Source: an uncultured Mollicutes bacterium (GTDB lineage Bacteria > Bacillota_I > Bacilli_A > RF39 > UBA660). From it: a DNA stretch of 64,000 nt. The DNA lies in contig CAMFOH010000001.1 of assembly GCA_945969495.1 (NCBI GenBank), positions 4,424 through 68,423 on the forward strand, in the 5' to 3' direction. The notes beneath the pieces were generated by a model that was given only the letters and a program-made list of their open reading frames with translations, did not search any database and had not been told where the DNA came from. Made by a program: the position numbers and the translations under genes. Every line of letters starts with the position of its first letter. The first letter of the stretch is position 1. Positions 1 through 64,000 of the stretch are shown in pieces.

Positions 1-186
1 AAAACTTTAAATTGTAGTGGTTATGCAAGAATAGATTTTTTCTATGATGAAGAAAATGAAAAAATATATATTAATGAAATAAATACCATACCAGGTTTTA
101 CTTCTATTAGTATGTATCCTAAACTAATTGAAAGTATTGGTATAACTTATACTGATTTAATAACTATTTTAATTAATAATGCATAA
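1..186 (+). CDS. ddl: D-alanine--D-alanine ligase, C-terminal fragment (gene starts upstream of window)
   Basis: In-frame translation from position 1 gives ...[55 protein letters not shown], the typical Ddl C-terminus; stop TAA at 184-186. Confidence 0.6.
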
Positions 187-234
187 GTTCACAATAAGTG
201 AGCTTTTTTGTTATAATAGGAATGGTGAATAATT

Positions 235-927
235 ATGAAATCCGATGTTTATAAAATCAATAATGCTGTGGAAAAGATTAAAAGTGGTAAGAATACTTTA
301 TTTTTAGATCAAAGAGAATATAAATTATTAACATCAAAATTAAAAAAGCATGAATATAATGTTTACTATCCATATAAAGATAGTGAAAAAGTAATGTTAT
401 ACACAGAAAAAATACCGATTGTTAAGTTATTTAAGATTAATACTGCAGAAAAGATAAGACATCAAGATATACTTGGAAGTTTATTTGCACTTAACATAGA
501 TTCTTCATTTTTTGGAGACATAGTTTTATACAAAGATGATTATTATGTGTATATAGAAAATAATTTAGCGAACTATATAAAAGATAATTTAAATATGATA
601 GGTAATAAAAAGATAGTTTTAGAAGAAGTTAGTTTGGATGTTTTAAAGGATTATGAAAGAAAGTACGAAGAAAAAGAAATGATTGTATCAAGCCTTAGGA
701 TAGATGGTATAGTATCATCAATAATTAATTCTTCTAGAAGTAAGGCACTAGAGAAAATAAAAAACAAAGAAGTAATAGTTAATTATGAAGTTATGAGTAA
801 AAATTCATACTTACTTAAAGAAAATGATATATTTAGCATAAGAAGATATGGTAAGTATAAGTTTGTTGGAGTAGTAAAAAGTACAAAGAAAGATAATTAC
901 ATAGTTAAATATTTGAAATATTTATAA
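235..927 (+). CDS. S4-domain RNA-binding protein (YlmH-like)
   Basis: 230-aa ORF; C-terminal S4-like segment SLRIDGIVSSIINSSRSKALEKIKNKEVIVNYEV; position after ddl. Confidence 0.5.
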   Translation: MKSDVYKINNAVEKIKSGKNTLFLDQREYKLLTSKLKKHEYNVYYPYKDSEKVMLYTEKIPIVKLFKINTAEKIRHQDILGSLFALNIDSSFFGDIVLYKDDYYVYIENNLANYIKDNLNMIGNKKIVLEEVSLDVLKDYERKYEEKEMIVSSLRIDGIVSSIINSSRSKALEKIKNKEVIVNYEVMSKNSYLLKENDIFSIRRYGKYKFVGVVKSTKKDNYIVKYLKYL

Positions 928-947
928 TATTTATAATATTTATAATA
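918..947. repeat. Three tandem copies of a 9-bp AT unit (atttataat) overlapping the stop of the upstream ORF
   Basis: Direct reading: aaatatttataatatttataatatttataatat. Confidence 0.6.
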
Positions 948-1054
948 TAGAATTAGAGTGATAAAAAAAGTTATGTCTAATAAATAAAGTAGGAGATAGT
1001 AAAAAAACTAGCTTTGTTTTCCACACTTTTTGAATAAGAAGGGTGGTGATAATT

Positions 1055-1144
1055 ATGAGATTTAAGTTTGAAATAAAGTTAAATACAAAATTAATTATCA
1101 TTTTAATACTTATAGTAATACTAGTTATTACATATAACGTATAA
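1055..1144 (+). CDS. Small hydrophobic peptide, 29 aa (MRFKFEIKLNTKLIIILILIVILVITYNV), copy 1
   Basis: RBS aagggtggtga 6 nt upstream of ATG; charged N-terminus + single TM; followed by hairpin/T-run terminator; exact copy repeated at 1378. Confidence 0.5.
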   Translation: MRFKFEIKLNTKLIIILILIVILVITYNV

Positions 1145-1145
1145 G

Positions 1146-1182
1146 AAAAACAAGGTTAGTTTAAAAGCTAGCCTTGTTTTCT
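1146..1182 (+). terminator. Rho-independent terminator (stem caaggttag/ctagccttg, loop tttaaaag, T-run)
   Basis: 9-bp stem with one G-U wobble followed by ttttct. Confidence 0.6.
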
Positions 1183-1377
1183 AAAAAACAATCTTTGGAA
1201 AACAACTAGTTAAAGCTGTCTCCTTCATTTATATTATACAATAACAAATATTTTTATTCAATAAAATTATAAAAATTAGAGTGATAAAAAAATTTATGTC
1301 TAATAAATAAAGTAGGAGATAGTAAAAAAACTAGCTTTGTTTTCCATTCGTCTTGAATAAGAAGGGTGGTGATAATT

Positions 1378-1467
1378 ATGAGATTTAAGTTTGAAATAAA
1401 GTTAAATACAAAATTAATTATCATTTTAATACTTATAGTAATACTAGTTATTACATATAACGTATAA
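1378..1467 (+). CDS. Small hydrophobic peptide, 29 aa, copy 2 (identical protein)
   Basis: Same RBS/ORF as copy 1; part of tandem duplication. Confidence 0.5.
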   Translation: MRFKFEIKLNTKLIIILILIVILVITYNV

Positions 1468-1468
1468 G

Positions 1469-1505
1469 AAAAACAAGGTTAGTTTAAAAGCTAGCCTTGT
1501 TTTCT
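1469..1505 (+). terminator. Rho-independent terminator (copy 2 of the hairpin at 1146-1182)
   Basis: Identical stem-loop caaggttag...ctagccttg + T-run. Confidence 0.6.
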
Positions 1506-1649
1506 AAAAAAAACAAATCTGGAAAACAACTAGTTAAAGCTGTCTCCTTCATTTATATTATACAAAAATAAAATTAATATGTAAAGAACTGTTCATCTTT
1601 TTTTGAAATATAAAATATGCTATACTATTTTATACAGGAAGTGATTTAA

Positions 1650-2270
1650 GTGAAAGTATTGTTAGTAAATGGTAGTCCAAATAAAGATGGTGCAACTAAC
1701 TTAGCTTTAGAGGAAGTAGCTAAAACTTTAAATGATAACGGAGTAGAAACAGAAATATTTTGGATTGGTAATAAAGGGGTAGCGGGGTGTATTGGATGTG
1801 GTGCATGTTTTAATACAAAAAGATGTTTTATTGATGATAAAGTAAATGAATTCATTTCAAAAGCTGAAAAAGCTGATGGATTTATCTTTGGTACGCCAGT
1901 TCATTATGCTGGGCCTACTGGATTTATAAAATCATTCATGGATAGATGTTTTTATGGTAAAGGTTATGCATTTGAGTATAAACCAGTAGCAGCAGTGGTT
2001 AGCGCAAGGCGTGGTGGATGTGCTACTGCTTTTGATGATTTAAATAAATATTTTACTATTTCCAACATGATTGTTGTTGGAAGCCAGTACTGGAATCAAA
2101 TACATGGAAATAATAAAGAAGAAGCTAAAAAAGATGAAGAAGGACTTCAAACAATGAGAACGCTTGGAAAAAATATGGCTTGGATATTAAAATGTATTGA
2201 AAAAGGTAAGGAAAATGGTGTACAATACCCAGAAAAGGAAAAAAGAATATCAACTAACTTTATAAGATAA
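1650..2270 (+). CDS. NAD(P)H-dependent FMN reductase / flavodoxin-like fold oxidoreductase
   Basis: 206 aa; N-terminal MKVLLVNGSPNKDG (flavodoxin-like NADPH-FMN reductase signature), Cys cluster CIGCGAC. Confidence 0.65.
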   Translation: MKVLLVNGSPNKDGATNLALEEVAKTLNDNGVETEIFWIGNKGVAGCIGCGACFNTKRCFIDDKVNEFISKAEKADGFIFGTPVHYAGPTGFIKSFMDRCFYGKGYAFEYKPVAAVVSARRGGCATAFDDLNKYFTISNMIVVGSQYWNQIHGNNKEEAKKDEEGLQTMRTLGKNMAWILKCIEKGKENGVQYPEKEKRISTNFIR

Positions 2271-2282
2271 GAAGGTGTAATT

Positions 2283-3389
2283 ATGAAAAAGAAAGTAGTA
2301 ATAGGAATGAGTGGTGGGGTTGATTCATCAGTTGCTGCCATAATACTTCAAAAACAGGGCTATGAAGTAATAGGCCTTTTTATGCGTAACTGGGATTCTT
2401 TTGCGGATGGTGAGTTAGAAGGAGCTCCAACTACTACTCAAGGTATATGCCCTCAAGAAGTAGATTATAATGACGCTAAAAAAGTTTGTGATAAATTAGG
2501 TATTCCTTTATATCGCAAAGATTTTATTAAAGAATACTGGGATTATGTATTTACTTATTTTTTAGATGAATTAAAAAAAGGAAGAACACCAAATCCTGAT
2601 ATAATGTGTAATAAATATATAAAGTTTGATCAGTTTGCTCGTGAAGCTGAAAAACTAGGAGCGGATTACATTGCGACTGGTCATTACTGCAGAATAAAAG
2701 ATGGACAACTATTAAGAGCGGTAGATGATAATAAAGATCAATCGTACTTTTTATCACAAGTATCAAGAAAACAATTAAAAAACGTTTTATTTCCAATTGG
2801 AGATATGATAAAACCTGATGTTAGAAAAATAGCTGAAGAGTATGGTTTAGTTACCGCAGAAAAAAAAGATTCAACTGGTATATGTTTTATTGGTGAAAGA
2901 AATTTCTCTAACTTTTTAAAAAATTATTTACCAAATATGCCTGGTGATGTAATAGATATTAAAACAAATAAAAAAGTTGGAGAACATATTGGTCTTATGC
3001 ATTATACAATAGGGCAAAGGCGTGGACTTGATATCGGCGGTACAAAAGAAAGAATGTTTGTTGTTGGAAAAGATTTAAATAAAAACATTTTATATATTGA
3101 ATCTGGTAATGATGAATATTTAATAACTACTTCTTGTTTAGTTGATCAAATAAATTGGACTTATGATAAGAAAATTAATAAATGTACTGCTAAATTTAGA
3201 TATAGACAAAAAGATGTAGATGTAAAGTTAGAATGGTTAGATAATGGTGAAATATTAGTTAGGTATCCACAAGGAGTAAAAGCTGTAACTCCAGGACAAG
3301 CCTGTGTATTTTATGATGGTGAAGTATGTTTAGGTGGTGGAATAATAAAAGAAGTAAGGAAAAATAATGAGAAGTTATGGTATTTATAA
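2283..3389 (+). CDS. mnmA: tRNA-specific 2-thiouridylase MnmA
   Basis: 368 aa; PP-loop SGGVDSS at N-terminus, conserved MnmA length and C-terminal domain. Confidence 0.85.
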   Translation: MKKKVVIGMSGGVDSSVAAIILQKQGYEVIGLFMRNWDSFADGELEGAPTTTQGICPQEVDYNDAKKVCDKLGIPLYRKDFIKEYWDYVFTYFLDELKKGRTPNPDIMCNKYIKFDQFAREAEKLGADYIATGHYCRIKDGQLLRAVDDNKDQSYFLSQVSRKQLKNVLFPIGDMIKPDVRKIAEEYGLVTAEKKDSTGICFIGERNFSNFLKNYLPNMPGDVIDIKTNKKVGEHIGLMHYTIGQRRGLDIGGTKERMFVVGKDLNKNILYIESGNDEYLITTSCLVDQINWTYDKKINKCTAKFRYRQKDVDVKLEWLDNGEILVRYPQGVKAVTPGQACVFYDGEVCLGGGIIKEVRKNNEKLWYL

Positions 3390-3403
3390 AAAGAAATTCT
3401 TTT

Positions 3404-4492
3404 TTATGTAGAATTTCTTTTTTCTTTTATTATTTTTAAATTATTTAGTAACCTTTCATTGTTAGGTTCCATATCTATGGCTTTGTTGCACCATTTTAGT
3501 GATTCATTTATATTACCTAAATAAAATTCACTTATTGAAAGAAGATCATACACCGTATAATCCCAACTAAAAGGTTCATTTATATATGTCTTTTCATGGC
3601 TTTTAATTTCTAAAGCTTGTAAACAATATTTTTTAACTTCCTTAAAATTGTTAAGCTCATATTCAAGTAATGCTCTTTCTATGTAAGAATCTCTTAAGTA
3701 TGGAGCTTCTTTTACAGCTTTATCAAGCCACATTTTTGCCTCATCATATCTTTTTAAGTATTTATAACATCTTGCGATAAATCTCATTGAGGCACATCTT
3801 TCGTCTTTCCATGCTGCACTTGGCAAAGAAAGATGTTTTATTAACGTATCGATTGCATCATTCCACTTGCCATGAAACATGTATTCTCTACCTAGATAAT
3901 GCATGTTTCTATCATTTTCTGGGTCTTCTTTTACTGAAAGTTCTAAAAGTGGTAAATAGCTACTTCTAGATTTACTATCATCTGGAAAGTGATCTACCGT
4001 AATTTCATCAGTTGTTAACCAAACTTCTTTATCACCAGTATATTCTAATACTTCATGTACTGGATGAGTCCATTTAAAACCATGTCTTGCGTGTATTTTT
4101 TCAATGTAGAAATTAACTTTAGGGTTTCCATTTTCATCATGAGACCAATTATAATTATATCTTAAGTGATTAACACCATCTTTCCATATTTTATCCAAAG
4201 TTTTTCTCCATCCAGGATTTAGTACCTCATCTAAATCGATACATACACATATATCAAAATCTTCGGGTACTAATTTTAATGATTCATTTCTAGCAACATC
4301 AAATCTCCATGGTTTTATCTCCTTTTTTACAACGTTAACTCCTAATTTATTTAAAAGTGAGACCGTATTATCGCAAGAACCCGTATCAAGAACATAAATT
4401 TGATCAGCCTCTTTGACAGAATTAAACCATCTTTTAACAAACTTTTCCTCATTTTTACTAATTGCATAAACTGCTATTTTATTTTTTTTCAA
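3404..4492 (-). CDS. Family-2 glycosyltransferase with C-terminal TPR repeats, downstream partner of the collagen-like gene
   Basis: 362 aa; N-terminal GT-A fold signature (VYAISKNEEKFV...LDTGSCDNT, DxD-like IDLDE), C-terminal TPR-like helical repeats; stop codon 2 nt from the BclA-like gene on the same strand. Confidence 0.7.
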   Translation of the reverse strand: MKKNKIAVYAISKNEEKFVKRWFNSVKEADQIYVLDTGSCDNTVSLLNKLGVNVVKKEIKPWRFDVARNESLKLVPEDFDICVCIDLDEVLNPGWRKTLDKIWKDGVNHLRYNYNWSHDENGNPKVNFYIEKIHARHGFKWTHPVHEVLEYTGDKEVWLTTDEITVDHFPDDSKSRSSYLPLLELSVKEDPENDRNMHYLGREYMFHGKWNDAIDTLIKHLSLPSAAWKDERCASMRFIARCYKYLKRYDEAKMWLDKAVKEAPYLRDSYIERALLEYELNNFKEVKKYCLQALEIKSHEKTYINEPFSWDYTVYDLLSISEFYLGNINESLKWCNKAIDMEPNNERLLNNLKIIKEKRNST

Positions 4493-4494
4493 GT

Positions 4495-5706
4495 TTATGC
4501 TCCTTGTCTTCCTTTATATTCAATTAGTATTGTAACTATTGGATTAGTAAAGTATGAACCTGATGATATGTCTTTTAAATTAGGCGTATTTAAGTATATG
4601 TTAGTTTTACCAAGGTTTACTAATTCATATGCGTTTGCAATACTTTCTACTGCTATTAATCCTTCACCAACTATTTGCTTTGCTTCATCATAGTATGACC
4701 ACTGGCTAGCACCTATAAAGATGTTATCAGTTCCAACTTGTCTAAATCCAATTGACACGAAGTCTTTTTCTGGATCAAACTCTTCTCCGTTAGGAGTTGC
4801 ATATGCAGATACAATAAAGGTAATCTTATAATAACCAGCTACGTTAAATTGTATTACTTCTTCATTAGTATCCAAAGTAATTATATCTGATATATCTAAT
4901 TCTTCTCTATCGATAGGTAGTCTTTCTCCGGCTGCAACACTAATTCCTTCTGCACTTGTTCCATCATTAAATGTTACAAGATAAGCATCCCTGTAAAGAG
5001 TTGGTCCAGTAGGTCCAACATCTCCTTTTGGTCCCATAGGTCCGGTAGGACCTTGTATGTTACCTACGTTTATCCAGTCATTTTCAGTATCTGACCATAC
5101 GTACAAATTACCATTTACTAGATAAGATTCATTAGGATTACCTGTTGGATGATCAGCTATTAAATCATCATAAGTGTTGTATGATCCTAATATTGTAACA
5201 CTAGTTCCTGCAGGCCCAGTAGGCCCAGTTGCTCCTTCTGTACCATCTTTTCCATCAAAGCCTTTTGGAATTACGAAATCCAATATATGGTTAGTTGAAC
5301 TTCCACTATCTGTAACAATAGCTCTTGTACCTGCATCGCCAGTAGTTATTGTACCTACTGATATTGTTTCTGTTTCTCCAGCTGGTCCTGTTGGCCCAGT
5401 AGGTCCAGTAGGCCCAGTTGGTCCAGTAGGTCCCGTTGCGCCGGTAGGTCCGGTTGGTCCAGTTGGTCCAGTAGGTCCGGTAGCACCTGTTGCGCCGGTA
5501 GGTCCGGTTGGCCCAGTAGCTCCTGTTAAACCAATTAATCCTTGTGGACCGGTAGGCCCAGTTGGCCCGGTTGCACCACCAGATGGACCCGTTGGCCCGG
5601 TTGGCCCTGGAATAAATCTTGGACAACAGCATTTTTTATGATGTTTCATTTCTTCTAAAGCATTTCTTAAAATACTTCCTTCATAGAAATTATTTTGATT
5701 ATTCAT
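4495..5706 (-). CDS. BclA-like collagen triple-helix repeat exosporium glycoprotein (N-terminal CCC motif, GPT repeats, C1q/TNF-like C-terminal domain)
   Basis: 403 aa; >25 consecutive G-P-T/G-A-T triplets; C-terminal domain with [16 protein letters not shown] resembling BclA ISETGFYKITVIANTA; N-terminus ...[16 protein letters not shown]. Confidence 0.8.
5370..5612 (-). repeat. Near-perfect 9-bp tandem repeats (GGTCC(A/G)GT(A/T)) encoding the G-P-T collagen tract
   Basis: ccagtaggtccggtaggcccagttggtcc... repeated; length-variable coding microsatellite. Confidence 0.8.
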
Positions 5707-5894
5707 TTTTTATCTCCTTTCACGGTATAATATGAACTATAAAAAAATACTTGTATTATGTTTGACTTGTACAATTTAAAATATTTTAAAGTAAAAATAT
5801 ACAGTTTTAAAAAATAATTAATAGATGGTAAAAATATATCAATCACTTATTTTTTATTACCATAAGATAAAGTGAAGTAATGAGGTGATGATTT

Positions 5895-6236
5895 ATGAAA
5901 GAAATAAAAATAAAGTGTATTAATAAATATAAATATCAGATTATTATATATGACTGTTATGGTAACAAAGTATTTGATGGTTTTACTGATGAAACTGGTA
6001 CATTGATTTTAGATGTGCCATATTATGGTGTTTATAAGATTTTGATATTAAGGAATAAAAATATAAAAGTAATTACTAATTTTTATGTAGATGAAAACCA
6101 GTATAACTTTTTCTATTTTAGGGTTGTTAGTATAAAAAGATACCTTCACTTAGTTACTTTTAAAATTACAGATGAATATTATAAAGGATTACCAATAAAG
6201 GAGGGAAAAATAACGTTATGGCAAAAGGACACATAA
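5895..6236 (+). CDS. Hypothetical beta-rich protein (113 aa) ending in Y-K-G-L-P-I-K-E-G-K-I-T-L motif
   Basis: ORF with RBS gaggtgatgattt ATG; motif DETGTLILDVPYYGVYKI reminiscent of prealbumin/Cna-B-type folds. Confidence 0.45.
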   Translation: MKEIKIKCINKYKYQIIIYDCYGNKVFDGFTDETGTLILDVPYYGVYKILILRNKNIKVITNFYVDENQYNFFYFRVVSIKRYLHLVTFKITDEYYKGLPIKEGKITLWQKDT

Positions 6237-6766
6237 TTCCAATAACTAATGGTAAAGGAAGTAAAGCCCTTGTTAATGGAAATTATTCGGTAACAGCGAG
6301 TGTAAATGGTTATGATAATGCAACTATCGAACCTAGCACTGAAGAAATAAGCGAAGGTGTTAATGAGTATAGCTTTACGATAGCCGCTACTGGTACTTTA
6401 ACTTTACACGTATCGGATGATGGAACTGAAATTGGAGTTCCGATAGTTGGTGCAACATTTTATAGGTGTGATGCAGAAGGTACTACTTATGGAGAAGCGG
6501 TAACTTCTGGTGATGATGGTAATGCGGTATTTAATAATGTTCCTTACGCTGATGATGGAACGGCACCAAACATATATTATAAGCAAACTGCTTCGGATGG
6601 AGAACATGGTTTCACAGATGAATTGCAGACAATTACGATGGAAACTGAAACCCATACGATTGAAATAGCAAACGAAGAAGCTCCATCAAGGAATATTAAT
6701 TTAACTGATGCTAATTATGATGGATTACCAATTGAAGACGGAAGCATAACTTTAACTTCTGAGTAA
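6218..6766 (+). CDS. Hypothetical beta-rich protein (182 aa), paralogous C-terminal motif Y-D-G-L-P-I-E-D-G-S-I-T-L
   Basis: RBS aaggaggg upstream; DDGNAVFNNVPYADDGTAPNIYY resembles Cna-B/SpaA-type domain signature D-x-N-G-x-x-x-F-x-N-L-x-Y-G. Confidence 0.5.
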   Translation: MAKGHIIPITNGKGSKALVNGNYSVTASVNGYDNATIEPSTEEISEGVNEYSFTIAATGTLTLHVSDDGTEIGVPIVGATFYRCDAEGTTYGEAVTSGDDGNAVFNNVPYADDGTAPNIYYKQTASDGEHGFTDELQTITMETETHTIEIANEEAPSRNINLTDANYDGLPIEDGSITLTSE

Positions 6767-6870
6767 ATTAAAACAAACAAGTAAATGGTTACTTGTTTGT
6801 TTTAATATGATAACTTGAATAAAATACTTAAATATGCTATTATCTAGTTGTTTATTTTAAAGGAGACAAA

Positions 6871-7719
6871 ATGAAAGAAATAGTATTAGATACGTTACTT
6901 GATGCATTAAAATTATTACCATTTTTATTTGTTGCATTTTTGATAATGGAATATATTGAACATAAATTTAATAAAAAAAGTAAAAATAAGATTTCCAAAG
7001 CAGGTAAGTTTGGTCCGATTTTTGGAAGTTTACTAGGCGCTGTTCCACAATGTGGTTTTTCTGTTATGGCAACTAACCTTTATGCAACTAGAATAATAAC
7101 CGTTGGTACGCTTATATCAATATATTTATCAACCTCGGATGAAATGCTTCCAATATTAATATCTGAGGGTACCAAAGTAAGTATCATTTTTAAAATCTTA
7201 ATAGTAAAGATAATAATAGGTATGATATGTGGTTTTGTAATAGATTTTATATTAAGAAAAAAACATAATGAGAAGGAATATGAAATAAAAGATTTTTGCT
7301 TGGAACATCATTGTGATTGTAATCATGGGATTATTAAATCATCGTTAAAACATACTTTAAATATTATTTTATTTATTATTTTAATAACGTTTTTATTAAA
7401 CGCAGGTATTCATTACCTAGGTGAAGAAAATATAGGTAAACTATTTTTAAAGGATAGTATTTTTGCTCCTTTTATATCAAGTTTGATTGGACTTATTCCT
7501 AATTGTGGTGCTAGCGTTATAATAACTGAATTATATTTAAGTGGTGTTATATCATTTGCATCATGCGTATCTGGTTTATTAACCGGAAGCGGGGTTGCTT
7601 TGCTAGTTTTATTTAAAGTAAATAAAGATAAAAAAGCTAATTTAAAGATTTTATTAACTTTATATTTAATAGGTGTTATATCAGGGGTATTGATAGAGTT
7701 TCTTAGTTTCATTTTTTAA
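6871..7719 (+). CDS. Polytopic membrane protein with internal two-fold repeat (each half has a P-x-C-G-[FA]-S motif)
   Basis: 282 aa; GAVPQCGFSVMATNLYATR... and GLIPNCGASVIITELYLSG... halves; HHCDCNHG loop between halves. Confidence 0.55.
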   Translation: MKEIVLDTLLDALKLLPFLFVAFLIMEYIEHKFNKKSKNKISKAGKFGPIFGSLLGAVPQCGFSVMATNLYATRIITVGTLISIYLSTSDEMLPILISEGTKVSIIFKILIVKIIIGMICGFVIDFILRKKHNEKEYEIKDFCLEHHCDCNHGIIKSSLKHTLNIILFIILITFLLNAGIHYLGEENIGKLFLKDSIFAPFISSLIGLIPNCGASVIITELYLSGVISFASCVSGLLTGSGVALLVLFKVNKDKKANLKILLTLYLIGVISGVLIEFLSFIF

Positions 7720-7761
7720 AAGACCTTATTTATTTAAAAGGTCTTTTTTGTTATAATTGTA

Positions 7762-9309
7762 ATGGAGATGATGAATGTGGTAAAACCTTTAGTGTTATGT
7801 ATATTAGATGGATGTGGAGTGCGAGAAGAAAGTGATGGTAATGCTTTTAAAAACGCTAATAAGCCAACTTTAGACATGTTAATGAATAAGTATCCGCACT
7901 GTTTACTTCAAGCTAGTGGACCTTATGTTGGACTTCCTGTTGGACAAATGGGAACAAGTGAAGTAGGGCACATGAACTTAGGATCGGGAAGGGTAGCATT
8001 ACAACCTTTACAAGCTATTACTAAGTCGGTAGAAGATGGTACTTTGTTTGAAAATGAAAATATTTTAGAGGTAATAAACCATGTTAAACAAAATAGTTCT
8101 AACTTACATATTATGGGGTTATTAAGTGATGGTGGGGTACACTCACACATTAATCATTTATTAGCATTACTTGATATGTGTAAGATGAATAACGTTAAAA
8201 ACGTATATATACATGCCTTTTTAGATGGTAGGGATACTTATGAAAAAAGTGCTATTAAATATTTAGACATTTTAAACGACAAGATTATAAAACTAGGAAT
8301 AGGTAAAATTGCAACGATATCCGGTAGGTATTACGCAATGGATAGGGATAACAACTTTGATAGGCTAAAGTTAGCATATGATGCATTTGTTTATGGTAAT
8401 GGACCTGTTTATAAAGATTATAAAGAATTAATTGATAAAAATTATAATGATGGTGTTTATGATGAGTTTATACGCCCTGGAATAATAAATAACGTTCCTA
8501 TTAAAGATGGTGATGGAATTATTTCTTTTAACTTTAGAAAAGATAGGATAAGAGAATTATTTACTTGCCTTAGTAATCCAAATGCATATGAATCTATGGC
8601 TAAGGAAAAAGATATGGTAATTAAACATTTTAATAATGTTAAAACATTAACCATGTTTCCTGTTACTGAAACGGTATTATCAAAGCATGCATTTGATGAT
8701 TTGGATCTAAAAAATATATTAGTTGATTATTTGCATGAAAATGGGTTAAGCCAACTTAGAATAGCAGAAACCGAAAAGTTTCCTCATGTTACTTTTTTCT
8801 TTGATGGTGGAAGAGAAGTAAAGTACGATGATATGAAAAAAATAATTATACCATCACCTAAGGTAGCAACTTATGATTTAAAACCAGAGATGAGTGTATA
8901 CGAAGTAACTGATAACTTCTTAAAAGAAGTAGAAAACTATGATGTTACAATCATGAACTTAGCTAATGGAGACATGGTTGGACATACTGGAGTTTATGAA
9001 GCTGCAAAAAAAGCGGTTGAACACATGGATAAATGTTTATCTAAAATATATGATAAGGTTATTAGTCTAGGTGGAGTTTTAATAATAATAGCTGATCATG
9101 GTAATTGTGATGTTATGTGGGATAAAGAACATAACCCAGTAACTTCTCATACTATTAATCCTGTACCATGCATTATTACAAAAGAAAATATAGAATTAAA
9201 AGATGGTAAGTTAGCTGATATAGCACCTACTATGCTTGAACTTTTAAAAATAAAAAAACCAAAAGAAATGACAGGTGAAAGTTTAATAAATAAGTCTATT
9301 AATAATTAA
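7762..9309 (+). CDS. gpmI: 2,3-bisphosphoglycerate-independent phosphoglycerate mutase
   Basis: 515 aa; N-terminal LVLCILDGCG, metalloenzyme core, typical iPGM length; true start may be the ATG at 7771. Confidence 0.85.
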   Translation: MEMMNVVKPLVLCILDGCGVREESDGNAFKNANKPTLDMLMNKYPHCLLQASGPYVGLPVGQMGTSEVGHMNLGSGRVALQPLQAITKSVEDGTLFENENILEVINHVKQNSSNLHIMGLLSDGGVHSHINHLLALLDMCKMNNVKNVYIHAFLDGRDTYEKSAIKYLDILNDKIIKLGIGKIATISGRYYAMDRDNNFDRLKLAYDAFVYGNGPVYKDYKELIDKNYNDGVYDEFIRPGIINNVPIKDGDGIISFNFRKDRIRELFTCLSNPNAYESMAKEKDMVIKHFNNVKTLTMFPVTETVLSKHAFDDLDLKNILVDYLHENGLSQLRIAETEKFPHVTFFFDGGREVKYDDMKKIIIPSPKVATYDLKPEMSVYEVTDNFLKEVENYDVTIMNLANGDMVGHTGVYEAAKKAVEHMDKCLSKIYDKVISLGGVLIIIADHGNCDVMWDKEHNPVTSHTINPVPCIITKENIELKDGKLADIAPTMLELLKIKKPKEMTGESLINKSINN

Positions 9310-9507
9310 ATCATAAAAAAATATGCATAAAATATAAAAATAGTATTTTATATGTAATATTTTGTAAAAAAAGTCGAAAAAAGTACAAAAAGACTTGCTT
9401 TTTTTTCTAAATATAGTATCATTAATATCGGAAGTACAAGTATTTTACTTCCCTTATTGCTAAGACCATGCGTACCCACTCATGGTCTTTTATATTAAAA
9501 AAGAGGA

Positions 9508-11637
9508 TTATTTCCTCTTTTTTGTTTTTTGAATATTATTTTTTAATTGTTTACTTTCACTAGTAAATTTTACAATTCTAGCTTTTTTAGATGCTTCTTT
9601 AACCTTTATCTTAAGCGATGATCCGATTGTATATATATTATTGTTACCAACTAGTTTGTTATGAACACTATCATAATGGTAATTATCATTTGGCAAATCA
9701 TTTATGCTTATTATCCCGTAAAAACCTTCTTGGGTTCTTACTTTTACCTGAGTAGAATTAATATCAATTATTACTGCGTCAAATACGTTTCCTATGTTAT
9801 TTTCCATGAATTCTGCTATTCTCATTTCTTTAGCTTCTCGTTCTGCTTTATCTGCTTCATTACTTTGTTTACTACAATGGTTAGCGACTTCTTTTAAAAA
9901 TTTATCTAATTCATTGTAATCAATGTTGTATGTTTTATTATATAAATTTAATAATCTATGTACCTGTAAATCAGCAAATCTTCTAATTGGAGACGTAAAA
10001 TGTGTATATTGTTGCAAAGCTAGTCCAAAATGCCTAAGGCTTATATTTGAATATTTAGCTTTTTTCATCGTATTGATAAGTAATAATTCAGATAACGCTT
10101 CATAAGCGTCTTCGTTTTTATTTATGCTTTCTATTATGTTTTGAATATATTTATTTGAAGTTATATTTTTACAATTTTTAAATTCAATTCCTTGTTCTTC
10201 TAATACATCTAAAAATGAATGTATTTTATCTTCGTCTGGAGCTTCGTGAATTCTATATATAAAAGGTAAGCCTCTATAATAAATGTGTTCTGCTACAGTT
10301 TGATTTGCAAGTAACATAAAATTTTCTATTATTCTTTCTCCTGCTTGTTGTGTCCTTTTTTGAAACTGGATTGACTGACCTTTTCCTTTAGCTTTTAATT
10401 CACTTTTACTAAGGTTTAAATATCCTCTTTGATTTTTTGCTTTATTTAAAATGTCAGATAATTCACTCATTATTTTAAGATCTTCATAGAATGGTTCATA
10501 TCCATTTACCATTTCATTTTCTATTAATATTTTATTTACGTCTTCATAAGTCATTTTCTTTTTAGAACATATAATACTATCATATATATCATAATCAACG
10601 ACTTTCCCATCCTTATTAATTATCATTTCACAAGTTTTTGTAAGTCTATCTACGTTTGGATGTAAAGAGCAAATTCCGTTTGATATTTTAGCAGGTAACA
10701 TAGGTAGTACTGTGTCGTTCATATAAACACTTGTTGCTCTTTGATATGCATCGTTACTAATTGCGGTTCCTTCTTTTACGTAATATGCAACATCTGCAAT
10801 ATTAACGTATAATTTATAATTTCCGTTTGGAAGTATTTCAATGCATATTGAGTCATCAATATCTTTTGTGTCTTCTCCATCAATTGTAAATACATTCTTA
10901 TCTCTAAGGTCTTTTCTGCCTTCTTTTAAAGCTTGCTTATAATCTACAAAATTAGGTATTTTTTCAAGTTCTTTTATTGCTTTTGGACTAAAATCAGATT
11001 CAAAACCATGATCATATGCTATTGTTTTCTCATCAACGTCCGGTTCATTTTTGTGACCAATTATTTTTTCAACATGACCATCGAATTGACTACTTTTAGT
11101 AGTCAATCTTACTAGTAAGATTTCACCTACACCATGTTTATCAATGCTTTTTTGATCAACTCTAATTTTTGATTTACTTTTTGAATTATACGGAATAAGC
11201 ATATTTTTTCCATTTTCAAAAACAACCTCACAGGATATTTGATTGGTTTTTCTTTTTATTATTTTATCAATTGTTCCATAAATGTTATTCTTGTTATCAA
11301 CGTAAGATTTATTAACACATACAATATCTTTTTCTAAAACACCATCGGCTTTATTTCTTGGTACAATCACCTTGCACCCATAATCATCGGTAACAATCAT
11401 ATCACCACTTAGTAAAAAATGTGCCTTGCCATGACATATTGATGGTTTGTTTTCCATTAGACAATAAGTACCATTTTTATTTTGGTATACTAACCCTTTA
11501 ACCTCTAAGTCAAATATTATTTTTTCTAAATATTCCTCTGCATCACTACTTATTTTTAATTCCCTTTTTAGTTCTTTTAGATCAATATTAGGTCTTTTTT
11601 TTAAACAACCTAATAACTGCTGTTCTAAAACTTCCAT
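9508..11637 (-). CDS. rnr: Ribonuclease R
   Basis: 709 aa; RNB catalytic domain motifs (ALQQYTHFTSPIRRFADLQVHR), N-terminal CSD and C-terminal S1 regions. Confidence 0.85.
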   Translation of the reverse strand: MEVLEQQLLGCLKKRPNIDLKELKRELKISSDAEEYLEKIIFDLEVKGLVYQNKNGTYCLMENKPSICHGKAHFLLSGDMIVTDDYGCKVIVPRNKADGVLEKDIVCVNKSYVDNKNNIYGTIDKIIKRKTNQISCEVVFENGKNMLIPYNSKSKSKIRVDQKSIDKHGVGEILLVRLTTKSSQFDGHVEKIIGHKNEPDVDEKTIAYDHGFESDFSPKAIKELEKIPNFVDYKQALKEGRKDLRDKNVFTIDGEDTKDIDDSICIEILPNGNYKLYVNIADVAYYVKEGTAISNDAYQRATSVYMNDTVLPMLPAKISNGICSLHPNVDRLTKTCEMIINKDGKVVDYDIYDSIICSKKKMTYEDVNKILIENEMVNGYEPFYEDLKIMSELSDILNKAKNQRGYLNLSKSELKAKGKGQSIQFQKRTQQAGERIIENFMLLANQTVAEHIYYRGLPFIYRIHEAPDEDKIHSFLDVLEEQGIEFKNCKNITSNKYIQNIIESINKNEDAYEALSELLLINTMKKAKYSNISLRHFGLALQQYTHFTSPIRRFADLQVHRLLNLYNKTYNIDYNELDKFLKEVANHCSKQSNEADKAEREAKEMRIAEFMENNIGNVFDAVIIDINSTQVKVRTQEGFYGIISINDLPNDNYHYDSVHNKLVGNNNIYTIGSSLKIKVKEASKKARIVKFTSESKQLKNNIQKTKKRK

Positions 11638-11903
11638 AATTCCTTTATACCTTCCTTATAATAATTATACTATAAAAAAGTATAAAGTGTTTAAAAAAAT
11701 ATCATGTTATAATTATTTTTAAAATATGCTAAAGTATTTAAATATTTAGTATTTTTATTTTAACATTTAAGCTTTTGTGTTTTGTAATATATAATATTGA
11801 CAATAAAATATAATTATTAAAAAAATATAAAAAATAAAGCGAACTCACGGATTTGTTGCGTAATTAAATTTTAATTAAAATTACCAAATAATTAAAATTT
11901 TAT

Positions 11904-12045
11904 TGACTTGTATTTGTTAATATGTTATTTTGCCTTTAGTAAATAAAGAAATATATATTATGCAAGATTAATCACTTGAATTTCTTTTAGCTTTTTAGTG
12001 TTCGTTTCTTTTTAAACTTGCTTTTCAAGCAAATTTTTTTTATTG
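11904..12045 (+). promoter_or_regulatory. Decayed duplicate of the leader/attenuator found at 16592-16773 (promoter TTGACT-N17-TATTTT, leader segment gcaagattaatcac, terminator ttgctt-ttc-aagcaa + T9), no leader start codon and no downstream gene
   Basis: About 75% identity to 16592-16790 over 140 nt; reading frame of leader lacks ATG; region runs directly into IS110 relic. Confidence 0.55.
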
Positions 12046-12109
12046 TACTAAGAAAGGTGACTAACTATTAGAAATCAATAGTTTTTGAAAAAATTAGCAA
12101 ATAATTATT

Positions 12110-12760
12110 TCAATAAAGATGGTTCAAAATCATTGCTATATTCATAATTGAATATCTAAGATAACCCAAACTATATTTTAACATCTTACCATTAAAGGAT
12201 ATGTTACTAGATTCAATAACACTAGGTTCAAGTCCAACAAAAGCTAACATTTTAGCAAGCCCCTTAAGTTTAGTAAATTTAGCATAAGAAAATTTGCCAT
12301 GAGATAAGTTTCTAATTGAATCGTAATCCTTCGTCAAAACAATGTGACTTATATTTTTATACTTTTGGAAAATGCAAAGAAAAGTTGAAGAAATATTGTT
12401 GCTAAAGAAAGGTTTTAATTCAGGAAAAGACTTGTCCAATTAATTAGTTAATAAAACATCAAATTTACTTCTTTCTTTAATTAATAATTTCCTAGTTCTA
12501 TATAGTGACTTTAATAAATAAATATTGTATAATAAATTTGAATTTAGCTTGTAAGGAATAGACATTAAATATTGAACGATGGTTAAAGCATTAGCTTTAT
12601 CAGTCTTAGTTCTACGTAAGCTTCGAGCTTTTAAAAACTGATGAATGACAAGAGGATTTATTTTCATAAAAGAATAATCTTGATTAATTAAAAACAGTTC
12701 TATTTTCAAAGAATAATGTTCAGTTGCTTCAAAAGCAATGTGGACTTTGTATTTAGACAA
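12110..12760 (-). pseudogene. IS110-family (DEDD) transposase relic: N-terminal domain fragment + Transposase_20 C-terminal fragment separated by an in-frame stop, N-terminus truncated
   Basis: HIAFEATEHY...KTDKANALTIVQYL (IS110 N-domain) and LAKMLAFVGLEPSVIESSNISFNGKMLKYSLGYLRYSI (C-terminal HhH domain); the two ORFs are in the same frame with a single stop between them; total about 215 aa vs about 350-400 for intact enzyme. Confidence 0.7.
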
Positions 12761-13066
12761 ACATAATATATCATATAAACACCTTCTAAAATAGTTTGTT
12801 TGAACTGATAAGTTTGCAACAGAGTTTCTAATTATGTAATCACGTAATTTAATAAAACATCATTAGTAAAACTAACGTGTTAACTAACTAATTAACAATA
12901 AAAATAAAAATCCGTGGTTTGAGGCACCTAGACTAGTCATAGTGGCTGTAATATAAAAATAAATCCAAAGTGCGCTTCTTATTATAATAAATAATAAGAA
13001 AATACAAATGAAAGGGGTCAATCAAAAGAGGAGTATTTTTCTTAAGATTGATTATACGAGATAGAT

Positions 13067-13936
13067 ATGAAACAAGAATATAGATGTTTGTTTTACTCAA
13101 TGATTAATAACTTTATAATAGGCATTATCAAAATACTAGGTGGCGTTTTCTTTAATTTAACGTCTTTATTTGCGGATGGAATGCATACTTTTAGTGATTT
13201 TATAACGGATATTATTTCGTTTATAGGATCAAAGATTTCTAGAAAAAAACCAACTAAAGTTCATCCTTTTGGATTTGGTAAGGTTGAGTATTTAACTAAT
13301 TTATTTGTAGGAATAATAATATTTTTACTAGGTATATTTATTATTTTTAATAGTTTTGGTAAAACTATAGAAATACCTACTCTTAAAGTGCTATATCTTT
13401 TATTGGTAGTATTCATATTAAAGTTGATAGCCATATTAATAATGCATAAGGTTGGTGTAAAAATTAATAGTCAGGTTTTAATAACCGCAACCGAAGAATC
13501 AAAGGCTGATTTATATTCAACCATAGGAGTTGCAACAATAACAGTACTACTTCAGTTTAGCCATAAGTATGAATTTTTAAAATATGCTGATTTAGTAGGT
13601 TCAGTATTAATTGGATTAATGGTTCTTAAGATATCTTTAAAAATAATTATTAGTAATAGTCTTTCGCTTATCGGTGAAGTTGAAACAGATGAAAACAAAA
13701 TAACTAAAATTGAAGAATTTTTAAGTAGGTATAAACATATCGAAAATAAAAATATAGAACTTATTAAGTATGGTTCTTATTATAAGTTAAGTTTAGAGTT
13801 AGAGCTTAATCCTAAACTTAGCTTAAGACAAGTTACTAACTTAGAAAGAAAAATAAAAAAAGATATTATAAGGCATCGCTCTTTAAACGTTAAATATGCT
13901 GAGGTATATGTTACTGGAAAGGTGGAAAACAAATAA
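13067..13936 (+). CDS. Cation diffusion facilitator (CDF) family metal efflux transporter
   Basis: 289 aa; six TM segments, LFADGMHTFSD (CDF signature HxxxD in TM2), C-terminal cytoplasmic domain. Confidence 0.75.
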   Translation: MKQEYRCLFYSMINNFIIGIIKILGGVFFNLTSLFADGMHTFSDFITDIISFIGSKISRKKPTKVHPFGFGKVEYLTNLFVGIIIFLLGIFIIFNSFGKTIEIPTLKVLYLLLVVFILKLIAILIMHKVGVKINSQVLITATEESKADLYSTIGVATITVLLQFSHKYEFLKYADLVGSVLIGLMVLKISLKIIISNSLSLIGEVETDENKITKIEEFLSRYKHIENKNIELIKYGSYYKLSLELELNPKLSLRQVTNLERKIKKDIIRHRSLNVKYAEVYVTGKVENK

Positions 13937-13938
13937 TT

Positions 13939-16569
13939 ATGCATCATGAAGATATAGAAAGTATTTTTAGAAAGCTAAATTCAAATCAAAAGGGATTAAG
14001 TAGCAAAGAAGCTCAAAAAAGATTATTAGAAAATGGTAAAAATATTTTGCCTAAAAAAAAGAAAGATAGTTTTATTAAAATATTTTTAAAAGGAATATTA
14101 GATCCGATAGTTTTGTTATTAGTTATTACCGTTGTTTTCTCTTTAATAGTAGGAGAAAAAACAGATGCTATTGCAATTTCATTTATTATATTAGTAGACT
14201 TAATATTGGGAGCTGTGCAAGAGTGGAAAGCTGAAAAAAATGCAGATAGCTTATCGAGCATAATAAAAGTAAAAGTTAACGTCTTGCGGGATAATAAAGA
14301 GGTAGAAATAGATTCTGAAGATTTAGTTGTTGGGGATATTATGATACTTGATTCCGGGGACAAACTAAGTGCTGATGCAAGAATCATAGAATCTCATAAC
14401 TTAACCGTTAGTGAGTCTGTTTTAACAGGAGAAAGCATAAACGTACCAAAAAAAGTATGCACGGTTAATAAGAAAGCTAGTATAAGCGAAATGAAAAATA
14501 TGCTATTTGCTGGTACCACAATAACTACTGGTAGGGCAATTGCCATCGTGACTAAAACGGGTATACAAACCGAAGTTGGTAAAATAGCTGATAAGGTAGC
14601 TAACGCAAAAGATGAGAAGTCTCCACTTACGATTAGAATGGATAAGTTTTCTAAACAAATTAGTTTATTAATAATTGTTATAGCAATAATCATAACTGTT
14701 TTATTATTTTATAAAGGAGTTCAAGGAAAAGAAATATTCTTATCGGTTATTGCACTTTCTGTTTCAGCGATGCCAGAAGGTCTTCCACTTGCACTTACCA
14801 TGGCACTTACCATTACGTCAAATAAAATGGTAAAGAAAAATTGTTTGGTAAAAAAATTAAACTCGGTTGAATCACTTGGTAGCTGTACGTATATAGCAAG
14901 TGATAAAACCGGTACTTTAACAGTTAATGAACAAACTGCTAAACGGATTGTATTACCAAATGGAAAAGCATATGATATTACTGGAATTGGTTATAATTTT
15001 GATGGTGAAATTAAGGTAAGTGATAAGAAAGATGAAGAACTAGTAAAAGAAATAGCAACTTTAGGGTACATAAATAACGAAGCGGGGCTTGAAAAAGAAG
15101 AAGATGGATACACATATTTTGGTGACTCAATAGATGTTGCTTTTAAAGCGCTTGGTAAGAAGGTTAAGGTTGACGTAAGTAGCTATGAAATACTTGGCAT
15201 GATACCTTATGAATCAGAAAATAAGTACTCAGCAGTTTTTTATAATACATGCGGGAATAATTATGCATCTGTTAAAGGATCTTTAGAAGTTGTTTTAAAT
15301 TTTTGCAAAAATACTAATGAAGAAAAGGAAAAAATAAAAAAACAAAATGAAGAATTAGCTAAAGAAGGATACCGGGTTATAGCACTTGCAAGTAGTAAAT
15401 TAGCTAATTTTAAATTAAAAGAAGACTATGATAAAAATGATATAGAAACTTTAGAGTTTAAGGGCTTAGTTGCGTTTATAGACCCAGTAAGAAAAGATGT
15501 TAAAGATTCTATAAACGAATGCGTAAAAGCTGGTATAAACGTTATTATGATTACTGGTGATCATCCTTTAACCGCGTACAAGATAGCTAAGGATTTAAAG
15601 TTGTGTAATTCCTATGATGAGGTAGCAACAGGTGCTGATGTCGAGATGATGAGCGAAAAAGGTGAAGATGAATTTGATAGATTTGTAAAATGTAAAAAAG
15701 TATTCTCAAGAGTTACGCCAATTGATAAGTTAAAAATAGTTGAATGAGGTCATAGTTAAGGTGAGGTTGGGGCGGGATGAGGGGAGGGAGGATATGTGGC
15801 TCCAGCCCTTATATGCGCTATCATAGGGATTGCATTGGGATCTGGTACTGATGGTGCAATAGAAACAGCTGATATGATAGTTCTTGATGATAGCTTTTCG
15901 TCAATTGTAAGTGGCGTTAAAGAAGGAAGAGGGGCATATAGTAACATTAGAAAAGTATCATATATGTTACTATCTTGTGGGCTTGCTGAGGTATTATTCT
16001 TTTGTTTATCAATATTCTTTGAGTTGCCTATGCCACTTGTTGCAATCCAATTATTATGGCTTAACATCGTAACGGATGGCCTTCAGGATTTTGCACTATC
16101 ATTTGAACCGACCGAAGATAAAGTAATGGAAGAAAAACCAAGAAAAACAAGTGATTCACTGTTTAATAAAGAATTACTTATAGAAGTTTTAATATCTGGA
16201 TTAACAATGGGAATCATCGTTTTTATGGTATGGAATAACCTACTTAAAAATGGCATGGATGTTAACGTTGCAAGAGGATATATAATGGCTCTTATGGTAT
16301 TTATGCAAAACATCCACGTCCTTAATTGTAGGAGTGAAAAAACGTCTGCATTTAAGATGAGTTTAAAGAAAAATTTATGGATACCAGTTGTAATAGTAGG
16401 TTCAATTATATTACAAATAATAGTTATGGAAAATGATGTTTTATCAAGTTTTTTAAAAACTAGTAGTGTGCCTTTTATAAACATGGTAGAACTTTTAGGA
16501 TTTTCACTTATCATACTACTTGTTGTTGAAATATATAAAATATTTAAAAGGAAAAAACGTTCTATTTAG
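13939..16569 (+). pseudogene. P-type (type IIA/IIB, Ca2+-type) ATPase disrupted at the hinge motif: N-terminal ORF 13939-15747 (DKTGTLT present) and C-terminal ORF 15796-16569, joined by a G-rich patch containing three stop codons and a frame change
   Basis: Compare intact paralog at 46950-49562: ...[29 protein letters not shown]; here the same stretch reads IVE*GHS*GEVGAG*GEGGYVAPALICAIIGIALGSGTD. Confidence 0.75.
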
Positions 16570-16591
16570 AATGTTTTTTGCGTATAATTTG

Positions 16592-16620
16592 TTGACTTAT
16601 ACTTTTTAATATGTTATCTT
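16592..16620 (+). promoter_or_regulatory. Putative sigma-A promoter of the leader-regulated operon (TTGACT-17-TATCTT)
   Basis: ttgact tatactttttaatatgt tatctt; the same architecture is conserved in the decayed copy at 11904-11932. Confidence 0.4.
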
Positions 16621-16644
16621 TAATTCAGTAAATGAAGAAAGGAG

Positions 16645-16773
16645 CGTGATTAATATGAAACTTAGATTTACTAACAACTATATTATATGCAAGATTAATC
16701 ACGTGAATTTCATCTAACTTTTAGTATTCATGTTTATTTAATCTTGCTTAAATAAAAAAAGCAAGATTTTTTT
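16645..16773 (+). promoter_or_regulatory. Four-segment transcription attenuator. Segment 1 cgtgattaat (16645-54) pairs with segment 2 attaatcacg (16694-703). Segment 2' gcaagattaa (16689-98) pairs with segment 3 ttaatcttgc (16738-47), forming the antiterminator. Segments 3/4 aatcttgctt (16740-49) and aagcaagatt (16759-68) plus T7 form the terminator.
   Basis: All pairings are perfect 10-mers read directly from the sequence; terminator followed by ttttttt; operon start 25 nt downstream. Confidence 0.7.
16655..16717 (+). CDS. Regulatory leader peptide, 20 aa (MKLRFTNNYIICKINHVNFI)
   Basis: RBS gaaaggag 7 nt upstream; the start codon sits inside attenuator segment 1 and codons 12-17 inside segment 2. 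Confidence 0.6.
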   Translation: MKLRFTNNYIICKINHVNFI

Positions 16774-16797
16774 CTTGCACTAAGGAAGGTGATAAAC

Positions 16798-17289
16798 ATG
16801 AACAAATTATATTTAATAACGGGACCAGCTGGTGTTGGAAAGACAACAATATCTAAACTTTTAGCAGAAAAATTAAGTAAGTCTATTTTGATAGAAGGTG
16901 ATGATATCTATCATATGGTAATAGGTGGTTATGTACAAGCATGGAAACCTAATAACCATTTAGACTTATTTTGGAAAAATATTATAAGTTTAATACAAAA
17001 TGGATTAGAAAATGGTTATGATGTTGTTTTTAATTACATCATTAATAGAAAAGATTATGAATTATTAAAAGATAAATTTAAAGAATATAATATTATTTTT
17101 AAAGTTCTATTAGTAAGTGAAGAAGAATTATTAAGAAGAGATAAATTAAGAGATCCAAGTTGTAGAATGAATGAAAGATGTTTAGTATTATTAAATAATT
17201 TTAAAAAGGAATATTTAAATAGTAAAAATGTAATTGATACAACGAATTTAAGCATTAATAAAACTTTAGAAAAAATTACGGAGGGATAA
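16798..17289 (+). CDS. P-loop kinase, TmrB/chloramphenicol-phosphotransferase-like (AAA_33-type) family
   Basis: Walker A LITGPAGVGKTTISKLLAEKL at N-terminus, about 165 aa; RBS aaggaaggtga before ATG 16798 (ORF track begins at an upstream GTG 16789). Confidence 0.6.
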   Translation: MNKLYLITGPAGVGKTTISKLLAEKLSKSILIEGDDIYHMVIGGYVQAWKPNNHLDLFWKNIISLIQNGLENGYDVVFNYIINRKDYELLKDKFKEYNIIFKVLLVSEEELLRRDKLRDPSCRMNERCLVLLNNFKKEYLNSKNVIDTTNLSINKTLEKITEG

Positions 17290-17870
17290 TGACGATAAAT
17301 GATATAAAAACTCCTAATGATATTTTAGAATATTTAAATGAAAATATAGAATATGGTTGGATAGGAACAGATGGAGAAAAAAGAATAAAAAACATGGATA
17401 ATTTTAGAAAATGTTATAAAACCATGTCACTTGAAAGTGTTTTAAACCAAAAAGTTGGTACATGTATAGAACAAGTTTATTTAATTCATGAGTTAATGAA
17501 TAAAATTGAAGTCCCATCAAAAATGTTTTGCACAAGAATGTATGAAGATGAAAATTTTGATGATTTAGACGCTCCAGAAAGAATGCACTGCTTTATACTA
17601 TTTTATATTGATGATGAAGTTTTTCAGTTGGAACATCCGGATTTTAATAGAGTAGGAATCTATAAATATGAAAGTGAAAACGATGCAATAGGTAAAATAG
17701 TAAATATATATGAAAGTATGATGAAAGAGGAATATAAAAGTAAAAATAAACCAGCACCTGAAGGTGGGTTTAAAAGAATAACAACTCAGTTTTTTGAGGT
17801 TGAACCTGGATTAACATATAAAGAATTTAATTTATACGTAAATAACTTAGATAAAGAAAAAATAAAATAA
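17289..17870 (+). CDS. Hypothetical protein (193 aa) with conserved Cys (VGTCIEQVYLIHELM), possibly transglutaminase-like/thiol enzyme
   Basis: ORF overlaps upstream stop by 1 nt (translational coupling). Confidence 0.45.
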   Translation: MTINDIKTPNDILEYLNENIEYGWIGTDGEKRIKNMDNFRKCYKTMSLESVLNQKVGTCIEQVYLIHELMNKIEVPSKMFCTRMYEDENFDDLDAPERMHCFILFYIDDEVFQLEHPDFNRVGIYKYESENDAIGKIVNIYESMMKEEYKSKNKPAPEGGFKRITTQFFEVEPGLTYKEFNLYVNNLDKEKIK

Positions 17871-17881
17871 GGAGGTATACT

Positions 17882-19633
17882 ATGACTGAAGAAAAAGAAC
17901 AAAAGAAAAGTATAAAAGAGTTTAAAAATATATATAATCTTGTAAAAAAAGATAAGTGGAAACTTTTAATAGCTTTTATATGTATTTTTATAAGCTCGCT
18001 TTTATCAATTACTAATGGTTGGTTGCAAGGTGAAGTTACTGAATCAATTGTTGCACTCAACATAAAAATGGCACTTTTTTACCTTGGTATTTATTTTGTA
18101 ATTGGGGTTTTCTTTAATAATATTTTGAATAATATTGGAACGATGATAGCAAGCAAAATAGAGGCTAATTTATCTAGAAAGTTAAGTATAATGGTTTATA
18201 AAAAAACACTTAATTTACCAGCGTATGCATTTGAGGAAAAAACAAGTGGAGAGCTTATTAACAGGATAACTTATGACACTGAAACATTATCAAGTATGTT
18301 TAACAATATTATCCAGACTCTTATAAATACTTTTGGATGTATTTTAATATTAATTTATATTTTATTTAATTCGAAGATTGTAGCACTAGAAATTATAATT
18401 TTCTTAATTATAATATTTATAGTAACTAAGATATTTAATCCTAAAATAAAGAAAATAAATAAAGAATTAAAAGCTAAAAAAGATGATTATACAGCATTAT
18501 CTACTGAGTCTATTAGAGGAATAAGAGAGATAAAAACGCTTGGGATAAAAGATAATTTATTAAAAGAAATAGATGAACTTAGAAATCTTATTTTTAAAAA
18601 AGACGTAGAAGATATAAATTTACATAGGATATATTCGATAATAATGTGGGTTGTTAAAATATCACTTGAATGTTTAGTTTTTGCAACTTGCTTAATAGAA
18701 ATATATTATGGGAAATCTAGTATTGGTTTTTTTATGGCAATGACTTGGTACATATATAGATTTACCTGGTTAATTGATAATTTAACAAGCATGAATAGAA
18801 TGTATCAAAAATTATTTGTATCTTTAAGAAGAATAAACGAAATAACAGATAATACTTTGTATAATGATGATGAATTTGGTTTGGTAAATATAAAAAGCCC
18901 GGTTGGTAAAATAACTTTTGATAACGTGACTTTTAATTATCCAAATGAAGAAATAACTTTAAAGAACCTTTCGGTTGTTTTTGAAACTGGTAAGAAAATA
19001 GCTATTGTAGGACGATCAGGCCAAGGTAAATCAACACTATTTAACTTAATTACTAGGATTTTTGATACCGAAGATGGCAACATATATTTAGATGATGTTA
19101 ACATAAAGGATTTAACTGAGGAATCATTAAGAAGAAACATATCAGTTATAAGGCAAGAACCATTTTTGTTTAATAGAACAATAAAGGATAATTTTAAGGT
19201 GGTTAAACCTAATATTACGTTAAAAGAAATTAAGAAATATTGTAAGATGGCTTATTTAGATGATTATATTGAATCTTTACCAAATAAATACAATACAAAA
19301 CTTGGTGAAGGTGGGGTTAACCTATCTGGTGGTCAAAAACAAAGGTTATCTATCGCAAGAGCACTTGCTAAAGAAAGTAAGGTAATATTATTTGATGAAG
19401 CAACTAGTGCACTTGATAATGAATCTCAAAGTTACATAAAAAAAGTTATTGATGACTTAGTAAAAAATCATACCATAATAATTGTTGCACATCGTTTATC
19501 TACGATTGTTGATGCAGATGTTATCTACGTTGTAGATAAGGGGCGAATAAGTGATAGTGGTACGCATAAAGAACTATTAGATAAAAGTAAGGTATATAAA
19601 ACTTTATACGAAAACGAAGACAAGGAAAGTTAA
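17882..19633 (+). CDS. ABC transporter, fused permease/ATP-binding half-transporter (type I exporter, MsbA/LmrA-like)
   Basis: 583 aa; six TM N-terminal domain; Walker A GRSGQGKST, signature LSGGQKQRLSIARAL, Walker B ILFDEATSALD. Confidence 0.85.
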   Translation: MTEEKEQKKSIKEFKNIYNLVKKDKWKLLIAFICIFISSLLSITNGWLQGEVTESIVALNIKMALFYLGIYFVIGVFFNNILNNIGTMIASKIEANLSRKLSIMVYKKTLNLPAYAFEEKTSGELINRITYDTETLSSMFNNIIQTLINTFGCILILIYILFNSKIVALEIIIFLIIIFIVTKIFNPKIKKINKELKAKKDDYTALSTESIRGIREIKTLGIKDNLLKEIDELRNLIFKKDVEDINLHRIYSIIMWVVKISLECLVFATCLIEIYYGKSSIGFFMAMTWYIYRFTWLIDNLTSMNRMYQKLFVSLRRINEITDNTLYNDDEFGLVNIKSPVGKITFDNVTFNYPNEEITLKNLSVVFETGKKIAIVGRSGQGKSTLFNLITRIFDTEDGNIYLDDVNIKDLTEESLRRNISVIRQEPFLFNRTIKDNFKVVKPNITLKEIKKYCKMAYLDDYIESLPNKYNTKLGEGGVNLSGGQKQRLSIARALAKESKVILFDEATSALDNESQSYIKKVIDDLVKNHTIIIVAHRLSTIVDADVIYVVDKGRISDSGTHKELLDKSKVYKTLYENEDKES

Positions 19634-19692
19634 TCCTTGTTTTTTGTATAAAACAAAAAAACTTTACATAAAATAAAATAGAATTAAAATAA

Positions 19693-19719
19693 TTAGCACT
19701 CACACTTGACAAGTGCTAA
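19693..19719 (+). promoter_or_regulatory. CIRCE operator (HrcA-binding inverted repeat TTAGCACTC-N9-aAGTGCTAA) overlapping a sigma-A promoter (TTGACA-17-TATAAC)
   Basis: ttagcactcacacttgacaagtgctaa 36 nt upstream of hsp20 start; -35 TTGACA lies within the spacer. Confidence 0.8.
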
Positions 19720-19754
19720 AAATAGTGGTATAACATAATTGTAAGGAAAGGAAG

Positions 19755-20156
19755 ATGATTAATATGAGTTTAATCCCAAGAAATTATTTAGGTGACATTT
19801 TTGAAGACTTTATGCCTAGTACAAGAGAGGATAACATGAAGTGCGATATTTACGAAAAGGATGGCGATTATCATATTGAAATGGATGTTCCAGGTTTTGA
19901 TAAGAATGAAATTAAAATCGAAGCCAAGAAAGATTATTTGACAATAACCGCTGAGAAATCAAGTGAAACAAACAATGAAGATGAAAGTAAAAAATACATT
20001 CATCGTGAAAGAACTTATGGTAAATACCAAAGGTCATTTTATCTACATGATTTAGATTCAGATAAAGTAAATGCTGAATTTAATAATGGTGTTTTAAAAA
20101 TAGTTGTACCTAAAAAGGATGAAACAGAAGATAAAAAATACATCGAAATAAAATAA
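19755..20156 (+). CDS. Hsp20/alpha-crystallin family small heat-shock protein
   Basis: 133 aa; alpha-crystallin domain DIYEKDGDYHIEMDVPGFDKNEIKIEAK...NGVLKIVVPK. Confidence 0.85.
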   Translation: MINMSLIPRNYLGDIFEDFMPSTREDNMKCDIYEKDGDYHIEMDVPGFDKNEIKIEAKKDYLTITAEKSSETNNEDESKKYIHRERTYGKYQRSFYLHDLDSDKVNAEFNNGVLKIVVPKKDETEDKKYIEIK

Positions 20157-20258
20157 AAGAAAAAGAAAATATTAAATGATGAATTTGATATTTTCTTTTT
20201 TTTATGCTAGAATATACACTCGTTATAGTATTAAGTAGTAATAAATAAGATCAAAAGG

Positions 20259-21497
20259 GTGATTTTGGTGAAGAAAGAAGAGAAACGAAAAAAGATAATA
20301 CAAGAACAAGAAGAATTAAAAAAAAGAAGACAAGATAGAATAGATAAAGGTCTTCTAGCGGAAGAATTAGAAAGTATTGAAAAAAATATGAACTTACATA
20401 ATACTTTGTATGCTTTAATGAAGATAGTTAATACTGTTAGTGGTTATAAAAAAGATTTTTTAAATGGGAAAACACTTTATAAAAGGGAATTTTTTAAGTT
20501 TTTAGAAGAATTGTATAAAGAACATCCAGAATATAAAAATAGGCCTATAATATTTGCTCCTAACCATGTTAGAATGCAAGATATTGCAATCGAAATGGAT
20601 GCTATTGCTTTACATATGGTTTTATTATCAGGTGATTTTGAGAATGTTCACCCTGATATTTCTGGTAAATTATTAGAAAAAAACGGTATTTTATATTTAG
20701 ATATGGATAATCCATATAATACTCCAGAACTAAAAAAGGATGAATCATATTTAGAAGAGTTAAAAGAGTATATTGAACTTACTGATAATGATAGCTTAAA
20801 AAAGGAATACAATGAAGAATTAAAAAAATATAACGATAAAGTAAGTAAAATAATAAATGATAGAAAAAACATAAAAAAAGTTATAAAAGATGTTTTAGAT
20901 AATGGTTATAATATGCTATGGTATTATGAGGGTTCGTGGAATTTTTCTGAAAACAAGCCATATTATGATGGCTATAACTACATTGTTCAGGCAGCTATAG
21001 ATTCTAATGCGATAGTTTTTCCAGTTGCTTTTGATCTTGTCGATAAAAAGCATACTTTTGGTAAAAGAAAAGCTTGCATTAGATTTGGAAAGCCAATAGA
21101 TTATATGGCAATTTATGGCAACAAAACACTAACTATGGAAGAAAAAATAGAAGGTTTAGATTTGTTAAAAGGCCAGATCGGTTATGAATTAGTTGCTAAT
21201 ATATGGGAAAAGAACTCTTCTATTAAAAGGGATGAACTTGCTAAAAAATATAGTAAGAAATTATCAGTAGAAGATTATTTTGTTCCTGATTATAAAAAAA
21301 CTAGCCCACTTAGTGCATACTGGGATGAATATAAAGCTATAGCTTTAAAAGAATGGAAATTCACTGAAGAAGATATAGAAAAAAAACATTTTGTTGATAA
21401 AACGAAGGTAGAACAAGAAGAAGCATTTAAACACTTAGATGATTTAAATTTGAATCAAAAAAATGCATTTTTATTATCTAAAAGAAACCATCATTAA
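20259..21497 (+). CDS. Lysophospholipid (PlsC-type) acyltransferase family protein with long N- and C-terminal extensions
   Basis: HxxxxD acyltransferase motif (APNHVRMQD); start codon uncertain (GTG at 20259 or a downstream codon). Confidence 0.5.
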   Translation: MILVKKEEKRKKIIQEQEELKKRRQDRIDKGLLAEELESIEKNMNLHNTLYALMKIVNTVSGYKKDFLNGKTLYKREFFKFLEELYKEHPEYKNRPIIFAPNHVRMQDIAIEMDAIALHMVLLSGDFENVHPDISGKLLEKNGILYLDMDNPYNTPELKKDESYLEELKEYIELTDNDSLKKEYNEELKKYNDKVSKIINDRKNIKKVIKDVLDNGYNMLWYYEGSWNFSENKPYYDGYNYIVQAAIDSNAIVFPVAFDLVDKKHTFGKRKACIRFGKPIDYMAIYGNKTLTMEEKIEGLDLLKGQIGYELVANIWEKNSSIKRDELAKKYSKKLSVEDYFVPDYKKTSPLSAYWDEYKAIALKEWKFTEEDIEKKHFVDKTKVEQEEAFKHLDDLNLNQKNAFLLSKRNHH

Positions 21498-21562
21498 TAT
21501 GATGGTTTTATTTGATATGTTTTTTTTGCTGTGATATACTTTTAATATAAGAGGAGGCTATT

Positions 21563-23356
21563 ATGAATAATTTATATTTTCCAATTTGTGCGGTTTTAAT
21601 AAATGCTTTGATATTAATAATATTTAACTCTAAACAAAGAATTAAAAGTGAAGAAACAAATGCATACTCGTTTTTAATAATCATAGGTTTTTTAGAATCA
21701 TTATTAGCATGTATATTAGTAGTATTAATGAATTTATATGGTAAACCTAGTTATATTTATAATATACATAGGGTAGATTATATTTTAATGCTATTATGGG
21801 TATGGGGTTTATTTAACTACGTAATAATAGTAGCTCTTCATAATAACAAAAAGATAAGAACCATAATTCAAAAAATTAGCTTAGTAATAAACATAATTAT
21901 TTTTATTAGCTTTTTCTTTTTAGAAGTTAATGTTATAAATGAAAATGGAGTTATAGATACAAATGGTCCAGCGATGAATGTACTTTTTTCTGCGCTAAGT
22001 GTATATGTTATTTTAATGGTGATATTTGTTATAAAATCATTAGTTAAAAATTTTAAAAGTTCTACTAATAAAAAATTCATTCCTCTTTTTGCTCTAGCAG
22101 TATTTGGAATAGTAGCACTTTTAGTAAGAAGTGTTGCACCAGAAATATTAATTATTTCCCTAGTTGCAGCATATGCAGATTTAATAATGTTTTTTACGAT
22201 TGAAAACCCTGATGTAAAAATGATATATGAACTTAATAAAAATAAAAAATTACTAGAGAGCATGAGCGAGGAAAAATCTAACTTTTTATTTAGTATGTCT
22301 CAAGATACAAAAAGACCGATAGATAACATATTAGAAGTTAAAAACATGTTAGATGGTGAAAAAGATTTAGAAACCATTAATAAAGGATTAAAAGTTATAG
22401 AAAATAACGCAAGAGGATTAAAGAACATAATTAATAATGTATTAGATATTTCAAGTATTAATTCTAGTAAATTATCAGTTAGTACAGATACTTATAATGT
22501 GTATACACTACTTAATACTTGTATAAAAACGTTAGAAAAAAAAATCAGTAACAAAATTGAATTAAGGACAAGAATAAGTAAAAACATACCAACTGAATTG
22601 TATGGAGATGCTGTTAAATTAAAACAAGTTATAAGTAGTATTTTATTTAACGCGGTAAAATATACTAAAGAAGGTTATATAGAAGTTAGTGTAAATGAGA
22701 TAGTTAAGTATGATGTGTGTCGTCTTATAATAGAAATAGAAGACTCAGGTTGTGGGATGAGCGTTGAAATACTAAATGAATTATTAAAAAGTAATAGTGA
22801 TTTAGAAGATACCGATCTTTTAAAACTTGATAGTCTTGATATAGATTTAAAATTGGCTTTTAAAATCATGAAAAAGCTAGGTGGATATATAAATATAAAA
22901 AGTGAAGAAAACGTTGGAAGCACTTTTACGATAGTATTAGACCAAAAAATAAAAATAGATAAAAATACATATTATAGTGAATATATTTTTAATAAGAAAA
23001 AGGTAATGGCAGTAAGTGATAAATTACAAACTTTAAAGGACTTAAACACACTATCAAGTAAATATGATATTGAGTTTTTAACTACTATGCATAGTGATGA
23101 CTTAGTTCAAAGGATTAAAGATGGAGAAAGTTTTGATGTTATAATTTTAGAAGATGAAATGATACCAAATAGTGCTTTTGCAATTTTAGGAAAAATGCAA
23201 GAAGTAAGGCAAGGCTTTAATACTCCAACCATCGTAATGCTTCAAAAAGATAAAGAATCAATAAAAGAGCACTACGTAGAAGATGGATTTGATGGATATA
23301 TAAGAAAGGAAAATCTGGAAGAAGATTTTGATAATATTATTAAAAAATATATTTAA
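21563..23356 (+). CDS. Membrane-bound histidine-kinase-like protein with C-terminal receiver-like domain; phospho-acceptor His replaced by Gln
   Basis: 597 aa; about 6 TM N-domain; DHp box FLFSMSQDTKRPIDNI (canonical FLAxMSHELRTPL); intact N/G1/G2 boxes (LFNAVKYT, DSGCGM, GSTFTIVL); C-terminal REC-like (DVIILEDEMIP, TPTIVML). Confidence 0.7.
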   Translation: MNNLYFPICAVLINALILIIFNSKQRIKSEETNAYSFLIIIGFLESLLACILVVLMNLYGKPSYIYNIHRVDYILMLLWVWGLFNYVIIVALHNNKKIRTIIQKISLVINIIIFISFFFLEVNVINENGVIDTNGPAMNVLFSALSVYVILMVIFVIKSLVKNFKSSTNKKFIPLFALAVFGIVALLVRSVAPEILIISLVAAYADLIMFFTIENPDVKMIYELNKNKKLLESMSEEKSNFLFSMSQDTKRPIDNILEVKNMLDGEKDLETINKGLKVIENNARGLKNIINNVLDISSINSSKLSVSTDTYNVYTLLNTCIKTLEKKISNKIELRTRISKNIPTELYGDAVKLKQVISSILFNAVKYTKEGYIEVSVNEIVKYDVCRLIIEIEDSGCGMSVEILNELLKSNSDLEDTDLLKLDSLDIDLKLAFKIMKKLGGYINIKSEENVGSTFTIVLDQKIKIDKNTYYSEYIFNKKKVMAVSDKLQTLKDLNTLSSKYDIEFLTTMHSDDLVQRIKDGESFDVIILEDEMIPNSAFAILGKMQEVRQGFNTPTIVMLQKDKESIKEHYVEDGFDGYIRKENLEEDFDNIIKKYI

Positions 23357-23426
23357 ACAAGATACTAAATATTATCTTGTTTTTTAAAATGTTATGTTAT
23401 AATGATTTATAGAATAGAAAAGAGGC

Positions 23427-25742
23427 TTGGCTATGACAGAATTAGAAATATTAGATGGTTATTTTAGAGCTGCTAATTATTTATCAGCTTGTCAACTTTA
23501 TTTACTTGATAATCCGCTTTTAAAAAGACATCTTGTAAAAGAAGATATAAAAAAGAAAATAGTAGGGCACTGGGGAACTGTTCCGGGACAAAATTTTATA
23601 TATACTCATTTAAATAGGATAATTAATAAATATGATTTAAACATTATTTATTTATCTGGACCTGGTCACGGTGGTAATTTTATGGTGGCAAATACATATC
23701 TAGAAGGAAGTTATACAGAAAAATATCCTTTAGTTACGCAAGATGAAGAGGGCATGAAAAAACTATTTAAACAGTTTTCGTTTCCAGGAGGAATACCATC
23801 GCACGTAGCACCTGAAACGCCAGGTTCAATTCATGAGGGTGGTGAATTAGGATATTCTTTAGCACATGCTTTTGGTGCGGTGCTTGATAATCCTAATTTA
23901 ATTGCAGCATGCGTAGTTGGTGATGGAGAAGCTGAAACAGGTCCTCTTGCAACAAGCTGGCATTGTAATAAATTTATTAATCCTAAAACAGATGGAGTTG
24001 TTTTACCAATTCTTCATTTGAATGGTTATAAGATTAGTAATCCTACTATCTTTTCTAGAATGTCAGATGAGGAGTTAGCTAGTTTCTTTTATGGATGCGG
24101 ATATAAACCATACTTAGTTTCTGGTGATGAACCATTAAGTATGCATGAAAAAATGGCTGCAACAATGGATGCTATAGTAAATGATATTAAGAAAATAAAA
24201 TTATCTAAAGAAGAAGAAAAAATAAAATGGCCTATGATAATTTTAAGAACACCAAAGGGGTGGACTGGTCCTAAAGAGGTTGATGGAAAAAACATAGAAG
24301 GTTCATTTAGAGCACATCAGGTTCCTATTTCAATGGAAAAAGAAGAACATATAAAATTATTGGAAGACTGGCTTAGAAGTTATAAACCAGAAGAGTTATT
24401 TAATGATAATGGTGATTTAATTAAAGAATTAAAAGATTTTTGCCCTAAAGGGAATAAAAGAATGGGCTCTAGTTTATATGCTAATGGTGGCATTTTAAGA
24501 AAAGAACTTAATATACCTGATTTTGCTAATTATGCAGTAGATGTATCTACTCCTGGTAGTGTTAAAAAACAGGATATGCTAGTACTTAGTAGTTTTATTA
24601 AAGATATATTTAAACTAAATAAAGAAAATAAAAACTTTAGGATATTTGGCCCAGATGAAACAATGTCTAATAGGCTTTATGATGTATTTGATGTAACAAA
24701 TAGAGATTGGCAATTAGATATAAAAGAAAATGATGAATACTTATCAAAAGATGGTAGGGTAATGGATTCAATGCTTTCAGAGCATATTTGTGAAGGAATG
24801 TTAGAAGGATATTTATTAACGGGTAGACATGGCTTTTTTGCAAGCTATGAAGCCTTTATTAGAATAGTTGATTCAATGGCTGCACAGCATGCTAAATGGC
24901 TTAAGGTATGTAATGAAATACCATGGAGAAAACCTATATCATCGCTTAACTTCTTGCTAGCATCAAACGTATGGCAACAAGATCATAATGGTTTTACTCA
25001 TCAAGACCCAGGATTTTTAGATCATATTGCAAATAAAAAAGTTGATGTTGTAAGAATGTATTTACCACCTGATGCAAATTGTTTATTATCTTGTATGGAT
25101 CATTGTTTGAAAAGTAAAAACTACGTTAACGTAATAGTAGCATCAAAACATCCTTCTTATCAATGGTTAAACATAAATCAAGCTATTGAGCATTGTACTA
25201 AAGGTATAGGAACTTGGGATTTTGTAAGTAATGATAATAATCCAGATTTAATAATGGCGTGTGCTGGTGATACCCCAACGGTAGAGGCTATCGCTGCCAC
25301 TAAAATATTAAAAGAGTATTTACCAAGTTTAAAAATAAGATTTATAAACGTAGTAGATTTAATGAAAATTGATTCAACAACTTCTCATCCACATGCTTTA
25401 AGCGATGAAGCTTATGACGAATTATTTACAAAAGATAAACCAATCATATTTGCTTATCATGGTTATCCAACCCTTATTCATGAATTAACATACTTTAGGC
25501 ATAATCATAATATACATGTTCATGGATATATGGAAGAAGGTACTATTACAACGGCTTTTGATATGAGGGTTAAAAACAAAATAGATAGATTTAACCTAGT
25601 AATTGATGCTGTTAATAATCTTGAATTAGGTCTTGAGGAGGAAAAAATAATTAATGATATGAATAGAAAACTAATAGAGCATGCGAAATACATAGTTGAT
25701 AAAGGTGAAGATTTAGAAGAAATAAAAAATTGGAGATTTTAA
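23427..25742 (+). CDS. xfp: Xylulose-5-phosphate/fructose-6-phosphate phosphoketolase
   Basis: 771 aa; ThDP motif [14 protein letters not shown], typical XFP length and N-terminus [19 protein letters not shown]. Confidence 0.9.
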
Positions 25743-25839
25743 TGTAAATGTTAAGTAAAATTGACAAATTTCCAATTATAATTGCTAGATCAAATAGTAA
25801 TAAATTGGTAATATAAAGGAAGAAAAGGAGAGGTAGTGT

Positions 25840-26610
25840 ATGAGATTTGATGAAAAATTAATACATTTAAGAAAGAAAAACATGTTGTCTCAAGAGAGTT
25901 TGGCAGAAAAACTTAATGTAACAAGGCAAACCGTATCTAAATGGGAATTAGGGCAAACAAAACCAGATATGGATAAGTTAGTAGAAATGTCAAAGTTGTT
26001 TGATGTCAGTGTAAATGATTTAACTGATGATAATGTATTTTTAGAATCAGCGGAAGAAAAAAATATTAATAAAAAAGAAAATAAGAGCAATAATGGTGGT
26101 AATAGAAAAATAATACTATATATCCTAATTATTATATTTATAGCATCAGTTACAACATTGTCTTATAGAATAGCAAGCTCTATAAAAGAAAAAAAAGATG
26201 CAATAAAAGAAGAAATTAAAAAAGAAAAAGAAAAACAAGAAAAAAAACAACAAGAAATGGAAGAAGAATTTAAAGAGCAACAAGAAAATATACAAAACAA
26301 AATAGAAGAATCTAAAAAAAATGCAGCAAAAGATGACTTTAATAGAAGTTATGAATTTTGGTCTGGAACTCAAACTAGCGCAATAGTATCTAAGATAATA
26401 GACGATGCTATAACAAATAATAAAAAAAATAATGAGCATTTAATAGAATTTATGTTTGATGGAACATCTTATGGAACGGATGCAAATAATATAAAAAATA
26501 TAAAAAATAGTTTAAAAGATTTTAATGGTCACGAAATACAATTTTATGAAATATCACTTGATTATGATGGTAATGGTTATGTTAACAAAATAACCATAGA
26601 AACAATGTAA
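25840..26610 (+). CDS. XRE-family HTH transcriptional regulator with membrane anchor and Lys/Glu-rich coiled-coil
   Basis: HTH_3 LSQESLAEKLNVTRQTVSKWELGQ; TM segment ILYILIIIFIASVTTL; KEEIKKEKEKQEKKQQEMEEE low-complexity. Confidence 0.7.
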   Translation: MRFDEKLIHLRKKNMLSQESLAEKLNVTRQTVSKWELGQTKPDMDKLVEMSKLFDVSVNDLTDDNVFLESAEEKNINKKENKSNNGGNRKIILYILIIIFIASVTTLSYRIASSIKEKKDAIKEEIKKEKEKQEKKQQEMEEEFKEQQENIQNKIEESKKNAAKDDFNRSYEFWSGTQTSAIVSKIIDDAITNNKKNNEHLIEFMFDGTSYGTDANNIKNIKNSLKDFNGHEIQFYEISLDYDGNGYVNKITIETM

Positions 26611-26622
26611 GGGGGAAATAAT

Positions 26623-27168
26623 ATGATAATAAATATATGTTTAATAGTAGTAATAATAATAACTGGTTCGTTACTTATAATCTATAATAGATTCATTAAA
26701 GCAAATAACAGAGTAAAACAAAGAGAGTCTGATATTGATGTTTTATTAAATCAAAGATTTGATTTGTTACCTAACTTAATAGAAACCGTTAAAGGATATG
26801 CAAAACATGAATCATCTACATTAACTGAGATAACTGACTTAAGAACACAATATCAAAAAACCGACTTTAGTGTTGCTGAAACAAATCAAATTGATAAAAG
26901 TTTTAATAAAGTTTTGGCGTTAGCTGAAAGTTATCCTGAGTTAAAGGCAAATACTAACTTTTTAAATTTACAAGCAAACTTAAAAGAAATAGAAGATAAA
27001 TTAATTATTGCTAGAACTAATTACAATAGATCTGTTGAAAAATATAATAATTTAGTAGAGTCTATTCCTTCTAACATAGTAGCTAAAACGTTTGCTTTTG
27101 AAAAGAAAGAATTCTTTAAACTGGATGATAATAAAAAAGAAAATATTAAAGTTGATTTTTCTAAATAG
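26623..27168 (+). CDS. LemA family protein
   Basis: 181 aa; N-terminal TM + LemA signature RESDIDVLLNQRFDLLPNLIETVKGYAKHE...TNYNRSVEKYNN. Confidence 0.8.
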   Translation: MIINICLIVVIIITGSLLIIYNRFIKANNRVKQRESDIDVLLNQRFDLLPNLIETVKGYAKHESSTLTEITDLRTQYQKTDFSVAETNQIDKSFNKVLALAESYPELKANTNFLNLQANLKEIEDKLIIARTNYNRSVEKYNNLVESIPSNIVAKTFAFEKKEFFKLDDNKKENIKVDFSK

Positions 27169-27241
27169 GCATTGAAATACAATGCTTATTTTTTTGTTTT
27201 AAGTAACGGCCTTTTACTAAACTCATATTATAAGGTATGGG

Positions 27242-28045
27242 GTGAGGCAATTGAACTGGTTTTGTAATATAAGTCCTATTATACAAGCCTTTATAGCATG
27301 TTTATTTACTTGGTTAGTAACGTCACTTGGAGCTTTAACCGTTTTTTTCTTTAAATCTATTAATAAAAAAATACTTGATATAGTATTAGGATTTTCTGCA
27401 GGAATAATGATTGCGGCATCATTTTGGTCATTACTTGCACCATCAATTGATTTATCAGAGTCTTTAGGATACATAGTATGGTTATTACCAGCATTAGGTT
27501 TTGTTGTAGGGGGGCTATTTGTACTTTTATCTGATAAATTCCTAGATAAAGCATTAAATGATAATAATAAAATAAATAAAGGAACTCTCAAGAAAAATAT
27601 TTTATTAATTTGTGCAATAACTATTCACAATATTCCAGAAGGAATGGCGATTGGCGTAGCTTTTGGTAGCCTTTCAAGTGAAACTTCTGGTATGTCTTTA
27701 GTTGGTGCTTTAATGTTAACTTTAGGAATAGGAGTTCAAAATTTTCCAGAAGGAGCTGCAGTGTCATTACCACTTAGAAGTGAGGGTCTTTCAAGAACAA
27801 AAAGTTTTTTATTAGGTACGTTATCTGCAGTTGTAGAACCTGTTGCTGCGGTAATAGGTGCCATACTTGTTACTTATGTAAATAGCATATTACCATTTTT
27901 GCTTTCATTTGCAGCAGGTTGCATGATATTAGTTGCAGTAAGAGAATTATTACCAGAATCATTTGAAAAAAATAAAAATCTATCGACGTTAGGTTTTATT
28001 ATAGGATTTGTTATAATGATGGTTTTAGATGTGGCTTTAGGATAA
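27242..28045 (+). CDS. ZIP family metal (Zn/Fe) transporter
   Basis: 267 aa; HNIPEGMAIG and QNFPEGAAV metal-binding TM motifs. Confidence 0.8.
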   Translation: MRQLNWFCNISPIIQAFIACLFTWLVTSLGALTVFFFKSINKKILDIVLGFSAGIMIAASFWSLLAPSIDLSESLGYIVWLLPALGFVVGGLFVLLSDKFLDKALNDNNKINKGTLKKNILLICAITIHNIPEGMAIGVAFGSLSSETSGMSLVGALMLTLGIGVQNFPEGAAVSLPLRSEGLSRTKSFLLGTLSAVVEPVAAVIGAILVTYVNSILPFLLSFAAGCMILVAVRELLPESFEKNKNLSTLGFIIGFVIMMVLDVALG

Positions 28046-28110
28046 GGTTAGAACAAATTATTCTAACTTTTTTTAATTTGTGGTAGAATACATTTATATG
28101 GAGGATTTTT

Positions 28111-28851
28111 ATGAAAAAGACGGTTTTGATAACGGGAGCATCACGTGGAATTGGAAAAGCTACCGCAATAGAATTTGCAAAAAAAGGATATAACGTGGTA
28201 ATTAATTATGTTTCTAATGATGATGCTGCTTCAAACTTAAAAAGTTTTATTGTGGAAAACTATGATGTAGACGTGATGCTTTGTAAGTGTGATGTATCTT
28301 GTGAAGAAGATGTTAAAAAAATGGTTAGTGATATAATTAACAATTTTGGACACATTGATGTATTAGTTAATAATGCTGGTATTGCAATTGATACTACTTT
28401 TGAAGATAAAACTGTAGAAAACTTTAGAAAGATATTAGATGTTAATTTAATAGGATCCTTTTTGGTTAGTAAAGAAGTTTGCAAACATATGCTTGTAAAT
28501 AAGAAAGGTAGCATAGTTAATGTTGCATCCACAAATGGGATAGATACTTATTATCCATATGCCTTAGATTATGATGCTTCAAAAGCTGCTTTAATATCTT
28601 TTACTCATAACTTATCTTTACAATTATCTCCTTATATTAGAGTTAATGCTGTTGCACCTGGTTGGACTAATACAGAACAAATTAAAGAAATGGATAAAGA
28701 CTTAATTAAAGACGAAAGTGAAAAAATTTATTTAAAAAGATTTGCTAAACCAGAAGAAATAGCTAAAGCAATATATTTTTTAGCAAGTGATGATGCAAGT
28801 TACATAAATAACGAAGTTTTAAGAGTAGATGGAGGATGTAATCACGCATAA
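28111..28851 (+). CDS. Short-chain dehydrogenase/reductase (FabG-like)
   Basis: 246 aa; TGASRGIGKA cofactor motif, NNAG, YxxxK (YDASKAA). Confidence 0.85.
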   Translation: MKKTVLITGASRGIGKATAIEFAKKGYNVVINYVSNDDAASNLKSFIVENYDVDVMLCKCDVSCEEDVKKMVSDIINNFGHIDVLVNNAGIAIDTTFEDKTVENFRKILDVNLIGSFLVSKEVCKHMLVNKKGSIVNVASTNGIDTYYPYALDYDASKAALISFTHNLSLQLSPYIRVNAVAPGWTNTEQIKEMDKDLIKDESEKIYLKRFAKPEEIAKAIYFLASDDASYINNEVLRVDGGCNHA

Positions 28852-28957
28852 TAAATAGTATGTCGAAATATGTCGATAGAAAAATTTATAAAATTATTTA
28901 CATGCGAACATATGTATGCTAGCATGTTAATTATCATTAATTGATTGGAGACTAGCA

Positions 28958-29796
28958 TGAAAGAACAAAAATTAAAAACAATAACGAATTTATTTGAAGG
29001 TAATTAAATTAGAAGTATTTGGAATAGTGAAAAAAAGATTAATATTTCAGTGTAGTAGATGTAATAGGTGTTTTAACTGAAAGTAAAATTCCAAGAAGAT
29101 ATTGGACAGATTTAAAGAAAAAATTAGTAGATGAAGGTAGTAAGTTGTACGAAAAAATCGTACAACTAAAGTTAACTTCTCCGAAAGATGGTAAAAAATA
29201 TATGACTGATGTTTTAGATACTGAAGGTATATTTAGACTTATAGAATCTGTTCCATCGCATAAGGCAGAACCTTTTAAGATGTGGTTAGCATCTTTAGGT
29301 AAAGAAAGAATAGATGAGGTTTTTGATCCTGAAAAAGCAATTCATAGAGCGATAGAATACTATAAGAATCATGGTTATCCTCTAGAATGGATAGAAAGAA
29401 GATTAAAAGCTATATTAGATAGAAATAAACTTACTAAAGTATAGAAAAGACAAGTGAATATGCTATTTAACTAATGAAATATATAAAGCTTGGTATGGCA
29501 TGAAAGCATCTGAATACAAAGATTTTAAAGGTATTAGAAAAGAGTCTTTAAGGGATAACATGAGTGATTTAGAACTTTTACTAACTGATATAGGAGATGT
29601 AACTACAAGGAAACTAGCTAAAGAACATAAACCACATGGTTTAAAGGCTAATAAAATAATAGCAAAAGCAGGCGGTGAAATAGCTAGTAATACTAAAAAA
29701 GAAATAGAACTAAAACTTGGTAAGAAAGTTATCAACAGTAAAAATAATTTAAATTATAAATATGTAGAGAATAAAGAGAAAATAGAAACTAAATAA
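28958..29796 (+). pseudogene. DinD/Bro-N-domain (DNA-damage-inducible protein D-like) gene inactivated by a nonsense codon, an A7 frameshift and a further stop/frameshift
   Basis: MKEQKLKTITNLFEGN*IRSIWNSEKKIN -(frameshift in gaaaaaaag)- YFSVVDVIGVLTESKIPRRYWTDLKKKL...TEGIFRLIESVPSHKAEPFKMWLA...LTKV* then out-of-frame C-terminal part MKASEYKDF...RDNMSDLELLLTDIGDVTT.... Confidence 0.7.
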
Positions 29797-29807
29797 GGAG
29801 TTATATA

Positions 29808-30134
29808 ATGCACAATATGAAAGATATTTTTAAATTATTAAGAAATACATATAAAAATTATAATATTACTATCGATGACGTATATAATTGTATAATTATT
29901 AAAAATGAGATTATAACTATTATTTGTGATGATTCAAAAATAGAACTTTATATAAAAAATAAAAACATTACTCATCAACATTTTGAAAATGAAACATATG
30001 ATGAAATTTATGATGTTATTGTAAATTACATAAATAATTATGATATTATAAAAAGGAAACAAGTGATTAAAAATTTTATTTATGTATCAATCGTAATAAT
30101 TATAGGTTTAATAATTTATTTATTTTATAGTTGA
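29808..30134 (+). CDS. Hypothetical small protein with C-terminal TM segment (108 aa)
   Basis: ORF with RBS aaggagtt; no recognisable motif. Confidence 0.4.
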   Translation: MHNMKDIFKLLRNTYKNYNITIDDVYNCIIIKNEIITIICDDSKIELYIKNKNITHQHFENETYDEIYDVIVNYINNYDIIKRKQVIKNFIYVSIVIIIGLIIYLFYS

Positions 30135-30148
30135 AAGGAAGTGCAAAT

Positions 30149-31399
30149 ATGTATAATGAATTTGGAATAAGTAATAAAGCTAAAGAGTTAGTTTTAAAAG
30201 CAGAAGAAGATTTAAAAGAAGAATTTAAGCAGATAGATGATATGTGTGATATAAATAGTTTAAAGGTACTTAGTGCGTTTAATAATAATAAAATATCGGA
30301 AATACATTTTAATTCTACTACGGGTTATGGTTATGATGATGTAGGTAGAGATGCTATAGAAAAAGTTTTTTCAGAAGTTTTAGGCGCAGAAGATGCTTTG
30401 GTTAGAAGTCAGTTTATATCAGGTTCTCATGCTTTGTGCGTGGCTTTATTTGCGTTTTTAAGACCGGGGGATGTTATGCTTAGCATAACGGGAACTCCTT
30501 ATGATACACTTCACGAAGTAATAGGAATTAAAGAGAATAATAGTTCTTTAAAATCTTTTGGAGTTAATTATGATCAAATAGACTTGGTTGATAATGATTT
30601 TGATTATGAAAAAATAAAAGGTTATATTACTAAAACAAAGGTTAAACTAATAGAAATACAAAGAAGTAAAGGTTATTCTACAAGAAAAAGTATTACGATT
30701 GATAAAGTAGAAAAAGCAGTCAAATTTATTAAGAGTATAGATAAAAATATAATTATCATGGTTGATAATTGTTATTGTGAGTTTGTAGAAGATAAATCAC
30801 CAACAGAAGTTGGAGCAGATGTTATGGTTGGTTCTTTAATTAAAAACTTAGGTGGTGGTATAGCACCTAATGGAGCTTATATAGCAGGTAAAAAAGAATT
30901 AGTTGATTTGGCAGGTGAAAGACTAACTTTACCAGGTGAAGGAAGAGAAGTAGGTCCAACGCTTGGAATTAATAAACAAATCTTGCAAGGATTATTTTTA
31001 GCACCTAGCGTAGTTGCATCAGCACTTAAAACGGCTGTTTTAACAAGTAAAGTCTTAGAAGATTTAGGGTATGATGTAGAACCTAAATATAATGAAGAAA
31101 GGGCAGACATTGTTCAAAATATTATATTTAAAAATGAAAACGATTTAATAGAATATTGTGGTGGTATACAAAGTGCATCACCAATTGATTCATTTTCAAA
31201 ACCACTTCCATGGGATATGCCAGGATATGATGATAAAGTGGTTATGGCAGCAGGAGCATTTACTCAAGGATCATCTATAGAGCTTTCTTGTGATGGGCCA
31301 ATTAGAGAACCTTTTATAGCATATCAACAAGGAAGTCTTACTTATTCATATGGTAAAATTGCGGTTATGAAAGCAGTAACAAAATTACTTTATAAATAA
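30149..31399 (+). CDS. YnbB-family PLP-dependent enzyme (methionine gamma-lyase-like / 'aluminium resistance protein')
   Basis: MYNEFGIS...HFNSTTGYGYDDVGRDAIEKVFSEVLGAEDALVRSQFISGSHAL matches the conserved YnbB N-terminus; ORF track begins at an upstream TTG 30131. Confidence 0.65.
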   Translation: MYNEFGISNKAKELVLKAEEDLKEEFKQIDDMCDINSLKVLSAFNNNKISEIHFNSTTGYGYDDVGRDAIEKVFSEVLGAEDALVRSQFISGSHALCVALFAFLRPGDVMLSITGTPYDTLHEVIGIKENNSSLKSFGVNYDQIDLVDNDFDYEKIKGYITKTKVKLIEIQRSKGYSTRKSITIDKVEKAVKFIKSIDKNIIIMVDNCYCEFVEDKSPTEVGADVMVGSLIKNLGGGIAPNGAYIAGKKELVDLAGERLTLPGEGREVGPTLGINKQILQGLFLAPSVVASALKTAVLTSKVLEDLGYDVEPKYNEERADIVQNIIFKNENDLIEYCGGIQSASPIDSFSKPLPWDMPGYDDKVVMAAGAFTQGSSIELSCDGPIREPFIAYQQGSLTYSYGKIAVMKAVTKLLYK

Positions 31400-31488
31400 A
31401 TAATTTTATAGAAAGAACATTTTAAAATAATGTTCTTTTATTTTATACTTTGTAAAACTCGTGTTATAATAAGTATGAAGGTGTAAGT

Positions 31489-32907
31489 ATGAAAAATAAA
31501 GGATTATTACTAATTTTATTTTTTTCTGTTTTATTACTGATAATTTTAATATATACAAATTATTTTAACAATGAGATATATTTTAAAAATGTTAATTCAT
31601 ATGATAAAGTAGAAGTATTTAGTAATTATAAGAATAATGATAATGTGATTGCTTGTTATGGAAACAAAATTAAATGTAATAAAATAGAATATAAAGTTCA
31701 AGGAATGGTAAATACGAAAAAATTAGGAGTTTATACACTTACCTATAGGGTAAAAAAAGATAAAAGTGTAGCTACTTTTAAGAAGAAAGTTGAAGTTGTT
31801 GATACAAAATCTCCAAAGTTAACAATAAATGGTACTTTTGAAAATGTTTGTCCAAACGGAAACGTAAGTGGAGTTACTTTTGAAGCAATTGATAATTATG
31901 ATGGAAATATAACTGATAAAATCAAATATAAAATAAAAGATAATAGGATAATATATAAAGTGACTGACTCTTCTGGTAATAGTACAAAAAAGGAGTTTGA
32001 TGTAACGATTAATGATAATGAAAAACCAACCTTAATTTTAAATGGCGAAAGCACAATATATATTTCTATTGGTTCTAATTATATTGAACCTGGTTATGTT
32101 GCAATTGATAATTGCGATGGAAATATAACTGAACAAGTTAATGTAACTACAAATTTAGATACTAATAAAAAAGGAACTTATGAGATAACTTATAGTATTA
32201 AAGATGAGTTTGGTAATGAAGTGGTTGCAAAAAGAATTGTTAAAGTTTTTCCAAAAAATAACTATAAACCAGGAGAGGTTAGTGCGAAAACAATTTATCT
32301 AACTTTTGATGATGGTCCAGGAGCCCATACTGAAAGGTTACTTGATATATTAAGAAAATATGATGTAAAAGCAACTTTTTTTGTAACTGGATATAACAAT
32401 AATTACAATGAATTATTAACCAAGGAACATAATGAAGGACATACAGTTGGTCTTCATAGCTATACTCATAATTATGGATTAATATATTCTGGTATTGATT
32501 CTTATATGGAAGATCTATTAAAAATTCAAGATAAAGTTAAACAGTATACGGGTGAGGAATCAAAAATAATTAGATTTCCAGGTGGAAGTTCTAATACTAT
32601 CAGCAAAAGATATCGTATTGGAATAATGAGTGATTTAACGAAAAAAGTAGAAGAAATTGGATTTAGATATTTTGATTGGACCATTGCATCGGGAGATGCT
32701 GGTAACACCAAAGATTCTAACAAAATAGTTCAAAATGTTATAAGTGGTTTAAAAGAAAATGATGTTAATGTTGTATTAATGCATGATATAAAATCATATA
32801 CGGTTGATGCAGTTGAAAGAATTATTGAGTATGGGCTTGCTAATGGATACACTTTTGTACCACTTACAATGGAAAGTCCTATTGTTCATCAAAAAGTTAA
32901 TAACTAA
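31489..32907 (+). CDS. Secreted polysaccharide (peptidoglycan GlcNAc) deacetylase with N-terminal Ig-like/DUF5011 domains
   Basis: NodB motifs LTFDDGP, GLHSYTH, plus LMHD; signal/TM at N-terminus. Confidence 0.8.
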   Translation: MKNKGLLLILFFSVLLLIILIYTNYFNNEIYFKNVNSYDKVEVFSNYKNNDNVIACYGNKIKCNKIEYKVQGMVNTKKLGVYTLTYRVKKDKSVATFKKKVEVVDTKSPKLTINGTFENVCPNGNVSGVTFEAIDNYDGNITDKIKYKIKDNRIIYKVTDSSGNSTKKEFDVTINDNEKPTLILNGESTIYISIGSNYIEPGYVAIDNCDGNITEQVNVTTNLDTNKKGTYEITYSIKDEFGNEVVAKRIVKVFPKNNYKPGEVSAKTIYLTFDDGPGAHTERLLDILRKYDVKATFFVTGYNNNYNELLTKEHNEGHTVGLHSYTHNYGLIYSGIDSYMEDLLKIQDKVKQYTGEESKIIRFPGGSSNTISKRYRIGIMSDLTKKVEEIGFRYFDWTIASGDAGNTKDSNKIVQNVISGLKENDVNVVLMHDIKSYTVDAVERIIEYGLANGYTFVPLTMESPIVHQKVNN

Positions 32908-32994
32908 AACGCAATTATTTGCGTTTTTTTAGTGGCTTAATAATTATTCCTCTTTAAACTTGTTTCATTAAATAATAATGAAAAGGGGGAAATT

Positions 32995-33954
32995 ATGGAA
33001 AAGAGAGGTATTGATATTTCTCATCACCAAGGTGATATAGATTTTGATAAATTAAAAGGAAATATAGATTTTGCTATGGTGAGAACTAGTTATGGAGCAT
33101 TTTATGAGGATAAAAAATATAAGCAGAATATAGCAGGTTTAGAAAGGATAGGAGTGCCTTATGGGCTATATCACTTTTCTTATGCAAAAAGTGTAGATTC
33201 AGCAAAAAAAGAAGCTGATGGTTTTATAAATATCATAAAAAAATATAATCCTACTTATCCGGTCGTAATAGATATAGAATCTTCTAGTAGAACTTCTAAT
33301 TTAAGACAAGATACATTAGTAGATATAGCAGATACAATTTGTAAGAAAATTGAAGATGCAGGATATTATGTAATGATATATGCTAACTTAGATTATTTAA
33401 ATAATAAATTAAATGATAGTAAGCTTGATAGATATGATAAATGGTTAGCTGAATGGAAAGGTAAACCTAGCTATAATAAACCATTTGGTATATGGCAGTA
33501 TTCTTCTAAAGGAAGCATTCCTGGTATAAATGGTAATGTGGATTTAAACGTTTCATACAAAGATTATCCGTCAATAATAAAAAGTAATAAATTAAACAAT
33601 AATGATAATCCTGTTATTTTAGATAAAGAAAATATTATTTCTGAAATTAATTATGTAGTAAAAAAAGGAGATAATTTAAGTAAAATAGCTAGCAAGTATG
33701 GAACTACATATCAGGCTTTAGCTAGTTATAATAACATAACAAATCCAAATAAGATATATATTGGGCAAATAATAAGAGTGCCTAATTCGTCTAGTGGTAT
33801 AAAACCATCTACTTATGTTGTAAAAAAGAATGATACTTTGATTGACATAGCTAAAAAATATGGAATTGACTGGAAAGAATTGTATAATAAGAATAAAGAT
33901 GTAATTGGAAAAAATCCTAATCTAATAAAGCCTGGACAAGTATTAGAAATATAA
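32995..33954 (+). CDS. GH25 muramidase (lysozyme) with two C-terminal LysM domains
   Basis: MEKRGIDISHHQGDIDF (GH25 active-site start), two LysM repeats YVVKKGDNLSKIA... and YVVKKNDTLIDIA.... Confidence 0.85.
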   Translation: MEKRGIDISHHQGDIDFDKLKGNIDFAMVRTSYGAFYEDKKYKQNIAGLERIGVPYGLYHFSYAKSVDSAKKEADGFINIIKKYNPTYPVVIDIESSSRTSNLRQDTLVDIADTICKKIEDAGYYVMIYANLDYLNNKLNDSKLDRYDKWLAEWKGKPSYNKPFGIWQYSSKGSIPGINGNVDLNVSYKDYPSIIKSNKLNNNDNPVILDKENIISEINYVVKKGDNLSKIASKYGTTYQALASYNNITNPNKIYIGQIIRVPNSSSGIKPSTYVVKKNDTLIDIAKKYGIDWKELYNKNKDVIGKNPNLIKPGQVLEI

Positions 33955-34052
33955 AAGTTAACATTTTATGTGTTAACTTTTTAATTTTAATATTGACTAA
34001 TTTATAAATTAAGGGTATTATCTATTATAGATAATAAGGAGAGGAGAAAGGT

Positions 34053-34592
34053 ATGAAAAAGCAAAATATTGTTATAATTGGTGTTGTAGCTTTAATTTTA
34101 GCAGTAGCAGTAGGTTATGCACTATTTAGTGAAACTATTACAATTAATGGAACAGCAACTGCAAAAGGAGATTTTGATGTTGAATTTACATCTGTTGGAA
34201 CAATAACAAAGTCTGGTTACACAGAAGTTAATGATGCTAATGGTAATGGAACAGAAAGTAACATAGCAGTAATAAGCCCTGATAAAAACACTTTAACAGT
34301 AACTGTTAATAAGTTAGCTTACCCAGGTGCTTATGTTACTATTCCTGTTACTATAACAAATAAGGGATCTATTCCAGCTGTATTAGAAAATATTGTTCAA
34401 ACTGGTTTAGATACTGAAGCTGGTCCAATCAAAGTTTCTTATACTGGTATTGCAGCTAGTGAAACTCCAATTGCATCAGGTGCAACTCAAAATATGACTA
34501 TTAAAGTTGAATGGCTTGAAAATGTAAATACTACTGCAGAAGCAGCATCATTTACAATAAAATTAAAATACAAGCAAGTAACAGCTCAATAA
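34053..34592 (+). CDS. TasA/camelysin-like secreted protein with SipW-cognate signal peptide (paralog 1, 179 aa)
   Basis: MKKQN + hydrophobic core + AVAVGYALFSETITINGTATAKG (cf. CalY GGTFAYFSDKE); beta-rich body conserved with 34750 and 38256 (NTLTVTV...YPGAYV.IPVTITNKGSIPA). Confidence 0.6.
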   Translation: MKKQNIVIIGVVALILAVAVGYALFSETITINGTATAKGDFDVEFTSVGTITKSGYTEVNDANGNGTESNIAVISPDKNTLTVTVNKLAYPGAYVTIPVTITNKGSIPAVLENIVQTGLDTEAGPIKVSYTGIAASETPIASGATQNMTIKVEWLENVNTTAEAASFTIKLKYKQVTAQ

Positions 34593-34749
34593 TAAAAGGT
34601 AAAGTGTAAACTTTATCTTTTATTTTTTGTTGTAAAATAAAGCTAATTTTACATTTAATATTTTAATTTTATAAATATTGATAAAAATATTGTTTACATT
34701 TTTAAAAATGTGGTATTATATTTTTGTAAGATAAAGGAAGGAGTAAAAA

Positions 34750-35253
34750 ATGAAAAAACAAAATATTATTATGATTGCAGTAGTTGCTTTTGTATTAGCA
34801 GTAGCAGTAGGTTATGCACTATTTAGTGAAACTATTACAATTAATGGTACGGCAACTGCAAAAGGAAATTTTGATGTTGAATTTACTACTGCAACAATTA
34901 GTGAGCAAGTAGGTTCTACAGGAGCAACAGCAGTAATTAGTGATGATAAAAACACATTAACTATTACTGTTCCTAGGTTAGAGTATCCAGGTGCTTATGT
35001 TGTTATCCCTGTTACTGTAACAAATAAAGGATCTATTCCAGCTAAGCTAATTAATATTGAAGAATCTGGTTTAACAACTGACGCATCAGTAAAAGTTTCA
35101 TATGAAAATTTGCAAGAATTAAAGAATGTAGAAGTTGCACAAAATGGAACTCAATCATTTACCATAAAAGTAATGTGGGATGCAAATTCTAATGTTTCAT
35201 CTGAAAATGTTGAATTTACTATAAGATTAAATTACCAACAAATACAAGCTTAA
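34750..35253 (+). CDS. TasA/camelysin-like secreted protein with SipW-cognate signal peptide (paralog 2, 167 aa)
   Basis: First 45 residues almost identical to paralog 1; same conserved core blocks. Confidence 0.6.
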   Translation: MKKQNIIMIAVVAFVLAVAVGYALFSETITINGTATAKGNFDVEFTTATISEQVGSTGATAVISDDKNTLTITVPRLEYPGAYVVIPVTVTNKGSIPAKLINIEESGLTTDASVKVSYENLQELKNVEVAQNGTQSFTIKVMWDANSNVSSENVEFTIRLNYQQIQA

Positions 35254-35335
35254 CAAAAAACAGGTTATACCTGTTTTTTTATTGTTTTTTAGTTAATATT
35301 ATGTTAATATTAATATAATATAGGAGTGTATAATT

Positions 35336-35926
35336 ATGGATGTATTAAAAGATAAAAAAATATATATTATTAGTATTATTATATTTATTTACATTCTTTT
35401 TTTATCAGTTGGATATGCATTTTTTAGTGAATCTTTAACCATAAATGGTGTTGCAAGTACTGTTGAATATTATGAAGGTACTAAATTACCTACAACTCCA
35501 ATATTATTAGATACTACCAATAATCACTATACTACTGAAAGTGTGCATAAGAACTATCTAGATTGGAGTAGTGAGACATGGCAAGATGATACTCTAGAAG
35601 TTCATTATCAGAAAAAATTTGGTATTGTTATAGGAAGCAAAACGGTTACTTATACAGCGTCTTTTACAAATCCCACTGTTCTTGATTATACGGATGGAAA
35701 TATATCGGTTGAAATAACTAAAAATGATAGTGGTGGAGTAAAAGAAGCATCTGGAAGTATTTCATCTAGTACGATAAAGCAGGGAGAAGCGGCAACTATT
35801 GAAGTTACAATAAAACATAATTTTTTAACTAGATATGGTAGTGACTCAGTAACTGCAACAATAACTTATAATTTACAACAAAAACAAAGAACATTTTATT
35901 TTATTGTGTATTTTGATGGGGTATAA
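35336..35926 (+). CDS. Secreted protein with SipW-cognate-type signal (SVGYAFFSESLTINGVASTV), 196 aa, paralogous N-region to 35950
   Basis: Shares YYEGTKLP...SWQDDT...FTNPTVLDYTDG blocks with the 330-aa protein. Confidence 0.55.
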   Translation: MDVLKDKKIYIISIIIFIYILFLSVGYAFFSESLTINGVASTVEYYEGTKLPTTPILLDTTNNHYTTESVHKNYLDWSSETWQDDTLEVHYQKKFGIVIGSKTVTYTASFTNPTVLDYTDGNISVEITKNDSGGVKEASGSISSSTIKQGEAATIEVTIKHNFLTRYGSDSVTATITYNLQQKQRTFYFIVYFDGV

Positions 35927-35949
35927 GATATCATAAATATAATTAATAG

Positions 35950-36942
35950 GTGATAACAATGAGGAAAAAAAAAAGTAAAAAAATATATGTAATAACTATG
36001 ATTTTATTCGTATATATATTATTTTTATCAGTAGGTTATGCTTTTTTTAGTGAATCTTTAACCATAAATGGTGTTGCAAGTACGGTTGATTATTATGAAG
36101 GTACTAAATTACCAGTAACATCAGTTGTAAGAAATACTAGTAATAATTATTATTTCACATCAGACTTTTCAAGTGATTATTTAATTAGTTTTCAAAGTGA
36201 ATCATGGCAAGATGATACCTACATTTTAAATATTGATAAAACATTATTAGCTAGTTTGGAAGGACAAATGATAACATATACCATATCTTTTATAAATCCA
36301 ACCGTATTAAACTATACTAATGGGGTTATTTCAACGGAAGTTATTGGTGACTCAAGTGATATAGTTTTAACTGAAGGTACTCTTTCAGCAACCGAAGTAG
36401 AACCTAATGGAACGGTTGATGTATCATTTGGAATAAAAGTTGATAGCTTTAATTCTAGTGATAGTTCTGCTAAGGCTACCATAACATATACTTATCAAAA
36501 TAAAACTAGATACTTATATTTTATTGTAAATTATAAAACAACAGGAAATTATCAAAATTTATTTTCAGATGAACTTTTATTGAACCCTTATAGTAATGGT
36601 TCTGTAATTAAAACTATTGATGGTTATTCAGTAAATAAATATCCAGCTGTCTATTATAAAGCTAGTAACCCTTCTTTTAAAGAACTATTAGAGAGTTTAA
36701 AACCAGGAGTTAAATATATGCTCATAAGAGATTATCAAGGAGATATGGGAGCAAGTAATGGAATGATAAACCTAAGAAATTCAACAGACGTTATTGTTAG
36801 AACACCAGTAGGCGTAGGAGTTAAAAGTGTTACTTTCACACTAACTCAAGAACAAATAGATAGCATTGATAGAATGTATGTATATGGTCGTGCAACAGGT
36901 GCAAATACATTTAGGTTTATTCAGTTAAGACAACTGGATTAA
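35950..36942 (+). CDS. Secreted protein with SipW-cognate-type signal, 330 aa (N-terminal half paralogous to 35336, extra C-terminal domain)
   Basis: Same signal/motif; additional 150-aa C-terminal domain. Confidence 0.55.
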   Translation: MITMRKKKSKKIYVITMILFVYILFLSVGYAFFSESLTINGVASTVDYYEGTKLPVTSVVRNTSNNYYFTSDFSSDYLISFQSESWQDDTYILNIDKTLLASLEGQMITYTISFINPTVLNYTNGVISTEVIGDSSDIVLTEGTLSATEVEPNGTVDVSFGIKVDSFNSSDSSAKATITYTYQNKTRYLYFIVNYKTTGNYQNLFSDELLLNPYSNGSVIKTIDGYSVNKYPAVYYKASNPSFKELLESLKPGVKYMLIRDYQGDMGASNGMINLRNSTDVIVRTPVGVGVKSVTFTLTQEQIDSIDRMYVYGRATGANTFRFIQLRQLD

Positions 36943-36960
36943 AATGAAAATGGAGGAATT

Positions 36961-37086
36961 ATGAAGAAAAACATTAAATTATTAGTATTAGCTTTAATTA
37001 TTTTATCTTCTATAGTGTTAGAAGCAACTAAAATATCTATGAAGTTAGGTTCATCTTATGCATATGATTTAAAACCAATGAAATAG
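36961..37086 (+). CDS. Possible 41-aa signal-peptide-bearing mini-protein (MKKNIKLLVLALIILSSIVLEATKISMKLGSSYAYDLKPMK)
   Basis: GGAGG RBS 4 nt upstream; not in ORF track (below length cut-off); located immediately upstream of the signal peptidase gene. Confidence 0.35.
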   Translation: MKKNIKLLVLALIILSSIVLEATKISMKLGSSYAYDLKPMK

Positions 37087-37167
37087 ATATTTATTGGAAT
37101 AATAACATTTGTATATTTTAAAAATAAAAAAATAGTTAATAATAAGTATAAAAAAGAAGTTAATTTT

Positions 37168-38157
37168 GTGGTTGTAGTAACAACGCTTATATATTTTCTT
37201 ATATATTTTGTATTAGGATATATTAAAGGTTTTGCTAATAATCCTTATGATAGTTCTCTAAGGGGAATAATAACAAATTTATGGACTTTTTTACCGATGC
37301 TTATTGTTAGGGAGTATGTTAGATATTACATGATTAATAATTGTGATCAAAAGCGAATTTTATCGTGGACACTATTTATATCTTTAATGTTTGTCGCTGT
37401 TGATTTAAATATTTATAAATTTGACACTTATTTTGAAACATCTCTAACAACTTTAGAATTTATTATAGAGACATTACTACCTGGTATAGTAACAAATCTA
37501 TATTTAACTTATATTTGTTATTTTGCAGGTTATAAAACATCTGTTTTATATGCTTTATTACCACAACTTGCGTTATATGTATTACCAATATTGCCTGATA
37601 CAGATTGGTCAGTGCTTTCAATTCTTAATTCAGCAGTACCATTTTTCTCTTATATATACATAAACTATATGATTAATAAAATGGATAAAACTTTAAATCA
37701 CAAAGAAGTAAAAACAGTAGATTTAAAAGGATGGCTAGCAATGATAGCAATAGTTATATTGATGGTTTGTTTTGGTGTTGGACTTTTCCCTATTGAACCT
37801 CTTGTTATCGCAAGTAATAGTATGGCTCCAAAAATTTATAAAGGTGATATTGTTATAATTCAAGATAAAGATGTAAGTGAAGTAAAAAAAGGAGACATTA
37901 TCCGTTACAAAATGGATGGATATTATGTTGTTCACCGCGTTGTTATGATAAACGAAGATGAAGAAGGAAATAGGCAATTTATAACAAAAGGTGATAATAA
38001 TGATGATATAGATTTGTATCCCGTTAAAGAATATCAGTATGCTGGTACCATTAAATTTGATATTCCATACTTAGGTTATCCAACCTTAATACTTAGTAAG
38101 CTTTTAAATACAAACGTTGATGATAAAGTGACGGTAGATAAAGGAAGAACACCATAA
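37168..38157 (+). CDS. SipW-type (ER/archaeal-type) signal peptidase I fused to an N-terminal about 180-aa multi-pass membrane domain
   Basis: C-terminal part LFPIEPLVIASNSMAPKIYKGDIVII...VVHRV...FITKGDNNDDID matches B. subtilis SipW (SGSMEP, GDNN); N-terminal 180 aa has 5-6 predicted TM helices and no counterpart in SipW. Confidence 0.7.
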   Translation: MVVVTTLIYFLIYFVLGYIKGFANNPYDSSLRGIITNLWTFLPMLIVREYVRYYMINNCDQKRILSWTLFISLMFVAVDLNIYKFDTYFETSLTTLEFIIETLLPGIVTNLYLTYICYFAGYKTSVLYALLPQLALYVLPILPDTDWSVLSILNSAVPFFSYIYINYMINKMDKTLNHKEVKTVDLKGWLAMIAIVILMVCFGVGLFPIEPLVIASNSMAPKIYKGDIVIIQDKDVSEVKKGDIIRYKMDGYYVVHRVVMINEDEEGNRQFITKGDNNDDIDLYPVKEYQYAGTIKFDIPYLGYPTLILSKLLNTNVDDKVTVDKGRTP

Positions 38158-38255
38158 AATAATTGTCATATATTTTACGAATAATTGTTTTATTTATTTT
38201 TAATTATTGAAAAATTAAGCATTGAATGGTATACTTAATACGATAGAGGTGTCTC

Positions 38256-38750
38256 ATGAAAAAACAAAACTTAATTATTGTTTTAATAGTATTATGCTTG
38301 ATAACCATGGCCGTGGGATATTCTGTTTTTAGAACTAATGTAGAAGTAAGTGGAAAAACTGCTGCTTTTAAGGATTTAGAAGTTGTTTTTATAAAAATAG
38401 GAGAAATTAAACAAGAAGGAAGCATTGATGCAACTGCTTTTATATCTGAGGATAAAAAAAGGGTCACCATAAATGTACCCAAACTTATGTATAAAGGAGC
38501 ATATGCTGATGTTCCAATTACTATAAAGAACGTGGGAACAATACCTGCAAGACTTGAATCTATTAGTCAATTTGGAATAGCAAATGATGCTTCTATAGAT
38601 GTTACTTATAATGGAATTGGTATTACTGATGCTGTACTTAATCCAGGTGACGAACAAAGCTTTAACGTTAAGGTTTCGTGGACACGGGATTTGTTAGGAG
38701 AAGTTAATAATTATGAATTTATAATAAGATTTAATTATATACAAGGATAA
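38256..38750 (+). CDS. TasA/camelysin-like secreted protein with SipW-cognate signal peptide (paralog 3, 164 aa)
   Basis: MKKQN...MAVGYSVFRTNVEVSG; core blocks VTINVPKLMYKGAYADVPITIKNVGTIPARL shared with paralogs 1/2. Confidence 0.6.
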   Translation: MKKQNLIIVLIVLCLITMAVGYSVFRTNVEVSGKTAAFKDLEVVFIKIGEIKQEGSIDATAFISEDKKRVTINVPKLMYKGAYADVPITIKNVGTIPARLESISQFGIANDASIDVTYNGIGITDAVLNPGDEQSFNVKVSWTRDLLGEVNNYEFIIRFNYIQG

Positions 38751-38755
38751 AGGAG

Positions 38756-39877
38756 GTGCTTTTAATGAAGAAGTTAAAATTTGAAAAAATGGACATAAAA
38801 AAAATAATCATATCATGTTTTTTAGTCATCGCTTTGGTTTTACAATTTGCTTTTTTAAGTTATTTATATAAAGCACTTACTCCTGAAGATGAGAAAAAAG
38901 ATGAAAATGTAATAATGAGTTATACTTCTAATGGTAATTTTGATTACAAAGTATACTTAAAACCAAATGAATTTATTAATGAAGAATACTTAGGACAAGA
39001 TGAAGCATATATTTTGGATTTGATTGATCATGTTCAGATAAATTCGTTATATAGTTTTTCTTCAACAGAAAAAACCAATGTTACAGGAACTAATAAATTA
39101 ACGGCTAAATTAGTTGTTTATTATAGAGAATCCGGTGATAAAAGTGGAAATCCCGAAATATTAAAACAAGAAAGTGTTATTGACGAAAAAATCATCAGTT
39201 TTAATGATAAATATTATAGTACTTCAGGCACGTATGATTTGTATTTAACTGAGTATTTACAAACGTTAAAAGAATTTCAAAGTAAGGTTAAAATATCAGT
39301 TGATGGTTATTTAGAAGTATTGCAGGAAACTGATTTTAGTGGTTTAGTTGGTGGAGCTAATTATAAAGATAATTATAATAAGACTTTAAAAATACCTCTT
39401 AGTTCATCAGTTATCAAAATAGAAAATTCAAAGTCTACTCCAAAAACAAATAAGGTTTATGAAGGAGATCTTGTAAAAACTAATAAGGCAGTAATGAGTT
39501 ACATAGTTATAGCAAATATAGTAGTTTTTCTAATAATTTGTATTTTGTTAAGAAAATTATTTATGTTTACTAATAAGTCTGAATATGATAGGGTATTAGC
39601 TAAAATACTTAAGAGTTATGATGATATAATCGTTAATACTTCAACCATTTTGGACGTTGATAAGTATAAACTAATTGAGATAGAAGAGTTTAAAGAAATT
39701 CTTAACTTATCAAGAGAACTTTTATTACCAATAATGAACTATGAGGTAATGAAAGGTAAAGAAACTTGGTTTTACGTTATAAAAGATGATATATTATATA
39801 GGTATATAATTTCAGAAGATAGATTAAAGGTAGCAAAAAATGAAAAAGAAAAAAGTAAAAAAACAAAAGAACATTAA
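38756..39877 (+). CDS. Hypothetical bitopic membrane protein (373 aa; TM near N-terminus and a second TM around residue 250), cluster-associated
   Basis: Start 6 nt after paralog 3 stop; no known motif. Confidence 0.5.
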   Translation: MLLMKKLKFEKMDIKKIIISCFLVIALVLQFAFLSYLYKALTPEDEKKDENVIMSYTSNGNFDYKVYLKPNEFINEEYLGQDEAYILDLIDHVQINSLYSFSSTEKTNVTGTNKLTAKLVVYYRESGDKSGNPEILKQESVIDEKIISFNDKYYSTSGTYDLYLTEYLQTLKEFQSKVKISVDGYLEVLQETDFSGLVGGANYKDNYNKTLKIPLSSSVIKIENSKSTPKTNKVYEGDLVKTNKAVMSYIVIANIVVFLIICILLRKLFMFTNKSEYDRVLAKILKSYDDIIVNTSTILDVDKYKLIEIEEFKEILNLSRELLLPIMNYEVMKGKETWFYVIKDDILYRYIISEDRLKVAKNEKEKSKKTKEH

Positions 39878-40568
39878 GCAAATAATAACTAATTTTGTAT
39901 TTATATCATTTGTTATACCCCTAGGATTTATCATATATAAAATAATTGTTTCACCAGCAGTTAACATAGAGAATTTATCTAACATGAAAGTTAAGACTGA
40001 TTATGTTCTTATGCTTATACAATGTTTACTTGGAATATTTGCCCTTTTTATACCAAGTATGATTTCTAAAAAGGCTAAAATAGTCATTCCTAGTAGTATG
40101 TATATTATTTATATTATATTTTTATATGCTGCAATATTTTTAGGAGAAGTAAGAGATTTTTATTATCGTGTTCCTCATTGGGATACGATACTTCATACGT
40201 TTAGTGGCGCGGGAATAGGAGCCTTAGGATTTTCTGTTATTAATTTGCTTACTAAAGAGAAGAAAGTAAACGTTAATTTATCACCATTTTTTATAGCAAT
40301 GTTTTCATTTTGCTTTGCAGTAACAATTGGTGTATTTTGGGAAATATATGAATTTAGTTTTGATGGTTTATTAGGACTTAATATGCAAAAATTTGCTCTT
40401 GAAAATGGTTCTAGATTATTAGGCAGAGCAGCCTTAATGGATACTATGAAAGATCTTATTGTGGATTCCTTAGGAGCTTTATTAATGAGTGTTTTAGGTT
40501 ATGTATCGCTTAAGTATAAAAAAGGTTGGTTAGATAAACTCTTAATTACTGAAAAAAAAGAAGGTTAA
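39840..40568 (+). CDS. Polytopic membrane protein (242 aa), possible YdjM-like membrane-bound hydrolase
   Basis: Overlaps upstream gene by 38 nt; YRVPHWDTILH motif with conserved His residues. Confidence 0.45.
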   Translation: MKKKKVKKQKNIKQIITNFVFISFVIPLGFIIYKIIVSPAVNIENLSNMKVKTDYVLMLIQCLLGIFALFIPSMISKKAKIVIPSSMYIIYIIFLYAAIFLGEVRDFYYRVPHWDTILHTFSGAGIGALGFSVINLLTKEKKVNVNLSPFFIAMFSFCFAVTIGVFWEIYEFSFDGLLGLNMQKFALENGSRLLGRAALMDTMKDLIVDSLGALLMSVLGYVSLKYKKGWLDKLLITEKKEG

Positions 40569-40762
40569 TTATGTAACTTTCTTTTTCATTTTTTTCCATC
40601 TTAGTAACCAAATACATTTAATACTAGGTGCAAAAAACAAACATTTAATACAATTGAATAACTAATTTTGACTTATTATAGAGTTAAGATATAAAAAATA
40701 TATAAAAAAATTTATGCCATCTTGTTTTAATTGAAAAAAAGTATTATAATTAAATAGCAAAT

Positions 40763-40837
40763 TGCCCTGTAGCCAAGTGGTAAGGCATCGGACTCTGACC
40801 CCGACATGCACTGGTTCGAATCCAGTCAGGGCAACCA
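40763..40837 (+). tRNA. tRNA-Gln (anticodon CUG)
   Basis: 75 nt, acceptor tgccctg/cagggca, anticodon loop cuCUGac, T-loop ggttcgaat, encoded CCA. Confidence 0.85.
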
Positions 40838-40849
40838 ATAAAATTATAT

Positions 40850-40926
40850 GGCCCGTTGGTGAAGGGGTTTAACACATCGCCCTCTCAAGGCGACATTCAC
40901 GAGTTCAAATCTCGTACGGGTCACCA
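40850..40926 (+). tRNA. tRNA-Glu (anticodon CUC)
   Basis: 77 nt, ggcccgt.../...acgggtc acceptor, anticodon loop ctCTCaa, T-loop agttcaaat, encoded CCA. Confidence 0.85.
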
Positions 40927-40932
40927 TATAAA

Positions 40933-40962
40933 AACAAACCCTTATTTGATAAGGGTTTTTAA
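40933..40962 (+). terminator. Rho-independent terminator after the tRNA pair
   Basis: aaccctta-tttga-taagggtt followed by ttttaat. Confidence 0.7.
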
Positions 40963-41301
40963 TAAAAAAATAAGAAAAAATTCTTTGAACTGTTATATAT
41001 AAACAACAATTGAAATTTGCTAATATTAAAAATTTGTACGGTTCAACATGTTTAAACAAGAAACTAACTTTTTGGTTAGTTTTTTAAATAAATATAGTTT
41101 TATGGATAATTTTATTGTATAATAAATTTTCTAAGGATGATCATATGGAAAATTATAATGCAGTTTATATATTGAATAAAAAAACCAATATCTAAAAAAG
41201 GATTTTTTAATAGACGAAAAAAATAATAAGAATTTATGTTTGTTATTAACTTTAATTTAATAATTTGATATAATTTAATTACTTGTGAAAGGAATGATTT
41301 T

Positions 41302-42963
41302 ATGACTAACAAAGATTTGGCAGATTTAATATTTCCTAATATTACTAAAACTATAGAAGACTATGAGAAAATGTATCCTAAAAGAAATTTACCAGAAGGT
41401 GCGGTTGTAACACGTTTTGCACCTAGTCCCACTGGATTTGTACATATGGGGTCACTTCTTGCGGCTTTCATTGAAAGAAAGGCTGCTAAAGACACTAATG
41501 GTGTATTTTATTTAAGGATAGAAGATACCGATCAAGAAAGAAAAGTAGAAAACGGAATAGTTGGTATAACTACTGATTTAAAAAATTTTGGTATAGATAT
41601 CGATGAAGGGGCTATTAGTGAAACAGAAGAAAAGGGATTATATGGTCCATATATTCAAAGCGATAGAAAGGAAATATATCATGCATTTATTAAACATTTT
41701 ATAGAAAATGATATGGCATACCCTTGTTTTTGCTCTAAAGAAGAATTAGAAGATATTAGAAATGCTCAAGAAAAAAGAAAAGATAGAATTGGTTATTATG
41801 GAAGATATGCTAAATGTCGTAAAATTCCGGTTAGTGATGCTTATGAAAAAATTAAAAATGGTGAAAAATATATTATAAGATTAAAATCTAAAGGTGATTT
41901 TGAAAGAAAAATAAAAGTAAAAGATGCTGTTAAAGGGATTGTTTCTTTCCCTGAAAATGATATGGATATTGTAATTATGAAACAAGATGGACTTCCTACT
42001 TATCATTTTGCACATCTAGTAGACGATTATTTAATGCGTACGACTCATGTTATAAGAGGAGATGAATGGTTATCATCTGTTCCAGTACACGTTCAGTTGT
42101 TTGAAATGTTGGGTGTTAAGGCTCCAACATATGCACATATATCACCAATCATGAAAGAAGAAAATGGAATTAAAAGAAAATTATCTAAAAGAAAAGATCC
42201 TGAGGCAGCTATGAGTTATTATCATGAAAAAGGTATACCTACTGAGGCCGTTAAATTATATTTAATGACACTTGCAAATACAAACTTTGAACAATGGTGG
42301 GATGCTAATAAAGATAAAACAATTGATGATTTTGAATTTAGTTTTAATAAAATAAGTAAATCTGGTGGATTATTTGATGTAGAAAAATTAATGAATATTT
42401 CTAGAAATTATTTATCAAGAATAAAGGCTATTGAATTTTATGATATGTTAGTTAAATATGCTAAAGAATATGATAATGAATTTTATGAATTAATTACCAA
42501 ATATAAAGACTTTACTATAGGACTTTTAAATATAGAAAGAGAACAAAAGAAACCAAGAAAAGATTATGCTGCTTTTAGTGATGTTAAATCTCTTGTTTGG
42601 TACATGTATGATGAATTATTTGATAAACATGATAAAAACTATGAGTTTACTAACATAACTGATAAAGATGAAATAATTAATATAATGAAAACTTACGTGG
42701 AAAAGTATTATGATGAAAATGATGATCAATCTACTTGGTTTGAGAAAATAAAGGATTTATCAGAAGAATTTGGATACGCAAGAGAAGTAAAAGAATATAA
42801 AGAAAATCCAGATAGTTATAAAGGACACGTTGGTGATGTTTCAATGGTAATTAGAGTAGCCCTTACTACTAAATCGATGACTCCTAATCTTTATGATATT
42901 ATGAAGTTATTTGGTAAAGAAAAAATTATCAAAAGAATAGAAAAGTTAGAGAAAAATCTCTAA
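41302..42963 (+). CDS. Class-I aminoacyl-tRNA synthetase of the GluRS/GlnRS family with atypical HIGH (HMGS) and KMSKS (KLSKR) motifs, 553 aa
   Basis: RFAPSPTGFVHMGSLLAAF; ...KLSKRKD; longer than canonical GluRS (about 485 aa). Confidence 0.6.
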   Translation: MTNKDLADLIFPNITKTIEDYEKMYPKRNLPEGAVVTRFAPSPTGFVHMGSLLAAFIERKAAKDTNGVFYLRIEDTDQERKVENGIVGITTDLKNFGIDIDEGAISETEEKGLYGPYIQSDRKEIYHAFIKHFIENDMAYPCFCSKEELEDIRNAQEKRKDRIGYYGRYAKCRKIPVSDAYEKIKNGEKYIIRLKSKGDFERKIKVKDAVKGIVSFPENDMDIVIMKQDGLPTYHFAHLVDDYLMRTTHVIRGDEWLSSVPVHVQLFEMLGVKAPTYAHISPIMKEENGIKRKLSKRKDPEAAMSYYHEKGIPTEAVKLYLMTLANTNFEQWWDANKDKTIDDFEFSFNKISKSGGLFDVEKLMNISRNYLSRIKAIEFYDMLVKYAKEYDNEFYELITKYKDFTIGLLNIEREQKKPRKDYAAFSDVKSLVWYMYDELFDKHDKNYEFTNITDKDEIINIMKTYVEKYYDENDDQSTWFEKIKDLSEEFGYAREVKEYKENPDSYKGHVGDVSMVIRVALTTKSMTPNLYDIMKLFGKEKIIKRIEKLEKNL

Positions 42964-43079
42964 TTTTTTATTATTTTAGGGGGTTTTTAAAAGTTATGTT
43001 TAATAATTAATATGAGAGAATCTAACGTGGGTAGTAGCTTTCCATCTTTTTATAAAGAAGAAAAGGGTGGGTGATATTT

Positions 43080-43160
43080 ATGAAAAAAGAAACTAGTTTT
43101 CAAAGAGTAATAATTATCCTTCTAATTTTATTATTAGACATACTAATATTTAAAATATAA
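43080..43160 (+). CDS. Small hydrophobic peptide, 26 aa (MKKETSFQRVIIILLILLLDILIFKI)
   Basis: RBS aaagggtgggtga; followed immediately by strong terminator. Confidence 0.4.
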   Translation: MKKETSFQRVIIILLILLLDILIFKI

Positions 43161-43162
43161 AA

Positions 43163-43200
43163 GAAAAAGCGTACATACCCAAGTAGGGTGTACGCTTTTT
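43163..43200 (+). terminator. Rho-independent terminator (agcgtaca...tgtacgct + T5)
   Basis: Long imperfect stem aaaagcgtacataccc/gggtgtacgcttttt. Confidence 0.7.
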
Positions 43201-43326
43201 CCATTAGACATTAATGAAAAGCTACTAACCTTTAAGTTAGGTGCTCTTTCTAATTAAATTATATAAAAATATTAAACTTAAGTAAATAATTATTTAATTA
43301 TTTTTTATGTTTTATACTAATAAAGG

Positions 43327-44688
43327 ATGATTCATATGAAAAAAAATAATATAAAGGAGTTGAAAGGCTTAGATAAATATCAGTTAAAAGCGGTTACATC
43401 AACAAGAAAAGTAACCCTTGTTTTAGCAGGAGCTGGCTGTGGTAAAACTTTTACCATAGTAAAAAAGATAGAGTATTTAATAAAGATATTAAATGTTAAT
43501 CCAAAAAGTATAATATGTATTTCATTTACAAACGCTGCGGTTAATGATTTAAAAGAAAAAATAAATAATAAAGTAGATGTTATGACTTTTCATAAGTTAG
43601 CACTAAAGATAATAGGAAAGAAAAAAGAAGTTTTAACAGAGGATATGCTAACAGATATAATAATTGATTCATTTTCAAATGAAAAACTATATGGTTTATA
43701 TCATATGGGCAAAAGTGATATGTATGAATTAGTTAGAACCTTTATCAATTTATTTAAATCAAATAATTATGAATTAAATAAATTTTATGATTTTATAATC
43801 AAAGCAAATAGTAAAGATAAGGCTCTTTTAAAAGAAATAATGAAGTGCTACATATGTTATGAATCTTATTTAAATAAAGAAAATCTAATGGATTTTAATG
43901 ATATGATAAACATTGCGACTAATAGACTTGATGCTTCAAAAGTTAGATATAAATACATAGTTATAGTTGAGTATCTTGATAGTTCAATAGCTAAACTTAA
44001 TTTAATAAAAAAATTAGTAAAGTTATCTAATTCCAATTTATTTATGGTTGGTGATGACTTTCAATCCATATATCGCTTTACTGGTTCTAACGTTAAGATA
44101 ATTACTAATTTTAGAAAGTATTTTCCATTTGCTAAACTAATAAAATTAAAAAATACCTATCGTAATTCTAAAGAACTTTTAAAAATAGCTGGTAAGTTTG
44201 TTATGAGAAATCCTTTTCAAATAAAAAAGAATTTAAGATCAAGTATTAGTATAAATAATCCTGTTGAAATAATTTATTATAAAGATTTAAACCATGCTGT
44301 AGATGAAATTATAAAAGAAGATAAAGTTAATAATTTATTTATTCTTTCTAGAAATAATGGTGATTTAAAAAAAGTAATAATAAATGATAATGTTAATTAT
44401 AAAAAGATGAGTGTTCATAAATCTAAGGGTTTGCAAGCTGATTACGTTTTTTTAATAAACGTAAGTAATTCTTCTAATGGTTTTCCTAATAAATATATAG
44501 ATCATGAAATATTAAAATTTGTTAATAATTATAAAGAATATTATCCATACGAAGAAGAAAGAAGATTATTTTATGTTGCACTTACTAGATGTAAGAAAAA
44601 AGTATATTTATTCGTGCCAAAAGGTAATGAATCTATTTTTATAAAGGAAATGAAACAGTATAAAAACGTAATTATAAGAGAAAAATAA
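43327..44688 (+). CDS. Short UvrD/PcrA-like superfamily-1 helicase (453 aa)
   Basis: Walker A AGAGCGKT, motif III GDDFQSIYRFTGS, motif V/VI SVHKSKGLQADYVFL, YVALTRCKKKVYLF. Confidence 0.65.
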   Translation: MIHMKKNNIKELKGLDKYQLKAVTSTRKVTLVLAGAGCGKTFTIVKKIEYLIKILNVNPKSIICISFTNAAVNDLKEKINNKVDVMTFHKLALKIIGKKKEVLTEDMLTDIIIDSFSNEKLYGLYHMGKSDMYELVRTFINLFKSNNYELNKFYDFIIKANSKDKALLKEIMKCYICYESYLNKENLMDFNDMINIATNRLDASKVRYKYIVIVEYLDSSIAKLNLIKKLVKLSNSNLFMVGDDFQSIYRFTGSNVKIITNFRKYFPFAKLIKLKNTYRNSKELLKIAGKFVMRNPFQIKKNLRSSISINNPVEIIYYKDLNHAVDEIIKEDKVNNLFILSRNNGDLKKVIINDNVNYKKMSVHKSKGLQADYVFLINVSNSSNGFPNKYIDHEILKFVNNYKEYYPYEEERRLFYVALTRCKKKVYLFVPKGNESIFIKEMKQYKNVIIREK

Positions 44689-44703
44689 TTATGGTGATAT
44701 ATT

Positions 44704-46047
44704 GTGTTTTTAGATTATAAAATAGTTAATAATGTACTTTATTTATACGTTGATGATAAATGTGAAATAGGTAGTTTTTACTCTCATGGTAAGGTCTCGT
44801 TAATAGAAAAAGTTAAGCATTATATAAAAGATAAAAAAATAAAGTTTGATGGGACTAAGGTGGTATTGATTTTAAGTGGTTTAATGCTAGGCACAATTTA
44901 TTTAAATAGCAATATAAGTAAAAATGATTATGATGTTTATAAGAATAATAAATATGTTTATAACATAGTTGATACTTCTATTAATAGCATTGATAAAAAA
45001 GTGGATGAAGAAATAAAAAATTCACTTGAAACTATTGATATTAATAATACAATAGATGATACTAGCATAAATAATAAAGATAATAATGAATCAAATAAAA
45101 CAAATTTGGATTATAAAAATAATAGTGCATTAAAGACAGAAGTAAAAAATAGTAACAACAATAATAATAACGTAAATACAAATACTACTAATGAAAGTGT
45201 AAAAAATGATGCTAATGAAGGTATAATTCAGACAAGCCCTAGTTATTCTGGTATATTAGTTACGGTAAATAGATCAAATGGTGAGGTACTAACGATTGGT
45301 TTAGAAGATTATTTGGTTGGGGTAGTATCAGCAGAGATGCCCGCTTCATTTAATGATGAAGCTTTAAAAGCTCAAGCCGTAATAGCTAGAACGTATACAA
45401 GAAAACTTATTAATAGTGGAAGAATAATTACTGATAATGTTAGTACCCAAGTATATAAAAGTGATGCTGAACTAAAAAATATGTGGAATGCAAATTATGA
45501 AAAGTATTATAATAAGGTAAAAAACGCGGTATTAAGCACAAAATCAAAGTGTGTAACATATAATGGTGAACTTATTGATGCTGTTTATCATTCTACTAGT
45601 AATGGATATACCCAAGATGCGGTTTTTGTGTGGGGAAATAGTGTTCCATACTTAAAGACGGTAACTTCTCCTTGGGACACTTCTGCAAGCACTTTTATTA
45701 GGAATACGGATATTTCCTTTAATGAACTTTCAAGTAAATTAGGTTTTGATTTTAATCAAAATACCATAATACAAATTATATCTAAAGATGAAAGCGGTAG
45801 AGTATCAAAAGTAAAAGTTGGTGATAAAGAATTTACAGGAGTTGAGTTAAGAAACGTAATTGGGCTTAGATCAGCTGACTTTGATGTTACAAGAAATTCT
45901 TCTAGTATTACTTTTACTACTAGGGGATATGGTCATGGTGTTGGAATGAGTCAATATGGTGCTAATGGTATGGCAAATAGTGGTTATACGTATGAACAAA
46001 TATTAAAATATTATTATTCGGGTGTTGAAATTACTAATATATCATAG
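44704..46047 (+). CDS. SpoIID/LytB-domain protein (sporulation lytic transglycosylase family) with N-terminal TM and Asn-rich linker
   Basis: C-terminal 250 aa: LEDYLVGVVSAEMPASF...AQAVIARTYT...HSTSNGYTQDA...GHGVGMSQYGANGMA. Confidence 0.75.
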   Translation: MFLDYKIVNNVLYLYVDDKCEIGSFYSHGKVSLIEKVKHYIKDKKIKFDGTKVVLILSGLMLGTIYLNSNISKNDYDVYKNNKYVYNIVDTSINSIDKKVDEEIKNSLETIDINNTIDDTSINNKDNNESNKTNLDYKNNSALKTEVKNSNNNNNNVNTNTTNESVKNDANEGIIQTSPSYSGILVTVNRSNGEVLTIGLEDYLVGVVSAEMPASFNDEALKAQAVIARTYTRKLINSGRIITDNVSTQVYKSDAELKNMWNANYEKYYNKVKNAVLSTKSKCVTYNGELIDAVYHSTSNGYTQDAVFVWGNSVPYLKTVTSPWDTSASTFIRNTDISFNELSSKLGFDFNQNTIIQIISKDESGRVSKVKVGDKEFTGVELRNVIGLRSADFDVTRNSSSITFTTRGYGHGVGMSQYGANGMANSGYTYEQILKYYYSGVEITNIS

Positions 46048-46159
46048 TATATAAATATATGTTTATAATGCATACTAAGCATTGTTTTATATTAATTAAA
46101 AATAGGTTTCTTTTTTTAATAATTTATTTCATTGTTAGTTTCAATAAAATTTTTCTAGT

Positions 46160-46933
46160 TTATTTTTTCTTAATAAACTCTATTGATTTTGAAATGTCAA
46201 AGTTATCTTCATACGTTAAATTATTATCTTTATTTATTAGACTTTTTAGTATTTCTTCTGTTATGTTTTCATCTTTTAATAAGTATCTATTTACTAAATA
46301 TATTGCCCCTAAAAAATCATTCATGTAGTTTTCTTGCATTTTTTTACTATACTTTGAATGTTTATTTAAATATGTAGTAGCTACTTTCTTAGCTTCTTTA
46401 ATTTTATAATTTAGATTATTAACTTTTATTCCTGGATAATCATTATCAAGTACTATTGCATTTAATATATCTAAAAATGATGGAACTAATTCCGAAGTTT
46501 TTACTTTAGATAGCATGTGATATGCATGAGCTTTTTCATGAGTTATTGTTATTACCTTTTTTATGCTTTTTATTTCTGGTAGTATTATAGTTACTTTATC
46601 TACGCCATTTGAGGAAAATTCAGTTGTTTTACAAAAACCTTCATATTCAACTAATTTTGAATCATAAACATAATTTGTCTTATTATCTATATTTTTTAAT
46701 GCACCATTAAAAATGAAGTGATAAAAATCATTAGATTTTTTTATTGCATCGCAATTAGTAATATATGGTGCTTTAAAATCATTTTTACTTTCATTTAATA
46801 ATAAAATATCTTGAGCTAGTTTTTTATATTCCATAATCTTTTTCCTTTTTGCTTTATTATACATAAAATTAAAAATAAGTAAATGTTTTGTCGTATAAAA
46901 TTGGTGATAATTCTTCTTAATTATAAGTAACAT
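46160..46933 (-). CDS. Hypothetical protein with HExxH zinc-metallopeptidase motif (ITHEKAHAYHM)
   Basis: 257 aa; only the HEKAH motif is recognisable. Confidence 0.45.
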   Translation of the reverse strand: MLLIIKKNYHQFYTTKHLLIFNFMYNKAKRKKIMEYKKLAQDILLLNESKNDFKAPYITNCDAIKKSNDFYHFIFNGALKNIDNKTNYVYDSKLVEYEGFCKTTEFSSNGVDKVTIILPEIKSIKKVITITHEKAHAYHMLSKVKTSELVPSFLDILNAIVLDNDYPGIKVNNLNYKIKEAKKVATTYLNKHSKYSKKMQENYMNDFLGAIYLVNRYLLKDENITEEILKSLINKDNNLTYEDNFDISKSIEFIKKK

Positions 46934-46949
46934 TTATTAAGGAGGAATC

Positions 46950-49562
46950 ATGAATAATTACGATGGCTTAAGTAAAAACGAAGTTATAGAATCAAGAAAA
47001 AATTATGGAACTAACGAGATAAAAAAAGGTAAGACAAATAGCTTTTTAACTCTTTTATTAGAATCACTAGGAGATCCAATTATTAAAATATTATTAATTG
47101 CTTTAGCGATAAAAATAGTATTCTTATTTAGAGATTTTGATTGGTTTGAAACGCTTGGAATATTAATAGCAATATTTTTAGCTTCCTTTATATCTACTAT
47201 TTCTGAATATGGTTCCGAAAAAGCTTTTAAAAGATTACAGGAAGAATCTTCAAAGGCTAAATGCAAGGTTAAAAGAGAGGGGAAAGTAAAAGAAATAACG
47301 ATTGATGAGGTAGTTAAAAATGATTTAGTTATTTTACAATACGGAGATAAAGTTCCTGCTGATGGTATTTTAATAAAAGGTGAGTTAATGATTGATGAAT
47401 CATCACTTAACGGTGAAGCAAAGGAAATCCATAAAGAACCCGTTAAAGGTGATAAAATATCTTCCAGTAACAAGCTATTTAGAGGTACAATGGTATGTTC
47501 TGGTGATGGACTAATGAAGGTTACGTTGGTTGGTGAAAATACTTTTTATGGTAAGATAGCTAGTGAACTTAAGGAAAAAACAGGTGATAGTCCTCTTAAA
47601 ATAAGACTTAGAAATCTTGCTAAAATAATTAGTACCTTTGGTTATATTGGTGCTTTTTTAGCGTCGATTTCATATCTTTTTTCAGTTATCGTAGTAGATA
47701 ATAGTTTTGATTTAAATAAAATAATTCAAACGATAAGTAATTTTCCACTAATGATGGAGTATGTTATTTATGCATTAACTCTTAGTGTTACCATAATAAT
47801 AGTATCTGTTCCAGAAGGACTTCCTATGATGATAACACTTGTTTTATCTTCAAATATGAAAAGAATGTTAAAGGATAACGTTTTAGTAAGAAAATTAGTT
47901 GGTATTGAAACTGCCGGGAATATAAATATTTTATTTAGTGACAAAACAGGAACATTGACCACTGGTAAGTTAAAAGTTACTAATGTTATAGATGGGGAAT
48001 TACATAATTATAAAGATGAAAAAGAAATTAAACAAAGGAGTAATAACTTTTATAATTTAATTAGAATATCAATGATTGTCAATAACATGGCTTCCTATGA
48101 TGAAAAAAGGGTAATAGGTGGAAACATAACTGATAGATGTTTACTAGAATTTTTTAAACCATGTGATTTTAGTGACTTAAAAAAGTTAAAGACCATTCCT
48201 TTTGATAGTAAAAATAAGTATATGATAACGGTTTTAGATGATAAAAAAGCAAAGAACTTAATTAAGGGTGCCCCTGAAAAAATAATTCCTAACTGTAATT
48301 ATTATTATAATCGTGATGCGATTAAGTTGCCATTTAAAAATAAGGATAGCCTTCAAAAACAAATTGATATTTATACAAAAAATGGTTCTAGGGTTATTGC
48401 ACTTGCAACTAGTAATAATAAAGATGAAAAAGAGTTTAAAGATCTTACGTTAGTCGGTGTTGTAATAATTAAAGATGAGGTAAGAAAAGAAGCCATACAG
48501 GGCCTTAAAATGACTAAAAGTGCTGGTATAAAAACAGTTATGATAACGGGTGATAATAAAGATACAGCGATTAGAATTGCAAAAGAAATAGGAATAATAG
48601 AAAAAAAAGATGACGTTATTTTAACTTCTGATGAACTTAATAATATGAGTGATCTAGAAGTAAAAAAAATTATTCCTAAACTTAAGGTTGTAGCAAGAAG
48701 TCTTCCTCAAGATAAATCAAGGCTAGTTAGAATTACAGAAGAAATGAACCTGGTTGTTGGAATGACTGGAGATGGTGTAAATGATGCTCCTGCTTTAAAA
48801 AGAGCAGACGTTGGATTTGCTTTTGGATCTGGTAGTGAAGTTTCAAAGGAGGCTTCTGATATAGTAATATTAGATGATAACTTTTTATCAATTTGTAAGG
48901 CTATTTTATTTGGTAGAACAATATTTAAAAGCATAAGAAAGTTTATTATTTTTCAGCTAACTGTTAATTTATGTGCTCTTAGCATATCCATAATAGGACC
49001 ATTTATTGGTGTAGATACTCCGGTTACGGTTTTGCAAATGCTTTGGATAAACATGGTTATGGATACTTTAGCAGGTTTAGCCTTTGCTTTTGAGCCTCCT
49101 TTAAAAGAGTACATGGAAGAGAAACCAAAAAAGAAAGATGAAAACATAATGAATGGTTACATGTTAAATGAAATTATCATAACAGGATTTTATACTACTA
49201 TTCTTTGTATATTATTTTTAAAATTACCTTTTATAAAAGATTTATTTATTAGTGATAAATCTTTTATAACAGCCTTTTTTGGACTATTTATTTTTGCAGG
49301 AATATTTAATTGTTTTAACGCTCATACATCAAGAATAAACATTTTAGCACACTTATTAAAAAATAGAATGTTTATAACCGTAATTTTATTTATATCAGTA
49401 GTTCAAATATTAATGATTTATTATGGAGGAACACTATTTAGAACAGTACCACTTACTTTTAAAGAGTTTATTATCATGTTATTAATATCATTTACTGTTG
49501 TTCCAGTTGATATGATAAGAAAGAAGGTATTTAAATTGAAACTTAAAAATAAAGGTGTGTAA
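46950..49562 (+). CDS. Calcium-translocating P-type ATPase (PMCA/SERCA-like, intact)
   Basis: 870 aa; DKTGTLT, TGDGVNDAPALKRADVG, 10 TM topology. Confidence 0.9.
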   Translation: MNNYDGLSKNEVIESRKNYGTNEIKKGKTNSFLTLLLESLGDPIIKILLIALAIKIVFLFRDFDWFETLGILIAIFLASFISTISEYGSEKAFKRLQEESSKAKCKVKREGKVKEITIDEVVKNDLVILQYGDKVPADGILIKGELMIDESSLNGEAKEIHKEPVKGDKISSSNKLFRGTMVCSGDGLMKVTLVGENTFYGKIASELKEKTGDSPLKIRLRNLAKIISTFGYIGAFLASISYLFSVIVVDNSFDLNKIIQTISNFPLMMEYVIYALTLSVTIIIVSVPEGLPMMITLVLSSNMKRMLKDNVLVRKLVGIETAGNINILFSDKTGTLTTGKLKVTNVIDGELHNYKDEKEIKQRSNNFYNLIRISMIVNNMASYDEKRVIGGNITDRCLLEFFKPCDFSDLKKLKTIPFDSKNKYMITVLDDKKAKNLIKGAPEKIIPNCNYYYNRDAIKLPFKNKDSLQKQIDIYTKNGSRVIALATSNNKDEKEFKDLTLVGVVIIKDEVRKEAIQGLKMTKSAGIKTVMITGDNKDTAIRIAKEIGIIEKKDDVILTSDELNNMSDLEVKKIIPKLKVVARSLPQDKSRLVRITEEMNLVVGMTGDGVNDAPALKRADVGFAFGSGSEVSKEASDIVILDDNFLSICKAILFGRTIFKSIRKFIIFQLTVNLCALSISIIGPFIGVDTPVTVLQMLWINMVMDTLAGLAFAFEPPLKEYMEEKPKKKDENIMNGYMLNEIIITGFYTTILCILFLKLPFIKDLFISDKSFITAFFGLFIFAGIFNCFNAHTSRINILAHLLKNRMFITVILFISVVQILMIYYGGTLFRTVPLTFKEFIIMLLISFTVVPVDMIRKKVFKLKLKNKGV

Positions 49563-49616
49563 TTTGACAAAATTATAGAAAAATGCTATTATATCCCTCA
49601 AAAAGAGGGGATAATT

Positions 49617-50456
49617 ATGGAGGCACTTGATAAAATTAGTGACTATAAATTAAATTCCAATGTCGAATTTCATATGCAGGATTCAATTGAATCCTATATA
49701 ACATATTTAAATATGTTATCTGAATTGTCACCGAGAGAATGTGAAATATTTTTAAATACCTTAAAAAATAATGAAATTATTAATAATCAAGAAATGGAAC
49801 ATGAAGATCCATTTATGGTTCAACTTGAATTAGAATTAGAATGTTCAAAAGGCAAAAAAAATACATCAATTGATATAATGACTAATTCAATATTAGAAAA
49901 TAAGCCACTAACTATAAGAAAAATCGAACAATTACATCGTTTAATAATTCATGGCACATGTGATGATAAACCTGAAAATTATAAAATAAGAGATAAACAA
50001 GCATATGTTTCTGAGACAACTAATGGTATTGAAAAAGTTTGTTATTATGCACCAAATCCAGAAGAAATAAAACCATATTTAAACAAGATTTTAGAATTTC
50101 TAAATAGTGATGATAATAAAAAAGAACAAGATATTTTATACAATTCAATATTAACTCATTTTTATATTGCTGCACTACAACCATTTGGAAATGGAAATAC
50201 AAGGTTAGCTAGACTAATTGAGTATGGCAGTATATTTAAGCTATCAAGGGAAGTGTTAGGCTCTAAAATCAAGTCACCAGCATTATTTGTTTCAAAAAAC
50301 TATTTAATGACAAGGGCTTCATATAGAAATAATATTTCTAAATTGGTAAACGAACCAACTGATGATAGTTTTAATAACTGGATGAATTATAATTTAAATA
50401 TGGTCGATGAACAAATATATTTTTGTAATAATATTTTAAAAAAGAGATTTAAGTAA
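49617..50456 (+). CDS. Fic/Doc-family-like protein with degenerate Fic motif (QPFGNGNTRLAR instead of HPFx[DE]GNGRxxR)
   Basis: 279 aa; motif aligns 7/12 positions including P-F, G-N, R...R but catalytic His to Gln and acidic residue to Asn. Confidence 0.5.
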   Translation: MEALDKISDYKLNSNVEFHMQDSIESYITYLNMLSELSPRECEIFLNTLKNNEIINNQEMEHEDPFMVQLELELECSKGKKNTSIDIMTNSILENKPLTIRKIEQLHRLIIHGTCDDKPENYKIRDKQAYVSETTNGIEKVCYYAPNPEEIKPYLNKILEFLNSDDNKKEQDILYNSILTHFYIAALQPFGNGNTRLARLIEYGSIFKLSREVLGSKIKSPALFVSKNYLMTRASYRNNISKLVNEPTDDSFNNWMNYNLNMVDEQIYFCNNILKKRFK

Positions 50457-50506
50457 TAAAAATAATATTAACATAATATTTATTTTGTGTTAATATTATT
50501 TTTGAT

Positions 50507-51100
50507 TTGGAAGTGATTGATATGAAACTACTATTACATACTTGCTGTGCACCTTGTAGTGTGTATTGCGTAGATGAATTAAAAAAAGAAAATATAGATA
50601 TAACTAGTTATTGGTATAACCCTAATATACATCCTTATAAAGAGTATGAAGCTAGGTTAGAATGCTTAAAAATGTATGATGATAAAATAGGTATACCTTT
50701 AATAATAGATGATTATTATGGCTTAAAAGAATTTTGCAAAAACGTTATTGATAAGATAGATAATAGATGTGGTTATTGTTATTTATGTAGGTTAGAAAAA
50801 ACTGCTCGTTATGCTAAGGAAAATGGTTATGATGCTTTTTCTACAACTTTGCTAATAAGTCCTTATCAAGATCATGAGCTATTAAGAAAAACAGGAGAAA
50901 TGTTATCTGAAAAATATAGTGTTAAATTTTTATATAGGGATTTTAGGCCTGGCTTTAGAGAAGGACAAAATAAAGCTAGAGAAATGGGTCTTTACATGCA
51001 AAAGTATTGTGGATGCGTATTTAGTGAAGAAGAAAGATATGAAAAATTAATAGAGAAAAATAAAAATATAAATAAAGAATTTAATAAAAAAACTAAATAA
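50507..51100 (+). CDS. queH: Epoxyqueuosine reductase QueH (DUF208)
   Basis: LLLHTCCAPCS...CGYCYLCR...YCGCVFSEEER cysteine pattern typical of QueH. Confidence 0.8.
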   Translation: MEVIDMKLLLHTCCAPCSVYCVDELKKENIDITSYWYNPNIHPYKEYEARLECLKMYDDKIGIPLIIDDYYGLKEFCKNVIDKIDNRCGYCYLCRLEKTARYAKENGYDAFSTTLLISPYQDHELLRKTGEMLSEKYSVKFLYRDFRPGFREGQNKAREMGLYMQKYCGCVFSEEERYEKLIEKNKNINKEFNKKTK

Positions 51101-51286
51101 AGGTTAACTTATTTAATTTTTTTTGATATACTTAAATTGTAAGAGGTATGCGATGATGAATTATGAATTAAAAACTAATGTTTTTTTATCTTGTTCGTTA
51201 TGCGTTATTGACTCTTCTATATTATTTTATTGGAAAAAAACTAACACTTTTTGTGCTAGTTTTTTATATTTTTAAGGAGGAAGTTT

Positions 51287-52393
51287 ATGAGTGGTAAATA
51301 CAAAGATGAGTTAGGACTTATCGTGATGGATAATATGAAAGAGTTTGGGGAAAACGTTGATAAGCATTTGATGAAAAAAAGAAATACTAACCAAAGTTTT
51401 ATTATTCCTAAACAAGAAATCAGGTTTTCTAGTGGTGATGGCAAGGTAATAATTAAAGGTTCTACAAGGGATAAAGACTTATACATTTTATCTGATGTAG
51501 GAAATTATAGTAAAACGTATAAAATGGCTAATTATGAAAATCATATGAGTCCTGATGATCATTTTCAAGATATAAAAAGGGTTATTTCTGGTACTAGAGG
51601 ACACGCTGAAAGATTAAGTGTTATTATGCCTTTATTATATGAATCAAGACAGCATAAAAGGCATGGAGGAGAATCACTTGATTGTCCACTTGCCCTTCAA
51701 GAATTAGAATGGCTAGGGGTAAAGGAAATAGTTACTTTTGATGCACACGATCCAAGGGTAGAAAATGCGGTTACACCTAATACCTGTTTTGATTCGTTTT
51801 ATGTAACCAATGAATTATTAAAGTCGTTCATTATTAACGAAGATTTTAATCCTGATGAATTAATTGTTATATCTCCAGATACTGGTGCGGTAGAAAGAGC
51901 AATATATAATGCAGGATATTTTAATGCGGATGTAGGTATGTTTTATAAACGAAGGGATTATTCTAGAATTGAAAATGGTAAAAATCCAATAGTTGCACAT
52001 GACTATTTGGGAAAAGATTTAGAAGGCATGACAGTAATAATAACGGATGATATGATATCATCTGGTGGATCAATGCTAGATACTGCTAAGGATGTAAAAC
52101 AAAGAGGCGCTAAAAAAGTAATTATATTAACCTCGTTTGCTATGTTTATAGAAGGACTATATGCATTTGATAAAGCTTATGAAGAAAATTTATTTGATGC
52201 GGTATATTCAACAAATTTAACATATGTGGATCAAGATATACATAAAAGAGTATGGTATAATCAAGTAGATTGTTCATCGTTTATGGCAGATATAATAGAT
52301 ACGTTGAATTCTGGTAATTCTACGAAAGATTTAAAAAATGGAAAGCAAAAGATATTAACAATGCTTGAAAAAAAGAAGAAAGGAGAATTATAA
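51287..52393 (+). CDS. Ribose-phosphate diphosphokinase (PRPP synthetase) family protein, long form (368 aa)
   Basis: PRPP-binding loop VIITDDMISSGGSMLDTA; N-terminal ATP-binding region; longer than canonical Prs. Confidence 0.6.
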   Translation: MSGKYKDELGLIVMDNMKEFGENVDKHLMKKRNTNQSFIIPKQEIRFSSGDGKVIIKGSTRDKDLYILSDVGNYSKTYKMANYENHMSPDDHFQDIKRVISGTRGHAERLSVIMPLLYESRQHKRHGGESLDCPLALQELEWLGVKEIVTFDAHDPRVENAVTPNTCFDSFYVTNELLKSFIINEDFNPDELIVISPDTGAVERAIYNAGYFNADVGMFYKRRDYSRIENGKNPIVAHDYLGKDLEGMTVIITDDMISSGGSMLDTAKDVKQRGAKKVIILTSFAMFIEGLYAFDKAYEENLFDAVYSTNLTYVDQDIHKRVWYNQVDCSSFMADIIDTLNSGNSTKDLKNGKQKILTMLEKKKKGEL

Positions 52394-52448
52394 TGTTTTA
52401 ATTCTTCTTTTTTTGTAGTATAATTGAGCTTAAGAGGAGGGAAATAAT

Positions 52449-53033
52449 ATGACAATGTTTTTATTAATATTAATAGCAATCATGTTATTAGTAACCATGA
52501 TATGTTCTATAATAACAACAATTATAGAAGTTAAAGATGAACATGCTAATGATTTAGTTAAGAAAGTATTAAAAGTAACTGGTATAGTCTTGGTTGTTAT
52601 AGCAGTTATTGGAGCAGCTGTAGGAATTTCTTACTTAAAAAAAGATGACTCAAATCAAAACAAAACTATTACTTTAGAGACAGCAGGGTTCAACGAATTA
52701 TCCTTAGATGAATATCTAGAGGTTATTAATAAAGATGAAAAAAGTATAATATTAGTTGCAAGACCAACTTGTCCTTATTGTGAGAAGTTTAGTCCAATAT
52801 TAAAAGAAGCAATGGATGATATGAATTTAACTATAAATTACATTGATACTGATAAGTTTTCAAATGAAGATTGGACAACGTTTTCGGAATCACTTGCATA
52901 TTTAAATAGTGAAGAGTGGGGAACTCCACTTATACTTATTGTCCAAAATGGTGAAGTAATTGCAGAAAATAATGGATACGTTGATTTATCAACTATAAAG
53001 TCATTTTTTAAAGCTAACGGGTATGAGGGATAA
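52449..53033 (+). CDS. Membrane-anchored thioredoxin-fold protein (CPYC active site)
   Basis: N-terminal TM; ILVARPTCPYCEKFSP. Confidence 0.65.
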   Translation: MTMFLLILIAIMLLVTMICSIITTIIEVKDEHANDLVKKVLKVTGIVLVVIAVIGAAVGISYLKKDDSNQNKTITLETAGFNELSLDEYLEVINKDEKSIILVARPTCPYCEKFSPILKEAMDDMNLTINYIDTDKFSNEDWTTFSESLAYLNSEEWGTPLILIVQNGEVIAENNGYVDLSTIKSFFKANGYEG

Positions 53034-53038
53034 TAAAA

Positions 53039-53488
53039 ATGAGTAATAGTGTTTATACAAGTTGTAAAGATTTTCTAAAGAAGTATCCTAAAACAATTGC
53101 ATGGAATGTGAAAAGACATTCTAAGGTTGTAGAACAACATATAAATGATGATGAGGTTGTGCTATTTACTTTTGTTGGTCAAAAGGATGCTTCTTGGACA
53201 ATGCCATTTTATACTACAGTTGTTGTTTTTACAAACAAAAGGATGCTATTAGGTAGAAAAAGAAGTTTTGGTAGGTATTTTTATACTTCTATTACTCCAG
53301 ATATGTTAAATGACTTTGAAATTAGAACAAATATTTTATTTGGACTAGTTGAAATAGATACGGTAAAAGAGCATTTTATTATGGGATGTTTAGATAAAAA
53401 ATCTTTGCCAAAAATAGAGGATGCTTTATCAAAGTATTTGGTCGATGAAAAATTAAAATATTTAAAAAATAGTAAGAATTCTAATTAA
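53039..53488 (+). CDS. Hypothetical protein, possible bacterial PH (YokE-like) domain
   Basis: 149 aa; weak pattern only. Confidence 0.35.
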   Translation: MSNSVYTSCKDFLKKYPKTIAWNVKRHSKVVEQHINDDEVVLFTFVGQKDASWTMPFYTTVVVFTNKRMLLGRKRSFGRYFYTSITPDMLNDFEIRTNILFGLVEIDTVKEHFIMGCLDKKSLPKIEDALSKYLVDEKLKYLKNSKNSN

Positions 53489-53549
53489 GAATTCTTTTTA
53501 TTTACAAAATTTATATTTCATTATATAATTACTTTGAGAGGTATTTAAA

Positions 53550-53984
53550 ATGACTAAAAGTAAAAATAAAGAACAGGAATTTTTATACAAGACAAGTAAA
53601 ATTTTAAAACTATTATGCGCTATTGTAGGGATAGTTTTAGTTATAATATATTTAATAGATGGTGGTTTTTATTCATTACTATTTGATTTAAGAGAATCTA
53701 AGACTATAATTACTTATAGCATCTCTATAATAGTATTGCTATGTATATTAGTTATTTTAAACGTCTCTGATGAAACTAATATAGAAAATGATAAGAAATG
53801 GGAAATTAGTAGTTATGTAACAGTAGGGGTAATTATTTTAATACTTATATTTAGTTTTTTGTTTGTATTTACTCTAATCGATTTTTTCTTGCCAATATTA
53901 GTTCTTATCTTATTTTTAATAATTACGTATTATTTAATTAATAAGCTTATTAAATTATTAGTAAATAAATATGGAATAAAATAA
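53550..53984 (+). CDS. Hypothetical membrane protein (144 aa, 3-4 TM)
   Basis: Hydrophobicity pattern; RBS gagaggtattt. Confidence 0.4.
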   Translation: MTKSKNKEQEFLYKTSKILKLLCAIVGIVLVIIYLIDGGFYSLLFDLRESKTIITYSISIIVLLCILVILNVSDETNIENDKKWEISSYVTVGVIILILIFSFLFVFTLIDFFLPILVLILFLIITYYLINKLIKLLVNKYGIK

Positions 53985-54065
53985 ATATTTATTACTTTAT
54001 TTGCATAAAATATAAAGAATAATGCTTGATATTTATTAATTAGTTATGTTATAATTTCTTTGCAC

Positions 54066-54140
54066 GGGGCTATAGCCAAGTTGGTAAGGCATTGGACTGC
54101 AACTCCACGATCGCCGGTTCAAGTCCGGCTGGCCCCTCCA
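54066..54140 (+). tRNA. tRNA-Cys (anticodon GCA)
   Basis: 75 nt; anticodon loop ctGCAac; T-arm gccggttcaagtccggc; CCA encoded. Confidence 0.8.
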
Positions 54141-54147
54141 ATTATAT

Positions 54148-54222
54148 GCAGGTGTAGTACAACGGCTAGTACGTGGCCTTGCCAAGGCTAAGACGTGGGT
54201 TCGATTCCCATCACTTGCTCCA
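54148..54222 (+). tRNA. tRNA-Gly (anticodon GCC)
   Basis: 75 nt; anticodon loop ttGCCaa; T-arm gtgggttcgattcccat; CCA encoded. Confidence 0.8.
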
Positions 54223-54233
54223 TTGAGAGAATT

Positions 54234-54262
54234 ACTCACACAAAAGTGTGAGTTATGTTTTT
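54234..54262 (+). terminator. Rho-independent terminator after tRNA-Gly (actcacac-aaaa-gtgtgagt + T-rich); a second hairpin at 54270-54300
   Basis: Perfect 8-bp stem. Confidence 0.65.
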
Positions 54263-54402
54263 ATAAAAATCCCATATCACTTGTTGATATGAGATTTTTT
54301 AATATACTAAATTAACAAATCAAAATAACAATATAATCGTTTTATTTGTATAAGTTTAGAAAAAAATATTGTTTATATCATATAATTAAATAGGTGATTT
54401 AA

Positions 54403-54849
54403 TTGAATGAATCTAGTGTTTTTTCTGTTGCAAACATACAAGGGGATATATCATCTCCAAATCTAAAGGGTATAGCTTATTTTAAACCATTTAAGGATGG
54501 AACCATGGTGGAAATAGAAGTGTCAGGCCTTCCAGGTTATAAACCATATGAGTTATTTCCTGTGCACATACATGATGGAAAAGATTGCAATATATCGAAT
54601 TCTGGTACGTTTGATAACGTATTAGGACATTATAATCCAACGAATGAAAGTCATCCATATCACGCTGGAGATATGCCAGTTTTATTTTCTAATAATGGGT
54701 ATGCATACATGAAATTTTATACTACAAGATTCAAGGCTTATGAAGTAGAAAATAAATTAGTTATTATTCATGAAGCAGTGCAAAATGAAAATGCAAGTAC
54801 TTTTGGAAGAAAAATAGGTTGTGGAATAATAAAAAAATATACATTATAA
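54403..54849 (+). CDS. Cu/Zn superoxide dismutase-like protein (no obvious signal peptide)
   Basis: FPVHIHDGKDC, GHYNP, HAGDMP copper/zinc ligand motifs. Confidence 0.7.
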   Translation: MNESSVFSVANIQGDISSPNLKGIAYFKPFKDGTMVEIEVSGLPGYKPYELFPVHIHDGKDCNISNSGTFDNVLGHYNPTNESHPYHAGDMPVLFSNNGYAYMKFYTTRFKAYEVENKLVIIHEAVQNENASTFGRKIGCGIIKKYTL

Positions 54850-54855
54850 AAGGAA

Positions 54856-55959
54856 TCATAATTTTGATTCCTTTTTAATAAATAAACATCTTATAAGCAT
54901 GATTAAAAGTATTATAAACATTGGAATTGCAATAAATAAAACATAATTATTTTTAACAACTATTATTGAATGAGGAATATCACCAAATGATAATTTACCT
55001 AGTATCATACATATTAACGAAATTACTATAGTAATTATTTTGTTAAGTTTTATTTTTTTGCTAAAATGTTTTATACCATGTATTATTCCGTATAAAGATA
55101 AATTAGCAAGTGCTAGCATGTAAAATATCCATCTAAAAGCAAGTAGGTTCTCTAAATGTAATTCAGAACCTGATATTCCTATTTTTTTTAGTAAAATATA
55201 CTCTGGATATCTAAATAATGATCCCATTTTATATCCAAAACAAGATACTACAAAGAACATTACTACAACTAGGGATAACGAACCTATTAAATAAAATATT
55301 ATAATATTTTTATTATATTTTTGCTGGTCTTTTATTTTTGATTTACTTATTGTAAGTAAAAGCATTGATAGTAAAGAACAGGTTGCTGCATAATATATAG
55401 CTCCTTTAAATATGTTACTTAAATAATTACCTTCTGAAATCATAGGGATAATATTTCCAATTTCAACGTATTGTATTAAGAAAAATTCTATTATTACCAT
55501 GAATACAATACTTGCAAAAAAAGATAATTGTGATACTCTTGCAATCGTTTCTAAACCATTAAAGCATATTATTAAACATGTAATTATAACTAATGTTCCA
55601 ACAAAATAAAATGGTGTATTTTGAAGATATTTACTTGTTACAAATATAACGATAGCACGTATTGCAATCGTAAGCATTACCATATATATAATAATTATAA
55701 GTATATTTATTATGTTACCAATTACTTTTCCAAATAATTTTATATTTTTTTTATATATATTTAAATTAGGTAAACAAGAATTTACTTTTAAATACATTAA
55801 AACTGGTATTAAACCTAAAATGACTCCTATAATCATTGCGATTAATACTTCATTTTCTGATGTTCTAAGCAAAATTATATCGCTTATTCCAAGATAAAAA
55901 CTACAACATACTAGTGCTAAAAGCATGCCAATTTGAATGCTTGATACTTTGTTATTCAT
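54856..55959 (-). CDS. Spore germination protein B subunit (GerAB/GerKB-like, APC-superfamily permease)
   Basis: 367 aa, 10 TM; last gene of A-C-B operon. Confidence 0.75.
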   Translation of the reverse strand: MNNKVSSIQIGMLLALVCCSFYLGISDIILLRTSENEVLIAMIIGVILGLIPVLMYLKVNSCLPNLNIYKKNIKLFGKVIGNIINILIIIIYMVMLTIAIRAIVIFVTSKYLQNTPFYFVGTLVIITCLIICFNGLETIARVSQLSFFASIVFMVIIEFFLIQYVEIGNIIPMISEGNYLSNIFKGAIYYAATCSLLSMLLLTISKSKIKDQQKYNKNIIIFYLIGSLSLVVVMFFVVSCFGYKMGSLFRYPEYILLKKIGISGSELHLENLLAFRWIFYMLALANLSLYGIIHGIKHFSKKIKLNKIITIVISLICMILGKLSFGDIPHSIIVVKNNYVLFIAIPMFIILLIMLIRCLFIKKESKL

Positions 55960-57172
55960 CTTTTGCCTTCTCCTTTACTGACTTTATTGAAAGTTCTGTT
56001 GATTTTATTTCTACATTAGTTTTAAAACTAAATGATATATCATCTTTTATTTTCTCTTTAGAGTAACCTAATTTTTTCATTTCATTATATTTTTGACCAT
56101 AAAATTTTAAACCATATCCTAATACATCTGATTTTTCTTTTTTATATAATTTATCAGTTGCTTTAGTCATTAACTTAGTAATTTTTACTGCTGATTTTCG
56201 TTCTAACTTTTTTATGTAATTTTCATCCTCAATAAAATCAGCGGCACAGTTATATTCTAATAAATCAGCGGTTACTTTTACATTAACATTAACTTTTGGT
56301 TTATTATTTTTAAATGATAATTCCTCTTTTAAGTCTGATGTTGATATCCTTATTGTTGCATAGTTTTTATCATCACATTTTACGTTTACATAAGTTTCAT
56401 TTTGAGTTTTTGCAAGAAAGTTATATCCGGTACTTTCATCACTAGATAAATAACCTACTAATTTGCTATCTTTAAAAAATCCAAGATTTCCAAACTTTAG
56501 TTTTGCATCGGGATCACTTTCTTTTATGTTCTCCATGTTTTCTCCGTCTTTGACGTTTCCTGTAATTATTATTGATGGTATGATAGCTTCTTGTCCACTA
56601 TTTGATAGACTTGATATAAATTCATCTATGGTTACCATGGTTAAGATACCACTAAAATTATCAGCGATTGACAAAGTAGATTTTAAGTTTTTAGAAGGAA
56701 TGGTTTCAATTGGGGTGATTATCTTTAATACGTTGTATGCATTCTCATTTTTAGCAACCATTACAAGAGAGTCTTTTTCTACTTCTGAATCCCTCATAAA
56801 ATAATCTAAGTAATCTAGGGGATTTCTATATTTTAAAAGTTCTTCACTTATAACAACAACTTCATTATGTCCTAGGTAAAGTTCTTTTGGAGAATCAAGC
56901 ATTATTTTTTCAAAAGCTTGGTACAAAGTGTTTCCCTCTGCTTTATAAATGGTAATTAAACTATTATCTGATTCTTCATCTTTTTTGGCATTCATTATTT
57001 GAATTCCAACTTCATATTTATTTGGATCATCTTTACTTTGATCAATTGAAATACCAGATACTATCGCGTATTCGTTTATTTCTTTATAATTAAAACAACC
57101 ACTAAGTGAAAATAAAACAATTACAAGGATAAAAATTTTAAATATTTTCTTCATCTTTATCCTCCTTATCAA
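55952..57172 (-). CDS. Spore germination Ger(x)C lipoprotein
   Basis: Lipobox LFSLSGCF; GerAC family length/pattern. Confidence 0.75.
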   Translation of the reverse strand: MIRRIKMKKIFKIFILVIVLFSLSGCFNYKEINEYAIVSGISIDQSKDDPNKYEVGIQIMNAKKDEESDNSLITIYKAEGNTLYQAFEKIMLDSPKELYLGHNEVVVISEELLKYRNPLDYLDYFMRDSEVEKDSLVMVAKNENAYNVLKIITPIETIPSKNLKSTLSIADNFSGILTMVTIDEFISSLSNSGQEAIIPSIIITGNVKDGENMENIKESDPDAKLKFGNLGFFKDSKLVGYLSSDESTGYNFLAKTQNETYVNVKCDDKNYATIRISTSDLKEELSFKNNKPKVNVNVKVTADLLEYNCAADFIEDENYIKKLERKSAVKITKLMTKATDKLYKKEKSDVLGYGLKFYGQKYNEMKKLGYSKEKIKDDISFSFKTNVEIKSTELSIKSVKEKAKDE

Positions 57173-58586
57173 ATACGTTGCTTGGGTTAAACTTAAAACT
57201 ATTAGTACTTATTATTGCATCTTTTTGTCCTTTTTTATTAAATGGTTCAAAAGGTGAAAAATAAGGTTTTCCACATGATCTTCTACTTACTAATAAAGCA
57301 ACCATGATTATGCCACCAAACATTACTCCAATAAAACCAAATAATGACGCTAATATTATTAAAATTAGCTGCCACCACCTAATTGAATTTATTAACTCAA
57401 TTGAAGAAAAAGCAAGGGAAGCAACTGATGATATACCAACTATTATTATTGTTATTGGAGACACAATCCCTGCTTCTACTGCTGCTTGTCCTAAAACTAA
57501 TGCACCAACTATTGAAATAGAGCTACCACCTTTACCTGGAAAACGCATGTCACTTTCTCTTAGTATTTGAAACATAAAACTCATGACCAATATTTCAAAA
57601 ACTGAAGAAAAAGGAACACCATCTCTTTGAATTGAAAAGTTAATTAAAAGACCGCTTGGTATTGCTTCTAAGTTATATGCCATTAATGATATGTAAACAG
57701 CTGGAGTAAGAAGGGCAAGAGCCATAGCAACTATTCTTATTACTCGGTTAGCAAATACATTAAGACTTTTTTCATAATAATCATCTGGGTTTTTAAAAAA
57801 ATCAATGAACATACAAGGTAATATTATTACTTCGTTTGAGTTTTCTACCATTAAAACGATTCTTCCTTCAAGTAACATTTGACATGCTAAATCAGGTCTT
57901 TCGGTTACGAGGTTAGTTGGAAAAATAGAGCGGTTAGGATTACTTATAGCATCTAATATATAATTTGAGTTTCCAACGTAAGGAATATCTATATTCTTAA
58001 TTTTTTCATAAATATCATTAACAAGTTTTTCATCACAAACACCATTTAAGTAAAATAAAGAAACCTTTGTTTTACTTTTAGAACCAACAACTGTTTCTTT
58101 AAACCATAGTTCTTCGGTTTTAAGCCTTCTTCTTAACATTCCAGTGTTTGTTTGATAATTTTCAGTAAAGGCATCGGTTGGTCCTTTTAAGCTTTTTTCA
58201 TTTTCACTTCTTTGCACGTCACTATGTAGTTTAGCCTTATTTTCAAAAGCTAGTATTCTTATTTCATCATCAAATAAAATAAGTGTAAAACCATTAAGAA
58301 GATAGTATAATGCGTCATTCATTGTTTTAATTTCTACTAAACTATTATTTGGCACGTAGTTTTTTATATATGAAAATAAATCTTTATTTTTTAAATTGTT
58401 TCCTTCTTCATCTAATCTTCTTAAAATAAAGTCATTTATATCGCTTTGAGAACTAACAGTGTTTGCATAGATGAAAGTAATTATTTTATTATCCACAGGA
58501 TAATTTTTATAAGTAATATCACTTGCGTTTCCAGTTTTATTTTTTATTTCTTTTATATTTTTTTCTCTATTTTTATTTAGTGTCAT
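57138..58586 (-). CDS. Spore germination protein A subunit (GerAA/GerKA-like)
   Basis: 482 aa; soluble N-domain plus C-terminal TM bundle typical of GerAA. Confidence 0.8.
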   Translation of the reverse strand: MTLNKNREKNIKEIKNKTGNASDITYKNYPVDNKIITFIYANTVSSQSDINDFILRRLDEEGNNLKNKDLFSYIKNYVPNNSLVEIKTMNDALYYLLNGFTLILFDDEIRILAFENKAKLHSDVQRSENEKSLKGPTDAFTENYQTNTGMLRRRLKTEELWFKETVVGSKSKTKVSLFYLNGVCDEKLVNDIYEKIKNIDIPYVGNSNYILDAISNPNRSIFPTNLVTERPDLACQMLLEGRIVLMVENSNEVIILPCMFIDFFKNPDDYYEKSLNVFANRVIRIVAMALALLTPAVYISLMAYNLEAIPSGLLINFSIQRDGVPFSSVFEILVMSFMFQILRESDMRFPGKGGSSISIVGALVLGQAAVEAGIVSPITIIIVGISSVASLAFSSIELINSIRWWQLILIILASLFGFIGVMFGGIIMVALLVSRRSCGKPYFSPFEPFNKKGQKDAIISTNSFKFNPSNVFDKEDKDEENI

Positions 58587-58852
58587 ATTATCCCTCTTTT
58601 TTCATTAGTATTAACCATAATACTTAAAAAATTCCAAAAAAAAGGAGATTGCACGAGTTTCCTGCGCAATCTCAAAAAGAATAAAAAGGGGTTGGCTAGT
58701 TGTGATACTAGCGGCCAGCAGCATTTCTCCTGCTGGTGCCATTTATACTACTCAAAAAGGATTTAAAAGTCAACCTTTTTTTGATAATTTTTTAAAAAAG
58801 TTTTGATAAAGTTTCAAAGCTTAATTGATTTGCAAACAATCGTTTGTTATAA

Positions 58853-60808
58853 TTGTTTTGTAATAACAAAGAAGGTAAACTTATGGAACTTAGAAACATA
58901 AAAGGAATTGGTGAAAAAAGTGTTAAACTTTTAAATAATTTAGGTATATACAACGTGGATGATTTAATAAGAAATTATCCATATCGTTTTGATATTTTAA
59001 CAAAAAGAAGTATTAATGATGAACGATTTTTTGATAATTTTGTAAGTGATGGTATTGTTGAATCAAACCCAGTAGTAAATTTTTTTAAAGGAAATATGAA
59101 TAGACTTTCTTTTAGATGTAACGTTCAAAGCAAAATAATTAAGGTTACTATTTTTAATCGTGCTTTTTTGAAAAATAATATTAAACCAGGTGATGTTATT
59201 ACCATAATAGGAAAGTACAATCCTAAAAGTGAAGTATTAACAGCGAGTAATATCTTACTCAAAAAATTACCAGGAGGATTAGAAATAATTCCAGTTTATC
59301 ACTTGTGCAAAGAAATTACCTCAAAACAAATGAAAAACTTTATAAATGAAGCTATAAACGTAGGTAGTGTAAAAAATAATATTCCAGATGCAATAAAAGA
59401 TAAATATGGGTTTATTAGTGAACAAGAAGCTATTAAAATAGTTCATGATCCAAAGGATGAAAAAAACTTAAAGTTAGCTTTAAAAACGCTTAAGTACGAA
59501 GAATTATTTACTTACATGAAAAAAGTAAGGGAACTTAAGATTAAAAACGAAGAACATGATAAGTCATATATAAAAAACATAGATTTAAATAAAGTAAATA
59601 GTTTTATTAATAATCTTCCATTTGAATTAACGAATGATCAAAAAAAGGTTACTTATGAAATGTTAAAAGATTTAACAAGTGATATAAAAATGAATAGGCT
59701 TCTTCAAGGAGATGTTGGTTCTGGTAAAACGATTGTTGCCTTTATACTAGCCTATGCATGTCATACTTCCGGTTATCAAAGTGCTTTTATGACACCTACT
59801 GAGGTTCTTTCTATTCAGCATTATCAAAATGCCATAAAACTATTTAAAGATACTAACTTTAAAGTAGGACTTTTAACCGGTAAGATGCGTGCTAAAGAAA
59901 AAAAAGAAATATACAAAAAATTAGAAGATAAAGAAATAGATTTACTTATCGGAACTCATGCTATAATAAGTGATAAAGTAATTTGGAATAATTTGGGATT
60001 TGTTATAACTGATGAACAACATAGGTTTGGTGTTAATCAAAGATTAGCATTAAAAAATAAATCAAATACACCAGATGTTTTAATGATGAGCGCAACACCA
60101 ATACCTAGAACATATGCACTAACTATATATGGTGATACTGATGTATCAATTATAAAAACCATGCCTAAAGGAAGACTTCCCGTTATAACTAAAGTAAAAA
60201 AGACAAGTGAATTAAAAGATGTTTTATCTAGAATTTATGATGCTTTAAAAAAAGGTAATCAGGCTTACGTAATAGCACCTATGATAGAAGAAAATGAAGA
60301 TACTGATTATAGTAATGTATATGATTTAAAACATAAATTTGAAATAGCTTTTAAAAATTATAATACCCAAATATTACATGGTAAGATGAATGGCGATGAA
60401 AAAGATAGAATAATGGAGAACTTTAAAAATAACAAGATAAATATTCTTATATCAACAACGGTAATAGAAGTAGGGGTAGATAATAAAAATGCTACCGTTA
60501 TGGTTATCTTTGATGCTGATAGGTTTGGTTTATCACAGCTTCATCAATTAAGGGGAAGAGTAGGTAGAAATAGTTTGCAATCTTATTGTTACTTAGTAAG
60601 TGATAAAGATAAAGAAAGATTAAATATAATGGAAGAAACTTCTGATGGTTTTAAAATCAGCGAAGCAGATTTTAAATTAAGGGGTCAAGGTGATTTATTT
60701 GGATTAAGGCAAAGTGGTGCTTTATCATTTAAATTATCAGATGTAAGACGTGATTATGATTTACTTGTTAAAGTAAAAGATGATGTAAATGAGTATATTA
60801 ATAACTAA
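58853..60808 (+). CDS. recG: ATP-dependent DNA helicase RecG
   Basis: 651 aa; wedge domain N-terminus, Walker A GDVGSGKT, DEQHRFGV, RGRVGR. Confidence 0.85.
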   Translation: MFCNNKEGKLMELRNIKGIGEKSVKLLNNLGIYNVDDLIRNYPYRFDILTKRSINDERFFDNFVSDGIVESNPVVNFFKGNMNRLSFRCNVQSKIIKVTIFNRAFLKNNIKPGDVITIIGKYNPKSEVLTASNILLKKLPGGLEIIPVYHLCKEITSKQMKNFINEAINVGSVKNNIPDAIKDKYGFISEQEAIKIVHDPKDEKNLKLALKTLKYEELFTYMKKVRELKIKNEEHDKSYIKNIDLNKVNSFINNLPFELTNDQKKVTYEMLKDLTSDIKMNRLLQGDVGSGKTIVAFILAYACHTSGYQSAFMTPTEVLSIQHYQNAIKLFKDTNFKVGLLTGKMRAKEKKEIYKKLEDKEIDLLIGTHAIISDKVIWNNLGFVITDEQHRFGVNQRLALKNKSNTPDVLMMSATPIPRTYALTIYGDTDVSIIKTMPKGRLPVITKVKKTSELKDVLSRIYDALKKGNQAYVIAPMIEENEDTDYSNVYDLKHKFEIAFKNYNTQILHGKMNGDEKDRIMENFKNNKINILISTTVIEVGVDNKNATVMVIFDADRFGLSQLHQLRGRVGRNSLQSYCYLVSDKDKERLNIMEETSDGFKISEADFKLRGQGDLFGLRQSGALSFKLSDVRRDYDLLVKVKDDVNEYINN

Positions 60809-60977
60809 CAGAAAATTTAAAATATCTTGATTAATTTATAAAAAGTACAAATAAAATAATATAAATGAAGTTGTAATATAAAAGTGGACATATAAAAGAT
60901 GTTCCACTTTTTGATTGGTTTGACAATTAACATATTTTTTGATAGTATATTAAGCCAGCAAAAAGGGGTGTTTTTTT

Positions 60978-61286
60978 TTGAACTTATATGAAAAACAATT
61001 TAGAAAAATCGAGAAAAAAAGTTGTATAAAGGAAGAATTTCAAAAGACAGCTTTAGATTTTAAATTATTTTTTGACTGTTATAATAATCATTTTGTAGAT
61101 GAGTTACCTATTAGTGAATCTTTTTTGGAAAATATTATATTTAATTTGTGTGATATGTCAGATGAAGCTGTTTTATGGATAAGAAAAATATTAAGAGAGT
61201 TAAACACTTCGTATTTGTTAAAACAATTTTTAATAGAATTAACATTTTTGAAATATGCTCTAAAAAAGCATGTGAACATAAAATAA
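60978..61286 (+). CDS. Hypothetical protein (102 aa, TTG start)
   Basis: ORF only. Confidence 0.35.
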   Translation: MNLYEKQFRKIEKKSCIKEEFQKTALDFKLFFDCYNNHFVDELPISESFLENIIFNLCDMSDEAVLWIRKILRELNTSYLLKQFLIELTFLKYALKKHVNIK

Positions 61287-61287
61287 G

Positions 61288-62112
61288 GTGGTTTTTATGA
61301 ATAAAACAAAGATTCAAAGAGATATAGCTGGTGCTAAAAGAGTAGGAAAGTTTGGTTATGATCCATACAATAAAAATAATATTTATAATAAGTATGGAAA
61401 AATATATTATTCAAATAATGAAAGAATAAATTTTTATCATGATAAATTTAATTATGATGGAAGTATATTATGTGTTGCCTCGTCTGGTGATCACATGCTG
61501 CATTCTTTATTAAATGGTTCTAAAGATATAACATTATTTGATGTGAATAGACTAACAAAATATTATTGTATGCTTAAACTAGCAGGTGTTAAAACACTTT
61601 CATATGAAGAATTCTTTAAGTACTTTAGTATTGAAAAATTAAATATAAAAAATAAAAAATTATATACTAAAGTAAGAAATGCTCTTTCACCAGAAGATAG
61701 ATATTTTTGGGATGAAATTATTAAAGAAGGACTTAGTTTAAATAATTTTTATAATGATTCTAATTTAAGTATACATAAGAATAATGTCTATCATAACAAA
61801 GAGTTTTATTATGTGTTAAAAGAAATAGTAAGTGGCCCTAATAGTATAAAGTTTATAGAAAGTGATGTGTTTGAATTATCAAATAAGTTAGATAAAGATA
61901 AAAAATTTTCAAGTATATTTTTATCTAATATATCAGACTATGTAGAAGTAGATAAATTAAAAAAATTATTAGAAGAAGATTTAAAAAAGTTTTTAATAAA
62001 AGATGGACTTATTCAAACAAAATACTATGCAGATTATGATGGTATGAAAATGATTGATTATGAAGACACGGTTATAATTAAAAAAGATAATAAGAAAAAA
62101 AAGAATGTTTAA
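61288..62112 (+). CDS. Hypothetical protein (274 aa), possibly DUF3419/BtaA-like SAM-binding fold
   Basis: Weak resemblance (CVASSGDHMLHSLLNGSKDITLFDVN); translationally coupled to upstream ORF. Confidence 0.4.
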   Translation: MVFMNKTKIQRDIAGAKRVGKFGYDPYNKNNIYNKYGKIYYSNNERINFYHDKFNYDGSILCVASSGDHMLHSLLNGSKDITLFDVNRLTKYYCMLKLAGVKTLSYEEFFKYFSIEKLNIKNKKLYTKVRNALSPEDRYFWDEIIKEGLSLNNFYNDSNLSIHKNNVYHNKEFYYVLKEIVSGPNSIKFIESDVFELSNKLDKDKKFSSIFLSNISDYVEVDKLKKLLEEDLKKFLIKDGLIQTKYYADYDGMKMIDYEDTVIIKKDNKKKKNV

Positions 62113-62137
62113 GGTTGCAAAAACCTTTTTTTTTTCA
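62112..62137 (+). terminator. Rho-independent terminator (aaggtt-gcaaaa-aacctt + T10)
   Basis: Direct reading. Confidence 0.7.
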
Positions 62138-62185
62138 TATAATAGGTTATATAAAGATAAAGAAGCATATGGAGGATAACTTCTT

Positions 62186-62335
62186 TTTTTAGCGCCAGGC
62201 CTTTAAATAGGTGACGAGGACTATGGTTATCGAAATGTTCGGCGGATGCCATAGCGGACTTGTGAATCGTAAGAAATACTTTTAAAAGATAAAATCAAAA
62301 TTATAACAGAGAGGTATTTCACACAGTTGTTTTTA
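62186..62335 (+). ncRNA. glmS ribozyme (GlcN6P-responsive self-cleaving riboswitch)
   Basis: Core ...tttttAGCGCCAGgcctttaaataggtGACGAGGactatgg...gttcggcggatgccatagcggac... upstream of glmS. Confidence 0.85.
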
Positions 62336-62362
62336 TTATACTTAAAAAAGGAGAAAAATAAT

Positions 62363-64000
62363 ATGTGTGGAATAATTGGATACGTAGGAAAAAATAATAA
62401 TTGCGTGCGTGTTTTAATCGACGGTTTAGAAAAATTAGAATATAGAGGTTATGATTCAGCGGGAATTGCTTTTATCAAAGATGATAATGTTGAAATTATT
62501 AAAAGAGAAGGTAAAATATTAAACCTTAAAAAAAATATTGAATTTGATTTGAATTCAAATTTAGGAATAGGACATACCAGGTGGGCTACTCATGGCAAAG
62601 CTACTAAGGATAATGCTCATCCTCATAAAGTAGGTAAAATAACCATAGTTCATAATGGTATAGTTGAAAATTATGATGAATTAAAAAAAGATTTAAAAAA
62701 TAAAGGTTATGTTTTTGAATCTGAAACTGATACTGAAGTGGTAGCAGCTTTAATAGATTATGTTTATAAAAAAGAACATGATATGTTAAAAACTATTAGA
62801 ACGGTAAAAGAAATGTTAATAGGATCTTATGCATTAGGTATTATATGTGATGATTATAAAGATACTTTATATACATTAAAGAACAAAAGTCCATTGATAA
62901 TTGGGGTTAATGATGGTGAAAATTACATAGCATCAGACGTACCTGCAATACTTGATAAAACCAAAAAATATATAACTTTAGAAGATGGTAATTATGCTAA
63001 GATTACTAAAGATGAAATAAAATTATATCATGATGGTAAAGAAAAATATTATGAAATAAAAGAATTTGAGTATGATGCTAATTCAATTGATAAACAAGGT
63101 TATGAACATTTTATGCTAAAAGAAATGCATGAACAACCTGAAGTTTTTAAAAAAACAACTAATCCCTACTTAACAAATGGCCTTGATAGTTTAATTGAAA
63201 AAATGCCAGATTTTTCTAAGTATGGAAAAATAAGGATAGTTGCGTGTGGTAGTGCAACGCATGCTGGATTAATTGGAAAGCAAATGATAGAAAAATATGC
63301 AAATGTAGAAGTACAAGTGGATACAGCTAGTGAGTTTAGATATGCTAAACAATTTTTAAAAAACGATGAACTTGTAATTGTAGTTTCACAATCTGGGGAA
63401 ACCGCTGATACTTTAGAAGCATTAATGATAGCTAAGAAAAATGGCAATGATACACTTGGAATAGTAAATGCTAAAGGTAGTACAATTTCAAGGGAAGCAA
63501 ACATGGTTTTATATACGGAAGCAGGACAAGAAATTGCGGTAGCAACAACTAAAGCTTATTCGGCTCAAGTGGCACTTTTATCTTTAATAGCACTTAATTT
63601 GTCATATAAAAAAGATTTAATTAATAAAAAAGAGATAATAGAAATATTAAGTGATGCTAAAAAAATACCGGAATACATTGAAGAATTGTTAAATAAAGGT
63701 GAGGAATATAAAAGAATCGCGAAAAAAATAAAGAATCAAAACGATATTTTCTTTATTGGTAGAAAAGTAGATTATGCGCTTGCCATGGAAGGTTCTTTGA
63801 AACTTAAAGAAATATCTTATACTCATAGTGAAGCTTATGCAGCAGGTGAGTTGAAACACGGTACTATATCATTAATAGAAGATGGTACTCCAGTAGTTGC
63901 AGTTATAACGGATGATGATGTTGCTTATAAAACGATTAGTAACGTAAAAGAAGTAAAATCAAGAGGTGCAAATGTAATTTTAATAACAAATAATGATCTT
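62363..64000 (+). CDS. glmS: Glutamine--fructose-6-phosphate aminotransferase (partial, continues past window end)
   Basis: MCGIIGYVG (N-terminal Cys nucleophile), ...GHTRWATHG..., SIS-domain motifs VSQSGETADTL, LAMEGSLKLKE. Confidence 0.9.
   Translation, partial: MCGIIGYVGKNNNCVRVLIDGLEKLEYRGYDSAGIAFIKDDNVEIIKREGKILNLKKNIEFDLNSNLGIGHTRWATHGKATKDNAHPHKVGKITIVHNGIVENYDELKKDLKNKGYVFESETDTEVVAALIDYVYKKEHDMLKTIRTVKEMLIGSYALGIICDDYKDTLYTLKNKSPLIIGVNDGENYIASDVPAILDKTKKYITLEDGNYAKITKDEIKLYHDGKEKYYEIKEFEYDANSIDKQGYEHFMLKEMHEQPEVFKKTTNPYLTNGLDSLIEKMPDFSKYGKIRIVACGSATHAGLIGKQMIEKYANVEVQVDTASEFRYAKQFLKNDELVIVVSQSGETADTLEALMIAKKNGNDTLGIVNAKGSTISREANMVLYTEAGQEIAVATTKAYSAQVALLSLIALNLSYKKDLINKKEIIEILSDAKKIPEYIEELLNKGEEYKRIAKKIKNQNDIFFIGRKVDYALAMEGSLKLKEISYTHSEAYAAGELKHGTISLIEDGTPVVAVITDDDVAYKTISNVKEVKSRGANVILITNNDL

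Follow-up and report, generated by a model that had tools for sequence, protein, structure and literature searches.

A tandem small-peptide cassette with a convergent antisense RNA gene, resembling type I toxin–antitoxin loci, in an uncultured Mollicutes bacterium

The stretch of DNA analysed here (the window; 64,000 nucleotides from an uncultured Mollicutes bacterium) carries two tandem cassettes, at 951-1273 and 1274-1596, each of which is probably an autonomous module of the type I toxin–antitoxin kind in which, judged from the sequence, a toxin-mRNA gene and an antisense gene converge on one shared terminator. A first-pass annotation had described a tandem 323-nt repeat of a peptide gene followed by a hairpin, and this proved to be real for both units; the convergent antisense RNA gene, which is present in each unit and conserved, had been overlooked. 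The best reading of the sequence comparisons is that the cassettes belong to a new type I toxin–antitoxin-like family, with a par/Fst-like RNA architecture and an unrelated peptide.

The cassettes in the window and the peptide they encode

When the two units (feature span 951-1596, period 323-324 nt) are compared, it can be seen that 238 nt are 98% identical and a further 66 nt are 89% identical. The last ~30 nt, however, are unrelated (1244-1273 versus 1567-1596), each being like another right end that is typical of the family. We therefore rejected a simple recent duplication as the origin of the pair. It is more likely, from this pattern of identity, that they are two separate cassettes whose cores have been homogenised by gene conversion; in strains L003 and L006 the leader block is converted. 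The feature had originally been placed at 951-1565, of which the start stands, but the true end lies at ~1585 and takes in the antisense promoter of unit 2 (1557-1585). As described before, the flanking genes encode a YlmH-type S4 protein and a flavodoxin-like FMN reductase, and the region has no annotated gene; nor has one been called there on any related contig. The nearest relatives are metagenome-assembled genomes (MAGs) labelled uncultured Bacilli or Mollicutes, and not the Clostridium that had been implied as host. Among strains of the window's species the copy number is 1 or 2.

A search for further copies, which the first-pass annotation had proposed, revealed a third, divergent cassette of the same architecture on the plus strand at the gltX/helicase junction (42974-43290). 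It comprises a G-rich box TTTTAGGGGG, a Shine-Dalgarno (SD) hairpin at 43042-43070, a 26-aa ORF (43080-43160; MKKETSFQRVIIILLILLLDILIFKI), a hairpin at ~43162-43201 and a predicted antisense RNA on the minus strand (43251->43156) with a promoter, TTTACT-17-TATAAT, at 43286->43258. The covariance model match is weak and the fold z is -6.5. A homologous 26-aa subtype with the full architecture is carried by L042, and cassettes are found at the gltX/helicase site in 7 other genomes, so that the site is filled in 8/8 genomes seen. As a separate observation, the ends of the cassette units are fuzzy.

Both tandem units encode, as had been reported, the identical 29-aa peptide MRFKFEIKLNTKLIIILILIVILVITYNV, with ATG codons at 1055 and 1378 (plus-strand ORFs 1055-1144 and 1378-1467). 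A positively charged head of alternating polar and hydrophobic residues, MRFKFEIKLNTK, is followed by a hydrophobic helix, 17 residues long, that reaches the C-terminus, and a charged head with one hydrophobic helix (a stretch of ~17 residues) is likewise found in the family peptides of 26-30 aa. We found that the peptide is conserved in relatives and has a coding signature. The 47 distinct ORF DNAs encode 41 peptides of 27-30 aa, in which K12 is present in 40/41 and L17 in 41/41, the first eight codons of most members being fixed by the search pattern and the sample being related by descent. Entropy at the three codon positions of the helix is 1.24/0.35/0.96 in the family ORFs, and in 47/47 neither of the remaining two sense frames is open. 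Leader-only scans, which are peptide-agnostic, retrieved further family ORFs of 26-29 aa with differing N-termini. These properties are those expected of a type I toxin, namely a small (<70 aa) hydrophobic peptide with a predicted transmembrane (TM) segment that appears to be selected as coding.

The comparison with toxins made in the first-pass annotation can be kept in part. The general kind, a small toxin-like membrane peptide in an autonomous, duplicated and unannotated cassette, has gained much support from the conservation of the peptide, the varying copy number and the antisense gene. The suggested membership of the Fst, TxpA or Hok groups is not supported: Pfam and NCBIfam searches with five peptides returned noise only, and the layout of charged head and hydrophobic tail is unlike that of Fst, in which a TM helix is joined by a conserved W and a charged C-tail (PMC7472228). 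The C-termini of the family peptides (…VITYNV, …IINY, …LIII) are hydrophobic helix with no W, PXXXG or charged tail, so that the par/Fst-Ldr toxin signature (TM helix, W, charged C-tail, PXXXG) is lacking. Ten exact-sequence look-ups found the peptides absent from 15 billion predicted proteins, a protein search with the 62-aa upstream-extended ORF gave no homologue, and a literature search on the peptide motif found no paper.

The antisense gene, the leader and their proposed interplay

The peptide ORF is followed by a 34-nt hairpin (1147-1180 in unit 1, 1470-1503 in unit 2), identified by repeat and fold analysis, that occurs exactly twice in the 64 kb versus 0 times by chance expectation, and that shows compensatory changes across the family. 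Its stem is longer than the 9 bp first given, with arms of 16 nt at 88% complementarity and ~17 bp in the fold. The description of the hairpin as each copy's own terminator was right as to the hairpin, yet there are U-rich tails on both strands, that on the minus strand being the longer, and the element would act as a bidirectional intrinsic terminator common to two convergent transcripts.

A minus-strand promoter near the sigma-70 consensus is directed into this hairpin: TTGAAT-17-TATAAT at 1233-1261 in unit 1 (10/12 matches; TATAAT at 1238-1233) and TTTACA-17-TATAAT in unit 2 (11/12; TATAAT at 1562-1557). Across the family TATAAT is perfect in 47/47 cassettes and its distance is fixed, with 10-11/12 matches overall. 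On the sense strand of the family cassettes there is no consistent sigma-70 match, the best being 7-9/12. A block upstream of the leader is kept across the family (953-981 on the plus strand of unit 1, with the G-rich box TTAGAGTG at 953-960 in the -35 position and a -10-like TCTAAT at 976-981), and within the window its motif AAAGTTATGNNTAAT is found at 0-1 mismatch only at 967, 1290 and 42990. This block is presumed to drive the peptide mRNA as a weak or non-canonical promoter; to our knowledge the G-rich -35 box fits no alternative-sigma consensus.

The predicted antisense RNAs, with ends placed from the promoter and the U-tail, run on the minus strand over 1141-1226 in unit 1 (~86 nt; fold z = -3.4; covariance model match 88 bits) and 1464-1550 in unit 2 (~87 nt; 89.9 bits). 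Each has a 5' hairpin (1223-1197 in unit 1, with CUAGUUGUUUUCC), a spacer and the terminator hairpin. In this two-hairpin structure 99.1% of cells are paired, compared with 45-65% in slid registers, and 47 cells are doubly changed as against 16.7 +/- 4 in shuffled alignments, with 0/500 shuffles equalling the observed value. At the sequence level, the cassettes thus appear to possess the antisense RNA gene complementary to toxin mRNA that is expected of type I loci. Rfam, searched permissively on 700-1900 and at gathering thresholds on the whole window, gave no cassette match and noise only at E<=10. If the present reading is true, the family is invisible to present gene callers, protein databases and RNA family libraries. 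Minus-strand ORFs were also considered; coding was rejected both for those of 53-56 aa antisense to the peptide (940-1101, 1254-1424) and for those of 15-22 aa at the 5' end of the antisense RNA, because their unit 1 and unit 2 versions differ or they begin upstream of the predicted start site.

In the antisense 5' hairpin the 5' arm varies, but the 3' arm is the same in 43/43 sequences; moreover, orphan antisense genes persist without an ORF. Both observations would suit an antisense RNA that is itself the main product and acts in trans on other mRNAs via the invariant CUAGUUGUUUUCC, with the ORF being secondary. We regard this as improbable: the peptide ORF is under purifying selection of its own and has a dedicated, structured SD, and the same box is equally invariant in the mRNA leader, which points instead to an interaction within the cassette.

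The leader starts with a 5' module (plus strand, 992-1022 in unit 1 and 1315-1345 in unit 2) made up in unit 1 of GGAGATAGT (992-1000), an A-run and box M, ACTAGCTTTGTTTTCC (1007-1022; 1330-1345 in unit 2). Box M is the half-copy of the terminator arm that had been noticed in the leader. It is a direct repeat of the hairpin 3' arm. It had been taken as a hint of unequal recombination, but family members carry it nearly unchanged and at a fixed position, which does not support a recombination scar. The module as a whole is an inverted repeat of 1197-1223, and 30/31 of the differences between leader and antisense are of the wobble type (U-for-C or G-for-A).

An inverted repeat of this kind (992-1022 / 1197-1223), in units with many intergenic copies per genome, could also suggest a MITE-like selfish repeat in which the ~30-nt inverted repeats are transposition ends and the ORF is incidental. 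This is very hard to sustain. Conservation, with both promoter blocks included, reaches 40-55 nt beyond the inverted repeats, the ORF shows the signature of coding sequence, the gltX/helicase site is filled in 8 species, no transposase was found in the neighbourhoods, and the direction of the arm differences indicates a constraint at the level of RNA, not of DNA. By sequence, the units appear neither to have inverted repeats at their very ends nor to be non-coding, as a MITE would.

Returning to the leader of the predicted toxin mRNA, the module is followed by a putative SD-sequestering hairpin. In unit 1 (1021-1050, plus strand) folding pairs CCACACTTTTT with AAGAAGGGTGG (1021-1046), overlapping the extended SD GGTGGTGAT (1042-1050); in unit 2, where upstream block, leader module and SD hairpin together span 1276-1373 on the plus strand, the arms are CCATTCGTCTT and AAGAAGGGTGG (1344-1369) and the SD lies at 1365-1373. 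The SD hairpin block is exactly where units 1 and 2 differ, and the pairing is kept in both. Because loops and registers vary among members, an arm-shuffle test was used rather than MAFFT plus RNAalifold. In the family the mean energy is -9.4 kcal/mol, compared with -5.2 kcal/mol when the upstream arm is shuffled, and 7.5 of the 9 SD-stretch nucleotides are paired, compared with 4.4 of 9 after shuffling; 40/45 leaders sequester the SD stretch by stems whose sequences differ. For the window's two SD hairpins alone the gain over shuffled arms is modest (14 and 19 of 200). The modelled folds therefore suggest that the toxin mRNA hides its SD in an intramolecular stem-loop, as par does.

We infer that both strands of a unit are transcribed and that one RNA represses the other. 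The plus strand would yield, from the weak or non-canonical promoter, an mRNA of ~190-200 nt that encodes the 29-aa peptide, which would presumably insert into the membrane and be harmful if over-made, and the extended SD of this mRNA would be locked by the local hairpin. The minus strand would yield, from its near-consensus sigma-70 promoter, the ~86-nt RNA, predicted to be perfectly complementary to the mRNA 3' hairpin region. The direct repeat of box M and the 3' arm would let it pair in part with the leader as well, immediately 5' of the SD hairpin. By analogy with par/Fst-RNA II and TxpA-RatA, the two RNAs would first pair at their matching hairpins, and the mRNA would then be left untranslated and/or be cleaved. 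The direct repeat gives 14-19 bp between box M and the antisense RNA, at a site upstream of the SD hairpin and not at the start codon; the predicted leader/antisense duplex over-extends with large interior loops, and the box M core alone is credible. This second contact is lost, or half lost, without compensation in the CTAATCATTG subfamily (~10/43 cassettes), and is therefore not essential everywhere.

The leader module can also pair with a segment beyond the hairpin (mean -27.5 kcal/mol), in a helix that contains G.U pairs and, through these, is specific to the mRNA strand. A tentative and rather doubtful extension of our scheme is that the leader is a deliberate weakened mimic of the 5' domain of the antitoxin RNA. 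Some transcripts would read through the leaky plus-strand hairpin, and in these the leader would pair with GGAAAACAACUAG…GCUGUCUCC beyond the hairpin, giving a 5'-3' closed mRNA that is stable and inert. The antisense RNA, as the perfect Watson-Crick complement of that segment, would compete with the leader, so that the mRNA is unlocked and marked for decay. Such a lock would explain the near-invariance of the leader and post-hairpin boxes across genomes, the bias of the leader differences towards U-for-C or G-for-A (the helix would form only on the mRNA strand) and the poorer plus-strand U-tail. Box M, the hairpin arms and the post-hairpin box can pair in alternative ways, and the cassette lies immediately upstream of the flavodoxin-like gene; these two points might also bring to mind a leader-peptide attenuator or riboswitch that regulates this gene in cis. 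Such a role is scarcely credible, as the downstream genes across the family are unrelated and in either orientation, the flavodoxin gene has 1 or 2 units upstream, Rfam gives no match, and the conserved minus-strand promoter would be left unexplained.

Relation to known type I systems

The RNA features that define par-like loci are convergent promoters, a bidirectional terminator, a second complementarity by direct repeat and an SD-hiding stem-loop (PMC7472228). The cassettes resemble par (Fst / RNA I - RNA II) of Enterococcus faecalis pAD1 in this architecture. As predicted from sequence, their promoters are convergent and the overlap consists of the complementary stem-loops of a bidirectional intrinsic terminator; a DNA direct repeat crossed by both transcripts would give a second, partial complementarity in the toxin leader; and the SD is hidden by an intramolecular stem-loop, with a structured 5' end (PMC7472228). 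Chromosomal copies between housekeeping genes are likewise known for par-like Bacillota loci (PMC7472228). In contrast to par, the peptide is unrelated and of opposite layout, with a charged N-terminal head and a hydrophobic C-terminus. In place of separate DRa/DRb boxes over the start codon, the terminator arm itself serves as the second repeat copy; the leader contact is located 5' of the SD hairpin and is missing from one subfamily; and the two RNAs begin with similar sequences (inverted repeat), not with complementary ones.

With TxpA/RatA and BsrG/SR4 of Bacillus subtilis the cassettes share convergent RNAs whose 3' overlap is away from the ribosome-binding site, and a partly sequestered toxin-mRNA SD, and as in these systems RNase III-dependent decay and/or induced SD tightening would be expected (PMC4147584). 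The overlap in the cassettes, however, is ~40 nt (the hairpin only) as against roughly 75-120 nt, the peptides are half-size and unrelated, and the loci are at syntenic core positions and not in prophage or skin-type elements. Pfam, NCBIfam and Rfam searches gave no homology to either system, toxin or RNA.

Ibs/Sib, Ldr/Rdl and ZorO/OrzO (Z3289/Z3290) of Enterobacteria also encode very short hydrophobic peptides (19-35 aa) that escaped annotation, have whole loci in tandem within one intergenic region, with 1 or 2 copies by strain, and show similarity that reaches beyond the ORF (PMC2887945). The cassettes differ in belonging to another phylum and in having unrelated sequences. The cassette antisense RNA would overlap the 3' hairpin only, whereas Sib covers the ibs ORF from end to end and OrzO and Rdl either are divergent or act on the 5' UTR.

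The mRNA of hok/Sok folds back through its fbi and tac elements, and the possible long-range 5'-3' pairing in the cassette mRNA recalls this system and AapA1/IsoA1. Here, unlike in those systems, such pairing would putatively require read-through of the hairpin, the SD is hidden by a local hairpin and not by fold-back, and the antisense RNA would bind the 3' end, not the 5' end. If our reading is true, the type I repertoire gains a further toxin family, a new one, and par-like RNA logic is extended to a peptide of opposite topology, in a compact natural system of ~320 nt that combines promoter asymmetry, SD sequestration, a shared terminator and a leader/antitoxin look-alike.

Distribution, copy number and decay of the family

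We found that the cassette is conserved in >50 copies in at least 16 uncultured genomes of the Bacilli/Mollicutes type. About half of the matches listed by the genome scan are chance (for example, RelA/SpoT 'FKFEIKGRPKH') and copy counts are lower bounds; the window's own species is not among the matches listed. One MAG has at least 12 copies, and sites hold 1, 1.5, 2 or 3 copies, often in tandem. Type I loci are known for repeats that occur in tandem and go unannotated (PMC2887945), and the cassettes are tandem, multi-copy and missed by annotation. They lie at syntenic sites between housekeeping genes, and the neighbourhoods examined contain no transposase and no recurrent partner gene. Viral contigs scanned with the peptide N-terminus and with the hairpin gave 0 matches each, with no sign of a phage origin. 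If the toxin–antitoxin reading is true, as many as a dozen such copies per genome, or more, are carried by an entire clade of uncultured gut Bacilli with small genomes, and these copies could matter for genome stability, persistence or phage defence in ungrown organisms. As their copy number varies between strains, the cassettes would be useful as markers.

Many antisense-controlled small membrane proteins are not toxins. It is conceivable, but in our view unlikely, that the cis-antisense RNA controls a peptide with a physiological role in the membrane, such as modulating a transporter or envelope stress, and that the two do not form a toxin–antitoxin pair. The anatomy by itself fits toxin or modulator equally, the cassettes look vertically inherited at their conserved syntenic chromosomal sites among housekeeping genes, and in L102 the peptide and SD are retained, apparently intact, without the hairpin or the antisense gene. 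A modulator is less easily reconciled with at least 12 near-redundant copies per small genome and tandem amplification, with orphan antisense genes and with the joint loss of the SD and the antisense partner; type I toxin loci typically show such traits (PMC2887945), which would be unusual in a dedicated modulator, and the neighbourhoods offer no recurrent partner gene for one to serve.

The decayed cassettes fit toxin–antitoxin logic, both in the orphan antisense genes and in the combined loss of SD and antisense. In L036 and L089 the antisense gene has been kept while leader and ORF have been lost, and in L060, where the antisense side is lost, the SD is lost too. In a subfamily with a mutated SD, the SD hairpins have decayed as well.

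Two tandem cassettes and a predicted antisense gene

The window carries two head-to-tail units at 951-1596 with a repeat spacing of 323-324 nt, which share 238 nt at 98% identity and a further 66 nt at 89%; their final ~30 nt (1244-1273 and 1567-1596) are unrelated. On the plus strand of each unit the Shine-Dalgarno (SD) sequence GGTGGTGAT is followed by an ATG (1055 in unit 1, 1378 in unit 2) that opens an identical 29-codon ORF, MRFKFEIKLNTKLIIILILIVILVITYNV, and 2 nt past the stop codon begins a 34-nt hairpin (1147-1180 and 1470-1503); these two copies of its sequence are the only ones in the 64 kb, where none is expected by chance. As units, ORFs and hairpins are all present, the tandem duplicated peptide/terminator cassette described by the first-pass annotation was correct apart from three points: the stem has ~14-17 bp rather than 9 bp, the feature extends to ~1585 rather than ending at 1565, and the right ends of the units differ. 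The flanking genes are the 3' end of ddl, a YlmH-type S4 gene (235-927), a flavodoxin-like FMN reductase gene (1650-2270) and mnmA. A 9-nt tandem repeat, AAATATTTA, present in 4.7 copies (907-948), runs across the stop codon of the YlmH-like gene.

Overlooked in that annotation were two near-consensus sigma-70 promoters on the minus strand, TTGAAT-17-TATAAT at 1261->1233 in unit 1 (10/12 matches) and TTTACA-17-TATAAT at 1585->1557 in unit 2 (11/12). Both are directed into the hairpin, and the 'terminator' is therefore bidirectional. Judged by sequence, each unit is a convergent gene pair, with a predicted minus-strand transcript of ~86 nt that would start near 1226 or 1550 (fold z = -3.4) and comprise a 5' hairpin (GGAGACAGCU/AGUUGUUUUCC), the common hairpin and then UUUUUCUU. 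Across the family, the antisense promoters have TATAAT in 47/47 cases and score 10-11/12 overall at a fixed distance; on the sense strand the best sigma-70 score is 7-9/12, with inconsistent hexamers. In an alignment of 43 antisense sequences 99.1% of cells were paired, compared with 45-65% in slid registers, and doubly changed cells numbered 47, where shuffles gave 16.7 +/- 4 (0/500). In 18 sequences two terminator pairs are A-U instead of G-C, and variation in the 5' hairpin is confined to its 5' arm (A-U to G.U), the 3' arm being invariant. When a covariance model of the antisense RNA was used, for which E-values are rough, all matches of at least 73 bits coincided with cassettes and ran antisense to the peptide ORF. 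Two minus-strand ORFs of 53 and 56 aa (940-1101 and 1254-1424), antisense to the peptide ORF and leader, are probably spurious, because any antisense frame is open in only about half of the family.

A peptide family with a conserved layout

The family was collected by a genome scan with the back-translated peptide N-terminus, a query pattern that fixes eight codons; true relatives made up about half of the 117 stretches among the matches listed. The ORFs encode 27-30 aa, M[RK]F[RK]FEIK[FLI]-x-x-K followed by ~17 hydrophobic residues. In a coding set of 47 distinct ORF DNAs and 41 peptides, all related by descent, K12 is found in 40/41 peptides and L17 in 41/41 outside the fixed codons, codon-position entropy within the helix is 1.24/0.35/0.96, and both alternative sense frames are closed in every ORF DNA. 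Leader-only searches retrieved MRITFKISIPLKLIIILLLIIVLVLVINI and MKIKFEINFPSKLIIILLLIIALVVIINI from metagenomes, and also MKQEMKFLKVIVILLILLLVILMFKI from contig L042, and so peptide conservation is not an ascertainment artefact. The carriers number at least 16 MAGs, under the labels uncultured Bacilli or Mollicutes, or Candidatus Aphodocola; in one of them at least 12 copies are spread over different contigs. Other tandem arrays are found on L017 (three copies at 318-nt spacing) and L043 (two at 330 nt). By sequence the window's organism is itself a member of the carrier clade; its GltX is 80% identical to that of contig L027, and its GC content is 27%.

The first-pass annotation had proposed a search for further copies; the window has one, a divergent third cassette (42974-43290) in the gap that separates gltX (41302-42963) from a UvrD-like helicase gene (43327-44688), and seven other genomes carry a cassette at this junction. 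The third cassette encodes MKKETSFQRVIIILLILLLDILIFKI, of which a homologous 26-aa subtype is present in L042 (4670-5000), has the antisense promoter TTTACT-17-TATAAT and an antisense RNA fold of z = -6.5, and retains the leader/downstream inverted repeat despite its different sequence. It is invisible in any ORF track. Cassette neighbours are housekeeping genes (gltX, the UvrD-like helicase gene, uvrC, fmt, ABC transporters, a DnaD-like gene, LemA), with no transposase or recurrent partner gene among the neighbourhoods examined.

Conservation covers the whole cassette on both strands. At the -35 position of the peptide mRNA lies a G-rich box, TTAGGGGA, CGAGTG or TTAGAGTG (953-960, 1276-1283 and 42974-42983), which is unlike TTGACA family-wide and might be the site of an alternative sigma factor or regulator. 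It is followed by an NNTAAT block, GGARGYAGT, an A-run and box M (ACTAGCTTTGTTTTCC; 1007-1022 in unit 1), which is near-invariant, and then by a hairpin whose sequence varies and in which the purine-rich half of the extended SD, AGAAAGNGG|GTGAT, is paired. Past the SD come the ORF, the hairpin with covarying stems, a variable spacer, the near-invariant GGAAAACAACTAG and then GCTGCTTCC in plus-strand reading; the right end holds TATAAT and TTGATA or TTGAAT on the minus strand. In predicted folds the SD stretch is sequestered in 40/45 leaders, the SD hairpin averaging -9.4 kcal/mol with 7.5/9 nt paired, against -5.2 and 4.4 when the upstream arm alone was shuffled; taken one by one, the window's own two SD hairpins stand out only modestly, being equalled in stability by 14 and 19 of 200 shuffles. 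A recurrent motif, CTTGAC-N-GGGGGGTAATATGATATTATCAAC, is located ~150-200 nt past many cassettes of one Mollicutes-type MAG, as well as in L083 (carriers L016, L033, L070, L091, L095, L105, L123 and L083), and may be a repeated promoter or other small repeat element.

Class and proposed mode of action

Neither peptide nor cassette has a match in Pfam, NCBIfam or Rfam, the family peptides do not occur among 15 billion predicted proteins, and a literature search found no mention of the peptide motif. The RNA architecture matches that of par-like loci, but the peptide lacks the Fst toxin signature; it is therefore not a member of the Fst, TxpA or Hok families to which it had been likened. We classify the cassettes as a new type I toxin-antitoxin-like family, with toxicity and expression predicted. 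Their tandem, strain-variable and unannotated organisation has parallels in ibs/sib, ldr/rdl and Z3289/Z3290 (PMC2887945).

By analogy with par (Fst-RNA II; PMC7472228) and with TxpA-RatA and BsrG-SR4 (PMC4147584), we infer that an abundant antisense RNA would pair with the peptide mRNA at the complementary hairpins, with the outcome that the SD would stay occluded and/or RNase III would cleave. The 5' arm of the antisense hairpin (GAAAACAAGGCUAGC) can also pair with the leader, because box M repeats the hairpin's 3' arm in direct orientation. This contact, directly 5' of the SD hairpin, spans 14-19 bp (mean duplex z = -2.5) and follows the same logic as DRa/DRb in par; since half of it is lost in ~10/43 cassettes, we regard it as possible rather than established.

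As they form an inverted repeat, the leader and antisense 5' modules are alike, not complementary. Of their 31 differences, 30 are leader-U for antisense-C or leader-G for antisense-A (15 distinct pairs), and because of these the leader's own hairpin is weaker (-4.7 vs -10.0 kcal/mol, 38/38) and the long-range helix in which the leader pairs with the segment past the hairpin is stabler on the mRNA strand (-27.5 vs -22.9 kcal/mol, 34/38). On the plus strand the hairpin is followed by a poorer U-tail. That read-through mRNA forms a 5'-3' lock for which the antisense RNA competes is a speculative reading, and to us a rather unlikely one.

Strain variation and exceptional copies

Ten metagenome contigs encode an identical YlmH protein, one of them ending short of the intergenic region. 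Among the other nine, copy number varies, as the first-pass annotation had suggested checking: four have one unit and five have two. Single-copy strains combine the left part of unit 1 with the right end of unit 2. The sole variable leader block, CACACTTTTT or ATTCGTCTT, lies opposite the SD, with pairing maintained in both versions; the two units of L003, and likewise those of L006, do not differ in this block, a sign of gene conversion between units. Copy 2 of L002, L005 and L009 has K4R and I22M. One 9-nt repeat unit fewer is present in L003, L006 and L007, and their intergenic regions are therefore 9 nt shorter.

Directly after gltX in contigs L036 (3815-3960) and L089 (5893-5979), adjoining an intact cassette, a truncated copy has lost leader and ORF and kept the last ~6 codons, hairpin, downstream box and antisense promoter; from its sequence it is in effect an orphan antisense gene. 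In L060 the antisense side is lost, and the SD is lost too. A subfamily (L011, L074, L106, L109, L113) has GTTGCAG (GGGTTGCAG) in place of the SD GGTGAT, decayed SD hairpins and an intact antisense gene, and may represent translationally silenced copies. In L102 (7660-7900) the SD of a family peptide, MRFRFEIKFSSKLIIILLIVIVLIFILVF, is intact, but box M, hairpin and antisense gene are missing; this copy is a counter-example to strict toxin/antitoxin coupling.

Elsewhere, the window holds a glmS ribozyme/riboswitch (62180-62329, 70.6 bits) and tRNA pairs at 40763-40923 and 54066-54219.

Follow-up and report, generated by a model that had tools for sequence, protein, structure and literature searches.

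The window analysed here, a 64,000-nucleotide stretch of DNA, carries on its minus strand a gene for a collagen-like protein of 403 amino acids (CLP; 4495..5706, stop codon at 4495-4497), delimited from the list of open reading frames and the sequence. The protein begins with a hydrophilic N-terminal domain without a signal peptide (aa 1-33; 5608..5706, minus strand), and a cysteine triplet, C26-C28 (5623-5631), immediately precedes the start of the collagen, in agreement with the first-pass annotation, which had described a short N-terminal domain ending in such a triplet. The remaining parts follow in order on the same strand: the main collagen-like run CLR1 (aa 34-112; 5371..5607), a length-variable tract of 26 Gly-X-Y triplets, chiefly GPT and GAT, with one single-residue irregularity and 22 threonines at the Y position; module A (aa 113-148; 5263..5370), a small three-stranded beta module; a short run of 7 triplets, CLR2 (aa 149-169; 5200..5262), which is a low-pLDDT linker in the monomer model; module B (aa 170-218; 5053..5199), a small alpha/beta module with the pattern SVTILGSY...LYVWS...W.NVG; a further run of 6 triplets, CLR3 (aa 219-236; 4999..5052); and a C-terminal head domain (aa 237-403; 4498..4998) with a TNF/C1q-like jelly roll, presumed to be a trimerisation knob. 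The AF2 model of the whole protein has a pLDDT of 87, with values of about 90 in each of the two modules and mostly above 90 in the head.

Collagen was matched in CLP by Pfam at E 1e-11, and the 39 Gly-X-Y triplets are spread over the three runs. Counted over the whole protein there are 19 GPT triplets, 5 GAT triplets and a single irregular GGAT, which lowers an earlier count of more than 25 perfect GPT/GAT triplets to 24-25. The second collagen run once placed inside the C-terminal domain proved to be the two extra runs CLR2 and CLR3, which lie outside the head and set modules A and B apart from it, the true head starting at about aa 237; that parsing went wrong because two modules resembling parts of phage tail fibres had been missed. 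A plus-strand reading frame at 5174-5641 (PVGPVG...) was rejected as a gene because it mirrors the collagen repeats in antisense.

In Foldseek comparisons the best structural match of the head was F-BclA (9h38, TM 0.81), with BclA itself close behind (2r6q, TM 0.76, E 4.5e-7), followed by C1q-like proteins, EDA and ExsFA. The head thus models as the TNF/C1q jelly roll that the first-pass annotation had proposed, and for which it had set a structural test beforehand. The 13-residue BclA hallmark motif reported in the C-terminal domain is likewise present, and it is the sole stretch that aligns to BclA. The BclA_C family (PF18573) scores 14.7 bits against CLP over aa 250-303 only, below the gathering cut-off of 38; a profile search found no match among PDB sequences, and phmmer returned collagen matches only. 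Direct alignment of the two heads with hhalign gave a probability of 8%, part of the BclA head sequence used being confirmed incompletely. The tie between CLP and BclA is therefore one of modelled fold, the sequence routes having failed.

Compared with BclA of Bacillus anthracis and B. cereus, the glycoprotein of the exosporium nap (PF18573; PDB 1WCK, 2R6Q), CLP shares a short N-terminal domain, threonine-rich GPT-type collagen repeats whose length varies by strain, the jelly-roll head, the lack of a signal peptide and a linked glycosylation enzyme. It differs in showing no significant sequence similarity, in having two additional globular modules, with two further collagen runs, between stalk and head, and in its host lineage, uncultured gut Bacilli. 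Moreover, CLP has no leader for docking to ExsFA/BxpB and bears an N-terminal cysteine cluster instead: its N-terminus gave no NCBIfam match to the Bacillus exosporium leader at E <= 0.1, and its sequence holds no proline-rich motif like LxGPTLPPIPP. CLP is most likely a variant of the BclA-like design and not a novel kind of system.

A glycosyltransferase gene (GT; 3404..4492, minus strand; 362 aa) starts with TTG 2 nt past the CLP stop, as previously noted, and the two are probably translationally coupled. Its product combines a GT-A (GT2) domain (about 4121-4462, Pfam), in whose sequence a DXD motif is formed by D86-L87-D88 (4229-4237), with four TPRs (about 3437-3955, Pfam). In 26-29 of 75 related loci, whose flanks otherwise differ, this gene immediately follows the CLP gene. 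The arrangement resembles that in Clostridioides difficile, where the gene of a GPT-rich collagen-like spore protein, bclA3, adjoins a GT-A+TPR gene of about 360 aa, sgtA; SgtA has the same domain order (358 aa, against 362 aa here, where the DXD motif is present) and attaches beta-O-GlcNAc to threonine in GPT repeats in a Mn2+-requiring reaction (PMC7157674). The proposal that the locus mirrors bclA3/sgtA is accordingly borne out for adjacency and TPR layout but not for gene order, since sgtA lies upstream of bclA3 (PMC7157674) whereas GT lies downstream of CLP, and the likeness would be one of layout and size. By sequence, GT has no homologue of solved structure except for its TPRs, and none of the best 120 of at least 8000 GT homologues carries an SgtA-type name. 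Among the homologues, GT adjacency showed no association with threonine at the Y position (medians 0.33 and 0.33, p 0.53), a weak test because the enzyme could be encoded elsewhere in a genome. Some GT-linked homologues have nearly no threonine at the Y position, which suggests that collagen threonine may not be the sole or the conserved target.

Upstream of CLP, a ribosome-binding site (AAAGGAG, 5714-5720, minus strand) is preceded by a sigma-K-type -10 box, CATATTATA (5726..5734, minus strand), 28 nt upstream of the ATG. The motif CATAnnnTA occurs at -22..-34 in 27 of 46 family members as against 27 of 401 control ORFs (7%; odds ratio 19.7, p 1.6e-16), while 19 of the 46 are without it at that position; in 13 of the 27 a C stands at a 17-nt spacing upstream of the box. 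Just three ORFs in the 64 kb have a box so placed, and two of them are the CLP gene and its divergent neighbour. We infer from these motifs a mother-cell promoter for which sigma-K would be the best fit, the -10 box being short, set in AT-rich DNA and in itself unable to tell sigma-K from sigma-E. A scan for sigma-70 promoters and terminators gave no enrichment and no useful sites, and an Rfam scan of positions 1-13000 gave no match. The CLP gene is flanked by housekeeping genes (mnmA, gpmI and RNase R); elsewhere the window contains the gerA operon (gerAA/AC/AB) and spoIID, and genes for CotF-domain spore-coat proteins lie near CLP homologues in 5 loci. RF39 bacteria have been predicted to sporulate (PMC10868615).

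The promoter motif, the gerA operon with spoIID, and the downstream GT support a role at the spore surface. On this evidence we propose that CLP is probably a trimeric collagen-like fibre on the spores of an RF39-like, low-GC (27%), spore-forming gut bacterium, furnished with its own glycosyltransferase. The earlier description of the protein as BclA-like stands as regards fold, gene context and promoter, and falls as regards BclA_C sequence membership and the exosporium leader; with the host lineage uncultured, the exosporium named in that description is a presumed location. A mother-cell sigma factor, with sigma-K the best fit, would transcribe CLP and GT as a single unit at a late stage of sporulation, and CLP, having no signal peptide, would remain in the mother-cell cytoplasm. 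There the C1q/TNF-like head could start trimerisation, after which the Gly-X-Y runs would zip into a triple helix broken by the two small globular modules. The GT-A+TPR enzyme may then O-glycosylate threonine, possibly also serine, in CLP, the modification and its sugar being presumed by analogy with the action of SgtA on BclA3; the most plausible targets would be the 22 Y-position threonines of the GPT/GAT tract. The short N-terminus with its cysteine cluster would anchor the fibre, probably via disulfides, on an appendage or on the outermost layer of the spore, leaving the head of the attached fibre to face outward. A Cys-rich N-terminus also leaves room for another mode of attachment, like that of L-BclA.

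A different surface has to be considered, namely that of the vegetative cell, on which CLP would act as an adhesin resembling the collagen-like Scl proteins of streptococci. CLP does give weak NCBIfam matches to SclB, SclA and Lcl through its collagen region, yet these fall far under the cut-offs (58.8 bits against 325 and 46.8 bits against 500), its sequence contains no signal peptide, transmembrane segment, LPXTG motif or wall anchor, and promoter and gene context indicate sporulation. We regard such an adhesin as extremely unlikely.

The resemblance to phages raises the question whether CLP could be a phage, prophage or tailocin fibre with GT as a phage-borne accessory gene. Many PHROG tail-fibre families, along with annotated tail fibres of diverse phages, resemble CLP in modules A and B and in the collagen runs; module B is 42-63% identical to parts of such annotated fibres. 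The fold matches in BFVD comprise viral collagen-like proteins and tail fibres. For GT, there is a match to phrog_13126 at E 5e-116 and an identity of 37-41% to glycosyltransferases of jumbo phages. In collagen-containing tail fibres, for example PHROG 3904 and 15437 and that of Eggerthella phage LE2-3, Gly-X-Y runs likewise flank modules A and B. However, a search of 50,697 phage records did not find the head, and the context of CLP is chromosomal and sporulation-linked: its flanks are the housekeeping genes named above, no phage structural genes recur across the 75 related loci, the sigma-K-type box is conserved and CotF genes neighbour its homologues in some loci. A prophage was rejected on this gene context and on the absence of the head from phage records, and a phage or tailocin origin of the fibre appears very unlikely. 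A small contig labelled 'Bacteriophage sp.' (MT838491.1), which encodes a glycosyltransferase 50% identical to GT, has no collagen-like gene beside it.

Within a spore-surface role, the site of attachment could be other than an exosporium nap: CLP might form the tip fibril, or 'ruffle', of an endospore appendage, coupled through its N-terminal cysteine cluster, as has been suggested for L-BclA on L-ENA, or through a docking peptide as in F-BclA/F-ENA. The comparison is prompted by the head, whose best structural match (TM 0.81) is the head of F-BclA, one of the tip fibrils L-BclA and F-BclA of Bacillus endospore appendages (PDB 9H38; PMC12357932; bioRxiv 10.1101/2023.10.23.563578). Furthermore, both L-BclA and a candidate ruffle protein of S-ENA are without an exosporium leader and have an N-terminus that is rich in cysteine and includes a CC motif; CLP, likewise without a leader, has CCC. 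In contrast, Pfam found no Ena-type subunit (DUF3992 or DUF4183) beside the CLP gene, none recurs in the 75 loci, the F-ENA hook pattern that serves for docking is absent from the CLP N-terminus, and the stalk of CLP is far shorter than that of F-BclA (701 residues). A CC motif by itself is weak evidence for coupling to an ENA, and cysteine clusters would serve equally well to cross-link the protein to a coat or exosporium layer rich in cysteine. We consider an appendage tip unlikely.

The divergent neighbours of CLP bear on the same question. Two plus-strand genes (5895..6766), orf113 (5895-6236) and orf182 (6218-6766), lie downstream of a CATAAGATA box (5861-5869) with the same promoter motif as CLP, and occur near CLP genes in 11-12 of the 75 loci. 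The model of orf182 (pLDDT 92) shows two Ig domains of the CnaB/pilin-like kind; neither orf113 nor orf182 has a signal peptide or a sortase motif. The shared promoter box and the pilin-like CnaB fold of a protein without a signal peptide speak for an appendage, and the pair are possible partners in the CLP system. Both proteins finish in a common orphan strand motif, Y.GLPI..G.ITL. A bolder version, in which CLP serves as tip or anchor fibre to a new type of spore appendage, and spore and phage fibres draw on one recombining pool of modules, we hold to be rather improbable. If it were true, orf113 and orf182 would build the shaft, the Y.GLPI..G.ITL motif could serve strand exchange between subunits, and the N-terminal cysteine cluster would couple CLP to that shaft.

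RF39-like Bacilli, widespread in the guts of humans and animals, have never been cultured, and their sporulation is a genome-based prediction. The CLP fibre, which is conserved and probably abundant and glycosylated, could together with GT and the promoter signature serve as a target for lectins and antibodies and as a source of metaproteomic markers, by which RF39-like spores might be detected and enriched, and CLP may itself help to determine adhesion and transmission. The design known from BclA, a collagen stalk with a C1q head and a dedicated glycosyltransferase, is also extended to a separate sequence family, one that appears to swap small modules with the tail fibres of phages.

CLP has 881 homologues. 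An exact look-up of the CLP protein in public assemblies gave no match; genome contigs were scanned with a 7-sequence alignment of the head. The head domain forms its own unnamed family (190 clusters at 50% identity), C-terminal in every case and confined almost wholly to gut metagenome genomes of RF39-like appearance. Short, hydrophilic, Cys-rich N-termini recur throughout, module A is mobile within the family and module B is present in 0-3 copies per homologue.

The repeat DNA of CLP is less regular than the near-identical 9-bp units initially reported, the 9-bp period matching at 73% only, with higher-order periods of 45 bp and 54 bp at 81-85%. The expectation that the GPT tract varies in length was borne out, length differences being directly seen between near-identical alleles, which differ both in repeat number, as drawn from metagenome assemblies able to collapse repeats, and by the loss of whole modules. 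Recombination, whether inside a collagen run or from one run to another, would account for such changes in fibre length and for modules gained or lost between strains, and the variation in repeats and modules could serve as a marker for strain typing. Related alleles are 403, 367 and 364 aa long, and another series runs through 324, 339 and 354 aa in steps of 5 triplets; there are alleles without 13 of the triplets of CLR1, and one has an extra triplet in CLR3.

The collagen-like protein (CLP) is encoded on the minus strand by a genuine ORF of 403 amino acids (4495-5706), and its best-supported reading is as a collagen-like spore-surface fibre that would be trimeric and glycosylated. Its N-terminus of 33 residues is hydrophilic, and no hydrophobic signal-peptide core was found in its sequence. 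The main collagen-like run (aa 34-112) comprises 26 Gly-X-Y triplets, mostly GPT and GAT with one irregular GGAT, out of 39 triplets in the entire protein, which matches Pfam Collagen (E 1e-11). The collagen tract described in the first-pass annotation stands, although its figure of more than 25 perfect GPT/GAT triplets was slightly high (19 GPT and 5 GAT), and its description of the DNA as near-identical 9-bp repeats was an overstatement, since self-matching at a period of 9 bp reaches only 73%. Longer periods of 45 and 54 bp reach 81-85%. This is the only CLP-type gene in the 64-kb window; the plus-strand ORF at 5174-5641 is the antisense mirror of it.

An AlphaFold2 model of aa 111-403, built on an alignment of 52 sequences (mean pLDDT 87; 190 residues above 90), contains three separate folded units, with Gly-X-Y linkers of low confidence between them. 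Module A (aa 113-148) is made up of three beta strands and module B (aa 170-218) is a small alpha/beta unit, and the third unit is an all-beta head domain (aa 237-403). The second (aa 149-169, 7 triplets) and third (aa 219-236, 6 triplets) collagen runs are these linkers, and the earlier parsing, which had a short run inserted inside a C-terminal domain of aa 130-403, was wrong. The head itself does model as a TNF/C1q jelly roll, as had been predicted at first pass. Foldseek searches of the PDB assigned it to this class, with the Bacillus thuringiensis F-BclA tip-fibril head as top match (9h38, E 4e-8, TM 0.81 normalised to the target), a TM of 0.76 to B. anthracis BclA (2r6q), and EDA, C1q-like proteins and the exosporium protein ExsFA ranking lower. 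At the sequence level, the Pfam BclA_C match fell short of the gathering score (14.7 versus 38 bits) and covered only aa 250-303, a 29-sequence head profile had no matches among PDB sequences, and hhalign of the CLP head with a partly confirmed BclA head sequence gave a probability of 8%, with the alignment confined to the region around GYYKITF/GFYKITV. CLP is not a BclA family member by sequence, and its head forms a separate, compact family. A search of 1.8 billion representatives gave 190 clusters of this head at 50% identity, and its position is invariably C-terminal. A wider search recovered 881 homologous proteins, of which the few with any name are called 'hypothetical protein'.

Searches of 259 CLP homologues with HMMs for the head and for each module revealed a modular family. 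The commonest layout is collagen-B-collagen-head (57), followed by the collagen-A-collagen-B-collagen-head layout of the window CLP (23), and a homologue can carry as many as three copies of either module, in varying order. Modules A and B and the collagen runs have matches in many tail-fibre families of PHROG, such as phrog_3904 (E 6e-27, aa 120-236), and in annotated tail fibres from widely differing phages, whose hosts include Eggerthella, Bifidobacterium, Enterobacter, Pseudomonas and Methanobacteriales; module B is 42-63% identical to annotated phage tail fibres. The reading of CLP as a prophage protein is nevertheless poorly supported; the head had no match among 50,697 phage records, and phage structural genes are not among the recurrent neighbours of CLP homologues in the 75 loci found to encode the head (genome contigs scanned, one genome per species).

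Length hypervariability between strains, anticipated in the first-pass annotation, is supported by alleles that are at least 96-99% identical in N-terminus and head and differ in length. A 364-aa allele has a main run shorter by 13 triplets, and a 367-aa allele combines the same deletion with one added triplet in the third run. Lengths in a sister cluster without module B vary in 5-triplet steps (324, 339 and 354 aa), equal to the 45-bp DNA period, and a 246-aa form has neither module A nor B. Whole modules are gained or lost among alleles, presumably via recombination between collagen runs. These alleles derive from metagenome assemblies, where repeats can collapse, and several variants recur on independent contigs.

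The gene for a 362-aa glycosyltransferase (GT; 3404-4492, minus strand) begins with TTG 2 nt past the CLP stop codon, with an AGGAG box within the CLP 3' end. It encodes an N-terminal GT2 (GT-A) domain with a DXD motif (D86-L87-D88) and C-terminal TPRs, and no signal peptide was found. Since GT directly follows the CLP gene in 26-29 of the 75 loci (57-71% GT identity) and the other flanking genes are not conserved across these loci, the two genes travel as a pair. GT has the same architecture as the published description of C. difficile SgtA (358 aa; GT-A domain aa 1-260, four TPRs aa 262-358), which is encoded next to bclA3, albeit in the reverse gene order to that of the window, and adds beta-O-GlcNAc from UDP-GlcNAc onto Thr, also Ser, of GPT-repeat peptides in a Mn2+-dependent manner (PMC7157674). 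In an indirect test, Thr in the Y position of collagen runs was not higher in homologues with an adjacent GT than in those without (p 0.53), and the simplest glycosylation model is not supported by this comparison. The GT family comprises at least 8000 proteins and has relatives in jumbo phages (37-41% identity). Actinomycetia phage DSL-LC01 (OQ999401.1) encodes a full-length GT2+TPR homologue (101193-102227, 41% identity) about 23 kb from collagen-like proteins with module B (about 125425-125592, 61% identity, 4 places).

Family upstream regions aligned on the start codon share a CATAnnnTA box, usually followed by T, which ends about 10-15 nt ahead of the ribosome-binding site. Among the 46 non-redundant members whose ribosome-binding site is clear, 27 have the box at -22 to -34, compared to 27 of 401 other ORFs of the same loci (odds ratio 19.7, p 1.6e-16). 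A C is found 17 nt upstream in 13 of the 27 box-bearing members, and AC at a spacing of 16-18 nt in 8 of 27, against 11% expected. The Bacillus subtilis sigma-K consensus is AC-N16-17-CATAnnnTA and that of sigma-E is CATACAnT; sigma-E fits the family box less well than sigma-K, and the sigma-G spacing fits some members only. We regard this promoter pattern as sequence evidence, not proof, that CLP may be transcribed late in the mother cell. Sigma-70-type sites are not enriched. Of all ORFs of 80 aa or more in the 64-kb window, only three have a box so placed, namely the CLP gene (5726-5734, CATATTATA), the divergent orf113 (5861-5869, CATAAGATA) and one other, a probable chance case.

The source organism is predicted to be a spore former because the window (27% GC) encodes a complete gerAA/gerAC/gerAB germinant-receptor operon (54856-58586, minus strand) and a SpoIID-domain gene (44704-46047, plus strand). 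The CLP gene is flanked by the housekeeping genes mnmA, a flavodoxin-like gene, gpmI and RNase R. Nearly all of the 75 head loci belong to gut metagenome genomes with titles such as 'Bacilli bacterium', 'Tenericutes', 'Mycoplasma sp. CAG:611' and 'Clostridium sp. CAG:1219/465/302/762/1193', and a few come from Clostridia (~40% identity). The GTDB order RF39 includes the families CAG-611 and CAG-1000 (PMC8035907) and is uncultured, with spore formation predicted from gene content (PMC10868615). Judging by the titles above, the window itself probably belongs to RF39. Four loci in bins labelled Bacteroidales or Sphaerochaetaceae (L037, L049, L056 and L063) are most likely mis-binned Bacilli contigs, since they are 48-55% identical to the RF39-like set.

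We propose that CLP is made in the mother cell, that it trimerises via its C1q-like head, and that the co-transcribed SgtA-like GT modifies it. Production in the mother cell would fit the sigma-K-type box, the presence of sporulation genes in the window and the lack of a signal peptide. A role for CLP as a vegetative adhesin is poorly supported. No Bacillus exosporium leader was found in CLP, and a Cys cluster beside the helix start recurs across the family. In both respects CLP resembles the Bacillus endospore-appendage tip fibrils L-BclA and a candidate S-ENA ruffle protein, which lack the leader and whose Cys-rich N-termini include a CC motif proposed to form a coupling disulfide. CLP could therefore form either a nap-like layer or an appendage tip. 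No Ena-type subunit gene is located nearby. This design is already known from BclA, BclA3-SgtA, L-BclA and F-BclA. New are a head domain that forms a separate sequence family, the beads-on-a-string architecture with modules common to phage tail fibres, the Cys-cluster N-terminus, and a host range of uncultured gut lineages that look RF39-like.

Other genes recur beside CLP homologues. The small, overlapping plus-strand genes orf113 (5895-6236) and orf182 (6218-6766) form a divergent pair found in 11-12 of the 75 loci, and their products share the C-terminal motif Y.GLPI..G.ITL. None of the 1302 orf182 homologues has a Pfam match, and where a name is given, in a few cases, it is 'hypothetical protein'. 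The orf182 model (pLDDT 92) has two CnaB/prealbumin-like (pilin-like) Ig domains, closest to the B. anthracis TIE protein, the BcpA and GBS52 pilins and a CnaB2 domain (TM 0.80); neither a signal peptide nor a sortase motif was found in it. A CotF-domain spore-coat gene lies directly upstream of the CLP homologue in 5 loci (L040, L012, L047, L048 and L057), a divergent DUF11 protein adjoins it in 4 Clostridia loci (L062, L068, L069 and L072), and a 630-aa Ig-containing protein recurs in ~12.

Elsewhere in the window, translations inspected by eye indicate a P-type cation ATPase apparently split into two ORFs of 602 and 257 aa (13939-16569, plus strand), which suggests a frameshift or pseudogene, and an intact second P-type ATPase (46950-49562). 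Two successive genes at 31489-33954 (plus strand) encode enzymes that may function in cortex or wall remodelling: first a polysaccharide deacetylase that has surface Ig-like domains, then a GH25 lysozyme that has two LysM domains. A cluster at 34053-39877 (plus strand) encodes five small exported paralogues whose N-termini are nearly identical (MKKQN..VGYALFSETITINGTA), along with a signal peptidase I of the archaeal/SipW type (37168-38157) and a DUF5305 protein, and looks like a TasA/camelysin-style SipW-dependent fibre locus.

Follow-up and report, generated by a model that had tools for sequence, protein, structure and literature searches.

A predicted ribosome-dependent leader-peptide attenuator upstream of a kinase and ABC exporter operon in an uncultured Mollicutes bacterium

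Introduction

The vmlR leader of Bacillus subtilis contains an upstream open reading frame (MIN), an anti-antiterminator (SL-1), an antiterminator, a terminator (SL-3) and a stem-loop sequestering the Shine-Dalgarno (SD) sequence (SL-4) (PMC9226507). In the same organism bmrB-bmrCD, which encodes a multidrug ABC exporter, is controlled by ribosome-mediated transcription attenuation and induced by ribosome-targeting drugs (PMC4191407). For both systems the ribosome-dependent switch logic has been established experimentally (PMC9226507, PMC4191407). The leaders of erm, cat-86 and msrD are described as acting by translational or dual attenuation through drug-arrested ribosomes (PMC4191407; PMC10314930).

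An attenuator of this general type had been proposed for a 64,000-nucleotide stretch of DNA from an uncultured Mollicutes bacterium (the window; positions are counted from its first letter). We analyzed this leader and the operon downstream by sequence comparison, covariation and RNA folding.

Results

Organization of the leader and of the operon

A consensus scan located a promoter, from which the transcript is predicted to start at about 16627 (Table 1). The −35 box and the TG-extended −10 box are unchanged in L076, L077 and L079, and the neighbouring bases vary. Direct reading, exact-match location and a repeat finder agreed that a 20-codon open reading frame (ORF) with its own ribosome binding site lies amid complementary 10-nt segments, as originally proposed, and confirmed the perfect 10-nt complements 1:2, 2':3 and 3:4. 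The elements are all present, at positions about 1 nt lower than had been implied; segment 1, formerly thought to cover the leader start codon, instead abuts it without covering it. Segment 3, TTAATCTTGC (16738-47), pairs with segment 2', and segment 3', AATCTTGCTT (16740-49), pairs with segment 4.

Table 1. Features of the leader and the operon.
Feature	Position	Strand	Description	Source
Promoter	16592-16620	+	−35 TTGACT 16592-97, 17-nt spacer, extended −10 TGtTATCTT 16612-20	consensus scan
Leader SD	16637-16644	+	GAAAGGAG, with GGAG at 16641-44	sequence
Segment 1	16645-16654	+	CGTGATTAAT, 5' strand of anti-antiterminator helix 1:2; fills SD-to-ATG spacer, abuts ATG	
Leader ORF	16655-16717	+	20 codons plus stop, MKLRFTNNYIICKINHVNFI; ATG 16655, TAA 16715-17	translation
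Segment 2'	16689-16698	+	GCAAGATTAA, antiterminator 5' strand, within leader codons 12-15	
Segment 2	16694-16703	+	ATTAATCACG, 3' strand of helix 1:2; overlaps segment 2'; resembles 16S rRNA 3' end	
Antiterminator inner hairpin	16701-16733	+	ACGTGAAT 16701-08 pairs with ATTCATGT 16726-33	folding
Anti-start element	16727-16737	+	TTCATGTTTAT, complementary to kinase translation start region	
Segment 3/3'	16738-16749	+	TTAATCTTGCTT, common to antiterminator (with 2') and terminator (with 4)	
Segment 4 and T-run	16759-16773	+	AAGCAAGATT 16759-68, terminator 3' arm; seven T 16767-73	
Segment 5	16773-16778	+	TCTTGC, pairs with GCAAGA 16761-66 in read-through RNA (4:5 hairpin, −8.2 kcal/mol)	folding
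Kinase initiation region	16782-16802	+	SD AAGGAAGG 16782-89, ATG 16798-800, anti-start complement 16792-802	
P-loop kinase-like protein	16798-17289	+	163 aa, BH3686 (PDB 2BDT) family	Pfam AAA_18/AAA_33
Transglutaminase-like protein	17289-17870	+	193 aa, Cys-His hydrolase or transferase fold; start overlaps kinase stop	
ABCB-type half-transporter	17882-19633	+	583 aa, exporter	Pfam ABC_membrane + ABC_tran
Operon-closing intrinsic terminator	19620-19645	+	ACAAGGA-AAGTTAA-TCCTTGT then T6; overlaps ABC stop codon	sequence

In silico, an intrinsic terminator separates the leader from the first structural gene: segments 3' and 4 form a 10-bp stem (16740-49/16759-68) with a 9-nt loop (−10 kcal/mol), followed by a U-run. 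The seven T reported after segment 4 exist, but since two of them belong to the segment itself the stem is followed by UUUUUCUU. The predicted terminator is weak, as its stem has three G-C pairs, its loop is 9 nt long and its U-run is interrupted, and a terminator scan of the + strand missed it only because its loop exceeds 8 nt. The sequence TTATTT (16733-38) fits the NusG-pausing motif TTNTTT; such motifs are common in AT-rich DNA. The inner hairpin, the 4:5 hairpin, whose segment 5 is unchanged in L076, L077 and L079, and the 11-nt complement TTCATGTTTAT:ATAAACATGAA were absent from the original prediction.

The first gene encodes a kinase-like protein that matched 2BDT over residues 1-160, its full length, in a profile search against PDB sequences (E=2.3e-46). 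Its structure model (pLDDT 90.5) has as fold neighbours in Foldseek 2BDT (TM 0.86, 41% identity), chloramphenicol phosphotransferase (CPT) 1QHS (TM 0.77, 11% identity) and TmrD 2VLI (TM 0.74). The CPT family PF07931 gave no match in Pfam, CPT was absent from the PDB-sequence profile search at E≤1, and an assignment as Gar/GrdA gentamicin-resistance ATP-binding protein (NF038208) was rejected at 34.7 bits against a cut-off of 170. The likeness to TmrB and CPT given in the earlier description is confined to the fold, the protein failing the CPT and Gar sequence models; sequence and model identify a BH3686-like P-loop protein, from a family without assigned function. ABCB1 and MsbA were the top PDB matches of the half-transporter, which missed the MsbA equivalog cut-off (TIGR02203, 385 against 602 bits) and is a generic ABCB-type exporter. 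Linkage of the exporter gene to the kinase gene is confined to close relatives.

The leader is conserved and its helices covary

The case is weak from the window alone: the z-score of the leader-region fold is −3.1, and this AT-rich DNA is rich in 10-nt inverted repeats, of which the 64 kb contain 110 perfect ones, with up to seven overlapping per 150-nt bin, compared to about 42 in random sequence. The decisive part of the evidence for an element beyond chance is comparative. The leader precedes kinase orthologues of 94%, 89% and 72% identity and occurs in three genome loci, and a pattern scan detected 64 further copies, mostly on human-gut metagenome contigs, which are not independent since many of them are close relatives. 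Downstream of the copies are kinase, GNAT, deaminase and ABC-F operons. A regulated ABC-F protein scores 465 bits with the NCBIfam ribosomal-protection-like model, above the cut-off of 380, and class B operons encode an ASCH-cytidine deaminase, Ham1 and many GNATs. A search of Rfam 15 yielded nothing in the 16.5-16.9 kb region at gathering thresholds, with chance-level matches only at E≤10.

In 43 distinct copies, pairing in helix 1:2 reaches 96%, five of its pairs being fixed, like the SD, by the search pattern; compensatory changes (TAA/TTA, GAA/TTC, TTA/TAA) occur at pattern-free positions. When helices 1:2 and 3:4 were taken together in an alignment fitted to that structure, 96% of the cells were paired and 12 of 17 pairs showed double changes, which none of 500 shuffles matched (slid controls 33-48%). 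All eight pairs of the terminator stem covary across copies. The 2':3 core, to which the alignment was not fitted, is 88% paired with double changes in five of six pairs (slid controls 21-48%). The complementarity between segment 2' and the 5' arm of the terminator has p=0.0017 in the window and a Fisher p=2.4e-7 over seven lineages. In L079 the inner hairpin is replaced by CGCAAC/GTTGTG, a compensatory change, and in the window's own lineage structured columns vary less than the others (18/76 versus 41/89, p=0.003).

The leader frame is kept, its peptide is not

An SD, a spacing of 10 nt, an ATG and 20 codons make up a short translatable ORF with its own ribosome binding site. All 35 distinct copies keep the frame of the leader ATG open for 18-28 codons, and the +2 frame stops after 2-10 codons. 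The SD occurs in every copy, a presence pre-set by its having belonged to the search pattern. In every copy the stop falls after segment 2 and before segment 3, and indels between leader classes preserve an open frame. The peptide itself is not conserved, because the reading frame through the part with ATCAC changes from class to class (N-H versus L-I-T). Arrest motifs of described leaders are IFVI in ErmCL, MRLR in ErmDL, MVKTD in cat-86 and MYLIFM in MsrDL. Among the leader classes compared here, with N-termini MKLRF, MIKIT, MKNLQ, MKKLN, MRQLN and MKLIK, no conserved nascent-peptide arrest motif was found.

Folding predicts a switch that depends on ribosome position

The two alternative folds are competitive, as the original prediction demanded of the 2:3 helix: helices 1:2 and 3:4 sum to about −20 kcal/mol and helix 2':3 with the inner hairpin reaches −17.6 kcal/mol. 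Folding with and without a masking ribosome gave a clean switch in the window leader, calculated at equilibrium and hence leaving aside folding kinetics, pauses of RNA polymerase and the actual geometry of the ribosome. Without ribosome, helix 1:2 and the terminator are predicted to form with probabilities of 0.95 and 0.94, respectively. A ribosome with its P-site on codons 1-7 shifts the fold to the antiterminator (0.92-0.97), and once the P-site has reached codon 8 or 9 the terminator is predicted again, up to the stop (0.95). The same profile is predicted in six of 11 lineages, the permissive window ranging from codons 1-4 to 1-7; for three of the 11 (L095, L059 and L046) equilibrium folding predicts no loss of the terminator. 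Energies, covariation, the helix test and the position scans all point to an antiterminator exclusive with the terminator and to an anti-antiterminator that depends on ribosome position. The proposal that segments 2/2' become available to the antiterminator when a ribosome is held at initiation or immediately afterwards was supported by every computational test run.

The start of the kinase gene may be masked as well

The repeat finder showed that TTCATGTTTAT is an 11/11 perfect complement of ATAAACATGAA (16792-802), which spans the kinase start codon. The duplex has −18.5 kcal/mol (p=0.0003 in the window). L079 carries CATTTTAATCTT/AAGATTAAAATG in this pairing instead (p=0.0013), showing covariation. 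In the full-length fold the 4:5 hairpin holds segment 4, which leaves segment 3 and the flanking sequence available to the kinase start region. The kinase start codon is predicted to be unpaired with a probability of 0.00 without a leader ribosome and of 0.55 with a ribosome at codon 6 or earlier. Since the anti-start element pairs with the kinase start and covaries in L079, read-through mRNA is probably also masked for translation unless the antiterminator forms. Start masking is significant in the window and in the L079 lineage only, and weak or absent in the other classes.

Discussion

Proposed mechanism

The leader is best read as a ribosome-dependent leader-peptide attenuator that controls mainly the termination of transcription and probably, in addition, the initiation of translation at the first gene (probability roughly 0.75). 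In silico work and comparison support the ORF, the three alternative helices with their covariation, and a predicted switch that depends on ribosome position; termination, translation of the leader and ribosome stalling are predictions. Transcription would yield an mRNA that starts with a strong SD and the leader ORF. As long as no ribosome occupies the leader start, segment 1 would pair with segment 2, shutting the leader ribosome binding site and tying up segment 2'; segment 3 would then be free for segment 4, and the 3:4 hairpin with its U-run would end transcription near 16773. During normal translation the ribosome would cover segments 2/2' as segment 3 emerges, again giving the terminator. 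Only a ribosome held at the start or in about the first seven codons would block segment 1 while leaving segment 2' free. Helix 2':3 with the inner hairpin would then preclude the terminator, so that polymerase could read into the kinase, Cys-hydrolase-like and ABC-exporter genes. In uninduced full-length RNA the anti-start element would pair with the kinase start codon, aided by the 4:5 hairpin; because the antiterminator ties up this element, induction would also unmask translation. The natural inducer may be a translation inhibitor acting at early elongation, or another condition that arrests ribosomes at initiation or early elongation; we put this class of inducer at about even odds.

Alternative explanations

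The same RNA switch could answer a non-antibiotic signal, namely translation capacity or slowed early elongation (starvation, (p)ppGpp, cold, tRNA or formylation defects), with an operon serving stress or housekeeping functions (nucleoside or small-molecule modification, export) and not resistance. The lack of a drug-specific arrest motif, with sensor-window peptides that differ by class (MKLRFTN, MIKITN, MKNL, MRQL, MKKL), is consistent with such a signal, as is the position of the kinase outside resistance families; the ASCH-cytidine deaminase, Ham1 and GNATs of class B fit nucleoside or acetyl metabolism equally with drug modification. We nevertheless consider it unlikely, for the experimentally studied attenuators of such design all answer ribosome-targeting drugs (PMC9226507, PMC4191407), a ribosomal-protection-like ABC-F and ABCB-type exporters are among the regulated genes, and CPT and a tunicamycin-resistance protein are among the fold neighbours of the kinase. 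A classical amino-acid-supply attenuator, stalling at scarce Asn, Ile or Lys codons like the trp, his and ilv leaders, would share the four-segment logic of trp and could use the Asn pairs present here (N7N8), in L041 (N6N7) and in class B1 (N8N9). It is very improbable, as N, I and K are the commonest residues encoded by DNA of about 25% GC, single-codon runs are absent, the codons of the permissive window vary by class (L059 is devoid of early Asn), the peptide is not conserved, its ATCAC part falling in different reading frames in different classes, and the downstream genes are not biosynthetic.

If a protein, small RNA or metabolite bound to the 5' module chose between helices 1:2 and 2':3, the ORF would be incidental. 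The conservation of the 5' module in nucleotides, including an A-W-TTAC motif kept across reading frames, and the riboswitch-like variety of expression platforms would suit a translation-independent riboregulator. Such a device is very improbable given the strong SD, correct spacing, ATG and 18-28-codon frame in 35 of 35 AT-rich copies in which other frames close within 2-10 codons, the open frame retained through class indels, the stop that always lies between segments 2 and 3, the otherwise poorly conserved loop between segments 1 and 2, and the want of a matching Rfam family. A chance cluster of inverted repeats with a spurious short ORF in AT-rich intergenic DNA, devoid of any regulatory role, could draw on the abundance of perfect 10-nt repeats in the window; conservation, compensatory changes and the same logic re-invented with different sequences in many lineages effectively rule it out.

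A family of leaders in gut Firmicutes

By comparison of its copies, the element is one of a conserved family of ribosome-dependent switches that gut Firmicutes share and that has not been catalogued so far; these switches most likely turn genes on when a ribosome is stuck in the first few codons. Tentatively, the 5' module (an extended SD, a spacer helix with a sequence like the 16S 3' end within a leader ORF some 20 codons long, and the first 4-7 codons as sensor window) may be an undescribed, widespread 'pioneer-ribosome' sensor of uncultured gut Firmicutes that is wired to varied expression platforms such as terminators and start-site masks. The module would then mark a hidden inducible resistome that modifies or expels ribosome-targeting compounds, comprising BH3686-family kinases, transglutaminase-fold domains fused to kinases or GNATs, ASCH-deaminases, ABC-F proteins and ABC exporters. 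Several of the regulated genes (ASCH-cytidine deaminase, Ham1, GNATs) could equally serve nucleoside or housekeeping metabolism.

Comparison with known attenuators

No Rfam family matches the element; its design is already known from the vmlR, bmrB-bmrCD and erm leaders. The 1:2 / 2:3 / 3:4 logic, in which absent or unimpeded translation leads to termination and only a 5' stall to read-through, is that of the Escherichia coli trp attenuator (PMC4191407). In contrast to trp, the leader described here has no regulatory codons for one amino acid and its target genes are not biosynthetic; its 1:2 helix also closes the leader ribosome binding site, because the spacer between the leader's SD and ATG serves as segment 1.

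The original prediction's comparison with erm/cat/bmrCD-type leaders is apt. In erm, cat-86 and msrD, hairpins further downstream are remodelled when a ribosome stalls on a short leader, as proposed here, and before induction the fold masks the start of the resistance gene, which is predicted here for the window and L079 and is weak or absent in the other classes. No conserved arrest motif was found and segment 2 is read in two frames among the classes, which speaks against placing the element with the erm/cat-type leaders of drug-specific arrest. Like our leader, bmrB-bmrCD combines a leader peptide with a terminator, an antiterminator and an anti-antiterminator ahead of an ABC exporter operon, but BmrB has 53 codons with the terminator inside the ORF (PMC4191407), whereas here the terminator follows 23 nt past the stop of 20 codons, and BmrCD is a heterodimer, whereas a single half-transporter gene stands here behind two enzyme-like genes. 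Judged by architecture, not leader sequence, these mismatches (20 versus about 53 codons, terminator after the stop, single half-transporter) speak against placing it in the bmrB-bmrCD leader family.

The vmlR leader is the closest analogue (PMC9226507). In both, the upstream ORF starts within the anti-antiterminator helix or at its base, and the SD just precedes it; arrest of the ribosome at or just after initiation blocks the anti-antiterminator and allows antitermination and read-through, as we propose here; and the induced fold opens the downstream ribosome binding site, giving dual control of transcription and translation, as predicted for the window leader (PMC9226507). The two are unrelated in sequence, the window leader having no Rfam match, and they differ in leader length (20 codons here, not 3) and in the genes controlled, an ABC-F gene in vmlR and genes for a BH3686-like kinase, a transglutaminase-fold protein and an ABC exporter here. 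Because the leader's coding region contains both the 3' strand of helix 1:2 and the antiterminator's 5' strand, a ribosome that elongates normally would, unlike in vmlR, actively restore termination, as it does in trp.

Anatomy of the leader and of the operon

The original prediction had placed a 20-codon ORF among complementary 10-nt segments upstream of the operon, and exact matching and a repeat finder confirmed this arrangement with small corrections (see table). Segment 1 indeed lies at the leader start, but it does not, contrary to the proposal, cover the start codon; it forms the spacer between Shine-Dalgarno (SD) sequence and ATG and abuts the latter. Taken alone, the leader is only mildly unusual (fold z-score -3.1), and a chance test on 10-nt inverted repeats within the window was not decisive, such repeats being common in this AT-rich stretch.

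Features of the leader and the operon (window positions)
Feature	Position	Remarks
Terminator of the upstream P-type ATPase gene	end near 16572	sequence reading
Promoter-like TTGACT-17-TGtTATCTT	16592-16620	consensus scan
SD GAAAGGAG	16637-44	sequence reading
Leader ORF, 20 codons, MKLRFTNNYIICKINHVNFI	ATG 16655, stop 16715-17	ATG ten bases past SD
Segment 1 : segment 2 (anti-antiterminator)	16645-54 : 16694-703	perfect 10-mer, exact matching and repeat finder; -10 kcal/mol
Segment 2' : segment 3 (antiterminator)	16689-98 : 16738-47	perfect 10-mer, exact matching and repeat finder; -17.6 kcal/mol with inner hairpin
Inner hairpin	16701-08 : 16726-33	
Segment 3' : segment 4 (terminator)	16740-49 : 16759-68	perfect 10-mer, exact matching and repeat finder; -10 kcal/mol
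Run of seven T	16767-73	two T shared with segment 4
4:5 hairpin (read-through RNA)	16761-66 : 16773-78	GCAAGA : TCTTGC
Anti-start element : kinase start region	16727-37 : 16792-802	TTCATGTTTAT, perfect complement of ATAAACATGAA, kinase start codon included; repeat finder
Kinase-like gene	16798-17289	AAA_18 and AAA_33 matches
Third gene	17882-19633	ABCB-type half-exporter
Operon-closing terminator	19620-45	

The genes of the operon overlap or are 11 nt apart. The kinase-like protein is clearly related to BH3686 (PDB 2BDT, from structural genomics; E=2e-46, TM 0.86), for which a literature search returned nothing relevant. Near folds are CPT (1QHS; TM 0.77, 11% identity) and the tunicamycin-resistance protein 2VLI (TM 0.74). 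Assignment as CPT, TmrB or Gar was rejected at the sequence level, where the protein falls short of the CPT and Gar models, and the resemblance is one of fold only. The PADLOC defence models gave P-loop and ABC matches only, all generic. Among PLSDB plasmids, the leader had no BLAST match and the kinase only three distant matches annotated 'AAA family ATPase'.

Conservation of the leader in relatives and metagenomes

More than 1,600 homologues of the kinase-like protein were found in a large protein collection, and the contigs with the closest ones carry the same leader: L076 (kinase identity 94%, leader peptide MRYRFTNNYFICKINHVNFI), L077 (89%, MKYEFTNNYFICKINHVNFI) and L079 (72%, MIKITNKICISRINHATI). 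All three retain the promoter boxes and every paired segment while the remainder drifts; in the window lineage, variable columns make up 18 of 76 structured positions and 41 of 89 elsewhere (p=0.003). In L079 the inner hairpin reads CGCAAC/GTTGTG instead of ACGTGAAT/ATTCATGT, and its segment 2' (GCAGGATTAA) gives G·U in place of an A-U pair. An ABC exporter follows the kinase in close relatives only. Just three of 71 kinase-encoding genome loci have the leader, namely those of Clostridium sp. CAG:609 (L041) and of two Bacilli MAGs (L046 and L059); the leader is thus no fixed companion of the kinase.

A search pattern derived from five distinct leaders (GAAAGGAGYGTGATNNANATGAN{25,55}ATCAC, with GAAAGGAGYGTGAT fixed) matched 64 metagenome contigs, most of them from the human gut. 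The leaders fall into classes according to their peptides. Class A peptides (M-x-K/R-I/F-T...(V/I)NH) precede the kinase. In class B (MKNLQ..AELIT..) the first downstream gene encodes an ASCH-cytidine-deaminase fusion, and the operons also hold several GNATs, a GNAT-transglutaminase-like fusion, a P-loop protein and Ham1, in some cases together with an ABC-F protein above the NCBIfam ribosomal-protection-like cut-off (465 versus 380 bits). Genes for the transglutaminase-like protein and for GNATs follow the class C peptides (MKKLN... or MRQLN...). Translation of the ATCAC core yields N-H in class A but L-I-T in class B, so that conservation concerns the RNA helix and not the encoded peptide. 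Even so, each of the 35 distinct copies has an ATG frame that stays open for 18-28 codons, the +2 frame closes after 2-10, and the leader stop lies between segments 2 and 3 in every copy; together these patterns argue strongly for translation of the ORF and for the importance of its length.

Several further observations concern the sequences around these elements. Classes A and B share the motif A-W-TTAC-W-A (16664-16674, about 8-15 nt past the leader ATG), which lies outside all helices and is translated in a different frame in each class (R/K-F/I-T-N versus K-N-L-Q). The leader SD region GAAAGGAG-C-GTGAT (16637-16654) is complementary, with one extra base, to the 3' end of 16S rRNA, so that segment 2 (16694-16703; AUCAC..., AUCACUACUCC in the B1 subgroup) resembles a mimic of that end. 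The ribosome-binding site of the kinase, AAGGAAGGTGATAAACATG (16782-800), is similar to that of the leader, with two mismatches (0.06 matches expected by chance). The transglutaminase-like domain of the second gene of the window is fused to the kinase in L046 (5001-6050) and L059 (5001-6070), and to a GNAT, sometimes with an extra ASCH domain, in class B operons (L107, L113); these fusions imply a shared substrate.

Covariation of the alternative helices

The same folding logic is found with different sequences in every class (see table). In class C, helix 1:2 is formed by GTGATGAA/TTCATCAC, which replaces GTGATTAA/TTAATCAC.

Arms of the competing helices in four lineages
Lineage	Segment 2'	Segment 3/terminator 5' region	Segment 4/terminator
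Window	GCAAGATTAA	TTAATCTTGC	GCAAGATT
Class B	GCAGAATTAA	TTAATTCTGC	GCAGAATT
Class C	TATATAGA(A/T)AG	CTCTCTATATA	within AGCTCTC-TATATAT-TGAGAGCT
L095	AAATAGAGA	TCTCTATTT	

At the level of helices, the 15 nt directly 5' of ATCAC were compared with the terminator 5' flank, arm and loop, using 3,000 15-mers drawn from each copy's own locus as the null. This test took the place of a cross-lineage duplex matrix (leader X versus terminator Y), which was abandoned since the common ATCAC/GTGAT confounded it. The resulting p values were 0.0017 for the window, 0.001 for L079, 0.0003 for B1, 0.001 and 0.0003 for B2, 0.005 for C and 0.012 for L095, with weaker signals in L059, L046 and L103; Fisher combination over seven lineages gave 2.4e-7.

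At the level of base pairs, 43 distinct sequences were aligned with a covariance model, since MAFFT did not align the terminator 5' arms of the different classes correctly. For helices 1:2 and 3:4, 96% of the cells are paired and 12 of 17 pairs show double-sided changes, in an alignment that was fitted to that fold and with five 1:2 pairs preset by the search pattern; none of 500 shuffles reached these values, and slid controls gave 33-48%. The six-pair core of 2':3, to which the alignment was not fitted, is 88% paired with five pairs double-changed, a conservative figure as L076 and L079 are misaligned in these columns and were scored as unpaired. Here the slid controls gave 21-48%, and no shuffle matched the covariation score.

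Predicted response to the position of the ribosome

The energies of the structures make the alternatives competitive. Ensemble folding of the RNA from 16627 to 16770 without a ribosome yielded helix 1:2 with P=0.95 and the terminator with P=0.94. The ribosome was then treated as a barrier whose leading edge was set 12 or 15 nt beyond the first base of the P-site, and folding was limited to the RNA downstream of this edge, since under a simple mask helix 1:2 could form 'across' the ribosome. The antiterminator prevails (P=0.92-0.97) as long as the P-site is on one of the first seven or eight codons, and from codon 8 or 9 through the stop the terminator does (P=0.95). The proposal that a ribosome at or just after initiation would free the 2:3 pairing thus agrees with the folding and can be refined to a predicted sensor window of about the first seven leader codons. 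Scans of ribosome position in 11 lineages predicted that six are permissive over the first 4-7 codons and that L091 and L103 switch partially; L095, L059 and L046 showed no equilibrium switch.

A predicted mask over the kinase start

The pairing of the anti-start element with the kinase start extends to a duplex between 16729-50 and the kinase initiation region (-18.5 kcal/mol, p=0.0003). In L079 it is replaced in a compensatory manner by CATTTTAATCTT/AAGATTAAAATG (p=0.0013). When the full-length RNA is folded with no ribosome on the leader, the kinase start codon is unpaired with P=0.00, and the 4:5 hairpin occupies segment 4; if a ribosome stands no further than codon 6, this value is 0.55, and the inner hairpin captures the anti-start element. 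Segment 5 is thereby explained, and regulation is predicted to act on transcription as well as on translation. Outside the window/L079 lineage the mask is weakly supported, with p values in the duplex test of about 0.02-0.05 in L089, B1 and one B2 lineage, and no support in the remaining ones.

The variants MNRITNNYNQVNHTMINK and MKKITKNYNQVNHTIKIK (L041 4896-5001, L092, L125 and related loci) precede the kinase and keep 1:2 and 2:3. They have neither terminator nor T-run, the gene starts 33 nt past the leader stop, and in L092 a hairpin covers the SD. These leaders are probably a translation-only form of the switch.

Neighbouring features of the window

The upstream cation-transporting P-type ATPase gene (13939-16569) is an intact ORF of 876 amino acids in L076 and L077. 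In the window, a patch of about 75 nt (15752-15830) of the same length carries clustered substitutions, mostly to G, which create three in-frame stops and remove the TGDGVNDAPALK motif; either the gene is a pseudogene, or the patch is a poly-G-type artefact of sequencing or assembly. A CIRCE-like inverted repeat (TTAGCACTC-N9-AAGTGCTAA, 19693-19719) directly upstream of hsp20 (19755-20156) suggests HrcA-type heat-shock control of that gene. Downstream of hsp20, an ORF of 412 amino acids (20259-21497) is without Pfam or NCBIfam match; L079 has a 399-aa ORF in this position, and in L077 the gene immediately after hsp20 encodes a histidine kinase. The window also contains a glmS ribozyme/riboswitch (62180-62329, 70.6 bits) and tRNA genes at 40763-40923 and 54066-54219. 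The leader covariance model matched weakly at 43062-43208 (24 bits, E=0.2), where an SD, a hydrophobic 26-codon ORF (MKKETSFQRVIIILLILLLDILIFKI) and a strong G+C-rich terminator are found; this is probably an unrelated small membrane-peptide gene and was rejected as a leader copy.

Discussion

What the leader senses was weighed between several models. Stalling at the stop codon was rejected because the stop lies at variable distances from segment 2' (13, 17 or 26 nt), and sensing of Asn was rejected because the codons of the permissive window vary between classes. The early position of this window, its diverse codons and the occurrence of ABC-F and exporter genes among those regulated suggest, as candidate inducers, agents by which ribosomes are arrested during initiation or early elongation, a reading to which we assign a probability of about 0.5. 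Its main rival, that the signal is a translation stress other than an antibiotic, appears rather improbable.

If the switch works as predicted, the leader would be a sequence signature for translation-stress-inducible, uncharacterised genes in gut commensals. The genes flagged in this way, among them BH3686-like kinases, transglutaminase-fold fusions to kinases or acetyltransferases and ASCH-deaminases, would by this predicted inducibility be candidates for new antibiotic-modifying or export functions. The element could also serve as a compact natural reporter of ribosome arrest in early codons.

No Rfam family matched the leader at gathering thresholds or at E<=10. Since the mechanism predicted by folding is that of known ribosome-dependent attenuators, we file the leader as a new sequence family among these. 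Well supported, with covariation, the family would join the few known leader-peptide attenuators that act on both transcription and translation. The nearest known system is the vmlR leader, in which a ribosome arrested at the start of the uORF blocks the anti-antiterminator, so that the antiterminator can form; a hairpin that sequesters the SD is also opened (PMC9226507). bmrB-bmrCD is a precedent for an ABC exporter under ribosome-dependent attenuation; it differs by its 53-codon leader with the terminator inside (PMC4191407). The erm and cat leaders are unlike the family described here, in which no arrest motif is conserved.

Follow-up and report, generated by a model that had tools for sequence, protein, structure and literature searches.

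An eight-helix membrane domain fused to a Sec11/SipW-type signal peptidase in a putative AbpX/TasA-like fibre locus of an uncultured Mollicutes bacterium

Introduction

Why should a signal peptidase I carry two thirds of its length as a polytopic protein that its annotation masks, and what does such an enzyme do amid a row of small secreted proteins? We address this question for a locus in the window, the whole 64,000-nucleotide stretch analysed here (contig CAMFOH010000001.1 of an uncultured Mollicutes bacterium). Fibres of the TasA/AbpX type form biofilm matrices in both bacteria and archaea, and since the organism belongs to a poorly known, uncultured lineage of gut Bacilli, the locus leads us to predict a surface fibre for this group. 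[quoted passage not shown] A recent preprint already holds such an enzyme: the AbpX locus type, reported in Bacillota, Chloroflexota and archaea, includes a signal peptidase I with ten TM helices instead of two, accompanied by a DUF5305 protein which is proposed as its accessory by analogy to the eukaryotic complex (bioRxiv 10.64898/2026.01.04.697558). The "ten-TM" peptidase receives one sentence there and its membrane domain is not analysed. The enzyme type is therefore known but uncharacterised, and the copy in the window is apparently disrupted.

Results

Extent of the gene

An open-reading frame scan of the window confirmed the 329-aa frame of the initial annotation at 37168..38157 (+), with GTG as start codon, whilst its boundaries proved to be an artefact of a stop codon. 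The complete gene is 398 codons long, 36961..38157 (+), and the 329-aa frame is only its downstream part, codons 70–398 (Table 1). The reading frame runs from an ATG at 36961 through 41 open codons to a TAG at 37084–86, and then through 27 open codons to the GTG at 37168. Read through the stop, the 398 codons align across the full length (100%) of more than 120 database proteins, with identities of 60–98%; none of these homologues is interrupted, nearly all have exactly 398 aa (the nearest being 97–98% identical), they start at the ATG equivalent to 36961, and the same synteny is found at the related loci L001–L003 and L022–L025. Upstream of the GTG there is no good Shine–Dalgarno sequence, and a product from this codon would be without TM1 and TM2. 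In practical terms the gene of the window is cut by a stop codon, and the listed frame is a mechanical one bounded by that stop, not the native protein.

A stop codon or frameshift separating the two halves had been named as one ground for rejecting the fusion. The stop that we found lies in TM2, inside the N-terminal domain and not between the two halves, therefore the fusion itself stands.

Table 1. Features of the fibre locus in the window (↓, signal peptide cleavage site)
Feature	Coordinates	Strand	Evidence
AbpX/TasA-like fibre subunit paralogue, 179 aa, signal peptide ...AVAVGYA↓LFSETITINGT	34053..34592	+	Signal peptide
AbpX/TasA-like fibre subunit paralogue, 167 aa	34750..35253	+	AbpX 9sj2 match, E 1.2e-3
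Terminator-like hairpin after the 167-aa paralogue	35255-35279		
Putative minor subunit, 196 aa, same signal-peptide class SVGYAFFSESLTINGVA	35336..35926	+	
Putative tip/adhesin subunit, 327 aa from ATG, same signal-peptide class	35959..36942	+	
GGAGG ribosome-binding site, 4 nt 5' of ATG 36961	36952..36956	+	Read from sequence
Polytopic signal peptidase I gene, 398 codons, in-frame stop inside	36961..38157	+	Read-through homology, synteny
Predicted 8-TM N-terminal membrane domain, codons 1-250; near-invariant N106, E118, R121, G86, P209, P212	36961..37710	+	AF2, conservation
In-frame TAG, codon 42	37084..37086	+	Close homologues have TGG (Trp)
329-aa open-reading frame	37168..38157	+	ORF scan; codons 70-398
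TM9, peptidase membrane anchor, codons 255-273	37723..37779	+	AF2 secondary structure, hydropathy
S26 catalytic domain of the Sec11/SipW type, predicted extracytoplasmic; Ser287 37819-21, His325 37933-35, Asp345, Asp351	37792..38154	+	TIGR02228
Fifth AbpX-like paralogue, 164 aa, MAVGYSVFRTNVEVSG	38256..38750	+	
DUF5305 membrane protein, proposed signal peptidase I accessory subunit	38765..39877	+	PF17231, 3.4e-14 for 38756-39877

Catalytic domain

The C-terminal part belongs to the signal peptidases I of archaeal/ER type (Sec11/SipW-like). TIGR02228 matches the window frame at 93.9 bits (E 9e-27), above its curated cut-off of 51.85, and PF10502 and PF00717 also match the C-terminal part in Pfam. 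The designation as a SipW signal peptidase holds in this wider sense but not in the strict one, because the model for the B. subtilis SipW equivalog (NF046067) scores 56.5 bits against a cut-off of 190; the enzyme is thus not a SipW equivalog and belongs to the broader archaeal/ER-type class. Its best solved relatives are human SEC11C and SEC11A (1e-12 by sequence, 8.6e-06 with Foldseek), the catalytic subunits of the eukaryotic signal peptidase complex (SEC11A/C with SPCS1-3; 7P2P/7P2Q). Across 130 diverse members of the family the columns of S287, M288, H325, R326, G344, D345 and D351 are invariant. The catalytic motifs around S287 (SNSM), H325 (VHRV) and D345/D351 (GDNNxDxD) are all intact in the window and align to SGSMEP, VHRV and GDNN of SEC11A/C, which gives an active-site set of the Ser-His(-Asp) kind and not the bacterial Ser-Lys dyad.

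Membrane domain

The N-terminal domain, codons 1–250, has eight confidently predicted TM helices, and a ninth is the anchor of the peptidase; the polytopic domain claimed earlier is borne out, at about 250 aa with eight helices and not at about 185 aa. AF2 modelled the domain alone with a pLDDT of 93.1 and a pTM of 0.90, and the full-length protein (pLDDT 92.3, pTM 0.86) with nine long TM helices and a short hydrophobic C-terminal helix (373–381). Lys plus Arg per loop come to 4.2, 1.7 and 5.7 on the predicted inner loops versus 0.15–1.1 on the outer ones, which would fit a topology with the N-terminus inside and the catalytic domain outside; loop 242–254 is predicted inside (5.7 Lys plus Arg), therefore the catalytic domain that follows it is predicted outside.

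TM4 carries the most conserved residues of the domain, N106 (100%), E118 (98%) and R121 (98%), of which E118 and R121 lie near its cytoplasmic end and may be a simple structural ion pair. Further conserved positions are P39, W42, Y78, Y82, G86, GFxxxPY at 90–96, GIxxN at 102–106 and PILPxxxW at 209–216, and by the predicted topology most of the conserved positions would fall in the outer-leaflet half and outer loops, on the side of the catalytic domain. Two short outer-loop strands, at 91–93 and 210–212, gave rise to the idea of an internal 4+4 TM duplication, which was rejected as hhalign of the two halves returned a probability of 0.5%.

The description of the domain as novel was upheld, and it does not belong to a common unrelated membrane family. 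Pfam and NCBIfam scans of the domain and of 43 diverse members gave scattered single-member chance matches only, its profile had 0 matches to PDB sequences at E<=10, and a Foldseek search matched no solved structure (best E 1.7). Neither search found any likeness, in sequence or fold, to the accessory subunits of the eukaryotic signal peptidase complex.

The near-invariance of N106, E118 and R121 within one TM helix could indicate an activity, or ion or lipid binding, rather than scaffolding. The domain might then have an enzymatic activity of its own, as an intramembrane protease or a signal-peptide peptidase that has these three residues as its site and clears or trims the cleaved anchor, and two processing steps in a single protein would be economical. 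We hold this to be highly improbable, as no column of the domain has a conserved His (<=28%), Cys (<=16%), Ser (<=48%) or Asp (<=40%), hence CPBP motifs, HExxH, GxGD and a Ser-His dyad are all absent; protease, exosortase and CPBP models matched 0 of the 43 diverse N-terminal domains, Foldseek matched no solved intramembrane protease, and E118 and R121 may be no more than the ion pair mentioned above. Exosortases/archaeosortases and CPBP (Rce1-like) proteins resemble the domain in being polytopic with about eight TM helices and dedicated to a cognate secreted class. They differ from it in their motifs, namely the Cys-Arg-His triad of exosortases and the EExxxR, FxxxH and HxxxN/D of CPBP/Rce1, of which only E118-x-x-R121 is found here with no PF02517 match, and their substrates carry C-terminal sorting signals, whereas those here are N-terminal. 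Because of the missing conserved His, Cys, Ser or Asp column and the missing protease, exosortase or CPBP match, the domain is presumed to be non-catalytic.

Spread of the fused architecture

Matches to the N-terminal domain at E<=1e-3 fall into 839 clusters at 50% identity, nearly all of 370–400 aa, and the domain invariably comes joined to the peptidase. Members occur in Bacillota and Chloroflexota, with Dehalogenimonas, Oscillospiraceae and Fermentithermobacillaceae among those named; with the Dehalogenimonas member as query no archaeal name came back, all members with names retrieved being bacterial, and a word-indexed homologue search with the N-terminal domain profile recovered close relatives only. 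Stand-alone genes for the domain were considered and rejected: the short matches P0138 and P0181 are a contig-end truncation and a chimeric contig, a judgement of artefact that applies to the inspected short "N-domain only" matches. That the fused architecture is fixed across hundreds of lineages is strongly supported, and the union of a SipW-like catalytic domain with a polytopic one, as first proposed from the window, is genuine. Hundreds of lineages therefore hold a large conserved domain with no family model and no structural relative, which the plain label "signal peptidase I" given to these proteins conceals.

Fibre locus

The gene is flanked by five paralogues with "VGYA↓LFSE"-type signal peptides and followed by a DUF5305 gene, and the expected co-occurrence with substrates of the SipW-cognate type was thereby found, the paralogues with such signal peptides adjoining the gene. 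The DUF5305 gene lies directly 3' of the polytopic peptidase in every examined locus with downstream sequence, distant ones included; the order subunits, peptidase, DUF5305 is kept at 20–34% identity of the N-terminal domain, the gene always adjoins small secreted, putatively beta-rich proteins, and their signal-peptide junction, "...G-Y-A ↓ (A/L)-(F/W)-(S/T)-(E/D)", is conserved across phyla. No Pfam, NCBIfam or TasA match was found for the subunit paralogues. AbpX (9sj2/9rhp) is their sole significant solved relative, a weak one at E 1.2e-3 for the 167-aa protein, 7e-4 for the A4 profile and 3.4e-3 for L027, the last being the subunit neighbour in an independent, distant locus. Both single-protein alignments begin at the mature N-terminus of AbpX, with residues 25 onward of the 167-aa protein ("FSETITINGT") aligning to its residue 2, whilst the A4 profile matches in the middle of the domain.

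The AbpX-associated peptidase and the one here are alike as multi-TM enzymes of the TIGR02228 type whose genes lie next to those for AbpX-like subunits, both major and minor, for a tip-like protein and for DUF5305. The ten TM helices stated for the former stand against nine long ones and a short C-terminal helix in our AF2 model, and the archaeal example (WP_338249487.1) is likened here by its described architecture and context. B. subtilis SipW is likewise an ER/archaeal-type Ser-His peptidase, dedicated to the TasA-superfamily fibre subunits with which it shares an operon and whose "...G-x-(W/Y)-A ↓ A-F-(N/S)-D/E"-like junction is similar to the one here; it differs in that the protein here has 398 aa with eight extra TM helices, and in that the locus here has a DUF5305 partner and no TapA.

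Proposed function

From identity and context together we consider it very likely that the gene at 36961–38157 codes for a signal peptidase dedicated to an extracellular fibre operon of the AbpX/TasA type. That the eight-helix domain serves as a non-catalytic docking or scaffold module we put forward tentatively, at somewhat less than even odds. To the explanation as a whole, comprising identity, context and a docking or scaffold role, we give a probability of roughly 0.7. Under this explanation the Sec system would insert the preproteins as signal-anchored intermediates, the peptidase would cut after the small -3/-1 residues (G-Y-A), and cleavage would free the N-terminal strand "LFSETITINGT..." as a donor strand for subunit-to-subunit polymerisation. 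The eight-helix domain would dock the signal-anchor helix or shape the bilayer beside the active site, possibly with DUF5305.

In the eukaryotic signal peptidase complex the TM helices of the accessory subunits surround the catalytic subunit. By analogy, the fused eight-helix domain and DUF5305 may be the functional counterpart of these accessory subunits, and the domain would then take the role of separate eukaryotic proteins and confer specificity for this substrate class. A more specific version, which we think rather unlikely, is a self-contained "mini signal-peptidase complex" of bacteria or archaea in which the domain would bind the AbpX/TasA signal anchor in a pocket of the outer leaflet that P39, W42, GFxxxPY, N106 and PILPxxxW would line, and would gate cleavage with DUF5305, restricting release of the donor strand to the assembly site; the same slight chance covers a new N-E-R intramembrane activity in its place. 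Once found, the function of the domain would reveal by what means a prokaryotic type I signal peptidase acquires its substrate specificity, and whether prokaryotes evolved a counterpart of the eukaryotic accessory subunits.

The domain might instead be an assembly or anchoring platform comparable to sortase/exosortase systems, as had been suggested at the outset, holding the first subunit or the growing fibre and coupling cleavage to donor-strand exchange. Several observations are consistent with it: the enzyme is dedicated to fibre subunits, several paralogues in the operon are of a minor or tip-like kind, the enzyme is always found with DUF5305, whose domains lie on either side of the membrane, and the Foldseek matches of the peptidase include Streptococcus SipA, a pilus assembly factor that resembles a peptidase. 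However, the catalytic residues are intact, unlike those of SipA, and the comparison with sortases and exosortases finds no support, as there is no exosortase, archaeosortase or sortase homology (0 of 43 members match such HMMs), no conserved Cys or His and no Cys/Arg/His triad. Moreover, fibres of the TasA superfamily, AbpX among them, are built through donor-strand complementation with no covalent transpeptidation, and AbpX needs no helpers to polymerise in vitro, therefore an assembly platform is not strictly required (bioRxiv 10.64898/2026.01.04.697558). We regard the platform as improbable, and retain the docking or scaffold module as the preferred role.

The premature stop codon

Codon 42 is TGG (Trp) in all 17 closest homologues and TAG in the window, and Trp42 is kept in 75% of the 130 diverse members. 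Reassignment of the stop codon was ruled out, since TAG and TGA each terminate 2 of 40 long open-reading frames of the window and the homologues have TGG at this site. The gene copy in the window is either inactivated, yielding at best a product without TM1–2, or carries a local sequence error.

The stop is one of five non-synonymous N>A changes unique to the window, at 37067, 37082, 37085 (the stop), 37115 and 37126, all within 60 nt; the flanking 11.2 kb are 99.45% identical to relatives, from which ~0.3 changes are expected per 60 nt. A recombination junction lies at 36960/36961, and the five changes sit 106–165 nt downstream of it. This clustering, and the fact that TAG is a normal stop in the window, point to a decaying pseudogene cluster in which a genuine TAG would leave the enzyme, and hence the fibre, non-functional in this strain. 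Set against this, the remaining 340 codons have only one further unique amino-acid change with all catalytic residues intact, the adjoining subunit genes and the DUF5305 gene are intact, and substitutions that are tightly clustered and run in one direction are also what a local consensus or assembly error would produce. Exact-protein look-ups of the 329-aa frame and of the strain-specific tip protein gave no record, and the same strain was not found in other assemblies that could have served as a cross-check; JGI metagenome scans contained neither the mutant nor the wild-type 35-mer and are hence uninformative on the TAG. We therefore see the chances of a decaying locus as evenly balanced. The ~135-aa C-terminal domain of the putative tip/adhesin (36538–36942) is a divergent allele in this strain.

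Gene extent and interruption at codon 42

The 329-residue open-reading frame that the initial annotation took as the gene exists as described (37168..38157, + strand, GTG start in the ORF listing of the window), but its boundaries are not those of the gene. Reading the frame upstream, 41 open codons (MKKNIKLLVLALIILSSIVLEATKISMKLGSSYAYDLKPMK) run from an ATG at 36961, with GGAGG in front of it at 36952-56, to an in-frame TAG (37084-86), a further 27 open codons then lead to the GTG, and inspection of the sequence upstream of this GTG gave no convincing Shine-Dalgarno. The 398-residue translation (stop read as X) aligns with >120 database proteins across their whole length (100%), the full-length homologues are nearly all exactly 398 aa, the best are 97-98% identical to the window translation, and codon 42 is Trp (TGG) in 17/17 closest homologues. 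The native gene therefore has 398 codons and is interrupted in the window at codon 42; by sequence comparison the 329-residue frame reads as the remainder downstream of the nonsense codon. The missed stop for which the initial annotation had advised a check is thus present, but it sits in the second transmembrane (TM) helix and not between the two domains, so it leaves the proposed fusion of a signal peptidase to a polytopic N-terminal domain, which is real, unrefuted.

Across 36961-48157 the window shares 99.45% identity with four to five same-species metagenomic contigs (L001, L022-L025). Against these it carries five unique substitutions within 60 nt, all towards A, all non-synonymous and one making the stop (table), with only one further unique amino-acid change in the remaining 340 codons of the gene. 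A recombination junction lies ~100 nt before the start of the cluster: 36538-36960 is a divergent allele, covering the C-terminal domain (~135 aa) of an upstream 330-aa tip-like protein and the spacer, with roughly 45% amino-acid identity to relatives (estimated from the alignment) between flanks of 98-99.5%. Its breakpoints are 36537 and exactly the peptidase start codon, with ~99.5% identity resuming at 36961, and by sequence it looks like an allelic replacement of an adhesin-like domain. Recoding does not explain codon 42 and was rejected, since TAG and TGA are used as ordinary stops within the window. The five-substitution patch may stem from a clustered mutation event or from an error in the local sequence. 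The same strain was found in no other assembly, exact look-ups returned nothing on record and the JGI collection yielded neither the mutant nor the wild-type allele, therefore a real inactivating patch and a local consensus error are about equally likely.

Catalytic and membrane domains

The C-terminal 140 residues match archaeal/ER-type signal peptidase I (TIGR02228, 9e-27, 93.9 bits, cut-off 51.85) as well as PF10502 and PF00717, while residues 1-185 of the 329-residue frame matched nothing in the same scans. Among solved structures, the catalytic domain is closest to human SEC11C and SEC11A (1e-12 by sequence, 8.6e-06 by Foldseek). S287, M288, H325, R326, G344, D345 and D351 (398-residue numbering) are invariant in a 130-sequence alignment and all intact in the window. 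The initial name, SipW, holds for the class, but the equivalog model of the Bacillus subtilis enzyme scored 56.5 bits against a cut-off of 190; the protein is SipW-like and not a SipW orthologue.

For P0001, an intact homologue at 98% identity, an AlphaFold2 model computed with 130 diverse sequences reached a mean pLDDT of 92.3 and pTM of 0.86, and the N-terminal domain alone (residues 1-250, 43 sequences) reached 93.1 and 0.90. Nine long helices are predicted (3-22, 31-53, 64-89, 100-126, 130-148, 161-189, 191-207, 216-241 and 255-273), followed by the S26 beta-domain and a short hydrophobic helix (373-381), which bears out the polytopic domain with eight TM helices before the anchor helix 255-273. 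Loops 54-63, 127-129 and 242-254 carry 4.2, 1.7 and 5.7 K+R (averaged over the alignment) and were placed inside, whilst loops 23-30, 90-99, 149-160 and 208-215 carry 0.15-1.1 and were placed outside, so the predicted topology has a cytoplasmic N-terminus and an external catalytic domain, as a signal peptidase requires.

Among the 130 sequences, mostly 25-35% identical to P0001, the most conserved membrane-domain positions are N106 (100%), G86 and P212 (99%), E118 and R121 (98%), P209 (93%), G90 (89%), P174 (88%), Y96, Y184 and Y197 (85% each), P95 (83%), Y78 (78%), P39 (77%) and W42 (75%). In the modelled topology the majority would lie in the outer-leaflet half or outer loops, at the same face of the membrane as the catalytic domain, including stretches GFxxxPY 90-96, GIxxN 102-106 and PILPxxxW 209-216, with E118 and R121 near the cytoplasmic end of TM4. 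No column of the domain exceeds 28% His, 16% Cys, 48% Ser or 40% Asp, which excludes the catalytic sets of exosortase, rhomboid, aspartyl intramembrane protease, site-2 protease and CPBP families. The exosortase analogy of the initial annotation accordingly fails, as the defining features of those enzymes are absent from the domain. A new intramembrane activity built on the near-invariant N106, E118 and R121, and a role as an assembly or anchoring platform, are less probable readings. Most probably the eight-TM domain has no catalytic function and serves as a membrane module. By analogy with accessory subunits of the eukaryotic signal peptidase complex, it may provide a docking site for the signal-anchor helix or mould the bilayer beside the active site, possibly with DUF5305, a proposed accessory subunit. 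No internal repeat was detectable in it (hhalign probability 0.5%).

A probable fibre locus with AbpX-like subunits

Five genes around the peptidase share an N-terminus of a Lys-rich n-region, a ~17-residue hydrophobic stretch and (S/A)VGYA(L/F/V)F(S/R). The order subunits, peptidase, DUF5305 is kept in close relatives and recurs in loci whose membrane domain is only 20-34% identical (L020, L021, L026 from Dehalogenimonas, and L027), so substrates of the SipW-cognate type do co-occur. Junction motifs in distant loci include GVGYAAWTDEIYISGT and VAYAAWTQNITVQGN, and a two-component system lies near the locus in L026 and L027.

Features of the window around the peptidase gene and elsewhere
Feature	Position	Detail
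Surface protein, 472 aa (Big_3 / Ig-like / polysaccharide deacetylase), and GH25 lysozyme with LysM repeats	31489-33954	immediately upstream of fibre genes; synteny conserved in close relatives
Small signal-peptide-bearing protein	34053-34592	shared N-terminus
Small signal-peptide-bearing protein	34750-35253	shared N-terminus
Terminator-like hairpin	35255-35279	only one in locus; directly 3' of second AbpX-like gene
Small signal-peptide-bearing protein	35336-35926	shared N-terminus
Signal-peptide-bearing protein	35959-36942	shared N-terminus
Window-unique substitution	37067	T>A, V36D
Window-unique substitution	37082	T>A, I41K
Window-unique substitution	37085	G>A, W42*
Window-unique substitution	37115	T>A, F52Y
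Window-unique substitution	37126	G>A, E56K
Small signal-peptide-bearing protein	38256-38750	shared N-terminus
DUF5305 gene	38765-39877	downstream of peptidase; PF17231 3.4e-14
DUF2238 membrane-protein gene	39840-40568	38-nt overlap with DUF5305 3' end
tRNA pair Gln(CTG)-Glu(CTC)	40763-40926	just downstream of fibre locus
tRNA pair Cys(GCA)-Gly(GCC)	54066-54222	
glmS ribozyme/riboswitch	62180-62329	+ strand; RF00234, 70.6 bits

In three subunit searches the only significant PDB relative was AbpX (9sj2, 9rhp), a fibre subunit of the TasA superfamily, found with the 167-aa protein (E 1.2e-3), with a 29-sequence subunit profile (E 7e-4 and 1.6e-3) and with a neighbour protein in L027 (E 3.4e-3). 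Both single-protein alignments start at residue 2 of mature AbpX, setting its WSETLSLSAT against FSETITINGT or WTQNITVQGN; the profile match spans the central part of the domain only. From this start cleavage is predicted after G-Y-A, in agreement with the small -3/-1 rule, to give a mature N-terminus LFSETITING... The best-supported reading is that an uncultured gut Bacilli lineage here carries an AbpX/TasA-like fibre operon and that the gene encodes its dedicated polytopic signal peptidase, which would cut the signal anchor off after G-Y-A and thereby expose the donor strand.

Promoter-like sites lie upstream of 34053, 34750 and 38256; together with the hairpin they would be consistent with the major subunits being expressed separately and more strongly. 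The DUF2238 gene keeps its position in the close relatives inspected (L001-L003, L022-L025, L016) and is missing in the distant loci, which makes it an improbable component of the system.

Distribution of the family

A phmmer search with window residues 43-259 against 1.84 billion representatives matched 839 clusters at E<=1e-3, of which 290 reach E<=1e-10. The matched proteins are almost all 370-400 aa long and align at residues ~45-255, and therefore share the architecture. Named members, annotated merely as 'signal peptidase I', come from Dehalogenimonas (Chloroflexota), Oscillospiraceae, Candidatus Fermentithermobacillaceae and Bacilli MAGs. The nearest GTDB species representatives are uncultured, largely gut or faecal Bacilli MAGs (63-82% identity), and relatives there include Clostridium sp. 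CAG:594, Ca. Aphodocola and a 'Mycoplasmatota bacterium'. The short 'membrane domain only' proteins inspected proved to be a contig-end truncation and a chimeric contig.

A January 2026 preprint (bioRxiv 10.64898/2026.01.04.697558) reports that Thermoproteota, Bacillota and Chloroflexota carry an AbpX clade of the TasA superfamily. One sentence in it records the multi-TM architecture, giving the AbpX-associated signal peptidase I of bacteria and archaea ten TM helices and DUF5305 as its companion, the membrane domain not being analysed. The architecture that the initial annotation held to be undescribed was thus already on record, if briefly. With the window gene, an uncharacterised enzyme type that was noted only recently gains a new member, apparently a disrupted one; the membrane domain is widespread, and this copy adds only its nonsense allele to the published architecture.

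In P0216, a 655-aa protein from a Logan contig, a substrate-like protein with a signal anchor of the subunit class followed by CBM49 and CBM2 domains precedes the polytopic peptidase in the same frame; the fusion may be genuine or an artefact of read-through. Elsewhere in the window, two adjacent ORFs (99 and 98 aa, 29145-29796) form a single 213-aa gene in L001 (2190-2831) and are split likewise in L002 and L022-L025, suggesting that a second gene is polymorphically disrupted in the species.
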